A DNA stretch of 32,000 bases from Candidatus Baldrarchaeota archaeon (GTDB lineage Archaea; Asgardarchaeota; Baldrarchaeia; Baldrarchaeales; DXJG01): positions 1 through 32,000 of the forward strand of contig DXJG01000004.1 of NCBI GenBank assembly GCA_019056805.1, written 5' to 3'. This document shows, piece by piece, positions 1 to 32,000 of the stretch. Below the pieces are notes generated by a model. That model made no database searches. It was not told the DNA's origin and worked only from the letters and a program-made list of their open reading frames with translations. Position numbers and translations under genes: made by a program. Each line of letters begins with the position of its first letter. The stretch's first letter is position 1.

Positions 1-252
1 TATGAGGATTTCTCTGCAAGTTTTCGCTAAGTTTTTTTATTGATTCTAAGATTTCATCTTCATTCTTTCAATCCTCTTTTATGAGGATTTCTCTGCAAGT
101 GGGGTTGGATGATTGTTGAGGAACCTCCGATGATTGTGCCTTTCAATCCTCTTTTATGAGGATTTCTCTGCAAGTAGTTCATCTGGGAAGTATGTTCCTA
201 TTTCTTGTAGATTTAATCTTTCAATCCTCTTTTATGAGGATTTCTCTGCAAG
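1..252 (-). CRISPR. CRISPR array, leader-proximal end; continues beyond the left window edge. 35-bp repeat CTTGCAGAGAAATCCTCATAAAAGAGGATTGAAAG (minus strand)
   Basis: Identical repeats at 65-99, 140-174 and 218-252 plus a partial copy at 1-20. Unique spacers at 21-64 (44 nt), 100-139 (40 nt) and 175-217 (43 nt). The minus-strand repeat ends in the canonical ATTGAAAG handle and has a 7-bp stem (AATCCTC/GAGGATT, 6-nt loop). Adjacent to cas1-cas2-cas4. Confidence 0.98.
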
Positions 253-716
253 GCGTCATAGAGATTTATCTTTTTACTTTATATTATTTATTGTTTAGAT
301 TTTTATGTATTGTGTGTTGGAACATTTTGCTAAGACTTGTATCCTAATAAAATTGTACCAAGTAGTGTTTTTGTTAGTTTTTGTCTTTACATAGATGTAT
401 CTCAAAATTTTATCTTATTTTTTCGAAGCTACTTGGTCATGATGTTTCTTTGCCTGATATTTCATTTATTTATTGCTTTGTCTTATTTTCTTGGTTTTAA
501 GTTTGATTTTTATTTTTTTCTCTATTTGTATAGCTATTTTTTGTATGAGCTTTTGCAAGTATTTACGATTTTTGTTCTGTTCTTTTTTGCTATTTTGTTC
601 GGTTATTCTATAGTTTCTGGGCATTATATCACTATTTTTACATTATTGTTCTAAAATGGAACTATATTTCACAAGGTTTATAAGTTCAATGATACACTTT
701 TTACACGGTGGAGTGA
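253..716 (-). promoter_or_regulatory. CRISPR leader with putative TATA box (TATAAA at 278-283, minus strand); probably also holds the divergent promoter of the adaptation operon
   Basis: Very AT-rich, no credible ORF, directly abuts the terminal repeat on the side predicted by the ATTGAAAG orientation; TATAAA lies 25 nt upstream of the first repeat. Left boundary is firm, right boundary uncertain. Confidence 0.75.
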
Positions 717-1625
717 ATGTTAAAGGCAAACATATTCCACCAAGATACGATTTTTCAGACAAGCTACTTAAATCAATTGAGTTATTTGGATGGATATTTC
801 GTTGTTTCGGGTTTTTCTTGGCGACCTCTCTTCGGGGAACATATGCTTTTCTTAGAGTGGAATTCTCCTGATGGAAGTGGATGTTTCCCTATGTTTGGTG
901 AACATTACTTTAAGTTTTCTAGGCAATTATATTGTAGGTGGTGTTTTTCTAAACTAGCAAAGATAGCTAGTTCGTTAAAACTATGTTCCAAGTGTTTGTG
1001 TAGTCCAAGAGGGATTAAATTTCGATGTAGTGTTGAAGGATGCGGTTCTCCTTTTAATGTAACATGTTATGGTGAGCCTATTTGTGAAGACAGTATTTCA
1101 AAGCTTTGTTATGATAATCACGTTATTTATCTAGCTAGTTTTGGTAGTATCATCAAGATTGGTGTGTCTCGAGAGAAGAGAGGTGGTTTAGATGGTGGTT
1201 TCATTTATAGATTGTTAGAGCAAGGTGTTGATGCTGCTGTTGTTTTTTCTGGCAATTTGCCTCTTTGGGAAGCTCAAGAATTAGAGTTAAAAATCTCTGA
1301 AGAATATAGTATTCCTCTTAGCTTAAATTTTGAAGAAAAACTTGAAGAGTTAATGAATGGTGGGAAAATTCCTTTTGACAAACTCTTGAAAACGGCATTG
1401 GAAATTAAAAATGATTTAAATGGTAAAGTTGATATTATTTGGAAGAACAGCTTTGATTGGGGAAGTGGGCCGCAAGATTTCAATGATATTTTGCGAGGAA
1501 CTGAAATTTTTGGAGATTTGGTTTATGCTAAGGGCAACATTGCTTTCTTTGATTTTTGCGGTGAGATATATGTTTTAAATGTTAGAAATCTGTTGGGTAG
1601 AGGTATTGTGTGCTGGGAGGTTTAA
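717..1625 (+). CDS. DUF2797-like protein (Cys-rich N-terminus; GIY-YIG/T5orf172-like motif)
   Basis: 302 aa with GGTGGAG RBS. Multiple CxxC/Cys motifs (CRWC, CSKC) followed by HVIYLASFGSIIKIGVSR...RLLEQGVDAA, matching my recollection of the DUF2797 pattern H-V-Y-LA...KVG...R..QG..A. Stop is 3 nt before the cas1 start. Confidence 0.65.
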   Translation: MLKANIFHQDTIFQTSYLNQLSYLDGYFVVSGFSWRPLFGEHMLFLEWNSPDGSGCFPMFGEHYFKFSRQLYCRWCFSKLAKIASSLKLCSKCLCSPRGIKFRCSVEGCGSPFNVTCYGEPICEDSISKLCYDNHVIYLASFGSIIKIGVSREKRGGLDGGFIYRLLEQGVDAAVVFSGNLPLWEAQELELKISEEYSIPLSLNFEEKLEELMNGGKIPFDKLLKTALEIKNDLNGKVDIIWKNSFDWGSGPQDFNDILRGTEIFGDLVYAKGNIAFFDFCGEIYVLNVRNLLGRGIVCWEV

Positions 1626-1628
1626 GTA

Positions 1629-2666
1629 GTGGTTGTGGTTTTAATTGATGAACCTGGATCTTTCTTGGGGAAGAAAAGTAAAAGAATTGTGATAAAGAGA
1701 CCTCAGAAGAAGCCAAGAGAAATACCAGTCGTCAAGATTAGTGAGGTTATTATCTCTACTAAGGCTTCACTTAGCACTGACGCAATAAGACTTCTCGCAA
1801 ACAACAACATTCCCATATTGTTTATTGGTAGGTATGGTCCAGTTGCTTTATTACATCCCTTTTTCATGCATGGAACTGTTTTAACCAGAAGAGAGCAAAT
1901 GAAAGCCCATGATGATTGGAGAGGTCTTCACCTAGCTAAAAGTTTTGTTAAGGGAGGAATGATAAACAAAGCAAGATTACTACAATACTTTGCGAAAAGT
2001 AGGAAGAGGACTAATGAGGAACTTGCATCTAAGCTTGTTAAAATATCTGAAGAAATACTTTTGAAAGTTGAGAAAATTGAAGAATTGGACGGACTACTTT
2101 GGGATGTTAGATATAAACTTATGGGTTTAGAGGGAGAAGCAACGCACATATATTACGAAGGATTAGCTATGCTTATCCCTAAGGAGTACGGATTTAAAGG
2201 AAGGGAAAAGAGGCCTCCTACAGATCCTGTAAATGCTGCTTTAAGTTTTGGATATACAATTTTGAATGGCAGAGTTTTATCAGCAATTGCTAGATGCGGT
2301 CTTGAACCTTTCGCTGGTTATCTTCACACTGATAGGAGTGGGAAGCCTAGTTTGATTCTTGATCTTTCAGAAGAATTTAGACAACCCATAGTGGATAGAA
2401 CAGTAGTTTCAATTTTTTCGAAAAGACAATTAAACAATGAAAGTGAATTTACGTGGGAAGGTGGAAGAGTCCTTTTCTCCGAAGAAGGAAAGAAAAAATT
2501 CCTTGAGGCATTAGAAAAACAATTTCGATCATTCACAAGGACACCTACTGGTGCTAAAACAAGCATGGAAAAAGCAATATTCCACCAAGCTAGAAACATG
2601 GTACGTTTTCTTTTAGGTAGAATCGCAAGTTATGAACCTTATATATGGAAATGGTGGGATACCTAA
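1629..2666 (+). CDS. cas1: CRISPR-associated endonuclease Cas1
   Basis: Motifs LMGLEGEATHIYY, DPVNAALSFGY, GLEPFAGYLH, LDLSEEFRQPIVD; GTG start with GGGAGG RBS. Confidence 0.98.
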   Translation: MVVVLIDEPGSFLGKKSKRIVIKRPQKKPREIPVVKISEVIISTKASLSTDAIRLLANNNIPILFIGRYGPVALLHPFFMHGTVLTRREQMKAHDDWRGLHLAKSFVKGGMINKARLLQYFAKSRKRTNEELASKLVKISEEILLKVEKIEELDGLLWDVRYKLMGLEGEATHIYYEGLAMLIPKEYGFKGREKRPPTDPVNAALSFGYTILNGRVLSAIARCGLEPFAGYLHTDRSGKPSLILDLSEEFRQPIVDRTVVSIFSKRQLNNESEFTWEGGRVLFSEEGKKKFLEALEKQFRSFTRTPTGAKTSMEKAIFHQARNMVRFLLGRIASYEPYIWKWWDT

Positions 2667-2948
2667 ATGCCCCTCTGCATAGTAACCTACGATGTACCAA
2701 GTGATAGTTTACGAACACAAATTGCACATAAATTACAGGATTATGGTTTAGATAGGTTACAATTTAGTGTTTTCCATGGATTTCTAACTAGAAATAGAGC
2801 TGAGGAACTAGCTTTAGAACTTAGAGAGCTTATAGGGGAAGATGAAGCTGATGTAAGAATATTTTTCCTATGTGAAAAATGTCTAAGAAAAACGATTATA
2901 GTTAAAGAAAGATATCCTCTAGAAGCCGTGGAGGCTGTAATAACTTGA
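2667..2948 (+). CDS. cas2: CRISPR-associated endoribonuclease Cas2
   Basis: 93 aa with IVTYDVPSD, RLQFSVF and DVRIF motifs; immediately after cas1. Confidence 0.97.
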   Translation: MPLCIVTYDVPSDSLRTQIAHKLQDYGLDRLQFSVFHGFLTRNRAEELALELRELIGEDEADVRIFFLCEKCLRKTIIVKERYPLEAVEAVIT

Positions 2949-3541
2949 ATAAACCTGTTAATGTGAAGTTAAAGCCTATTTTTACAGCTGAAGACATAAG
3001 ACAGTACTTTTACTGTCCTCGAATAATATACTTTAGATACGTACTAAGAGCAAGAGTAAGTGAAACCGTAAAAATGAGAAAAGGCAGAGAAATTCACAAA
3101 GAAAAATACAGATCTAAAAAAATTGAAATAGATGGTGAAAAACAAAAATATTTTAATGTATATTTGTTGTCCGAAGAATATGGATTAGCAGCTTTGATAG
3201 ATCTCCTTATTTACGATGGCGAAAATATAGATGTCGTTGAAATAAAATCTAAAAAGACTGGAAATTTCAAATTTCTAAAACATCATAAAATGCAACTAGT
3301 TGCACAAGCAGTCCTAGCTGAAAAAGAACTAAGGAAAAATGTCAGAAAAATCGGTGTACTTTACGATGATGTAGATAAAATAACATGGTTCGAAATAAAT
3401 GATTCAGACAAGTTGGAAATTTTTGAAACACTTAAAAAAATAAATGAGATCGTGATTTATGAAAATATTCCAAATCCAGCAAAGAATACAGCTAAATGCG
3501 TAGATTGCGAATATAAGTATTTGTGCGAAGACGCAACTTAA
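2945..3541 (+). CDS. cas4: CRISPR-associated exonuclease Cas4
   Basis: QYFYCPR plus C-terminal KCVDCEYKYLC (four Fe-S cysteines); RecB-like motifs LIDLL, VVEIKS, QLVAQA; TTG start overlapping the cas2 stop. Confidence 0.96.
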   Translation: MNKPVNVKLKPIFTAEDIRQYFYCPRIIYFRYVLRARVSETVKMRKGREIHKEKYRSKKIEIDGEKQKYFNVYLLSEEYGLAALIDLLIYDGENIDVVEIKSKKTGNFKFLKHHKMQLVAQAVLAEKELRKNVRKIGVLYDDVDKITWFEINDSDKLEIFETLKKINEIVIYENIPNPAKNTAKCVDCEYKYLCEDAT

Positions 3542-3594
3542 TTTCACTTATCTATGGCCTATGTTTTGATTGAAAAATATAATAGGTCCTAATA

Positions 3595-4266
3595 TTAGTT
3601 TTTCTCATAAGAAGTCTTACTTGATTTTTCTGTTAAAGCCAATGCTAGGGGTCTTAACTTATATTCAACTCTTCTGCCTGTTTTTCTCTCTATCACATAT
3701 CCTTTTTCTATTAATCCTCTAATTCTTTTGAATAGCGTTGCTTTGGGTATTTCTAATTCTCTGCTTAGTTCTGAAAGTGTGTAATGTGGAAATTCCCGTA
3801 GAACTCCTAATAATTTGATCTCAGTGCTAGTTAACGGTTTTAACACGAACAGTTCTATCGGAAAACGGACTGGTTCTGCTAGATTCTCGGGATATAGCTC
3901 TAGATATATTTTGTAGGGTGGAAAAACGTATAATACGGCAGCTAGGGTTTCTAGTATTAGTAGCCTCATTCCCCCGCTAAGATTCACGTAAACATCCTCC
4001 GTTTCTCTATATTCGAAAAGTTTCCTAACGATGTCTCCTATGGCTTCTTCTGGATTTGTAACGTCAACTTTCAATACGGTTATTTGTACGTCTTCAAAAA
4101 ATCGAGTAATGAAGTTTCTAAATTCATCTTCTGCGCGTTTTGACTTTTCATCTTCCTGTAAGGGTTTTAGAATTAGAACGTGGTCTCCAACCTTTGGCGT
4201 GGTCTTCATAACTCCCTTTATTTGAAATTTAACATCATAACCAAGAGTTACTATTAAAAGTTTCAT
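3595..4266 (-). CDS. csa3: CRISPR locus transcriptional regulator Csa3 (CARF plus C-terminal wHTH)
   Basis: N-terminal TLGYDVKF, CARF motif VNLSGGMRLLIL, C-terminal HTH LSELSRELEIPKATLFKRIRGLIEKGYV. Confidence 0.9.
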   Translation of the reverse strand: MKLLIVTLGYDVKFQIKGVMKTTPKVGDHVLILKPLQEDEKSKRAEDEFRNFITRFFEDVQITVLKVDVTNPEEAIGDIVRKLFEYRETEDVYVNLSGGMRLLILETLAAVLYVFPPYKIYLELYPENLAEPVRFPIELFVLKPLTSTEIKLLGVLREFPHYTLSELSRELEIPKATLFKRIRGLIEKGYVIERKTGRRVEYKLRPLALALTEKSSKTSYEKN

Positions 4267-4267
4267 G

Positions 4268-5026
4268 TTAATCTACCCTGATGTTATTTAAGAATTCCAT
4301 AAGTTCATTTCTAGCATCTAAAATATCATCAGGATGCGGAAGATCTCTAAGAAAGATTGGCATCCATCCTGCATCTTGGCAGTTACCTCTATTTTTTGAA
4401 GCGGTTATATTATCACATAAAGTTAAAATTCTCAGAAAAATTATTGTATTTAAATAAAGATTTAACCCCTTTTTGAAGCTTTTTAACCTGTCATCAAGTT
4501 GTTTAACTAATGGAACTATATCTTCGTTGAATGTTAGAGAGTTTGGAAGTAATTTTACATTTATTATGTTAATATTCCACTTCTTGCAAAGGTAAGAAAT
4601 CAAGCTTTTAAGGTCATTGGAGTTTCTCAAGTTTAATTCTTTTGGAGCCTTAAATTTATCCCAGGAGCGTATGTCTTTAATTAATCTCGGACCTCTCATA
4701 GCCATATGATGCCAGATTATTGATAATTGTATGGTATCTCTTAGGAAAATATCGATATTTAATAGCACTTTTCCAGCTATAGCAGCTGAGTAATATTCAT
4801 GTTTTGGAAAACCTCTATTGGTTTTAATTCTTTCCTGATATTCGTCGTATCCTTTTGCGACGTCATGAAGAAGTATCATTGCTTTTAGTGCTTCCTCTGG
4901 GTTTTTTATTCCTGTCCGCTTCTTTATAAATGTCATGTATTTTGTATTTACGAAGTATTTTTGAAATACCTCTATTCCTACATCTAAATGTTCGGAAAGA
5001 AGTTCACATTTAGCTGCTAACACCAT
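4268..5026 (-). CDS. cas3'': Cas3'' HD nuclease (split Cas3)
   Basis: Motifs EHL, LLHDVAK, KHEYYS, IIWHHM, LTLCDN; overlaps the cas3' stop. Confidence 0.93.
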   Translation of the reverse strand: MVLAAKCELLSEHLDVGIEVFQKYFVNTKYMTFIKKRTGIKNPEEALKAMILLHDVAKGYDEYQERIKTNRGFPKHEYYSAAIAGKVLLNIDIFLRDTIQLSIIWHHMAMRGPRLIKDIRSWDKFKAPKELNLRNSNDLKSLISYLCKKWNINIINVKLLPNSLTFNEDIVPLVKQLDDRLKSFKKGLNLYLNTIIFLRILTLCDNITASKNRGNCQDAGWMPIFLRDLPHPDDILDARNELMEFLNNIRVD

Positions 5027-6716
5027 ATGCCACCTTTTGGTAAAGCTTAGTGTCTATCTGAACTCCGAGAACGCCCAAATGAACCATATAAATTTCAGGA
5101 AAAGTTAAAGTTAGCATTTTTTTCAGAGTACTATAATCATCAATCGACATAATTGTTCTCCCCTTGTAAACAAGTAATTTAACGTCGCCTGTTTGTAATA
5201 AACGTTTTATAAACCTTATTGTGGCAGGAAATCCAAATTTTGAGAGATTTTTAATAAATTCCCTTTCTTCGAGATTTAATTCTTCGTTCCATACAAGGAC
5301 ATTAATAAGTTTTGCTTCCCTAATAAAGCCTTCTCCAAGAACTTCGATGATAGCATCTTTAGAACTGGAAAAAGGATTTAACATGTGCCTTATTTTGCTG
5401 GGTTTTGGGAACATCTTTTCGTGTACATACACCCTATCTATTAATTCTTGATAACCCAGTCCTTCCTTAGTTCTAGGGATTCTCCACCAAACAGTATTCT
5501 CTTTTTCTAAAATTTTTAATGTGTTCAGCGTTAAGTCTAATGAATAGACGTGATATTTATCGCTGAAATTGTTGAAACTATTTTTGTCAAGTAAAATAGT
5601 AATTTCTCCAAATTCTTCTTCAAATCTCGCAACTCTGCCAGCGCGTTGAACTAAAGAGCTAGCTGGAGCTATATCTGTTATTAATATCTGAGCTGATATA
5701 TTTACCCCAGCTTCTATAACCTGAGTAGAGACTATTATCCATTCGTTTTCCTTTAAACGTTCTATAGCACGTTCTTTATCTCTCGAAGTTAACTTTCCGT
5801 GAAGGAGAATGGGCGATAAACCCTTGCGGATTAGGGCATTATAAACTCCTATAGCTCTATCAACTTTATTTAAAACAACAAGAATCCTTTCATAACTACC
5901 ACTTTTCTCTAAAACCTTTTCAACAATCGAGGTTATTTCATTAACTTTTTCTATTCTAGTTTTTATTTTCTTCCCTCTTTCTATTGCCTCAAACTCCGGA
6001 TCTTTATAAGTTTCCCCATATATAATATTTGAGTAGGCAGTACCTGTGCAATTACTCACATTGATCATAAAGTCTCTCAGGAATTTAGGAAAAGTAGCTG
6101 TCATTATTATTGTGGGTATTTTACTCCATGCTAGGAAGAAAAGTAGAGACGCTAAAGCGTCACGAGAAGAGGGTGAATCAAGAAGAATCTGGGGCTCATC
6201 TAATATTACTGTTGATTCCAGTATTGCGCCTCGTGATACTTCGTAATGTCCGTAGTTAGTCCATTCACTACTACGAATTATCTTAGTGGCTTCGGCTGGT
6301 GGAAATTTCATCAAGTGCATTGAGAATGTATCGAACGTGGTGAATATAAGGAGCTTGTTAAGGAAGGGACTGCCTGGAACGTACATCATTTGTTTTGCCG
6401 TTAATTTCAATACTTTCGATAAACCTATGTTCTTAATATTACCAATAAAGTTGGAGTAGGCGTCTTCAATAATACTTCTAAGGGGAAGGACATGTATTGT
6501 TCGTATACTGTTCTCCGGGTTAAGGATATTGTAAAGGCCAAGGGAGTAAACTATAGAGGTTTTTCCATAGCCAGTAGGTAACTGTACTGCAAGCATGTCT
6601 CCCTTAAAGTTTTCCAATACCGTTGGAATAATTTGGCGTTCACTACGCTTCGAGTAGAATCCGGACAATACCAGTGATTTATACACATCAGATGGACTAA
6701 TCTGATAACGCATCAT
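5010..6716 (-). CDS. cas3': Cas3' SF2 helicase
   Basis: Walker A LPTGYGKT, motif II ILDEPQ, MTAT, LLHGK, STQVIEAGVNI, QRAGRVAR. Confidence 0.96.
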   Translation of the reverse strand: MMRYQISPSDVYKSLVLSGFYSKRSERQIIPTVLENFKGDMLAVQLPTGYGKTSIVYSLGLYNILNPENSIRTIHVLPLRSIIEDAYSNFIGNIKNIGLSKVLKLTAKQMMYVPGSPFLNKLLIFTTFDTFSMHLMKFPPAEATKIIRSSEWTNYGHYEVSRGAILESTVILDEPQILLDSPSSRDALASLLFFLAWSKIPTIIMTATFPKFLRDFMINVSNCTGTAYSNIIYGETYKDPEFEAIERGKKIKTRIEKVNEITSIVEKVLEKSGSYERILVVLNKVDRAIGVYNALIRKGLSPILLHGKLTSRDKERAIERLKENEWIIVSTQVIEAGVNISAQILITDIAPASSLVQRAGRVARFEEEFGEITILLDKNSFNNFSDKYHVYSLDLTLNTLKILEKENTVWWRIPRTKEGLGYQELIDRVYVHEKMFPKPSKIRHMLNPFSSSKDAIIEVLGEGFIREAKLINVLVWNEELNLEEREFIKNLSKFGFPATIRFIKRLLQTGDVKLLVYKGRTIMSIDDYSTLKKMLTLTFPEIYMVHLGVLGVQIDTKLYQKVAYGVSS

Positions 6717-7908
6717 AAATACCCTTCAACAAGTCATTATATTTTAATGGTGATTTTTCAGGAGTAATTCTAGCCATTAAGTAGACTAATTCCTCGGGCC
6801 TACGAGAACCCACTATGGATTGATACAGAAGTTGTGTTATACGATAACATGTCATGTAGTCGCCATACATTCTCGAACAGTAGTCTTGTTTCCCGCTTGA
6901 AAGTCTTATAGTACAGAATAAGAAATTTATTAGTATATTTAGTACTCTTTCTGGATCATTTGTACAATTGGCCAGTTTGTAGGCAAATTTCATTACAGGC
7001 TCCACATTAATGCCTATTTTTTCAAGCATAGTGAAAGATTTTCCTGTATAAAGTATCCTGATAACATTGTAGGAAGGTATCTCAAGGATCCCCTTTTCAT
7101 GATAATCTAAATATGTTTGAAGACCTAAAAGCAAAATATAGGCTACTACTGGTGAAGGTCGTACCCTAACTTTGGAGATCACATTATATATTCCTTTTTC
7201 TCCATAGAAGGCTTTGCTGACCCTCCCTTCTCCCGTTAAAACTTTTACATGTTCTTTGAAATTGTAATCTTCCAAAGCTTTTATGAAAACGGATTCGGGT
7301 AACGGAGACAAAATTATTTCTCCACCAGCGTAATAACCGTAGCTGAGCGAAAATCCAGCCAATACTAATGCCATCCACTCCCTGCTCATTTTATAGTCAA
7401 ATTTAACGGTAAAAGTTCCAAATCCCTTTCCGTATTCATATTTTTCTATTTTAAATGGCTGGAGGTTTGTATACTTTCCATCTCCAAGTTTAATATTATC
7501 TCCCTTCACCTTAATTATCGAAAGTTGGTCTATCCATCTTTCCCCATTTTTAACGATATCATCTTTAGCCCATTGAATCATGTATTTAATATATGAAAGA
7601 TAATCCCCATTGGGGACTTGTATACCTACTGCTTCAAATATTTTATTTAATGTTTGTTTGTCGTTTTTATGAATACCAGGAAAATATACTCCTAACTCTT
7701 CTTTTAATGCAATATTTTTCAATGATGTTTCAAACATGTCCTTCAAAAATGATATAAAGAAATTTTCACTGGTTTCGACCACCAATTCGTTGCCATTATA
7801 TTTTACGTCCGCATTGAAATATTCATAATCAGTAAACACTGAAAGAGAGCTAATTACTAGATCTCTTACTATGGATCCCTCTGGGGGGATTATAATGACC
7901 CATTCCAT
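6697..7908 (-). CDS. cas8a: Type I-A Cascade large subunit (Cas8a/Csa4-like)
   Basis: About 400-aa ORF between cas5 and cas3' in canonical I-A order. The segment LQPFKIEKYEYG resembles Csa4/Cas8a2. Start placed at ATG 7908 (GGAGGT RBS); the ORF track extends it to 7923. Assignment is mainly by synteny. Confidence 0.75.
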   Translation of the reverse strand: MEWVIIIPPEGSIVRDLVISSLSVFTDYEYFNADVKYNGNELVVETSENFFISFLKDMFETSLKNIALKEELGVYFPGIHKNDKQTLNKIFEAVGIQVPNGDYLSYIKYMIQWAKDDIVKNGERWIDQLSIIKVKGDNIKLGDGKYTNLQPFKIEKYEYGKGFGTFTVKFDYKMSREWMALVLAGFSLSYGYYAGGEIILSPLPESVFIKALEDYNFKEHVKVLTGEGRVSKAFYGEKGIYNVISKVRVRPSPVVAYILLLGLQTYLDYHEKGILEIPSYNVIRILYTGKSFTMLEKIGINVEPVMKFAYKLANCTNDPERVLNILINFLFCTIRLSSGKQDYCSRMYGDYMTCYRITQLLYQSIVGSRRPEELVYLMARITPEKSPLKYNDLLKGIYDALSD

Positions 7909-7913
7909 AACTG

Positions 7914-8669
7914 TTACCTCCAAGGAACAATTATATCGTCTCCAGCTTCAAGGGCAGTATATTCATCTTTGAGTTCTACCTGAACTTTAGTACTTTCCAA
8001 GGCATCCCAATCGTATGGAAAGACTATGGGGATTTTAGGTGCCGAGGTATAATCTCCAATTGGAGTAGAAGTCCAATCTACTACATTAAAGATTGAAAAT
8101 ACTCCGTTTACTCTTTTTGAAGCTCTTAAAGGAAAATAGAAACTAGTTTCTACCGTCCTTTCTTTTCGATATTTAATTGTACCATACTCAACTTTACTAA
8201 CTGATACTATAGATTCCCGAGCCCCTATACGGCATATACTCCATGCTGAATATATAAGATTCTCGAGCCAGTCGTTACCTAGGAGTTTCTCGGCTACTTT
8301 ATCCTCGAAAATATATATGATTTCTAAACATCCCGTAGCTACCGTATAAATCTTACCAGTAGCTACGGCATCAGTAATGATACTTTTTTCTCTTAATTTA
8401 TAAGAAACTACTCTGCTTAAATCATTATATTCAAGTAATGGGATATCCACTTTCAGATGTATGTTCCTAAATAATTTTCTTATTCTTTCGGCGCTACTGT
8501 ACTCTCCATACACTTCACCTTTGTTGAGATTAAGACCGTAAGCCAGTGCTCCGATTAAAGTCGTGGGGGGTATTATTTTAAGAGCTGGTCTAGACTTGGT
8601 GAAACCATGATAATTGAGCAAGAATCCCCAGTGAGGTCTTAAAAAAATTTTAAGGTAGTAAAGCGCCAT
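7914..8669 (-). CDS. cas5: Type I-A Cas5
   Basis: RPHWGF and IIPPTTLIGALAY motifs, C-terminal G-rich RIGARES loop; ATG 8669 preceded by GAGGAGG. Confidence 0.93.
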   Translation of the reverse strand: MALYYLKIFLRPHWGFLLNYHGFTKSRPALKIIPPTTLIGALAYGLNLNKGEVYGEYSSAERIRKLFRNIHLKVDIPLLEYNDLSRVVSYKLREKSIITDAVATGKIYTVATGCLEIIYIFEDKVAEKLLGNDWLENLIYSAWSICRIGARESIVSVSKVEYGTIKYRKERTVETSFYFPLRASKRVNGVFSIFNVVDWTSTPIGDYTSAPKIPIVFPYDWDALESTKVQVELKDEYTALEAGDDIIVPWR

Positions 8670-8679
8670 AAAACCTCCT

Positions 8680-9768
8680 CTAGACACTTAAGAGGTCAAA
8701 AAGTTTTACAAATGCTTCTTCTGGTGTTTTAACTTTCTCTACCATCTTGGGTAACTCGATCTCTTTACTGTATGCTATAATTTTAGTGTTCGGCTGAATT
8801 CCTAGCTTTCTTAGCATGTCTTCATAAGATTTAAGTCTACTAACAGTATCTTCTATGAAGTTAGGCCATTGAGGCGGTGAAATCGTAAATGGTTTACCTT
8901 TACTTGCTACAATGGCAAGACTTAGAATATCGCTTATAGGCTGAAACCTTGTTCTTTTTGCTCCGTAAGTCATGCCCGTAATTACTTGGGCCAATGCTCC
9001 AATTGCAACCTTTATTCTTCTTTTTCTTTCGTTCTCATCTACAGCATCTTCCACTTTTATCATACTGGTTCTTCCTATTCCATCTAGATTTATATTAAAT
9101 GATAGACCGTAAATGGCAGAGGCAGTCTCTATATAATATATCATTTGAGCTTGTCTTTCTGTTTGTTCACTCTCGGTCTGTCCGCTTCCAGATTGCTCAC
9201 CCTTTAATGTTTCACTCGCTACATGTCTGACGTGAAATTGGGATTCTATTGCAGTAGCTTCAAGAGTATCGTACGTTGGTATAATGTACCCCACCTGAAA
9301 TATTGAGGTACGTTTTACGGGAAAATCTTCGGCAATCATAAAGCCACCTATGTCAGCGACAAGGCTAAGCTTAATCGCTGTTTTTTCGATTTCATGTTTC
9401 AATGTTAAGATGTTTTTGACATCTTTCTTCTTTTTTAATTCCTTATTTCGTTCAAAGAGACTAAGAAGCTCAGGAGGCATGTGTTTTTTATCGCCAAATT
9501 TAAATAGTTCACCCCTAAGAGCCCATTCATCTATGGGGGGCTCTTTACCATAGATAAGCTTGGCAACTTCGGTTAAAGCAACTTGATAAGCGTGAGCAAA
9601 GGATTCACCACTTATGGCTGGAACGTATACTATCCTATATTGGTCACCCTTTTTTATCACGATAGGCGCTCTTCTATGTTTAGTTAAGTTGCCAACAGAC
9701 TCAACCATGTTCAAGGCTTCAATATTTGATAAAAATCTAACACCAACCGAGATAAACATACCCATCAC
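8680..9768 (-). CDS. cas7: Type I-A Cas7 (Csa2/DevR)
   Basis: Motifs EALNMVESVGNLTKHR, VPAISGESFAHAYQ, DIGGFM, VKRTS, YGAKRTRF. True start may be ATG 9765 or 9759. Confidence 0.96.
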   Translation of the reverse strand: MMGMFISVGVRFLSNIEALNMVESVGNLTKHRRAPIVIKKGDQYRIVYVPAISGESFAHAYQVALTEVAKLIYGKEPPIDEWALRGELFKFGDKKHMPPELLSLFERNKELKKKKDVKNILTLKHEIEKTAIKLSLVADIGGFMIAEDFPVKRTSIFQVGYIIPTYDTLEATAIESQFHVRHVASETLKGEQSGSGQTESEQTERQAQMIYYIETASAIYGLSFNINLDGIGRTSMIKVEDAVDENERKRRIKVAIGALAQVITGMTYGAKRTRFQPISDILSLAIVASKGKPFTISPPQWPNFIEDTVSRLKSYEDMLRKLGIQPNTKIIAYSKEIELPKMVEKVKTPEEAFVKLFDLLSV

Positions 9769-10119
9769 CTATCCTAAATCTTTTTCTGGCAAAGTTAAAG
9801 CAAGGGCTGCAAGAATACTGGCTACACTTAAATCCCTGCTAATAAGCTCTACTACTTTCTGAACCACGTTTGCCGATGGTAAATGAACTTTTTCATTTTG
9901 ATCAAATGCGGATCGGGCCTCCCTAAGAACTTCTCTGATAGTTATTTCAGCTATTGTGGGATTGTATGCGTTGGCTAATCGATCTATGTAACCGTATTTC
10001 CTTGATCTAGCAAAGTATCTTAAGGTGCGAGCAAAATCTTTTATAGCATCCCATTCTTCTTTAGATAGACGATGTAATTCCTCCTGCACTTCTCTCTCAC
10101 CATATTTTAAATGTTGCAT
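9769..10119 (-). CDS. csa5: Type I-A small subunit Csa5 (Cas11)
   Basis: About 110-aa helical protein directly upstream of cas7 with a YGYIDRLANA motif. Alternative GTG start at 10089 with a GGTGA RBS. Confidence 0.85.
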   Translation of the reverse strand: MQHLKYGEREVQEELHRLSKEEWDAIKDFARTLRYFARSRKYGYIDRLANAYNPTIAEITIREVLREARSAFDQNEKVHLPSANVVQKVVELISRDLSVASILAALALTLPEKDLG

Positions 10120-10833
10120 TTAGTTATTTATACTTTATGGTCTCTTCGGTATGGAAATCGTTTATAGTAGATGGAAACAAATGTATATGATTTCTATTTG
10201 AGAGAAACGCTAACGACGGTTTAAACATTTATTAAAAGCAGATATTCATGATAATTTTCCCTTTTCCAAGCGATTCTATTTGCATCTTTATGTCTAGAGG
10301 CGAGTTAAAAATTGTAAAAGAAACAGTTTTTAACTTACATAGTAACATGGAAAAATTACATAGCGTCGAATTCCAACTAAATCAAAACTTCTGTTTTAAA
10401 AAGCAAAGAGTAAAAATAACTCTTTTACTCAAACGCAGGACGGTATCTTTTTGAGTTTAATAAATATTTTACGTATTTATGATAATTTTCTTCGCAATAT
10501 TATTTGTAAAACCATTATTTTGTGAAACAGCACGTTTCTATTACTGGTGGACAAACCAATGTACATTTACATTATAACTTATATCATCTTAGATTGCCAT
10601 CTGCACGGATGTTACATCTAACTCTAAATTAAGAACTAACTTAAAAACTTGAAATGTTAGGAAGAGATTTGTGAGGAAGTAAGTTTTGGTGCTTAGTTAC
10701 AAGGTACTGATATCTGGAAGGATTAAATGAAAATTTGGGTGTAGAAGTACTCGTGGACTGAGGTATTAGACATTTTAGTATTGTTTGTTTATTAAGTTTA
10801 GAGATAGCATGATAATTTTGAACGTTTTTCTAG

Positions 10834-11640
10834 TCAAGTCGTTCTGTTTTCCTGCATGTTTATTTTTGTTACTCCCATTCCTTGTGCTCTGTGTGCTCCC
10901 GTGTTTGCGTACTCTGCGTACTTTGTTAGTATTGTTGTCCATTTTGCGTATCCGCTTTTTGGGTTTTTTATTATGTACTCTATTTTTCCTTTGTATCCTG
11001 TTTGTTTTGTATCTTTTATTTGGACTTCTCTTGTTCCTCCTCTAAAGGATTTTATGTACATGTTTTTTAATGTCCACGTTTTTAGTTCCTCTAGATCTAT
11101 TTTGTAGGGATGAAACATGTTCCATATTCTTGCTAGATTTGTGTAGAGTAGGTGGGGTAGGGGGAAGGGTAGGTATGCTTCTGCTTCTTTCCATCGAAAA
11201 TGGGTTGGGGTTAAGAATTCTATTTGTATTTTTGTGGTTGCGGGTGCTTCTTTTAATAGGGTCTCATAAGTTTTCGATTCTATTTGTATTTGTAATATGT
11301 TGAATGATATTTTTCCAATTTCTATTTGTTGAGTTTCTACGATTGCTTCTGTTGTTGTTTTTGCTAGTTCTTCTGTTAAGGTATTTATGGCGAAACTGTA
11401 TCGTTTTCCTTCTTCTATTATCCATTTCTCCTCTAATATCTTCTTTTTTCCTTGAAGAGGTTTTAATGGTTGTACCGCGTAGGGTCTTAGAGCGTTTTCT
11501 TGGTGTAATTTTTCTGCTAGTTGTTTGTCTTGTTTTGCTATTATGTTTAAGAATAAGGCTTGTATTTGTGGTCCCGTGAAGGGATTTAGAACCCCTTTTT
11601 TTGTTGCCATAACTTGGAAGGTAAATTTACATACTTTCAT
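10834..11640 (-). CDS. cas6: CRISPR repeat-processing endoribonuclease Cas6
   Basis: LH...RPYAV, FLTPTHFR, PLP, GYKGKIEY and C-terminal G-rich loop GAHRAQGMG. Confidence 0.95.
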   Translation of the reverse strand: MKVCKFTFQVMATKKGVLNPFTGPQIQALFLNIIAKQDKQLAEKLHQENALRPYAVQPLKPLQGKKKILEEKWIIEEGKRYSFAINTLTEELAKTTTEAIVETQQIEIGKISFNILQIQIESKTYETLLKEAPATTKIQIEFLTPTHFRWKEAEAYLPFPLPHLLYTNLARIWNMFHPYKIDLEELKTWTLKNMYIKSFRGGTREVQIKDTKQTGYKGKIEYIIKNPKSGYAKWTTILTKYAEYANTGAHRAQGMGVTKINMQENRTT

Positions 11641-11673
11641 TTTAATCCTCTTTTATGAGGAATTCTTTGATGT
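11639..11673 (-). repeat. Solitary degenerate CRISPR repeat overlapping the cas6 RBS and start codon
   Basis: Minus strand ACATCAAAGAATTCCTCATAAAAGAGGATTAAAAT versus repeat CTTGCAGAGAAATCCTCATAAAAGAGGATTGAAAG: 27/35 identical, with an 18-nt exact core at 11644-11661, in the same orientation as the array. Confidence 0.9.
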
Positions 11674-11729
11674 TTTTTGTTATTATAAATGGGTTTTTGC
11701 TTTTATATTCTATGTTGTTAGTTTTGATT

Positions 11730-13301
11730 TTAGGGTATGAATTCGTGTAGGTACGTTTTTGTTTGTTCTTTTTTGTTGATTGTTCGAGTTGTGGTCTTCC
11801 GTTTGTTTATTTGTTTTCTGATTTCTATTGTTGTGAGGTGTTTTGTTTTTCTTGGTCTTATTTGTGTTATTATTGGGTATTTTGCTGTTACTCCTGTTAT
11901 TGCTGCGGTTCCCGTCGGTAGATAGGGTATTCTTTGGAAGTCTTCTGCTGTTGTGTAGTCTATGTAGGGTCTTATGTAGTCTAGGTCTGTTTTGCTGTCT
12001 ATTCTTAGGATTATTTTTGTTCCGCATTGGCTTATGACGTCTTTGTCTAGTCCTACTATTCTTTGGCTTGTTATGCATAGTCCTATCCCAAATTTTCTCC
12101 CTTCGCGTGCTATTTTCCTCATTATTGTTTTGCTGTATGTTTCTTCGTCTTGTGGTGCAAATCTATGGCTTTCTTCTACTACAACCATTAGGGGTGGTAT
12201 TTTTTCTTCTTTTCTAGCGTTAAAGAGTTCATTTAGCAGCGATCCTACGAATATTCTTCTTATATGTTCTTCCATTTCTTCACTTACATCTATTATTGTT
12301 AGTTGTCTTGGTTTGACTATTTCTTCTGGTTTAAGTCCCTTTCCAAATATTCCTATTTCTTTTAGGATGCTTATTCTTCGTTTTAGGGATAGTTGGGTGC
12401 TTCTGGCGAATCCCCATTCTCTAGCTATTTTTTCTACTTCTTGTAGGAGGGTTTCTGGGTCTATTGTTTCTATTTGTTTTTCTTTTAGTGACTTCATTGC
12501 TAGGTATAGTAGGTCTTTCATTACTGTTGAGAGTTGGCATATTTCTGCCATTGCATCAGCGTTTAGTGAGTTGAAGTTTAATGTTAGTTCCCCAGTTCCT
12601 TGGTAGACTGGTGATAGAATTTTTACATTGTAGGTTTTTGGGTTGAGATTTAATTCTTTTAGTCTTTCTAGGTCTTCTTTTTCATCATTTTGATACTGGA
12701 ATGTGTAGTATTCCCCGTGGGGGTCAATGACCACTACTGGGAAGTTGTGTTCTAATAATTCTTCGATTAGGACTCCTACCGTGTAGGATTTTCCTGTTCC
12801 TGTTGCCCCTAGTATAGCTATGTGTAATCTTACTAGTTTTTCTATGTCTAGTTTTACTTTTATTTCCGGATTTCCATACATTGTACCTATGAATGCTCCA
12901 TCTTCTTTTAGTCCCATTAGTTTTGTTAGTATGTTTTTGTCTGCTTTGTAAACTCTTTCTCCCGGTTCTGGAGCAATGTTTGGTGGGTGTATTTTTTCTT
13001 CTTCGAACATTCCTACGATTCTTACCTCGGCGGCTCTCCATCTTCCAATGTTTACTGGGAATCTCGCTGTTACTGGGAGTTGTTTGAGCAGGTGGTCTCT
13101 TACGAATTCAGGATTTTTAAAAAATTGGTTAAAGGCTTTTACTTCAGTGATTCTCCCTATTATTACGTATTTTCCAGCTGGGACTTCAACGTACTCTCCA
13201 ACTTTAATATCTTTGTCTTCCGCTATTTGGAATGTGAATTTTAGATGTGTTGGAGGGCCTTCTCTACTAATAATTATTCCGATTTCATTCTTCTTCTCCA
13301 T
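11730..13301 (-). CDS. herA: HerA-family ATPase/helicase with N-terminal HAS barrel
   Basis: Walker A HIAILGATGTGKS, VIDPHGEY, Walker B VVVEESHRF, REGRKFGIGL...SQR. Start placed at ATG 13301 (GGAGAG RBS); the ORF track extends it to 13355. Confidence 0.93.
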   Translation of the reverse strand: MEKKNEIGIIISREGPPTHLKFTFQIAEDKDIKVGEYVEVPAGKYVIIGRITEVKAFNQFFKNPEFVRDHLLKQLPVTARFPVNIGRWRAAEVRIVGMFEEEKIHPPNIAPEPGERVYKADKNILTKLMGLKEDGAFIGTMYGNPEIKVKLDIEKLVRLHIAILGATGTGKSYTVGVLIEELLEHNFPVVVIDPHGEYYTFQYQNDEKEDLERLKELNLNPKTYNVKILSPVYQGTGELTLNFNSLNADAMAEICQLSTVMKDLLYLAMKSLKEKQIETIDPETLLQEVEKIAREWGFARSTQLSLKRRISILKEIGIFGKGLKPEEIVKPRQLTIIDVSEEMEEHIRRIFVGSLLNELFNARKEEKIPPLMVVVEESHRFAPQDEETYSKTIMRKIAREGRKFGIGLCITSQRIVGLDKDVISQCGTKIILRIDSKTDLDYIRPYIDYTTAEDFQRIPYLPTGTAAITGVTAKYPIITQIRPRKTKHLTTIEIRKQINKRKTTTRTINKKEQTKTYLHEFIP

Positions 13302-14748
13302 TTTTAATTCTCTCCCATCTTTTTTCATCTCTTTCTTCTTGTAATTGTTGTACATAGTCTTGAAAGACTGCTTTTAGTACTCCTTCTATTGATCTTCTTA
13401 GTTGACCTAGGTTTGAATAGGCTAATGCTTGAGCTGTACTGACTATTCCTGGTCCAGGTGGGATTCCTGGTGCTGGTGGTACTATTGCTGATGAGTATGC
13501 TAGGTCTCTGATTTTTTCATATTCTTCCCACGGATCTTTTTGAGATATGAAATCGAATCTGACGATGTAATTTCTATATTTTAGATAAAATTCATACCAG
13601 TCTTCCACGGGGGGTCTACCTTTCTCACGTTCTCTTTCTATTAAGCATGTGGTGTCTCCATCATCTAAAATATTTAGTAAAAAATTCATGTCGTTTGTTT
13701 CGGCAACTTTGAACTTTAATAATCGTTCTGCATGTTTTAAAAATATGTTATCCGTTGGAAAAGCTGTTACACCAACAACAAGTATTTTTCGTTTTTTCGC
13801 TTCTCCTACGAGTTTATAAAATAGTTCGTGACATTTATCTCTAATTAGTACTAGTTTCTTTGCTTTGACTACGAATCCATGTGGAACTAAGGTTCCCATT
13901 CTAAAATAAATATCGAACTTGTCTCCATGTTCCTCTATTGTTTTAATATCGAGTTGGTAGTGTAAAATTTCTTCTAGGTATCTTGCTGCTATACTTCTGC
14001 CTACATGTAGTAGTTCTGGGAAGTCTGTTGATAACTCGTAGAAAGGTTCTCCAGGCAGAAAAGGCTCTTTACCTCTAAATGATATAAGTTCTGGCACAAC
14101 CCTACTATCTGACCTATATTGATTTAGTATGTTTTTTTCATAGTAGCCTATGTAGCATCCTGCACTAAGATAAACTACAGATAAAACTGCAAAGTAATGT
14201 GCTCCATAATTGTTAATGTTGCGGCAGGAAGCTGATCCTGGAACATAAATATCATCTAAAGCTATATTTCTAGCTGATTTTTCATATATTAGCTTTTCTC
14301 CTATAAGCGGGCCGTATCTTCCATCTATTTTAGTCTTTCTCACTTTTTCTCTTATTTCTCCTGAAAACGCTAATTCTAGATTCAGTTTTTTGAAAATACG
14401 TTTTACTTTGTTTTCTAGAGTCTTTGCTCCTAATACTGTTTGTATGTATCCTGGATTGATGAAATCATCAAGCTTAAGTTGTATATATGGGCCTAGAGCT
14501 ACTTCTTTTAATACTTCATTTACCCATTCCTTGTTTACTGTATATTTTCCAGTACCAGCGTAATTTAGGATGCCAAGTGTGAGTAGGTCGTTTATGTAGT
14601 CTCTGATAGCTCTCTCGGTTAGTCCTGTTTCTTCGGCAAGTTTATGGACATCTATATATCCTTCTTTTGCTTCGATTTCCATGCATATATTGATTAGGAA
14701 AGTTATCCGAGCTCTGTAGGTAGCTGGTACTTTACCCATATAAAGCAC
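13285..14748 (-). CDS. N-terminal wHTH fused to a NurA-like domain with apparently degenerate catalytic motifs
   Basis: wHTH segment IDVHKLAEETGLTERAIRDYINDLLTLGIL. NurA-like spacing of IYVPGSAS, IYFRMGTL, LVVGVTAF, NDMNFLLNILDDG and PGIVSTAQALA. Overlaps the start of herA. Start is GTG 14748 or ATG 14739. Confidence 0.6.
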   Translation of the reverse strand: MLYMGKVPATYRARITFLINICMEIEAKEGYIDVHKLAEETGLTERAIRDYINDLLTLGILNYAGTGKYTVNKEWVNEVLKEVALGPYIQLKLDDFINPGYIQTVLGAKTLENKVKRIFKKLNLELAFSGEIREKVRKTKIDGRYGPLIGEKLIYEKSARNIALDDIYVPGSASCRNINNYGAHYFAVLSVVYLSAGCYIGYYEKNILNQYRSDSRVVPELISFRGKEPFLPGEPFYELSTDFPELLHVGRSIAARYLEEILHYQLDIKTIEEHGDKFDIYFRMGTLVPHGFVVKAKKLVLIRDKCHELFYKLVGEAKKRKILVVGVTAFPTDNIFLKHAERLLKFKVAETNDMNFLLNILDDGDTTCLIEREREKGRPPVEDWYEFYLKYRNYIVRFDFISQKDPWEEYEKIRDLAYSSAIVPPAPGIPPGPGIVSTAQALAYSNLGQLRRSIEGVLKAVFQDYVQQLQEERDEKRWERIKNGEEE

Positions 14749-14756
14749 CTATGTTA

Positions 14757-14780
14757 GGAAATATATTTCCGATATATAAA
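14757..14780 (-). promoter_or_regulatory. TATA box (TTTATATA, 14773-14780) and perfect 14-bp palindrome GGAAATATATTTCC (14757-14770)
   Basis: Read directly from the sequence. The TATA box lies 25-32 nt upstream of GTG 14748 and the palindrome sits between them. Confidence 0.65.
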
Positions 14781-15003
14781 TATAATGTCAAGAATACAGA
14801 GTGTCGTTGAAATGGAATTTTAAGATATTGCATTTGGTGATTCGAGGGAGTTTAAAATTTAACAGATATTGCTGGTGTTTTTGGTTTCAGCTTTTATGAC
14901 TTTGTTGCTTTTTGCTTGTTTTTCTAGGCTGTTTTTGAATCTGCATTAAAGGGTGGAGAGTTGAATTAATTAATGGTGTGTGTATTAAAGGGTGCGAGAT
15001 TAA

Positions 15004-15448
15004 TGGAGAAAAAAACTTGAGAGTTTAGGTGTAGAAGTTTTAAGAAATGAAAACAAGTTAATGGAGATAAATGAAATACAATTTTACATCGTTGGACTGG
15101 ATTCCATATGGGCGGGAGAAGATAACTTAACCCGCGCAATGACTGGTATTAAGGAGGATATTCCAAAAATTTTATTGTCTCATAATCCCGACGTTGTTAG
15201 CCTCCCGGGAACAGAAGATCTCGACCTTATTCTTTCCGGACACACTCACGGTGGAGTGATAAATTTACCCTTTATAGGTTCAGTTTTTGCATCAACAGGG
15301 CTGAGATGAAAAGGTGCTTACGGTTTTCACGAAATAGCGCGCGCTCTAAATTTACATAACTCGAGGCATAGGATCCTGTATCGGCTATTTCTTTAGATTT
15401 AGATTTAATTCACCACCAGAAATTGTCATAATAGACCTTCATCTTTGA
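15004..15448 (+). pseudogene. Truncated, disrupted metallophosphoesterase (YkuE/COG1408-like), C-terminal half only
   Basis: One frame gives LGVEVLRNEN, IVGLDS, ILLSHNPD and LILSGHTHGG, then a TGA at 15307-15309. A different frame continues YITRGIG...RFNSPPEIVIIDL to a stop at 15446-15448. The N-terminal DxH and GNHD motifs are absent. Confidence 0.85.
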
Positions 15449-15676
15449 TTCATTTTCCCTTATAAACTTAGAAATTGATCAACTTATTTCTTTCCTGTTA
15501 GGAATATCATTTAATATTGGTTAAACTGGTTGTTACATGCGAGATCTCAATTACAACTCACATTTATATTTTGTAAAAATTTTGCATCGTGAATGATGTA
15601 AACCCTACTCTGGCTAGTAACTATGGACGGAAGGGAAATTGAAAGATTGTTAACTAACTGTTACAAGCAACAAAAG

Positions 15677-17611
15677 TTAAGTCAAAAGCTTTCTTTTTTC
15701 TAATTCATTTGCTACATCTGACAATTCTAGTTTTTCCAAAGACTCCCTTGTAAATAAACCTGTTTTTTTGTCCCATCCCCTTAATTCGTAGTATTCGTCA
15801 AGCATGATATCGAGGGGACATGTGTGTCCTTTTGCTGGGCCTTCTGGCATTGGTTCTTTGAGGAATCTTTCTGGTAATGTATCATCCTTTCTATTTAGTC
15901 CCTCTCTAACATTGAATGCTTTTCTTAAAGTAGATATTCTAGCACCAACCTTCTTAACATATTCAATATCGCTATATTCTTTAATTCCTGTGAGTGCTGG
16001 AATTATTTTGGCAAAGTCGTCCCAATAATAGATGGGAGGCCACATGGTACCGTACTTACAAATTATTAGAGAATCTACAATTGCATATAAATCCTCTAGG
16101 TCTAAGACGACCATTGCTTTATATTTTGGTGACCTAAGATTCATAATCTCTTCAGCTTTATCACTACCATATCTTTCCGCAGCAACATCAGGATAGCCTA
16201 ACTCTTCGTAGCAAGACAAGCTTCTAAGGTGATCTGCTCCTCTAACATTAACAGCGTAGGTTAATCCAACACTGTACTGTCCTCTTGGATCCTGACCGGA
16301 ACATTCTAGACCTTTAACATGAAGAGCATATTTCTCTGCCCCTTTTCCAATTTTCTCGGCAGCACGTTTTACTCCCTCAGCAAGTAGGTTGCCAAATCCT
16401 TCACGTTTTGCAATCTTGTGAATTAATTGAATTTCAGATTCAGCATTACCCCATGTTAAATCTAAACCATCAGTGTCTTCCTTAGTTATAATTTCATGTT
16501 CATAGCATTCCATAGCGAAAGATATGACTTTACCAGTAGAAATAGTGTCCAAACCATACTCGTTACAGAGCATATTGGCATGTAAAACAGCTTCAATATC
16601 TGAGACCATACAATTAGAACCTAAAGCAAAGATACTTTCATATTCTGGGCCTCCAGAAAGCGTACCCTTATAAGGTCCACTAGGAACATGTGATATAAAC
16701 TTACATTGAATTCCACATGAGAAACATGATTCACGACTTGTACGATACTTCTTTCTTATAGTTTCACCACTAATTTTATCAGCATCTTTAAAGGTACCCG
16801 TCCAATGATTTTTAGTTGGAAGTCTACCAATTTCATTCTCCAATTCTACAAGACTTGGAGTACCGGTCTTTCCAAGACTTTCTTGAGCCATTAATCCAAG
16901 TTTACTTTTAGTTTCCCTTTCCAAACCATCAACTGCCAATTCAAAAAACTTATCTGGATCAGCAACAGTAATACTCCTCGTTCCTCTTACGGTTATGGCT
17001 TTGAGGTTTTTTGATCCCATTACTGCGCCCATACCAGTTCTACCAGCAGCACGATAAAAATCAACAATAACACAAGCAAATCGAACCTTGTTTTCCCCTG
17101 CAGGACCTATACATGCCACTTTAATACTATCGTCCCCTAATTCCTCTTGAATGCTTTTAGTAGTTTCTCTAGTAGTTTTACCCCAAAGATGAGAAGCATC
17201 TCTCAGCTCTACATAATCATCATCAATGTAGAGATAAACTGGTTTCTCAGCCTTTCCCTCAAAAACTATCATATCATAGCCTGCATATTTAATTTCAGGG
17301 CCGAAATGACCACCACAATGAGCTTCTCCCCAAATTCCCGTGAGAGGGGATTTCGCTGCAACCATAAATCTTCCTGAAGGCGGAAAGAACGTACCGGTAA
17401 TCGGCCCTGTAGCAAAAACCAAAACATTATCTGAACCTAGAGGGTCAATTCCGGGTTTAACTCTATCCCATAGTATTTTTGCAGCAAAGCCCGTTCCACC
17501 TAAATAGGCCTTTGCAAGTTCTTTCGGAAGAATTTTCTTAACGATTTTTCCTGTAGTTAAGTTAACTTCGAGGTACTGACCTGCATATCCTTTATACGGA
17601 AACTCGCTCAT
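15677..17611 (-). CDS. aor: Aldehyde:ferredoxin oxidoreductase family tungstoenzyme (paralog 1)
   Basis: KSPLTG, CIGPAGEN, AAGRTGMGAVMGSKNLKAI, CFSCGIQC, GPEYE, YGLDTIS, RGADH, DDTLPERF. Confidence 0.95.
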   Translation of the reverse strand: MSEFPYKGYAGQYLEVNLTTGKIVKKILPKELAKAYLGGTGFAAKILWDRVKPGIDPLGSDNVLVFATGPITGTFFPPSGRFMVAAKSPLTGIWGEAHCGGHFGPEIKYAGYDMIVFEGKAEKPVYLYIDDDYVELRDASHLWGKTTRETTKSIQEELGDDSIKVACIGPAGENKVRFACVIVDFYRAAGRTGMGAVMGSKNLKAITVRGTRSITVADPDKFFELAVDGLERETKSKLGLMAQESLGKTGTPSLVELENEIGRLPTKNHWTGTFKDADKISGETIRKKYRTSRESCFSCGIQCKFISHVPSGPYKGTLSGGPEYESIFALGSNCMVSDIEAVLHANMLCNEYGLDTISTGKVISFAMECYEHEIITKEDTDGLDLTWGNAESEIQLIHKIAKREGFGNLLAEGVKRAAEKIGKGAEKYALHVKGLECSGQDPRGQYSVGLTYAVNVRGADHLRSLSCYEELGYPDVAAERYGSDKAEEIMNLRSPKYKAMVVLDLEDLYAIVDSLIICKYGTMWPPIYYWDDFAKIIPALTGIKEYSDIEYVKKVGARISTLRKAFNVREGLNRKDDTLPERFLKEPMPEGPAKGHTCPLDIMLDEYYELRGWDKKTGLFTRESLEKLELSDVANELEKRKLLT

Positions 17612-18126
17612 GTTCGTCCACTCCCTAAAATTAATTTGCTTAATTCAACAATTTTCTCAGTACTTTTCTTCTTTCGCAAAATAGCTGTCATATCCACGGG
17701 CAAAAATCTAATTGCTTCTTGTGGACAATACTTTGCACATTGAGGATCTCCGTCACAAAGATCACATCTAATAACGTTTAAAGTAATTGGATCAATGCTA
17801 GTACCGCCAAAAGGACAAGCAACCATACATAATCGGCATCCAATACACTTATCATAATCAATTAGCATTGCTCTTGTCTTTTCATCACGAGAAATAGCAC
17901 CAGTTGGACAAGATGCCTCACAAAGAGGTACCTCACACTGCTGACAGGTGAGGGGAATGTTTATGCCTAACTCGTAGTTTCTTAAAACAGTTATTCTAGA
18001 TCTCTTCGGATTAAATTCTTTATAATGGTACCAAGAGCATACAAGTTCACAGATACGGCACCCAGTGCAGCTTTCAGGTTCTATAACAAGGATCTTCGGT
18101 ACTGGCAAAATAATACCCCCGTCCAA
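17608..18126 (-). CDS. 4Fe-4S dicluster (DmsB-like) electron-transfer subunit
   Basis: Four Cys clusters (CTGCRICELVC, CQQCEVPLC, CIGCRLCMVACP, CDLCDGDPQC); overlaps the start of aor paralog 1. Confidence 0.93.
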   Translation of the reverse strand: MDGGIILPVPKILVIEPESCTGCRICELVCSWYHYKEFNPKRSRITVLRNYELGINIPLTCQQCEVPLCEASCPTGAISRDEKTRAMLIDYDKCIGCRLCMVACPFGGTSIDPITLNVIRCDLCDGDPQCAKYCPQEAIRFLPVDMTAILRKKKSTEKIVELSKLILGSGRT

Positions 18127-18213
18127 TGTTACTATATTTTAAATTAAGAAACTTTAATCTTTAATAACAATACTGCTTTAATATTTTGTGTTAAAGTATT
18201 GTGAGGCATACTT

Positions 18214-19584
18214 ATGAGCGGTCTGATAATAAAGAATGGAATAGTAGTAACAATGGACAGAGATCGAAGAATAATAGAAAATGGTGCTGTAGTAGTAGAA
18301 AATGGTAAAATCGTCGATGTAGATAAAACAGAAAGGATAATGGAAAAATATAAGGCTGAAGAAGTGATAGATGCAAAAGGTAAAGTTGTATTACCAGGAT
18401 TCATTTGCTCTCATACTCATCTTTATGGAACTGTGCTTAGGGGTGCAACATTAAATATCCAACCTCCAACAGATTTTACACAAAATCTTCAACGTATTTG
18501 GTGGCCTGTAGATGAAGCTTTAACCCTTGAAGACGCTTATGCAAGTGCACTTGCAGCATGCTTAGATTTTCTACGTACAGGTACCACTCTTTTCGCCGAT
18601 ACTTATAGTGGGCCAAACTCCATTGAAAACAGCTTAGATTATATTGAAAAAGCAGTAAGGGAAGTTGGTATCCGTGGTATATTAGCTTTTGAAGCAACTG
18701 AAAGACATAGTGAGGAGGAAGGAGAGAGAGGGTTAAAGGAGAATATCCGTTTTATAGAGAAGGTGCAGAGAGATAAAGAGAAAATAGTTATGGGTATGAT
18801 AAGTTTACATGCATCTTTCACTGTTTCAAACGAATTAATGATGAAAGGTAAGGAGACAGCAGATAAATATCATGTTCCTATAACTATTCATACAAGTGAA
18901 GGACTTGGCGATGTATATCATAATCTTGAAAGATATGGGAAGAGAACTATTGAAAGATTGTATGATATAGGGTTTCTAGATAAAAACGTGGTTTTGGCTC
19001 ATTGTGTTAATCTTATTGATGATGAATTGAAGCTTCTGAAGGAAAAAGATGCTAAAGTTGTCCATAACCCAATGAGCAATATGCTTAACGCTGTAGGTGT
19101 TGCCCCAATAGTTAAAATGTTGGAAATGGGAATAAAAATAGGACTTGGAAACGATGGCTATATTTTTGATGTTTTTGAGAATATGAGATCTGCTTTTCTC
19201 TTGCATAAGGTTCATCATAAGGATCCAAGAGTTATTTCTCCAATGGAAGTTTTAGAAATGGCGACAATAAGAGGAGCAGAACTCTACGGCTTAGAAAAAG
19301 AGCTAGGATCATTAGAGGCTGGAAAATATGCAGATATCATAATTGTAGATACAAGAAGAGCTCCAACACCTATTAATGCAAGTAGTGTTATCGGTCATTT
19401 AATTAATACTTTTAGCGGCTTAGATGTTGAAACGGTAATTGTTAATGGGAAGATTTTGATGGAAAACCGTGAAATAAAAGTTTTAGATGAAGAAAAAGCA
19501 AACGAAAAAATAAGAAAGCAAATGGAAAAGTTATGGGATAAAATTAGGGAAATAAAACCACAGATAGACGTTAAATCCCTGTGA
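18214..19584 (+). CDS. Metal-dependent amidohydrolase/deaminase (SsnA or MTA/SAH deaminase-like)
   Basis: PGFICSHTH, HTSEG (HxxE), AHCV, GLGNDG, GSLEAGKYADII. Confidence 0.9.
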   Translation: MSGLIIKNGIVVTMDRDRRIIENGAVVVENGKIVDVDKTERIMEKYKAEEVIDAKGKVVLPGFICSHTHLYGTVLRGATLNIQPPTDFTQNLQRIWWPVDEALTLEDAYASALAACLDFLRTGTTLFADTYSGPNSIENSLDYIEKAVREVGIRGILAFEATERHSEEEGERGLKENIRFIEKVQRDKEKIVMGMISLHASFTVSNELMMKGKETADKYHVPITIHTSEGLGDVYHNLERYGKRTIERLYDIGFLDKNVVLAHCVNLIDDELKLLKEKDAKVVHNPMSNMLNAVGVAPIVKMLEMGIKIGLGNDGYIFDVFENMRSAFLLHKVHHKDPRVISPMEVLEMATIRGAELYGLEKELGSLEAGKYADIIIVDTRRAPTPINASSVIGHLINTFSGLDVETVIVNGKILMENREIKVLDEEKANEKIRKQMEKLWDKIREIKPQIDVKSL

Positions 19585-19585
19585 G

Positions 19586-20947
19586 ATGAAAATAATGGAA
19601 GAATATGACATTGTAATCAAAAATGCGACTCTTGTAACAATGGATGAAAAGAATAGAGTAATTAAAGATGGAGCTATAGCAATAAACAAAGATAGAATAT
19701 CTTTTGTGGGTAAAACCTCTGAATTGAAACAGAGAGGAGAAATAGAGATAGATGGAACACGAAAAATAGTGATCCCAGGTCTAATAAATTCCCATACCCA
19801 TATGTTTCAAACCTTAATGAGGGGAGTTGCTGACGATCTACCTCTTTTAAAATGGTTAAAAGAAGTAATTATGCCATTAAGCCTAAATCTTAAAAGAGAA
19901 CACGCTTATGCTGGAGCTCTTTTAGGATGCATAGAAAATTTGAAAACAGGGTCTACAACCATCATAGATAATCATTACATTCATTTTGACCCTAAAAATA
20001 CAGAATATGTAATTAAAGCGATTGAAGAAACAGGAATACGTGGAATGGTTGCAAGAGGATACTATATTAGACTTGCCAGACCAGAATTTAACGAAGACCT
20101 CGACAAGGCTTTAAAAGATGTTGAAAACTTGATGAGGAAGTGGAATGGTAAGGAAAACGGTAGGATAATGATATGTCCAGCTCCTATGACAGTTTGGAGT
20201 CAAACAGAAGAAAGTTTAAAGAAAACAGTTGAATTAGCTAAAAAATACGATGTACCAATACATATTCACACAGCTGAGACAAAAGCTGAAGTTGAATTAG
20301 TTAAAAAACATGAAGGAAAGACAAGTGTAGAGTGGCTTTATAGCATAGGAGTGTTAAACGAGAGATTTCATCTTGTACATGCTATTTGGCTTACTGATAA
20401 AGAAGTGAAAATGGTGGCAAAATCAGGTGCACACGTAGTTCATAATCCCATCAGCAACATGATAATTGGCTCTGGGGTTGCAAAAATACCAATGATGATC
20501 AAAGAAGGTGTTAACATAGGATTAGGTTCTGATGGCCCTGCTAGTAACAATAATGAGGATATGATTGAAGTTCTTAAGTTTGCATCGCTTCTCCACAAAG
20601 TTCATCATGTTAACCCTGCTATAATTACTGCAGATCAAGTGTTCAAAATGGCAACACTTAATGGTGCAAAACTGCTACGAATGGAAGATAAGCTGGGAAG
20701 CCTTGAAATAGGGAAGAAAGCAGATGTAACTGTAATCGATATTAATAAATCTCATATCGCTCCAGTTCACAATCCAATAAGTGCAATAGTTTATTGCGCC
20801 TATGGAACTGACGTTGATACGGTTATTGTTGATGGTAAAATAGTGGTGCGAAACGGAGAATTAATAACAATTAACGAGCAAGAAGTATTAGAAAAAGCTT
20901 GGAAAGCAGCATATGATCTCGTAGAAAAAACGGGTGTGAAAAGTTAA
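19586..20947 (+). CDS. Metal-dependent amidohydrolase/deaminase (MTA/SAH or 8-oxoguanine deaminase-like)
   Basis: PGLINSHTH, HIHTAET, VHAIW, GLGSDG, GSLEIGKKADV. Confidence 0.9.
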   Translation: MKIMEEYDIVIKNATLVTMDEKNRVIKDGAIAINKDRISFVGKTSELKQRGEIEIDGTRKIVIPGLINSHTHMFQTLMRGVADDLPLLKWLKEVIMPLSLNLKREHAYAGALLGCIENLKTGSTTIIDNHYIHFDPKNTEYVIKAIEETGIRGMVARGYYIRLARPEFNEDLDKALKDVENLMRKWNGKENGRIMICPAPMTVWSQTEESLKKTVELAKKYDVPIHIHTAETKAEVELVKKHEGKTSVEWLYSIGVLNERFHLVHAIWLTDKEVKMVAKSGAHVVHNPISNMIIGSGVAKIPMMIKEGVNIGLGSDGPASNNNEDMIEVLKFASLLHKVHHVNPAIITADQVFKMATLNGAKLLRMEDKLGSLEIGKKADVTVIDINKSHIAPVHNPISAIVYCAYGTDVDTVIVDGKIVVRNGELITINEQEVLEKAWKAAYDLVEKTGVKS

Positions 20948-20997
20948 CATTATCTAAATAATGATTTTATGTAAAATCGTATTTGAGTTGAGTTAAA

Positions 20998-22185
20998 ATG
21001 GTGGATATTTCGGTTGAAATTGCTGGTATAAAATTTCGCAATCCTGTATTAACCGCTGCAGGTCCTCCATCAAGAAATGGTCAAGTTCTTGTTGAAGCAG
21101 CTAGAGGTGGAGCTGGAGGCTTAGTAGCTAAAACAATAAGCGTGGAAGCAGCAAAGGTTCCCAGACCAAATATGGCTCTTATAGATAGAGGGGAACTCTT
21201 ATCTTTCATGCTTTTAACTTTACATTCTAGACTTGTATCAGTTTCACGTAGCATGGTTAAAATTCCACGTGGAATGCTCAACACAGAGCTCTGGAGCGAC
21301 ATACCTTACCAGCAATGGTTGGAAAAGGAGTATAAAATTGCTAAAGGCGCCGGGCTACCAGTAATTGCAAGTGTTGGATATACGGCTGATGAGTTAAGAA
21401 AACTCGGCCCAGAGGTGGAGAAAGCTGGTGTTGATGGGATTGAATTTTCTACACATTATATAGAATATGATCCTAAACCTCTTGTTGAAGTTGCAAAAGC
21501 TTTGCGAGAAAGTGTAGAGATACCTATTTTTGTTAAGTTAAGTCCTCATGTAGTTAATATTGAAATGTTTGCTAAAGCTGTTGAAAAATATGTAGATGGT
21601 GTCGTTGCTATTAATTCGCTTGGACCATGCCTATACATTGATGTTGAGACAGGTAAGCCATTACTTGGAGGTAAAAATGGATATGGGTGGCTAAGTGGAC
21701 CGGCTATTAAACCATTAGCAGTTAGATGTGTCGCTGATATAGCGAGAACAGTTAAAAAACCAGTTATTGGTGTAGGAGGAGTAATGTCTGGCAGAGATGC
21801 TATAGAGTTCTTTATGGTTGGAGCATCAGCCGTGCAAATATGTACAGGAGCTATATTAGAAGGACCGAAAATCTATGGTCAAGTTGCTAAAGAAATACAG
21901 GAATTTTTGAAAAATCATGGTTATGATAGCATTGAGGATATAAAGGGAATTGCATTAAAATATCTACCTGAAAAACCACTTAGAACTCATCCTAAACCTC
22001 CAAAACTCTACGAGGAACTTTGTAAAGGCTGTGGATTATGTGTAACCTCTTGCGTTTATGGAGCATTAAAACTAGTTGAAGATGCTAAAAGTGGTAAGCT
22101 AATTGTTTCAATAGATGAAAAGAAATGTGATGGCTGTGGATTATGTACATCAATTTGCCCTACTCGTGCTCTTAAATTTGAATAG
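20998..22185 (+). CDS. FMN-dependent dihydropyrimidine/dihydroorotate dehydrogenase-like protein (PreA-like) with C-terminal 2x[4Fe-4S]
   Basis: NPVLTAAGP, KTIS, NTELWSD, FVKLSP, AINS, GWLSGPAIKP, GVGGV, ASAVQIC; CKGCGLC and CDGCGLCTSICP at the C-terminus. Confidence 0.88.
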   Translation: MVDISVEIAGIKFRNPVLTAAGPPSRNGQVLVEAARGGAGGLVAKTISVEAAKVPRPNMALIDRGELLSFMLLTLHSRLVSVSRSMVKIPRGMLNTELWSDIPYQQWLEKEYKIAKGAGLPVIASVGYTADELRKLGPEVEKAGVDGIEFSTHYIEYDPKPLVEVAKALRESVEIPIFVKLSPHVVNIEMFAKAVEKYVDGVVAINSLGPCLYIDVETGKPLLGGKNGYGWLSGPAIKPLAVRCVADIARTVKKPVIGVGGVMSGRDAIEFFMVGASAVQICTGAILEGPKIYGQVAKEIQEFLKNHGYDSIEDIKGIALKYLPEKPLRTHPKPPKLYEELCKGCGLCVTSCVYGALKLVEDAKSGKLIVSIDEKKCDGCGLCTSICPTRALKFE

Positions 22186-22189
22186 GAAG

Positions 22190-22702
22190 GTGACTAAAAT
22201 ACAGAAAATATTAGTTGTTGACCCTGAAAAATGCACAGGATGCCGCTTATGTGAACTTGTTTGTTCAGCATTTCACGAAAAAGCTTTTTCACCCATCAAA
22301 AGCCGAATTCACATTATAAAATGGGATGAAAAAGCAGTAGATGTTCCAATGGTATGTCAACACTGTTCTAAACCGGTTTGCGTTGATATTTGTCCCACAA
22401 ACGCCCTATATAAGGATGCTAAAAATGGAATTGTAGTCGTAGATGAGACTCGATGCATAGGTTGCAAAGTTTGTGTTCTAAGCTGCCCCTTCGGAGCAAT
22501 TAGCTGGGACACTGAGCATGGTAAAATTTTAAAATGTGATCTTTGTGATGGAGAACCTCAATGTGTAAAAATTTGCAAGTTCGATGCTCTCAAATATGTT
22601 AAAGCTGATAAGGTAACATTGCTTAGGAAACGTGAAGGAGCTAAAAAACTTTCAGAGCTTGTGTCACTAATTGTTGGAGAGGGATTTTATGCCAGAGGTT
22701 AA
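22190..22702 (+). CDS. 4Fe-4S dicluster electron-transfer subunit
   Basis: CTGCRLCELVC, CQHC..PVC, CIGCKVCVLSCP, CDLCDGEPQC. Start placed at GTG 22190; the ORF track start at 22115 overlaps the upstream gene. Confidence 0.92.
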   Translation: MTKIQKILVVDPEKCTGCRLCELVCSAFHEKAFSPIKSRIHIIKWDEKAVDVPMVCQHCSKPVCVDICPTNALYKDAKNGIVVVDETRCIGCKVCVLSCPFGAISWDTEHGKILKCDLCDGEPQCVKICKFDALKYVKADKVTLLRKREGAKKLSELVSLIVGEGFYARG

Positions 22703-22970
22703 AGTAAGACTCTACGGAATTTTCAGAGATAAAGTAGGTAAAAACGAATTTTTAGTCAATAGTGAAAACCTTTTAGACATCATATTCCATGTTGCTAGTC
22801 TTATGGGGAAAGAAGGAGAAAAACTGTTACTTAATGAAGATAAAAGCGATATAAATCCTCTTGTTAAAATCGTTATTAATGGAGAGAAAATAGTAACAAG
22901 AAACACCGCAGAGGTATCTTTGAAGGAGGGGGATGTAATAGCTATATTTCCACCCGTAGGAGGAGGGTAA
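22689..22970 (+). CDS. MoaD/ThiS/SAMP ubiquitin-like sulfur carrier
   Basis: VKVRLYG at the N-terminus, LKEGDVIAIFPPVGGG at the C-terminus; start at ATG 22689. Confidence 0.93.
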   Translation: MPEVKVRLYGIFRDKVGKNEFLVNSENLLDIIFHVASLMGKEGEKLLLNEDKSDINPLVKIVINGEKIVTRNTAEVSLKEGDVIAIFPPVGGG

Positions 22971-22971
22971 C

Positions 22972-24882
22972 TTGTATAAAGGAGGATATAAAGGTAAAAT
23001 TCTCAGAGTAAATCTTTCAAAAAACGAAATTAAAATTGAACCCCTGTCTAAAGAGCTTGTACGAAATTATATCGGCGGCTCAGGATTCGCTGCCAAAATA
23101 CTATATGATGAAGTAGGACCTGAAATCGATCCACTAAGCCCAGATAACGAATTAATTTTGGCAACAGGTCCTTTAACAGGAACCTTATGGCCAACTACAG
23201 GACGTATCATGTTTGCATCTAAAAGTCCTCTTACAGAAATTGGGGGCGAAAGTCACGTAGGAGGATTTCTAGGTCCAGAACTAAAATTTGCAGGTTATGA
23301 CATGATAATAGTTAAAGGGAAAGCAAAATCTCCTGTTTATCTATACATAGAGGACGATATCGTAGAGTTAAGGGACGCTAAGCATCTATGGGGTAGCGAT
23401 ACTCATGAAACTACTAAAATAATTCAAGAAGAAAATGGAGATCCTGAAATTCAAGTAGCCGCCATAGGCCCAGCAGGAGAAAATCTAGTTCTCTACGCTT
23501 GCATTATAATTAATCTTGCTCGTGCTGCTGGTAGAACTGGTATGGGCGCAGTAATGGGATCAAAAAACCTCAAAGCCATAGCCGTAAGAGGAACAGGTAC
23601 CGTTGAGGTTGCAGATTTCGAAAAATTCATGGAACTCGCTGAAGAGGCCCATGAAAGAATAGATAAAAATCCCCAAGCAAGAGAAATGACAAAATACGGA
23701 ACACCACTTCTTGTAGCATATAAACAAGAGATTGGAGAACTACCAACCAGAAATCACCAAACAGGCGTATTTAATGAATGGGAGAAACTCTCAGCAGAAA
23801 CCCTTAGAGAAAACTACTGGGTTAAAACCCGAGCCTGCTTTGGATGTAGCATAGCATGCAAGAAAGCCTTTAAAGTTACTGAAGGACCATATGCTGGAAC
23901 TTTTAGTGAAGGACCAGAATACGAAGGACTCTATGCTTTTGGAACCAATTGCGGAAACCCTGATTTCGGCTCTATTCTCAAAGCAAATCTCCTATGTAAC
24001 AAATATGGCATAGATATTATTTCAGCTGGAGCAACCATAGCTTTTATGATGGAACTCTATGAAAAGGGAATAATTAGTAGAGAGGATGTTGAAGGCTTAA
24101 ACTTCACCTGGGGAAATCATGAACTTATTGTTGAACTTCTTCCAAAAATTGCTCATAGAGAAGGCATAGGAAACTTACTGGCTGAAGGAACATATAGAAT
24201 AGCTAAAAAAATAGGAAAAAACGCCGAGAAATATGCAATTCAAGTTAAAAAGTTAGAGATGTCAGGACAAGATGGTAGAACTCATAGAAGCATAGCGCTT
24301 GGACATGCAACAGCCGCTAGAGGAGCAGATCACCTTAGAAGTTTAATAACAGTTGATCAATTAGGATATGAGGAAATAGCAAAACAAAGATTCGGAGAAG
24401 ATAAATTACCAGAAATATGTAATCCATATACTGAGAAGTATAAGGCTTACGCCACAAAAATTACAGAAGACGTTTACGCAATAAGAGATGCACTAATAGT
24501 TTGCTGGTATAGTTGTGCTTGGCCACCCATATTTTGGATAGAAGATTTCGCACAAATATTACCCATAGCTACAGGAATAAAAGAATTTGGAAGCATAGAG
24601 GAACTGTATAAGATCGGTGAGAGACAAGTAACCCTAAAAAGAGCCTTTAACGTCCGTGAAGGCATAAGAAGAAAAGACGATACATTACCAGAAAGATTCC
24701 TCAAAGAACCAATGCCAGAAGGCCCAGGAAGAGGACAAGTCGTTAATCTTGATGTTATGCTTGATGAATACTACGAGTTAAGAGGATGGAACAAAGAAAC
24801 AGGAATACCAACAAAAGAAAAACTTAAGGAACTCGGTCTTAACTTTGTTATTAACGACTTTGAAAAACGAGGAATTCTATAA
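22972..24882 (+). CDS. aor: Aldehyde:ferredoxin oxidoreductase family tungstoenzyme (paralog 2)
   Basis: Same AOR motifs: AAGRTGMG, CFGCSIAC, GPEYE, RGADH, DDTLPERF; TTG start. Confidence 0.95.
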   Translation: MYKGGYKGKILRVNLSKNEIKIEPLSKELVRNYIGGSGFAAKILYDEVGPEIDPLSPDNELILATGPLTGTLWPTTGRIMFASKSPLTEIGGESHVGGFLGPELKFAGYDMIIVKGKAKSPVYLYIEDDIVELRDAKHLWGSDTHETTKIIQEENGDPEIQVAAIGPAGENLVLYACIIINLARAAGRTGMGAVMGSKNLKAIAVRGTGTVEVADFEKFMELAEEAHERIDKNPQAREMTKYGTPLLVAYKQEIGELPTRNHQTGVFNEWEKLSAETLRENYWVKTRACFGCSIACKKAFKVTEGPYAGTFSEGPEYEGLYAFGTNCGNPDFGSILKANLLCNKYGIDIISAGATIAFMMELYEKGIISREDVEGLNFTWGNHELIVELLPKIAHREGIGNLLAEGTYRIAKKIGKNAEKYAIQVKKLEMSGQDGRTHRSIALGHATAARGADHLRSLITVDQLGYEEIAKQRFGEDKLPEICNPYTEKYKAYATKITEDVYAIRDALIVCWYSCAWPPIFWIEDFAQILPIATGIKEFGSIEELYKIGERQVTLKRAFNVREGIRRKDDTLPERFLKEPMPEGPGRGQVVNLDVMLDEYYELRGWNKETGIPTKEKLKELGLNFVINDFEKRGIL

Positions 24883-24939
24883 TAACTTCCAAATCTATCT
24901 GCTAAGCTATTATCTTTAATGTGAATGTAAATTGTAAGG

Positions 24940-25449
24940 GTGATGTTTTTGAAGTTTCTTTATATTGATCCCTTAGAGTGTACTGGCTGTAGAATCTGTG
25001 AAATGGTTTGTAGTTTTCATTGGGAAAAGGTTTTAAATCCTAGAAAATCTCGTTTGAGAGTTATGCGTGTTGAAGCTGGTCTCGATATGGTCATTGCATG
25101 TAGGAATTGTGCTAAGCCTAAATGTATGGAAGTTTGCCCTGAAAACGCTATAAGGAAAGTTGAATCTACTGGACTAGTTGTTGTGGATGAGAAAAAGTGC
25201 ACGGGTTGTACTGCTTGTATTGAAGCTTGTCCTTTTGGAGCAATCTATATGCATCCAGATAAAAATGTAGCAATTAAATGCGTTTTATGCGGTACATGTG
25301 TAAAATACTGTCCGGTTGGAACGCTTAGAATAATTAGTCCAGAGGAACTAGCTCAATATAACACAGCGAGATATATTAAAAAGATTAAAGCAACTTTCTT
25401 AGAGGATCTTAAGATACCTGAAGATGCGAAGAGAGAGGGGGACCCATAA
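24940..25449 (+). CDS. 4Fe-4S dicluster electron-transfer subunit
   Basis: CTGCRICEMVC, CRNC..PKC, CTGCTACIEACP, CVLCGTCVKYCP. Start is GTG 24940 or ATG 24943. Confidence 0.92.
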   Translation: MMFLKFLYIDPLECTGCRICEMVCSFHWEKVLNPRKSRLRVMRVEAGLDMVIACRNCAKPKCMEVCPENAIRKVESTGLVVVDEKKCTGCTACIEACPFGAIYMHPDKNVAIKCVLCGTCVKYCPVGTLRIISPEELAQYNTARYIKKIKATFLEDLKIPEDAKREGDP

Positions 25450-27360
25450 ATGGAATTTAAAGGCGGATATGCTGGAAAAATACTTTGGATCAACTTATCT
25501 GAAAAAAGAATTAAGAAAGAACCTTTACCTAAAGATCTTGCATATAACTACCTTGGTGGTCTTGGATTCGTCTCCAGAATTTTATTTGATCTTATTAAGC
25601 CTAAAATTGACCCTTTAAGCCCGGAGAATGTTTTAGCTTTTGCTACCGGACCCTTAACTGGAACACTTTTCCCGCAAGCCAGTCGCTATATTGTTGCAGC
25701 TAAAAGCCCTCTAACCGATATTTGGGGTTCTGCTCACTCAGCAGGTTTTTGGGGTCCAGAACTAAAATTTGCAGGTTACGATATGATAATTATAAGAGGA
25801 AGAGCTGAAAAACCTGTGTATATTTGGATTAACGATGATTATGTAGAAATTTTGGATGCTTCTCATCTCTGGGGCTTAAATGTACTTGAAACTGAAGATA
25901 TTATTAGAAGAGACCATGGTGATAATAAAATTAGAGTTGCATGTATTGGTCCTGCAGGAGAGAAACTTGTAAGATTTGCTGCTGTTATGAATGATAAATG
26001 TAGAGCTGCGGCTAGAAGCGGTATGGGCACGGTCATGGGGTCTAAAAATTTAAAAGCTATTGCTGTTCGAGGATCAAAAGACATTAAAATTGCTGATCCA
26101 AACAGATATCTAAAGATCATTAAAGAATTTCAGCAAAGAATGTTAAACAATCCATTTACTCCTTCTAGAATCAAATACGGGACAAACAATCTAATTGAAC
26201 TTATGCAAGAAATAGGAAGACTTCCAACCTACAACATGAAACAAGGAGTTTTCGAAGAATACCATAAAATTAGCGGTGAATATATTCGTACTCATTATCT
26301 TATTAAGCCAAGAGCATGTTTTGCTTGTGTTCAAAGATGTGGAAGACATACTGCAGTACCTGAGGGCCCATATGCTTACGTTGGTGGAGGCCCAGAATTT
26401 GAAGGACTAAGCGCATTAGGTTCACGTTGCGGAGTATCTCACACAGAAGCAGTACTCTATGCAAATCACCTATGCAACTTATACGGCATGGACGTAATTA
26501 GCTGTGGAGCAACAATCAGCTGGGCCATGGAATGCTATGAAAAAGGTATCATTACTGAAAGGGATACTGGAGGACTTGCTTTAAAATGGGGAGACCCAGA
26601 ACTATTGGTAAAACTTGTTAAGATGATTGCTTTTCGAGAAGGTTTTGGCAACCTTTTAGCTGAAGGAAGTTGGAGAGCAGCGAGAAAAATCGGTCATGGC
26701 GCTGAAAAATATGTGATGCATGTTAAAAAACAGGAAATAGCTGGACAAGAGCCCAGAGCTCAAAAATCCATGGGACTAGCTTCAGCGACAGCTGCTAGAG
26801 GGGCAGACCATCTCTATGCTTTTCCAGTACTTGATGAAGTCGGTTTTAATGAGGAAATTAAGAGGCGATTTGGTGAACAGTATTTACCTGAGATGGCTGA
26901 TCGGCTAAATCCTAAGTATAAGGGCATAATGGTGGCTGAATGCGAGAACTTCGCTGCAGTTGTTGAAAGTGTAGGTGTTTGCAAATATGGTACAATGATT
27001 CCACCAGAATTTTACTACGAAGACATAGCACTGGCATTGGAAATCACTGTAGGATTCAAATTTACGTCTACAGAGCTAAGAAAAATCGGTGAACGCATAG
27101 TTAATCTAAACAGAGCATTCAACGCTAGAGAAGGTGTAACTAGAAAAGATGATACATTACCAGAAAGATTTCTTAAAGAACCGGCTCCCAAGGGTCCAGC
27201 AAAAGGACAAATCGTTGAACTAAACCAAATGTTAGACGAATATTATATTCATAGAGAATGGGATTTAAAAAATGGATTACCAACCAAGAAAAAGTTAGAA
27301 GAGCTAAACTTATCAGATGTGGTAGGTCAACTAGAAAGAATAGGTATTTTACTTCAATAA
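25450..27360 (+). CDS. aor: Aldehyde:ferredoxin oxidoreductase family tungstoenzyme (paralog 3)
   Basis: AAARSGMGTVMGSKNLKAI, CFACVQRC, GPEFE, YGMDVIS, RGADH, DDTLPERF. Confidence 0.95.
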   Translation: MEFKGGYAGKILWINLSEKRIKKEPLPKDLAYNYLGGLGFVSRILFDLIKPKIDPLSPENVLAFATGPLTGTLFPQASRYIVAAKSPLTDIWGSAHSAGFWGPELKFAGYDMIIIRGRAEKPVYIWINDDYVEILDASHLWGLNVLETEDIIRRDHGDNKIRVACIGPAGEKLVRFAAVMNDKCRAAARSGMGTVMGSKNLKAIAVRGSKDIKIADPNRYLKIIKEFQQRMLNNPFTPSRIKYGTNNLIELMQEIGRLPTYNMKQGVFEEYHKISGEYIRTHYLIKPRACFACVQRCGRHTAVPEGPYAYVGGGPEFEGLSALGSRCGVSHTEAVLYANHLCNLYGMDVISCGATISWAMECYEKGIITERDTGGLALKWGDPELLVKLVKMIAFREGFGNLLAEGSWRAARKIGHGAEKYVMHVKKQEIAGQEPRAQKSMGLASATAARGADHLYAFPVLDEVGFNEEIKRRFGEQYLPEMADRLNPKYKGIMVAECENFAAVVESVGVCKYGTMIPPEFYYEDIALALEITVGFKFTSTELRKIGERIVNLNRAFNAREGVTRKDDTLPERFLKEPAPKGPAKGQIVELNQMLDEYYIHREWDLKNGLPTKKKLEELNLSDVVGQLERIGILLQ

Positions 27361-27558
27361 TAGCAACATTATAACTAAGCGATAATAGTCTTATCAAATG
27401 CTTTTTTACTATTCAAATGTTTAATTCTAGTACTAACAACGGAAAATTAAAAGTAGTATAATGTTAAATAAAAGCGTCAAAAGTTTTTATAGAGTAAATT
27501 TATAAGACAATATATCGGTATTGAAATGAAAACCATTGACAATATATGAGGTGTTAGA

Positions 27559-28527
27559 ATGGTTAGGTTTTTCTTCTCTACTGATGTTCATGGCAGTGAC
27601 CTTGTTTGGAGAAAATGGCTAAATACCCCCAAACAGAGAGGGGCTCAAATAGTTCTTTTCTGCGGAGACCTAACCGGTAAAAGCGTTATCCCAATAATTC
27701 AAAAGAAAGACAATTTGTGGACATGTAGAGTCGTTGGCAGAAACTGGGAACTCCACAACATGGAAGAAGTAAAGAAAATGCAACAAAGAATCGCAGATCT
27801 CGGATACTACTCCAAAATAATGACTCCAGAAGAGGTAAGAGAACTTCAAGCAGACCCCAAAAAAGTCGATAAACTTTTCGAAGAACTTATATGCGAAAGA
27901 CTGAGAAACTGGCTAAATATGGCAGTTGAAATACTCGGAAAAGACATAACACTCTACGTTATGCCAGGAAACGACGACGAACAATACATAGATGAAGTAA
28001 TCAAAGAATTCGACAAAGAATATGAAAACATTATATATCCACTTGGAAAAGCCGTCGAAATTCCCGGCCTTCCAGGATATGAAATGATAAGCTTAGACTA
28101 CGTTAACCCAACTCCATGGAATACTCCCAGAGAAGACAACGAAAAAGGATTATGGAAAAGACTAGAAAAACTTGCCAACCAAGTAAGTGTAGACTGGGAC
28201 CATGTACTATGCAACTTCCACTGTCCTCCCATTAACACAAAACTCGACGTAGCTCCAAAACTAGACAAGAATTTAAAACCTGTGACCTATGCTGGCACAC
28301 CAGCATATGAACATGTAGGAAGTAAATCCATCAGAAAATTCATCGAAAAATACCAACCACTAATGGGACTGCATGGCCACATACACGAAAGTTACGCTTC
28401 CGATAAAATAGGGAAAACGATAGTAGTAAACCCTGGAAGCGAATACATGTCAGGTGTTCTAAGAGGATTCATAATCGACATAACACCTGAAGGTGGACTA
28501 GAAAGATACTGGAAAGTAGAGGGGTGA
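27559..28527 (+). CDS. Icc-related metallophosphoesterase (COG2129-like)
   Basis: STDVHGS, GDLTGK, PGNDD, FHCPP, LHGHIHE, NPGS; GAGGTG RBS. Confidence 0.9.
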   Translation: MVRFFFSTDVHGSDLVWRKWLNTPKQRGAQIVLFCGDLTGKSVIPIIQKKDNLWTCRVVGRNWELHNMEEVKKMQQRIADLGYYSKIMTPEEVRELQADPKKVDKLFEELICERLRNWLNMAVEILGKDITLYVMPGNDDEQYIDEVIKEFDKEYENIIYPLGKAVEIPGLPGYEMISLDYVNPTPWNTPREDNEKGLWKRLEKLANQVSVDWDHVLCNFHCPPINTKLDVAPKLDKNLKPVTYAGTPAYEHVGSKSIRKFIEKYQPLMGLHGHIHESYASDKIGKTIVVNPGSEYMSGVLRGFIIDITPEGGLERYWKVEG

Positions 28528-29375
28528 GTCCGCTCTTGTCAAAAGAAGGTCCAGGCATTAAGATATCTGATGAAGAATTTCTCAACGAAGCAAAAACAGT
28601 TATAGATAAAGCTCAAGAAAAGGGCATAATACTTAGAATACTCGGTGCACTAGCAATACACATCCACAGCGAACACACACCACGATGCATCGAACTTCAC
28701 AAAAGTTTAGGAAGATTAGGGGAAAAGGGGCCAACCTTTACAGACCTTGACCTCATAGCTTACAAAAAACAGAGAAAAGAAGTAAAAAATTTCTTTGAAA
28801 AAGACTTGAAGTTTGTGCCGGATAGACGTATTAACACGCTTTTCGGAGGAAAACGATACATATTCTACCATCCCAAAGGAGCCTACTACGTTGACATATT
28901 TTTCAGTAAACTTGAATTCAGCCATGATGTCGATTTCGGAGAAGCCCCCCAAAAGGGAAGACTAGAACTTGACTACCCAACAATAACTCTCGCAGACCTT
29001 GTACTAGAGAAAACACAAATTCACGACATAAATCTCAAAGACATAATAGACCTAATAGTTCTCTTCTTAGGGCATCCAGTGGAAAAAGAAGAGAAAAAAG
29101 AAGCTATAAACGGTAAATACATTGCAGAAGTACTTGCAAATGACTGGGGATTCTGGTACGATGCAACAAACAACCTAAACAAAGTTAAAAACTTTGCAGA
29201 AAAATTCTACAATGAAGGCAAAATAACAGAAGAAGAATATAAGACCGTAATCGAAAGAATAGACACCCTTCTCAAGATGATAGAAGAGGAACCAAAAACC
29301 AAAGCATGGCAAAAAAGAGCGAAAAAGGGAACAAAGAAAATATGGTACAGACCAGTCGAAGAAGTAATACGATAA
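28524..29375 (+). CDS. Uncharacterised nucleotidyltransferase-fold protein
   Basis: LRILGALA (hG motif), TDLDL (DxD), VDIF (third Asp), LADLVLEK...KDIIDL; 4-nt overlap with the phosphoesterase stop. Confidence 0.65.
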   Translation: MSPLLSKEGPGIKISDEEFLNEAKTVIDKAQEKGIILRILGALAIHIHSEHTPRCIELHKSLGRLGEKGPTFTDLDLIAYKKQRKEVKNFFEKDLKFVPDRRINTLFGGKRYIFYHPKGAYYVDIFFSKLEFSHDVDFGEAPQKGRLELDYPTITLADLVLEKTQIHDINLKDIIDLIVLFLGHPVEKEEKKEAINGKYIAEVLANDWGFWYDATNNLNKVKNFAEKFYNEGKITEEEYKTVIERIDTLLKMIEEEPKTKAWQKRAKKGTKKIWYRPVEEVIR

Positions 29376-29443
29376 ATCAAACATCAAGCCTATTTTATTA
29401 TTTCATTTTTTCATGCACCTGTGTTCACAATGGGAAAAAATGT

Positions 29444-30079
29444 TTAAAGTTTAGGAATAACTTCATAATTTCTCCTGAGGAAACCGGGTTCTTTTAGAAC
29501 CTCTATATGTTTATAATCGTCAAAAAACATTTTAAACCTCAATTTCTTAGGGTCAACTCCTCCCTTCTTAGCCTCGGCCGCCAAAACCTCTAATAATTCA
29601 TCTATTACACCCTTAATCCTTCTTTTCTCCTGTATTCCTAACTTTACCATCTTCTCCTTGAGTGAGTGTCTCGCAAAATAGTCTACTACCATAAAGGCAT
29701 TCGGTATTATTATAATGCATAAAGCAATAATCACCGGATTCGAAACTATTTTTAACAAAGCCGTCTGTTTCTGAGGATTTATCATAGTATTTATGTAGAG
29801 AATGCCAAAAATGCCAATAGAAAGAATTGCCGCCACCCTTAAGAGAGAACCAGCAACGATATATTTTCTAATCTTATCCTCCGTAGCCAAAGTTCCCGTT
29901 AATACTCTAAGTTCTTTTCTAGCCTTCTTCCATATACTCTTAACACGGGGTACATCAGATTTTCTTATAGCTCTATCTATTTTATCATGACTAACATATA
30001 GACCTCGTCTAATATCATCTAACCATGAGATCGCTTGAGTTAGATAAAATAACCTATTCCTGACACTCTTCTCAGACAC
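29444..30079 (-). CDS. Hypothetical membrane protein (about two TM helices)
   Basis: Long ORF with two hydrophobic segments in the middle. Start placed at GTG 30079 (GGTGA RBS); the ORF track extends it to 30139. Confidence 0.75.
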   Translation of the reverse strand: MSEKSVRNRLFYLTQAISWLDDIRRGLYVSHDKIDRAIRKSDVPRVKSIWKKARKELRVLTGTLATEDKIRKYIVAGSLLRVAAILSIGIFGILYINTMINPQKQTALLKIVSNPVIIALCIIIIPNAFMVVDYFARHSLKEKMVKLGIQEKRRIKGVIDELLEVLAAEAKKGGVDPKKLRFKMFFDDYKHIEVLKEPGFLRRNYEVIPKL

Positions 30080-30248
30080 GTGTATCTCACCCAATTTAAA
30101 ACATGTAATATTTAATCTGTCAAATAAAGATTGTGACATCTATATTATAGACAATAACGATAGACGATAAAACTTATATGCAACCAAATATACATAAATA
30201 ATTTAAAAAATAAAGTTGAAAGTTAACATTTGGAAAGGGTGGAGAATC

Positions 30249-31850
30249 ATGGGCGAAGAGGGAGTTGTTTTTGTTAGAAGAGCTTCTGGTCTAGTCAGAG
30301 AAATAGGATGGTTCTCAGCTCTCACTATGGTTCTTGGACACGTTATCGGCGGTGGAATCAACTGGCACTCAACAATGAGTGCAGTAAAGTACCCTGGATG
30401 TGATGTACCCATGGCATTCGTCATAGCAGGAGTTCCAAGTGTTCTTCTCGCATTATGTTTCGCACTAATGGCAGTAATGATGCCAAGAGCTGGAGGAGAC
30501 TACATTTACATCACAAGAGCCATGGATCCACTAATAGGCTTCATGGCATCATGGGCCTTCTGGTTCACAGAAGCCATTTCATTCGGAATCATCGGAGCCT
30601 TTGACAGCGTATTCTACGGAATGAGCCTCTGGATGTACGGTCTAATGGTCGACAATCCAGGAATAATGAAAGCAGGAGCGTGGATGACAGGTACGGTAGG
30701 ACAAATAATTGTAGGATCGTTCTTAGTCATTATATTCTGTATCATAGCCTTATTCGGAACACGAGCATTAGCCTACGTAATGAACATTATCGTTATAATT
30801 CCAGTGATAACCGGTTTCCTAACAATAGGATACTTCGCATGGGGAGCAATGAATGCACCGACCATAGCTAAACAAAAGTTCGAGGCAATTTTCGGAGCAG
30901 GAACATGGGACAAAGTATGGGATCTTGCAATTGCTGAAGGAATGGATCCAGAAAAATACCGCAGAGGGGCAAGCTGGGCTGCCACAATGGGAATGGCTAC
31001 CCCAGCAACATGGGCCTACATAGGATTCACATGCTCTTCGTTCTTTGGAAGCGAGGTTAAAGACCCAAGCAGAAGCTTAATGATATCCATGTTTATCGGA
31101 GCAGTTCTCATAATGGTCTATTATGTTGTTATCAGCGCAACTTGCTGGGGAGCTTATGGAGACTTTATAACAGCCTACAACTATGCATATGGAGCCAACC
31201 CCGAGGCACTCGCTGGCATACTGGGAGTTCAAGAGGCTCCCGAGGGTATACTTCCATTCTTCGCAGCTATGCTAGCTTATCCGAATACCCCGATTATGGT
31301 TCTCCTGATATTAACCGGTGCTATTTGGCTTATGAACGACATTCCAGCATTCCTCATGGTTACTAGCAGAGCAATATTCGCTTGGAGCTTCGACAGATTC
31401 TTCCCAGAGTTTATAGCTGCAGTTAATGAGAGATGGCACTCCCCACACTGGGCAATCTTCATCACATGTGTAGTAGGACTAATAGGAGTCTTTGCAAACG
31501 CTTATGCTTGGTTCCTTGCAATGGTAGGAACAACAGTTCTCTGCATTTGGAGATATCTGTTTGATGCATTGGCTGCAACAATACTTCCATACAAGAGACC
31601 TGACATATGGGAGAAGGGTCTCAAACTTACCGTGGCAGGTATACCTCTAATCACGGTACTTGGATTCATTGCCTTCACCTGGTGGAGCTACATCTTCTGG
31701 TTCGCCTGCTTAGCTTTAGATCCAATAACAATATTGACATACATGGTTTGGCTGGGCCTTGGTCTCTTCATATTCGTAGGGTACTGGGTCTACAACCAGA
31801 AAAGAGGAATCGATCCAAGAACCATCTACCAAGAGATACCTCCCGCATAA
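30249..31850 (+). CDS. APC-superfamily amino acid/polyamine permease
   Basis: FVRRASGLVRE, MPRAGGDYIY, SEVKDP, SRAIFAWSFDR..P and SPHWA motifs with about 12 hydrophobic segments; start at ATG 30249 after GGGTGGAG. Confidence 0.93.
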   Translation: MGEEGVVFVRRASGLVREIGWFSALTMVLGHVIGGGINWHSTMSAVKYPGCDVPMAFVIAGVPSVLLALCFALMAVMMPRAGGDYIYITRAMDPLIGFMASWAFWFTEAISFGIIGAFDSVFYGMSLWMYGLMVDNPGIMKAGAWMTGTVGQIIVGSFLVIIFCIIALFGTRALAYVMNIIVIIPVITGFLTIGYFAWGAMNAPTIAKQKFEAIFGAGTWDKVWDLAIAEGMDPEKYRRGASWAATMGMATPATWAYIGFTCSSFFGSEVKDPSRSLMISMFIGAVLIMVYYVVISATCWGAYGDFITAYNYAYGANPEALAGILGVQEAPEGILPFFAAMLAYPNTPIMVLLILTGAIWLMNDIPAFLMVTSRAIFAWSFDRFFPEFIAAVNERWHSPHWAIFITCVVGLIGVFANAYAWFLAMVGTTVLCIWRYLFDALAATILPYKRPDIWEKGLKLTVAGIPLITVLGFIAFTWWSYIFWFACLALDPITILTYMVWLGLGLFIFVGYWVYNQKRGIDPRTIYQEIPPA

Positions 31851-32000
31851 AACCTTTAATTCAAATATTTTATTTATTTTATTTTCAAATTAATCAGGTT
31901 CAAGCGTTTTTGCTAATGTTTTTAACATGACTGAATACATTATTTTATGACTTAATTTCTTGTTTTTCAGCAAATTCTTCATAGACTTGTTAACAATAAT

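What the first reader, a model, noticed from the sequence alone, without database searches (positions are those of the whole stretch)
11639..11673. cas6 mRNA carries a CRISPR repeat mimic over its own RBS and start codon: candidate Cas6 autoregulatory switch
Seen: a single repeat copy 11.4 kb from the array, in the same orientation, 27/35 identical (27/30 over repeat positions 5-34). The exact 18-nt core TCCTCATAAAAGAGGATT keeps the TCCTC/GAGGA stem and loop. The 3' arm GAGGA is the Shine-Dalgarno sequence, 5 nt before the ATG, and the ATG (11640-11638) occupies the last two repeat positions. Established: Cas6 binds repeat hairpins and cuts 8 nt from the repeat 3' end, which here maps between 11647 and 11646, separating the SD from the ATG. 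Inference: Cas6 represses its own translation or processes its own transcript as negative feedback, with pre-crRNA competing for the enzyme. An alternative reading is a solitary-repeat-unit decoy RNA. Known CRISPR-derived regulators such as creA/CreR-type mini-arrays use a spacer between repeats to guide the effector to a promoter; I found no second repeat here.
Basis: partly seen in the sequence, partly recalled or inferred. Interest (0 to 1): 0.92.

Follow-up and report, generated by a model that had tools for sequence, protein, structure and literature searches.

The report
CRISPR repeat hairpin over cas6 start
In an Asgard archaeon, the messenger RNA for Cas6 (the enzyme that cuts CRISPR RNA) carries a single copy of the hairpin Cas6 normally recognises, placed right over its own ribosome-binding site, so the enzyme can probably bind or cut its own message and limit its own production; no RNA or protein experiment shows this yet.

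Summary
Window 11639-11673 (-) is a solitary copy of the local type I-A CRISPR repeat, 27/35 identical, with an exact 18-nt core (11644-11661). The core is the stem-loop, the predicted Cas6 cut site (GAGG|AUU) and three further bases. The 3' arm GAGG(A) is the Shine-Dalgarno sequence, and the ATG of cas6 (10834-11640, -) fills repeat positions 34-35 plus one base.

It is the only such site in the 1.9-Mb genome, and all 8 mismatches lie outside the core. The one close relative (Cas6 82% identical, metagenome contigs) keeps the hairpin 17/17 plus AAAATG, while the rest of the intergenic region has diverged with indels. That relative lacks the downstream Met, so translation starts at 11640.

Thirty-one more distant Asgard cas6 loci with known cognate repeats show no such mimic, so the feature is lineage-specific. 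No RNA data exist for it.

My best reading (about 0.45) is a repeat-derived operator through which free Cas6 binds or cuts its own mRNA, titrated by pre-crRNA. The main rival (about 0.3) is a relic terminal repeat kept only as an SD or SD-masking hairpin.

I found no paper reporting natural Cas6 self-control of this kind.

The parts
11639..11673 (-). Solitary repeat-like unit, 35 nt and 27/35 identical to the array repeat
11644..11661 (-). Exact 18-nt core shared with every array repeat: 5-bp stem, 6-nt loop, scissile site and AUU
11646..11650 (-). 3' arm GAGGA, whose GAGG doubles as the Shine-Dalgarno sequence of cas6 (GAGG at -10); the predicted Cas6 cut lies between 11647 and 11646
   Evidence: sequence; SD statistics; cut position inferred from the 8-nt ATTGAAAG handle rule
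11657..11661 (-). 5' arm TCCTC, which pairs with and masks the SD
10834..11640 (-). cas6 (268 aa). The start ATG 11640-11638 overlaps the last two repeat positions. His46 and the G-rich loop are conserved.
1..253 (-). Leader-proximal part of the cognate CRISPR array, cut by the contig end. Its degenerate terminal repeat is at the end of contig C9.
11641..11729 (-). herA-cas6 intergenic region, 89 nt. It has no T-run longer than 3, so no obvious archaeal terminator. TATA-like TTTATAAT at 11689-11682 and ATATAAAA at 11708-11701. The transcription start site is unknown.
   Evidence: sequence reading; the genome-wide TATA position profile was uninformative
11730..14748 (-). herA (11730-13355) and the wHTH/NurA-like gene (13285-14748), co-directional upstream genes. 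The same gene order occurs in the relative.
3595..10119 (-). Rest of the type I-A effector module: csa5, cas7/csa2, two unassigned ORFs (probably cas5 and cas8a), cas3', cas3'' HD and csa3

Best explanation
The element is a solitary, CRISPR-repeat-derived hairpin embedded in the translation-initiation region of cas6. It keeps the part of the repeat that this Cas6 family recognises and cuts: the short stem-loop that abuts the 8-nt handle, the scissile GAGG|AUU junction, and much of the adjacent A-rich 5' segment. It has lost the distal handle bases that Cascade would read.

Proposed mechanism (inferred, not shown): when Cas6 exceeds the supply of pre-crRNA repeats, free Cas6 binds this hairpin on its own mRNA. 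Binding locks the SD inside the stem and sterically blocks the ribosome. If cleavage follows, the SD is severed from the AUG, leaving a 6-nt leader with a 5'-OH. Either outcome lowers Cas6 synthesis. Abundant array transcript titrates Cas6 away and relieves the block.

Shown: repeat homology, uniqueness in the genome, overlap with the SD and ATG, the predicted fold, conservation in one relative, and an intact Cas6. Inferred: transcription through the hairpin, binding, cleavage, and the sign of the effect.
For: Homology to the repeat is far beyond chance, and the site is unique in the genome.

The mismatches avoid the stem-loop and cut-site core (P = 0.009). Across Asgard repeats of this family, that core is the structurally conserved and covarying part: CCUC/GAGG, CCCC/GGGG and CCUU/AAGG stems, each directly before ATTGAAAG.

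In the 82%-identical relative the hairpin is 17/17 identical and AAAATG is kept, with substitutions immediately on both sides. The rest of the intergenic region is about 55-60% identical with indels, and fourfold sites of cas6 and herA are only 0.77 and 0.70 identical. By my arithmetic 0.75^17 is about 0.008.

Arrays in the relative's sample carry the same core.

The start codon and the SD are validated. Cas6 looks active: His46 is invariant in 20 homologues, the G-rich loop is present, and the fold matches TtCas6B/A.

Precedents show that single repeat-like units are bound and cut by Cas6. Cas6-3 cuts the S. solfataricus ncRNA60 precursor, which lies beside cas6-3 (PMC4041471). Cas6f binds and processes RacrIF1 (PMC10651486).

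There is no oligo-T terminator between herA and cas6, and both TATA-like boxes lie upstream of the hairpin, so the hairpin is probably transcribed.
Against: There are no RNA data, no mapped transcription start site and no biochemistry.

Only one relative carries the element, so the conservation test rests on a single comparison; for the 5' arm plus loop alone, p is about 0.03-0.04 at the neutral rate.

Thirty-one more distant cas6 loci with known cognate repeats lack any mimic, as do both cas6 genes of the nearest named relative. The mechanism is therefore not needed by Cas6 in general.

The closest solved enzymes, TtCas6A/B, require the single-stranded 5' segment as well as the stem-loop (PMC3902920). 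The mimic keeps only 6/9 of the adjacent 5' bases (8/9 in the relative), and the full 7-bp repeat stem is reduced to 5 bp plus a U-U mismatch.

If transcription starts inside the 5' arm, the hairpin would exist only on read-through transcripts.

A cut leaving a 6-nt leader might still be translated in leaderless fashion in an archaeon, so the sign of the effect is uncertain.
Confidence: 0.45

Rival explanations
1. Relic with a Cas6-independent role. The unit is the degenerate terminal repeat of an array that once lay just upstream of cas6. Its GAGG was co-opted as the SD, and the hairpin is either neutral or a simple SD-masking attenuator. Cas6 binding has no regulatory consequence.
For: In Ca. 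Asgardarchaeum abyssi an array in the same orientation ends about 410 nt upstream of cas6 (L186), so the array-then-cas6 order exists in this family. The true terminal repeat of the window's own array, at the end of C9, carries the same G-to-A change in the handle (ATTAAGAG against the mimic's ATTAAAAT). The mimic is restricted to one lineage. A CCUC/GAGG hairpin is by its nature an anti-SD/SD pair.
Against: Random decay should not spare exactly the 18-nt stem-loop and cut site. The 5' arm and loop are not needed for SD function, yet they are 11/11 conserved in the relative while neighbouring bases changed. If the hairpin is transcribed in a cell containing Cas6, binding is hard to avoid given the precedents.
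Confidence: 0.3
2. Maturation signal rather than brake. Cas6 cuts the nurA-like/herA/cas6 polycistron at the hairpin, which uncouples cas6 from the upstream genes. The herA fragment would then end in a Cas6-bound 3' hairpin. The cas6 message would carry a 5'-OH and a 6-nt leader and would be stable and translated in leaderless fashion.
For: The nurA-like/herA/cas6 order is conserved with a short, terminator-free spacer. Cas6-generated 5'-OH ends are reported to be more stable than primary 5' ends (PMC10651486). Leaderless translation is common in archaea (general knowledge).
Against: The genome uses SD sequences widely and the cut would remove the SD. A 6-nt leader is at the edge of what counts as leaderless. 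There are no RNA data.
Confidence: 0.12
3. DNA-level operator. The palindrome TCCTC-N6-GAGGA, just downstream of a TATA-like box, is bound as double-stranded DNA by a dimeric regulator (Csa3, the wHTH/NurA-like protein, or a repeat-binding protein), which couples cas6 transcription to array occupancy.
For: The inverted repeat has 11-bp centre-to-centre spacing and lies 20-30 bp downstream of TTTATAAT. csa3 and a wHTH gene are in the locus.
Against: The palindrome occurs nowhere else in the genome outside the array, including the other cas promoters. It is unlike the palindrome noted at 14757-14770. Conservation extends to the loop and to the AUU, which a half-site operator would not require.
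Confidence: 0.06
4. crRNA-like guide or decoy: a degenerate mini-array of the CreR/CreA type, or a Racr-like sponge for Cas6 and Cas7.
For: Mini-arrays and solitary repeat units are common in type I loci, including 43% of I-A loci with a repeat-like sequence (PMC10120712).
Against: No second repeat exists: the window at spacer distance matches only 13/35 (my hand alignment) and its AAATCC is not kept in the relative. The would-be spacer is the cas6 coding sequence itself. The distal handle bases are not kept. The element sits in the host cas locus, not on a mobile element.
Confidence: 0.04

Closest known systems
Standalone repeat-like sequences / single repeat units (SRUs) in CRISPR-cas loci (Shmakov et al. 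2023, PMC10120712)
   Same: A single repeat-derived unit outside the array, inside a cas locus, conserved in a closely related locus, with no recognisable second repeat.
   Different: That survey assigns functions mainly to two-repeat mini-arrays whose spacer guides Cascade to a promoter. Here the unit overlaps the SD and ATG of cas6 and has no spacer logic, so the implied effector is Cas6 acting on RNA.
CreR/CreA degenerate mini-CRISPR autorepression of cas genes (bioRxiv 10.1101/2023.03.10.532045; PMC8501985)
   Same: A CRISPR-derived element gives negative feedback on Cas expression and can sense crRNA abundance by competing for Cas proteins.
   Different: CreR acts through Cascade binding promoter DNA with a PAM and a seed. 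It needs two repeats and a spacer, and it does not regulate cas6. None of those features is present here.
ncRNA60 precursor beside cas6-3 of Sulfolobus solfataricus (Sokolowski et al. 2014, PMC4041471)
   Same: A single repeat-like motif next to a cas6 gene in an archaeon, shown to be cut by its Cas6 at the repeat-type site.
   Different: ncRNA60 is a separate non-coding RNA that ends up in the Csm complex. It does not overlap the cas6 ribosome-binding site, and no regulatory role was shown.
Racr RNA anti-CRISPRs (Camara-Wilpert et al. 2023, PMC10651486)
   Same: A solitary repeat mimic that Cas6 binds and processes.
   Different: Racrs are carried by phages and plasmids and poison Cascade assembly. 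This unit is chromosomal, within the host's own cas6 leader.
Autogenous translational operators that mimic the protein's primary RNA site (ribosomal-protein operons, MS2 coat protein on the replicase start hairpin, T4 RegA/gp32; general knowledge). The engineered counterpart is Cas6f used for translational repression (MORTISE, PMC13478208).
   Same: An RNA-binding protein's cognate hairpin placed over the SD/AUG, with the abundant primary target acting as competitor.
   Different: I found no natural Cas6 example in the literature. Binding and repression are untested here.

Membership tests
CRISPR-derived standalone repeat (SRU) | Significant similarity to the cognate array repeat | tested here: met
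   27/35 identical with an exact 18-nt core; unique in the genome
CRISPR-derived standalone repeat (SRU) | Located outside the array, within or next to the cas locus | tested here: met
   11.4 kb from the array, between herA and cas6 of a type I-A locus
CRISPR-derived standalone repeat (SRU) | Conserved in closely related loci | tested here: met
   Present in the single close relative, L037-L040 and L094; only one relative is available
CreR/CreA-type regulatory mini-array | Second (degenerate) repeat at spacer distance | tested here: not met
   The window at spacer distance is 13/35 identical (my hand alignment) and not conserved. No repeat-like hit in the 715-nt gap either.
CreR/CreA-type regulatory mini-array | Spacer partially complementary to a cas or toxin promoter with a PAM | tested here: not met
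   The sequence after the unit is the cas6 ORF itself
Autogenous translational operator (protein binds a mimic of its primary RNA target on its own mRNA) | Operator resembles the primary RNA target and overlaps the SD/start codon | tested here: met
Autogenous translational operator (protein binds a mimic of its primary RNA target on its own mRNA) | Protein binds the operator and represses its own translation | not testable with these tools
   No RNA-protein modelling tool and no RNA-seq holder was available
Racr RNA anti-CRISPR | Encoded by a virus or plasmid, not associated with cas genes | tested here: not met
   Chromosomal, inside the cas locus, syntenic in the relative
Cas6 endoribonuclease (the protein) | Double-ferredoxin Cas6 fold, G-rich loop, catalytic His | tested here: met
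   PF10040/PF19308 hits. His46, G248, G254 and G256 invariant in 20 homologues. Model pLDDT 92.6, TM 0.77 to 4C9D.

The most novel reading that the evidence does not exclude
Cas6 is a natural autogenous regulator. It binds, and probably cuts, a repeat mimic laid over its own ribosome-binding site, so Cas6 synthesis is matched to the number of repeat hairpins being transcribed from the arrays. This would be ribosomal-protein-style feedback operating in crRNA biogenesis, here in an Asgard archaeon, and possibly evolved more than once.
Probability: 0.4. Interest if true: 0.8.

Novelty: new variant of a known kind. Interest (0 to 1): 0.62.

Why it matters
Known CRISPR-derived regulators work through the effector complex on DNA. 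How the level of Cas6 itself is set is not known, even though Cas6 is often single-turnover and stays bound to each crRNA. A repeat mimic on the cas6 ribosome-binding site would be a protein-RNA feedback loop that needs no guide and that senses pre-crRNA load directly. It is directly testable with one purified protein and one short RNA. It would also give a first post-transcriptional control element in an Asgard archaeon, and a natural counterpart of the engineered Cas6f/Csy4 translational switches.

Tried and rejected
(1) Chance match: rejected.

(2) Translation from the downstream Met: rejected.

(3) Second repeat or mini-array, either inside the cas6 5' coding region or in the 715-nt gap 10120-10833: none found.

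(4) A wider Cas6 regulon. The two next-best genome hits are at chance level. C17:43160 is a conserved TATA-type promoter of a cdc48-like gene in congeners that lack the hairpin. C17:51584 is 25/35, a level at which about 1-2 hits are expected.

(5) A DNA palindrome regulon: no other copies in the genome.

(6) Generality. Cas6 5' regions were aligned to cognate repeats in 13 loci from 10 genomes (for one genome a congener's repeat was used) and in 18 further loci. No score exceeded background. The 9-nt hits in L236 and L239 lie in an upstream coding gene. The two cas6 leaders of G004 match nothing repeated in that genome.

(7) Covariation between mimic and repeat: not testable, because the relative's arrays have the same core. 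The 5' flanks are A-rich and do not discriminate.

(8) RNA evidence: no RNA holder was listed.

(9) Laying four DNA runs gave only identical-strain contigs, so no new variation.

(10) Promoter placement from a genome-wide TATA position profile: uninformative.

L079, an array edge in the relative's sample, is not syntenic with the window.

(12) The search for related loci with the 20-sequence alignment failed for lack of a conserved stretch; an 8-sequence alignment worked.

Full report
**What is there**

The window begins inside a CRISPR array (1-253, minus strand). Its 35-nt repeat folds into a short stem-loop and ends in the canonical ATTGAAAG handle. The leader and a cas1-cas2-cas4 block follow on the plus strand. 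A type I-A effector module lies on the minus strand:
- csa3, cas3'' HD, cas3', two unassigned ORFs, cas7/csa2 and csa5;
- a 715-nt ORF-free gap;
- cas6 (10834-11640);
- upstream of cas6, herA and a wHTH/NurA-like gene.

Named relatives of the Cas6 are Asgard archaea. Ca. Baldrarchaeum yapensis is in the same order, and others are Asgardarchaeum, Jordarchaeia and Freyarchaeia. The genome is a 1.92-Mb, 35% GC assembly of 18 contigs.

- The exact 18-mer TCCTCATAAAAGAGGATT is found only in the array repeats and at 11644-11661 (-).
- Over 35 nt the solitary copy is 27/35 identical to the repeat. This is the best non-array score in the genome; the next are two sites at 25/35, about what the tail of the score distribution predicts.
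- All eight mismatches lie outside the 18-nt core; P(match run of 18 or more) = 0.009.
- The core is the stem (UCCUC/GAGGA), the AUAAAA loop, the position where an 8-nt handle would be cut off (GAGG|AUU), and three more bases.
- The 3' arm supplies GAGG at -10 from the ATG, and the ATG overlaps the last two repeat positions.
- In this genome GAGG peaks at -12/-11, and 44% of long ORFs carry an SD core. The SD assignment is therefore reasonable, one base closer than the optimum.

**The start codon**

- The 82%-identical relative has no Met at the MATKK position (it reads IKATKK) and keeps the upstream ATG.
- The 48-50% orthologues start with GTG at the homologous position.
- In a confident model (pLDDT 92.6) residues 2-12 form the first beta-strand.
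- The model's best structural matches are T. thermophilus Cas6B and Cas6A and S. solfataricus Cas6.
- His46 and the glycine-rich loop are invariant in 20 homologues.

The enzyme therefore looks like a working Cas6 whose translation starts inside the mimic.

**Comparative evidence**

Only one close relative exists in the databases searched: P0002, on four short metagenome contigs with the same nurA-like/herA/cas6 order.
- Its herA-cas6 spacer has diverged, at roughly 55-60% identity with an 11-nt indel.
- Fourfold-degenerate sites are 0.77 (cas6) and 0.70 (herA) identical.
- Yet the hairpin is 17/17 identical, AAAATG is kept, and substitutions flank the block on both sides.
- At a neutral identity of 0.75 a 17-base run has probability about 0.008. 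For the 11 bases that are not needed as SD (5' arm and loop) the probability is about 0.04 (my arithmetic).
- Arrays from the relative's sample carry the same core, with a 2-nt longer 5' part. Mimic and repeats have therefore stayed matched, but no covariation test is possible.

Across Asgard repeats of this family, the 4-5-bp stem directly before ATTGAAAG is the structurally conserved, covarying feature. It is exactly what the mimic retains.

**Limits on generality**

I aligned cas6 start regions (about -90 or -120 to +40 or +60) with the cognate repeat in 13 cas6 loci from 10 genomes and in 18 further loci that had an array within 10 kb.
- Nothing rose above background: the maximum local score was 18, against 45 for the window.
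- The 9-nt hits in L236 and L239 lie in an upstream coding gene.
- The two cas6 leaders of the Baldrarchaeum genome match nothing repeated in that genome.

The mimic is thus specific to this lineage.

**Origin**

In Ca. Asgardarchaeum an array in the same orientation ends about 410 nt before cas6. The window's own terminal repeat, at the end of contig C9, shows the same G-to-A change in the handle as the mimic. The simplest history is that the mimic descends from a terminal repeat that once lay in front of cas6.

**Mechanism**

Homology to the repeat is certain; function is inferred. I rank as most likely (about 0.45) an autogenous operator.
- Free Cas6 binds the hairpin on its own mRNA, masks or removes the SD, and is titrated away by pre-crRNA.
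- Experiments show that single repeat-like units are Cas6 substrates: the ncRNA60 precursor next to cas6-3 in S. solfataricus (PMC4041471) and RacrIF1 with Cas6f (PMC10651486).
- Cas6f has been used in an engineered translational-repression system (PMC13478208).
- There is no oligo-T terminator between herA and cas6, and both TATA-like boxes lie upstream of the hairpin, so the hairpin should be on the transcript. The transcription start site is unknown, and a genome-wide TATA profile gave no help.

Caveats:
- The nearest solved enzymes need the single-stranded 5' segment as well as the stem-loop (PMC3902920), and the mimic keeps only part of that segment.
- The repeat's 7-bp stem is reduced to 5 bp.
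- A cut would leave a 6-nt leader that might still be translated in an archaeon.

Rivals: a relic kept as an SD or SD-masking hairpin without Cas6 feedback (0.3); a Cas6 processing site that matures the polycistron (0.12); a DNA operator (0.06; no other copies); a guide or decoy (0.04; no second repeat).

**Comparison with the known**

The element qualifies as a standalone repeat unit in the sense of Shmakov et al. 2023 (PMC10120712). It fails the defining features of CreR/CreA mini-arrays and of Racrs.

Searches for natural Cas6 self-regulation found nothing.

I could not check it, and it is not counted as evidence here.

**Verdict**

This is a real, non-random, conserved repeat mimic on the cas6 ribosome-binding site. 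It is a new variant of a known class of elements, with a coherent and easily testable autoregulatory reading that remains unproven.

Noticed in passing
window 10120-10833: A 715-nt stretch between cas6 and csa5 has no ORF of 80 aa or more. It contains no repeat-like sequence, and its first 200 nt are not conserved in the relative. Its content is unexplained (possibly a decayed gene or a non-coding RNA).
   Followed up: partly
G000:C9:612170-612202 (L001 1490-1525): The end of contig C9 carries a degenerate terminal repeat (handle ATTAAGAG) followed by unique sequence. The array therefore bridges the start of C11 (the window) and the end of C9.
   Followed up: partly
G000:C9:555837-556064: A truncated second cas6, with only about the first 77 residues alignable. 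It resembles the Cas6 of a same-genus genome (G001) and is probably a remnant of another CRISPR-Cas system. There is no repeat mimic upstream.
   Followed up: partly
L010, L011, L012, L030 (Frey-/Jordarchaeia cas6 loci), about 1480-1515: These cas6 genes have no ATG/GTG/TTG in front of the conserved first beta-strand (IDLWIEM...). The only ATG corresponds to the window's second Met. A conserved CATGGAGGGAG motif lies upstream, out of frame. This suggests a non-canonical (ATH) start or an N-terminally shortened protein.
   Followed up: no
G000:C17:43143-43189 (L006 about 1490-1530): A sequence 25/35 identical to the repeat lies upstream of a cdc48-like gene. It is a conserved TATA-type promoter element (AAATCCTTATAAAAG) in three same-genus genomes, where the hairpin is not kept. 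The CRISPR repeat core therefore resembles this promoter motif by chance.
   Followed up: yes
G000:C17:51550-51584: Another 25/35 match to the repeat, with a compensatory stem change (CUUC/GAAG), directly followed by an ATG of a 9-codon ORF. This is chance-level by the genome-wide score distribution.
   Followed up: no
window 11730-14748; L037 163-3160: The wHTH/NurA-like gene, herA and cas6 form a co-directional block that is conserved in the 82% relative.
   Followed up: partly
L186 1-3983 and 4394-5194: In Ca. Asgardarchaeum abyssi a CRISPR array of more than 50 repeats ends about 410 nt upstream of cas6 in the same orientation. This is a possible ancestral arrangement for the mimic.
   Followed up: partly

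Follow-up and report, generated by a model that had tools for sequence, protein, structure and literature searches.

We found, in a type I-A CRISPR-Cas locus of an Asgard archaeon, a gene whose product has a NurA-type fold without the canonical catalytic residues, fused to an N-terminal winged helix and directly followed by a herA gene with intact ATPase motifs. According to our main interpretation, to which we give a probability of about 0.6, the product is a nuclease-dead NurA ring whose winged helix binds the palindrome GAAATATATTTC, has an active HerA partner and is tied to spacer acquisition. The gene was identified in a window of 32,000 nucleotides (GCA_019056805.1 DXJG01000004.1:1-32000, Candidatus Baldrarchaeota archaeon), this being the whole stretch of DNA that was analysed, and its features are listed in Table 1. 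The protein is called dead NurA below, the absence of nuclease activity being an inference.

Table 1. Features of the dead NurA-herA locus and its surroundings (positions in the window)
Feature	Position	Strand	Basis or remark
CRISPR array end, repeat units at 75-79 nt period	1-253	.	window sequence
Second palindrome copy GAACTATATTTC, 1 mismatch	659-670	.	adaptation-operon promoter
Adaptation operon: DUF2797-like gene, cas1, cas2-sized ORF, cas4	717-3541	+	palindrome-marked
DUF2797-like gene, first of adaptation operon	717-1625	+	
cas1	1629-2666	+	
cas2-sized ORF (putative cas2, without family search)	2667-2948	+	
cas4	2945-3541	+	
Type I-A interference and regulator genes csa3, cas3'', cas3', putative cas8a, cas5a, cas7/csa2, csa5	3595-10119	-	
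cas6	10834-11640	-	immediately downstream of herA
herA-family ATPase gene, 523 aa from ATG 13301	11730-13301	-	Pfam DUF87, HAS-barrel, NCBIfam HerA
Winged-helix and NurA-fold gene (nuclease loss inferred)	13285-14739	-	ORF, family alignment, hhalign, AF2, fold searches
NurA / RNase H-like domain	13339-14430	-	residues 107-470; hhalign, VIA, column comparison
Winged helix-turn-helix domain	14530-14724	-	residues 9-73 (P0001 numbering); Pfam HTH matches, VIA, invariant columns
Perfect 14-bp palindrome GGAAATATATTTCC, core GAAATATATTTC	14757-14770	.	candidate operator, dead-NurA promoter

A winged-helix NurA-fold protein without the canonical catalytic residues

The open reading frame of dead NurA has 487 codons and runs from a GTG at 14748 to the stop at 13285, which was the span given in the original prediction. 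The reading frame is there as proposed, but the GTG is probably not its start. Translation from the ATG at 14739 yields a 484-aa product, the protein length found in public databases, and a Shine-Dalgarno sequence, AGGTG, is localised at 14750-14746; this ATG is likely the real start. All the records of the family that were seen carried the name 'hypothetical protein'.

The N-terminal winged helix, also part of the original prediction, was borne out by weak Pfam matches to HTH_Mga and HTH_11 and by VIA comparison with the corresponding domains of IdeR, PefI and IclR (Z 10-11; rmsd 1.6-1.8). It was among the best conserved regions of the protein in the family alignment, with R46, Y51 and L55 invariant in the recognition helix ERAIRDYINDL. 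No Csa3 or CARF match was obtained with the protein.

The relationship of the remaining part to NurA was less apparent. Pfam NurA (PF09376) did not match the protein at E <= 0.01; when the source genome was searched with this model, two canonical NurA genes were found elsewhere (about 1e-18), the dead-NurA gene not being among them. Profile searches of PDB sequences with dead NurA retrieved winged-helix proteins only and no NurA, while comparison of the family with a Pfam-positive NurA set by hhalign gave a probability of 99.96% (E 4e-38) and the top Foldseek match of the model was 2ygk_A (E 5.7e-9), showing that the link is invisible to sequence-profile methods alone. When 1.8 billion proteins were searched with the family profile, Pfam-positive NurAs were recovered at E 1e-13 to 1e-3. 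The AF2 model used was built from 80 sequences (pLDDT 91) and replaced a poor one from 12 sequences (pLDDT 67.7), in which residues 165-228 were unmodelled. VIA aligned 280 residues of the NurA-fold domain with 2ygk_B (Z 21.5, rmsd 3.9) and gave Z 13-14 with the NurAs of the HerA-NurA complexes 9x1l_G, 7f6d_G and 8wet_G. Profile and structure comparison together thus upheld the NurA/RNase H-like fold that had been predicted. The VIA comparison also indicated that the model keeps, at both the N- and the C-terminus, the helical extensions from which the NurA ring is built, ring formation by dead NurA itself being inferred; a two-copy complex prediction scored 0.08 and had no bearing on dimerisation either way.

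NurA nucleases carry acidic DGS and DGsL motifs, a conserved Lys and a C-terminal AH motif, and they act with HerA. Their catalytic acids are D58, E116 and D133 (Sso numbering), to which the C-terminal EAD Asp/His is added, and the motif G-[VI]-x-[EK]-D-S-R covers the essential region of K202. In dead NurA the column of the motif I Asp was occupied by A173 (G-S-A-S), that of the catalytic Glu by H263, that of the motif III Asp by M284 (RMGTL) and that of the C-terminal EAD Asp by Q440 (TAQ), and the [EK]DSR motif, at the position of K202, was replaced by A-F-P-T within GVTAFPT. The original prediction had read these losses by eye from the segments VPGS, RMGTL, GVTAF and TAQALA. The last three readings were right and all the losses that it listed are real and family-wide, but in motif I the register was off, the Asp column corresponding to A173 and not to the P of VPGS, and the change of the catalytic Glu to H263 had been overlooked.

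Acidic residues at the D-E-D-D columns were present in 0/30, 0/30, 4/30 and 7/30 representatives of the dead-NurA family, versus 37/38, 38/38, 32/38 and 36/38 true NurAs, and a few members of the family retained one or two of these acids. In [EK]DSR, the columns D, S and R were kept in 37 of the 38 NurAs and were variable or Pro in the family. The replacement of the catalytic residues is consequently a family-wide pattern, far beyond chance and not the accident of a single sequence. Residues of NurA type outside the active site (D353, D/E365, T367 and YxFY) were still invariant, as the original prediction had noticed for the ND..LL..L..G block, whose D353 is invariant in both the family and the true NurAs. 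With the canonical residues replaced across the 30 representatives, the catalytically dead NurA that had been predicted remains the favoured interpretation: judging from sequence, dead NurA most likely no longer cuts DNA.

The family has invariant polar residues of its own, listed as H263, H290, D333, N334, R251, R256, R372, E375 and E386, some of which may be near the old active site, data on their clustering in three dimensions being absent. Dead NurA could accordingly still be a nuclease, in which a new catalytic or metal site (formed for example by H263, H290, D333/N334 and E386) has replaced D-E-D-D and DNA is degraded as by an ordinary HerA-NurA. H263 stands at the exact column of the catalytic Glu, where His was found in 20 of the 30 representatives; H290 and D333 vary little or not at all; and basal winged-helix NurA forms read D-H-D-D, which means that a His at the Glu column coexisted with three retained acids. 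However, 10/30 members have R, Q, K or L at the H263 column, the residues at the columns of motifs I and III are small or hydrophobic and highly variable, and the nearly universal DSR motif of NurA is also lost. Furthermore, no RNase H-fold nuclease is known to work without the Asp of the first strand. An alternative active site made from the invariant polar residues is not excluded, but we consider it unlikely that dead NurA degrades DNA in this way.

The HerA partner and the cas neighbourhood

The start of herA overlaps the stop codon of the dead-NurA gene by 17 nt, suggesting translational coupling. Its product matched Pfam DUF87 (2.5e-39) and HAS-barrel as well as NCBIfam HerA, and the Walker A (GATGTGKS), Walker B (VVVEESH), arginine (EGRKFG) and sensor (SQR) motifs were all intact and agreed with those of the canonical HerAs of the same genome. 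The active HerA motor assumed in the original prediction is therefore supported by its motifs, the activity itself being inferred. The column of F300, the HerA-docking residue of Sulfolobus NurA, is Gly in the dead NurA of the window, so the interface with HerA, on which docking is in any case an inference, may differ.

Dead NurA might also be a pure transcription factor, in which the NurA fold serves only as a scaffold for dimerisation or ligand sensing and HerA is an unrelated neighbour. The winged helix, the conserved candidate operator described below and the loss of catalysis are compatible with this possibility, but herA was localised directly 3' of the dead-NurA gene in every locus that extended beyond the gene, over 32-57% protein identity and with reading frames often overlapping or abutting. 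The retention of the ring-forming helical extensions in the model and the invariance of D353, D/E365, T367 and YxFY away from the active site also argue against it, and we regard it as very improbable.

The search for homologues and their gene neighbourhoods that had been recommended with the original prediction gave, besides the constant herA, relatives adjoining type I-A, I-B or III-B cas genes. The order dead NurA-herA-cas6 recurred in a Njordarchaeales locus. No cas gene was present in the retrieved flanking DNA of members L001, L009, L017 and L033. PADLOC gave no NurA-type match for dead NurA, but even a true NurA (P0050) got no match at all, so its silence is uninformative.

A palindrome shared with the adaptation operon

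The palindrome GGAAATATATTTCC follows a TATA-like TTTATATA (14780-14773) at a distance of 2 nt and precedes the dead-NurA ATG by 17 nt; no other copy of the perfect 14-mer exists in the 1.92-Mb source genome. The second copy, GAACTATATTTC, is followed after 6 nt by a TATA-like TTTATAA and after 46 nt by the gene with which the adaptation operon opens. In 13 of 15 sequences the 12-bp GAAATATATTTC stood immediately before the dead-NurA gene, and a site of this type preceded the DUF2797-cas1-cas2-cas4 operon in 7/7 related loci holding the operon. Of the matches with <= 1 mismatch in 206 kb, 20/22 were upstream of the dead-NurA gene or of DUF2797-cas1, and the exact 12-mer had only 1-2 copies per genome; in genome G002 the sole exact copy was 37 nt upstream of DUF2797-cas1, on a contig other than that of the dead-NurA gene. 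When <= 2 mismatches were allowed, the count in the window equalled the shuffled expectation. A chance AT-rich match was rejected as the source of the palindrome on account of the uniqueness of the 14-mer and of the near confinement of exact and one-mismatch copies to the two promoter classes.

Two further exact 12-mers occurred within ORFs (G000 C9:557884 and G001 C1:1519253) and are probably due to chance. The first of them, however, has a cas6 fragment and a CARF gene in its vicinity.

In Asgard genomes the site upstream of DUF2797 was detected in 10/11 further genomes with the dead-NurA gene versus 1/18 informative loci without it, these counts coming from related genomes that are not independent. 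A distant group of winged-helix/dead-NurA proteins of 540-555 aa (P0041, locus L032) had no GAAATATATTTC in the intergenic region shared with the adaptation operon, indicating that only the core clade has the operator. The idea of a DNA-binding regulator or adaptor, put forward in the original prediction, receives independent support from a conserved palindrome that is found upstream of both the gene and the adaptation operon and that co-occurs with the gene, binding data being absent. It could also be that this AT-rich palindrome near TATA-like elements is a promoter element of a special kind, or that another, co-inherited factor binds there.

Part of the evidence would also fit a pair that is a self-contained HerA module for defence or DNA transactions, riding defence islands next to CRISPR-Cas without any tie to adaptation, in which case Csa3 or an unknown factor would be the binder of the palindrome, and substrate DNA or another protein would be the target of the winged helix. 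HerA teams with many effectors in anti-phage systems, and the HerA of the window also matched the PADLOC and NCBIfam HerA_antiphage models. Moreover, some members of the family lack cas genes in the retrieved flanks, as stated above, a related D-H-D-D form sits on a virus-like contig, and the window contains Csa3, which in Sulfolobus binds palindromes upstream of adaptation genes (PMC5587795). However, in at least five GTDB families one and the same palindrome stands at both promoters, its presence at the adaptation operon tracks the dead-NurA gene, and the dead NurA-herA-cas6 order recurs. Csa3 as the palindrome binder is less likely, both sites being kept in a complete Freyarchaeota chromosome without a Csa3_N or TIGR01884 match, but it is not excluded where Csa3 exists. 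Altogether, a module with no tie to adaptation seems rather unlikely to us.

Known NurA-HerA systems and the proposed role

Canonical archaeal NurAs (S. solfataricus 2YGK; P. furiosus 3TAL; T. kodakarensis HerA-NurA 9X1L) share with dead NurA the RNase H-like core with its helical extensions, the non-catalytic motifs G-x-x-G, GS/TL-x-PH, D353, G-[DE]-x-T, YxFY and P433, and an adjoining herA. In contrast to them, dead NurA has no equivalents of D58, E116 and D133, of the C-terminal EAD Asp or of [EK]DSR, bears the additional N-terminal winged helix and contains a family-specific, highly conserved insert, EPFxPGEPFYExSTDFPELL, before helix alpha-1; its gene, unlike canonical nurA, is not adjacent to mre11/rad50.

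CRISPR-associated Cas NurA/Cas HerA pairs have been described since 2012 (Bernick 2012, PMC3396285; Vestergaard 2014, PMC3973734; Shah 2019, clusters 57/58, PMC6546367), and a link of these pairs to adaptation was proposed in that same year (PMC3396285). Like the pair in the window, they are dedicated and belong to archaeal type I and III cas neighbourhoods. However, the Cas-NurAs of Pyrobaculum match Pfam NurA (E 1e-7 to 1e-16) and were described as nucleases (PMC3396285), whereas the NurA of the window pair is not matched by Pfam NurA, lacks the catalytic residues and carries a fused winged helix, and no csm6 lies between the two genes. The original prediction did not recognise this architecture among CRISPR accessory modules; as regards NurA-HerA pairs that was incorrect, but we found no published description of a winged-helix-fused, catalytically dead form. 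Tagg_0814, VMUT_1471 and PAE0122 are members of the published clusters. Although CRISPR NurA-HerA pairs are already known, the link of the GAAATATATTTC palindrome to the adaptation operon is new here.

Csa3a of S. islandicus is a CARF-wHTH regulator that binds a palindrome at the csa1-cas1-cas2-cas4 promoter of a type I-A system and co-activates, in Sulfolobus, the adaptation genes and nurA/herA (PMC5587795). Both Csa3a and dead NurA are winged-helix proteins encoded in a I-A locus; no sequence similarity was detectable between dead NurA and the Csa3 of the window. Csa3a senses through its CARF domain and regulates housekeeping nurA/herA, whereas in the case of dead NurA the sensor or scaffold domain would be the dead NurA itself and the HerA partner is in the same operon.

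In vitro, Sulfolobus NurA D58A together with HerA performed ATP-dependent unwinding, translocation and branch migration without degradation (Blackwood 2012, PMC3326311). That protein was a laboratory mutant, while the loss in dead NurA is natural, ancient and family-wide and is accompanied by a DNA-binding domain whose sequence specificity is inferred. The PIWI of short prokaryotic Argonautes (SPARTA/SPARSA) has a related RNase H-type fold (VIA Z about 10 versus dead NurA). It has lost its catalytic tetrad and is kept as a nucleic-acid-binding sensor with a partner enzyme. Dead NurA differs from the short Argonautes in its family, in the absence of a guide-binding MID domain and in its partner, a hexameric motor instead of a suicide effector.

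We propose that dead NurA is a winged-helix-fused member of the NurA superfamily, without the metal-binding D-E-D-D site and [EK]DSR and most likely unable to cut DNA, that is made together with intact HerA from overlapping genes. By homology, a NurA-type ring docked on HerA with DNA threaded through would be expected, and the natural dead NurA should act like the D58A mutant, leaving HerA as an ATP-dependent unwinder or translocase. The winged helices most likely bind GAAATATATTTC, this binding being inferred; with the motif at its own promoter and at that of the adaptation operon, the protein would autoregulate and co-regulate the genes of spacer acquisition, and in function the HerA/dead-NurA machine would be part of CRISPR adaptation. 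The direction of the regulation and the job in adaptation (e.g. DNA-end handling, prespacer supply or end sensing) are likewise inferences.

A more specific version of this proposal, tentative and doubtful as yet, is that the winged-helix/dead-NurA ring and HerA constitute a transcriptional switch of CRISPR adaptation that senses DNA ends. In the resting state, a dimer would occupy the GAAATATATTTC operators of its own and the DUF2797-cas1-cas2-cas4 operons. On free DNA ends, from injected viral DNA or Cas3 degradation products, the ring would load with HerA and would be pulled off the operators or, conversely, be activated, so that expression of the spacer-acquisition genes is limited to times at which there is prespacer substrate. 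In addition, the motor may supply unwound DNA to Cas4 and Cas1-Cas2.

CRISPR-linked NurA-HerA pairs have been catalogued since 2012 and their function has never been shown. With an intact motor and a nuclease half that is dead by inference, DNA degradation would not be the point of the pair described here. Dead NurA brings its own predicted DNA-binding domain, together with a candidate operator that is short, nearly invariant and also present at the cas1-cas2-cas4 operon. It represents, as the short Argonautes do, another natural case in which a nuclease of the RNase H fold has become a non-catalytic module that binds nucleic acids, the binding being inferred, and it adds an uncharacterised and unannotated protein family to the Asgard defence repertoire. 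Insight into the way in which spacer acquisition is controlled or supplied in some archaea could come from this dead-NurA system.

Fold and catalytic positions of the NurA-like protein

The genes surrounding that of the winged-helix, NurA-fold protein without NurA catalytic residues ('dead NurA') constitute a type I-A CRISPR-Cas locus (Table). Upstream of this gene, the TATA-like element TTTATATA, TC, the palindrome GGAAATATATTTCC, TAACAT, AGGTG, CTTTAT and ATG follow one another and, because the Shine-Dalgarno sequence AGGTG lies ahead of it, the ATG at 14739 is almost certainly the true start, as read from the sequence. This start gives 484 amino acids, the same as P0003, a protein from a public collection.

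Table. Features of the window, with strand and remarks
Feature	Position	Strand	Remarks
End of CRISPR array	1-253		Window locus
GAAATATATTTC copy of the adaptation operon	659-670		One mismatch
DUF2797-like gene	717-1625	+	Type I-A locus; weak Pfam match (2.8e-5)
cas1, cas2-sized ORF, cas4		+	Type I-A locus
csa3, cas3'', cas3', putative cas8a, cas5a, cas7/csa2, csa5, cas6		-	Type I-A locus
Degenerate CRISPR-repeat-like sequence	11633-11673		68% identical to array repeat; overlaps cas6 start, directly downstream of herA
herA (HerA-family ATPase)	likely start ATG 13301	-	Type I-A locus, downstream of dead-NurA gene; Pfam DUF87 (2.5e-39), HAS-barrel
Dead-NurA gene, open frame	GTG 14748 to 13285	-	Type I-A locus; ORF reading
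Aldehyde:ferredoxin-oxidoreductase (AOR)	15677-17611		Third AOR, adjoining a 4Fe-4S protein
Two 636-aa AOR-like paralogues	22972-27360		2.47 kb apart; common DNA stretches 72-73% identical (repeat families D1, D5, D10)

A Pfam scan of the protein gave a weak HTH match at residues 27-60 and found no NurA domain. The search for full-length homologues gave twelve (40-57% identity), which were aligned; all are unnamed or 'hypothetical' and come from MAGs of Asgard and related archaea. Among 1.84 billion representatives, a profile search returned 90 proteins, 27 of them below 1e-30, the tail of the matches being Pfam-positive NurAs of 330-385 aa. The NurA fold and the N-terminal wHTH of the original prediction were both borne out: hhalign between 29 family members and 39 Pfam-positive NurAs gave 99.96% probability (E 4e-38, residues 107-476), and the AF2 model (80 sequences; pLDDT 91, pTM 0.88) had S. 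solfataricus NurA as its best structural match (Foldseek E 5.7e-9; VIA Z 21.5, 280 residues aligned, rmsd 3.9). Next, with Z of 13-14, came the NurA subunits from three complexes (T. kodakarensis, D. radiodurans and TdpAB), and EndoV and PIWI domains were remoter (Z about 10-11), while model residues 9-73 matched the winged helices of IdeR, PefI and IclR (Z 10-11, rmsd 1.6-1.8). Predicted fold and profile homology place the protein in the NurA superfamily.

In Sso NurA, D58, E116 and D133 are catalytic, and K202 and Y298 are essential neighbours (Blackwood et al., PMC3326311). The catalytic columns were read from an 80-sequence alignment, for 38 true NurAs and for 30 family representatives, in a register on which MAFFT and hhalign concur. 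The motif I aspartate (G-[VI]-D-G-G), present in 37/38 true NurAs, is acidic in none of the 30 family members, which carry A, S, F, Y, C, V or T instead; the glutamate of R-x-x-x-E (38/38) is likewise never acidic (H20 R4 Q3 K2 L1). The D-G-S-L-x-P-H aspartate (32/38) is highly variable in the family (three D and one E), the C-terminal E-A-D aspartate (36/38) is acidic in 7/30, and [EK]-D-S-R, which follows strand 5 and whose D, S and R each occur in 37/38 true NurAs, reads x-x-P-x. At these positions our protein has A173, H263, M284, Q440 and A-F-P-T, so that the replacement of all recognisable catalytic residues, as originally proposed, holds in substance, with the register slightly shifted at motif I. 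Judged by its residues, the protein fails the hallmarks of a NurA nuclease: it lacks the catalytic triad and the DSR/K202 motif and is missed by the Pfam model.

Scaffold residues are kept in the family (G171, G285-[ST]-L-x-P-H-G, G326, D353, [DE]365, T367, Y-x-F-Y and P433), and the invariants R251, R256, D333, N334, R372, E375 and E386 have been gained, as has, ahead of helix alpha-1, the strongly conserved insert EPFxPGEPFYExSTDFPELL. We infer that dead NurA no longer cuts DNA; a main rival is that an active site has been rebuilt from H263, H290, D333 and others, the first standing at a lost catalytic position and D333 being one of the gained invariants. The insert is the most conserved block of the family (residues 227-247, about 14008-14070, minus strand); it is an addition to the NurA fold between strand 3 and helix alpha-1, is modelled with lower confidence (pLDDT 63-68) and may serve in partner binding or in the channel.

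A quick FastTree phylogeny (321 columns, midpoint-rooted, support values not considered) grouped the fully degenerate forms as a single clade and placed winged-helix NurAs reading D-H-D-D basally. One of these basal forms, a 550-aa winged-helix NurA with D-H-D-D kept at the catalytic columns, is encoded together with HerA on a virus-like JGI metagenome contig (L031, 6118-9337), beside genes for major capsid, cement and DpdA (7-deazaguanine DNA modification); this NurA is possibly a viral forerunner or equivalent of the dead clade.

HerA partner and genomic neighbourhoods

The herA start has a 17-nt overlap with the stop codon of the dead-NurA gene and GGGAGA ahead of it. The adjacent HerA had been taken for an active motor, and its motifs agree: Walker A GATGTGKS, the EGRKFG arginine, the SQR sensor and Walker B VVVEESH, EE[AS]H as in the canonical HerAs of the same genome, are all kept, and it is apparently active as far as sequence can tell. 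Two further, ordinary Pfam-positive NurA genes, each with HerA beside it, occur in this genome; therefore, the CRISPR-linked pair is an extra, specialised one.

The search for homologues and their neighbourhoods, suggested with the original prediction, found relatives mostly beside cas genes, and wherever a retrieved locus reached past the dead-NurA gene, the next gene was herA. In L002 the relative has a III-B cmr cassette (with csx1/csx3) on one side and an I-A module on the other; it lies ahead of DUF2797-cas1-cas2-cas4-cas8b-cas7-cas5-cas3 in L003, and in the order csa3, PglZ, dead NurA, herA, cas6 in L015; DUF2797-cas1 is a few kb away in L008, L010, L011 and L016, and no cas gene was found in the retrieved flanks in L001, L009, L017 and L033. 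The family occurred in 20/400 genomes of the window's GTDB phylum (12/85 genera) and was not found in three further genomes from the genus of the window. Such patchy spread is typical of defence-linked modules. Core members seen here may all be Asgard, because the genome of L009 (G002 = G118) falls in this phylum.

The DUF2797-like protein is a consistent first gene of the cas1-cas2-cas4 operon, with homologues so placed in the Asgard loci L002 (apparently split into two ORFs), L003, L008, L010, L011, L016 and L034. In Sulfolobales, Csa1/Cas4' occupies this position.

The architecture had been thought new among CRISPR accessory modules, and this stood only in part. NurA-HerA accessory pairs are known and ours belongs with them in kind; however, the published Pyrobaculum Cas-NurAs, unlike dead NurA, are recognised by Pfam NurA and regarded as nucleases. 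According to a 2026 review, Asgard NurA homologues are uncharacterised and 'retain the key catalytic residues'; the review mentions neither a dead form nor a winged-helix fusion (PMC13748450). No description of the clade, or of the candidate operator presented below, was found in the searchable literature.

A palindrome shared with the adaptation operon

Upstream regions of the homologues were compared, allowing at most one mismatch. The 12-bp core GAAATATATTTC, often the whole 14-bp palindrome, lies 15-40 nt ahead of the dead-NurA start codon in 13/15 sequences, in regions otherwise not alignable between lineages. In each of the seven sequences that include the adaptation operon (DUF2797-cas1-cas2-cas4), it also closely precedes that operon's first gene. 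Twenty of the 22 matches in 206 kb were upstream of one or the other. These counts overstate independence because L010 and L016, and likewise L011, L012 and L014, are closely related or duplicate loci; the motif-bearing loci span at least five GTDB families. The window genome (1.92 Mb) has a single perfect 14-mer, and exact copies of the 12-mer number one or two per genome; in G002 the sole copy is 37 nt upstream of DUF2797-cas1, the dead-NurA/herA pair being on a different contig. The only other exact 12-mer of the window's genome (G000 C9:557884-557895; L035 3885-3896) falls within a 379-aa ORF whose function is unknown. On its flanks this ORF has an N-terminal piece of Cas6 (111 aa) and a lone CARF protein (176 aa; HFX_2341_N / Csa3_N), which may be a second, degraded CRISPR-related region, or chance.

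The comparison was extended to the sequence upstream of every DUF2797 homologue detected in the 400 genomes. The motif was present at 10/11 loci of genomes carrying dead NurA (the exception had two mismatches) and at only 1/18 informative loci of genomes without a detected dead-NurA gene, the single positive being G288 (90% complete), a congener of which carries the gene. Among DUF2797 proteins of comparable divergence (E 1e-19 to 1e-31), the motif tracked the presence of dead NurA. In G082, one of the genomes with dead NurA, its gene and that of DUF2797 are divergently oriented and have a common intergenic region. The dead-NurA gene and the adaptation operon are thus co-marked by a conserved palindrome.

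One main rival is a stand-alone HerA module, with the palindrome read by another factor. Both sites are present on the complete Freyarchaeota chromosome G001, in which Csa3 was not found by TIGR01884 or Pfam Csa3_N; for this reason the highly conserved winged helix of the protein itself is the most economical candidate binder, without binding data. In the window, the motif closely follows the TATA-like element at the dead-NurA promoter, and at the adaptation promoter it closely precedes one; we infer no sign of regulation from these positions.

Upstream of the Njordarchaeales homologue P0010 (L015, about 9930-9960) GAAATATATTTC is absent and a 16-bp palindrome, GTTATTTTTAAATAAC, sits about 40 nt from the start; P0010, alone among the 12 aligned proteins, has Asn for Asp at recognition-helix D50. 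Operator and recognition helix may co-vary (n = 1).

Proposed working of the pair

What we observed is a protein of NurA fold that lacks the active site of NurA and carries a winged helix; it is encoded together with HerA and linked to cas genes. We infer that dead NurA would form the NurA ring on HerA, making the pair a translocase or unwinder, as the NurA D58A mutant with HerA is in vitro (PMC3326311). A NurA-type dimer would offer two winged helices to the palindrome, and their binding would bring autoregulation and co-regulation of cas1-cas2-cas4. A pure transcription factor is another main rival, sharing the winged helix and the palindrome with the proposed working and leaving aside the HerA ring. 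CRISPR-linked NurA-HerA was proposed in 2012 to function in adaptation (PMC3396285), and in Sulfolobus, Csa3a activates nurA/herA together with adaptation genes (PMC5587795); by analogy, a DNA-translocating pair co-regulated with the adaptation genes would fit both.
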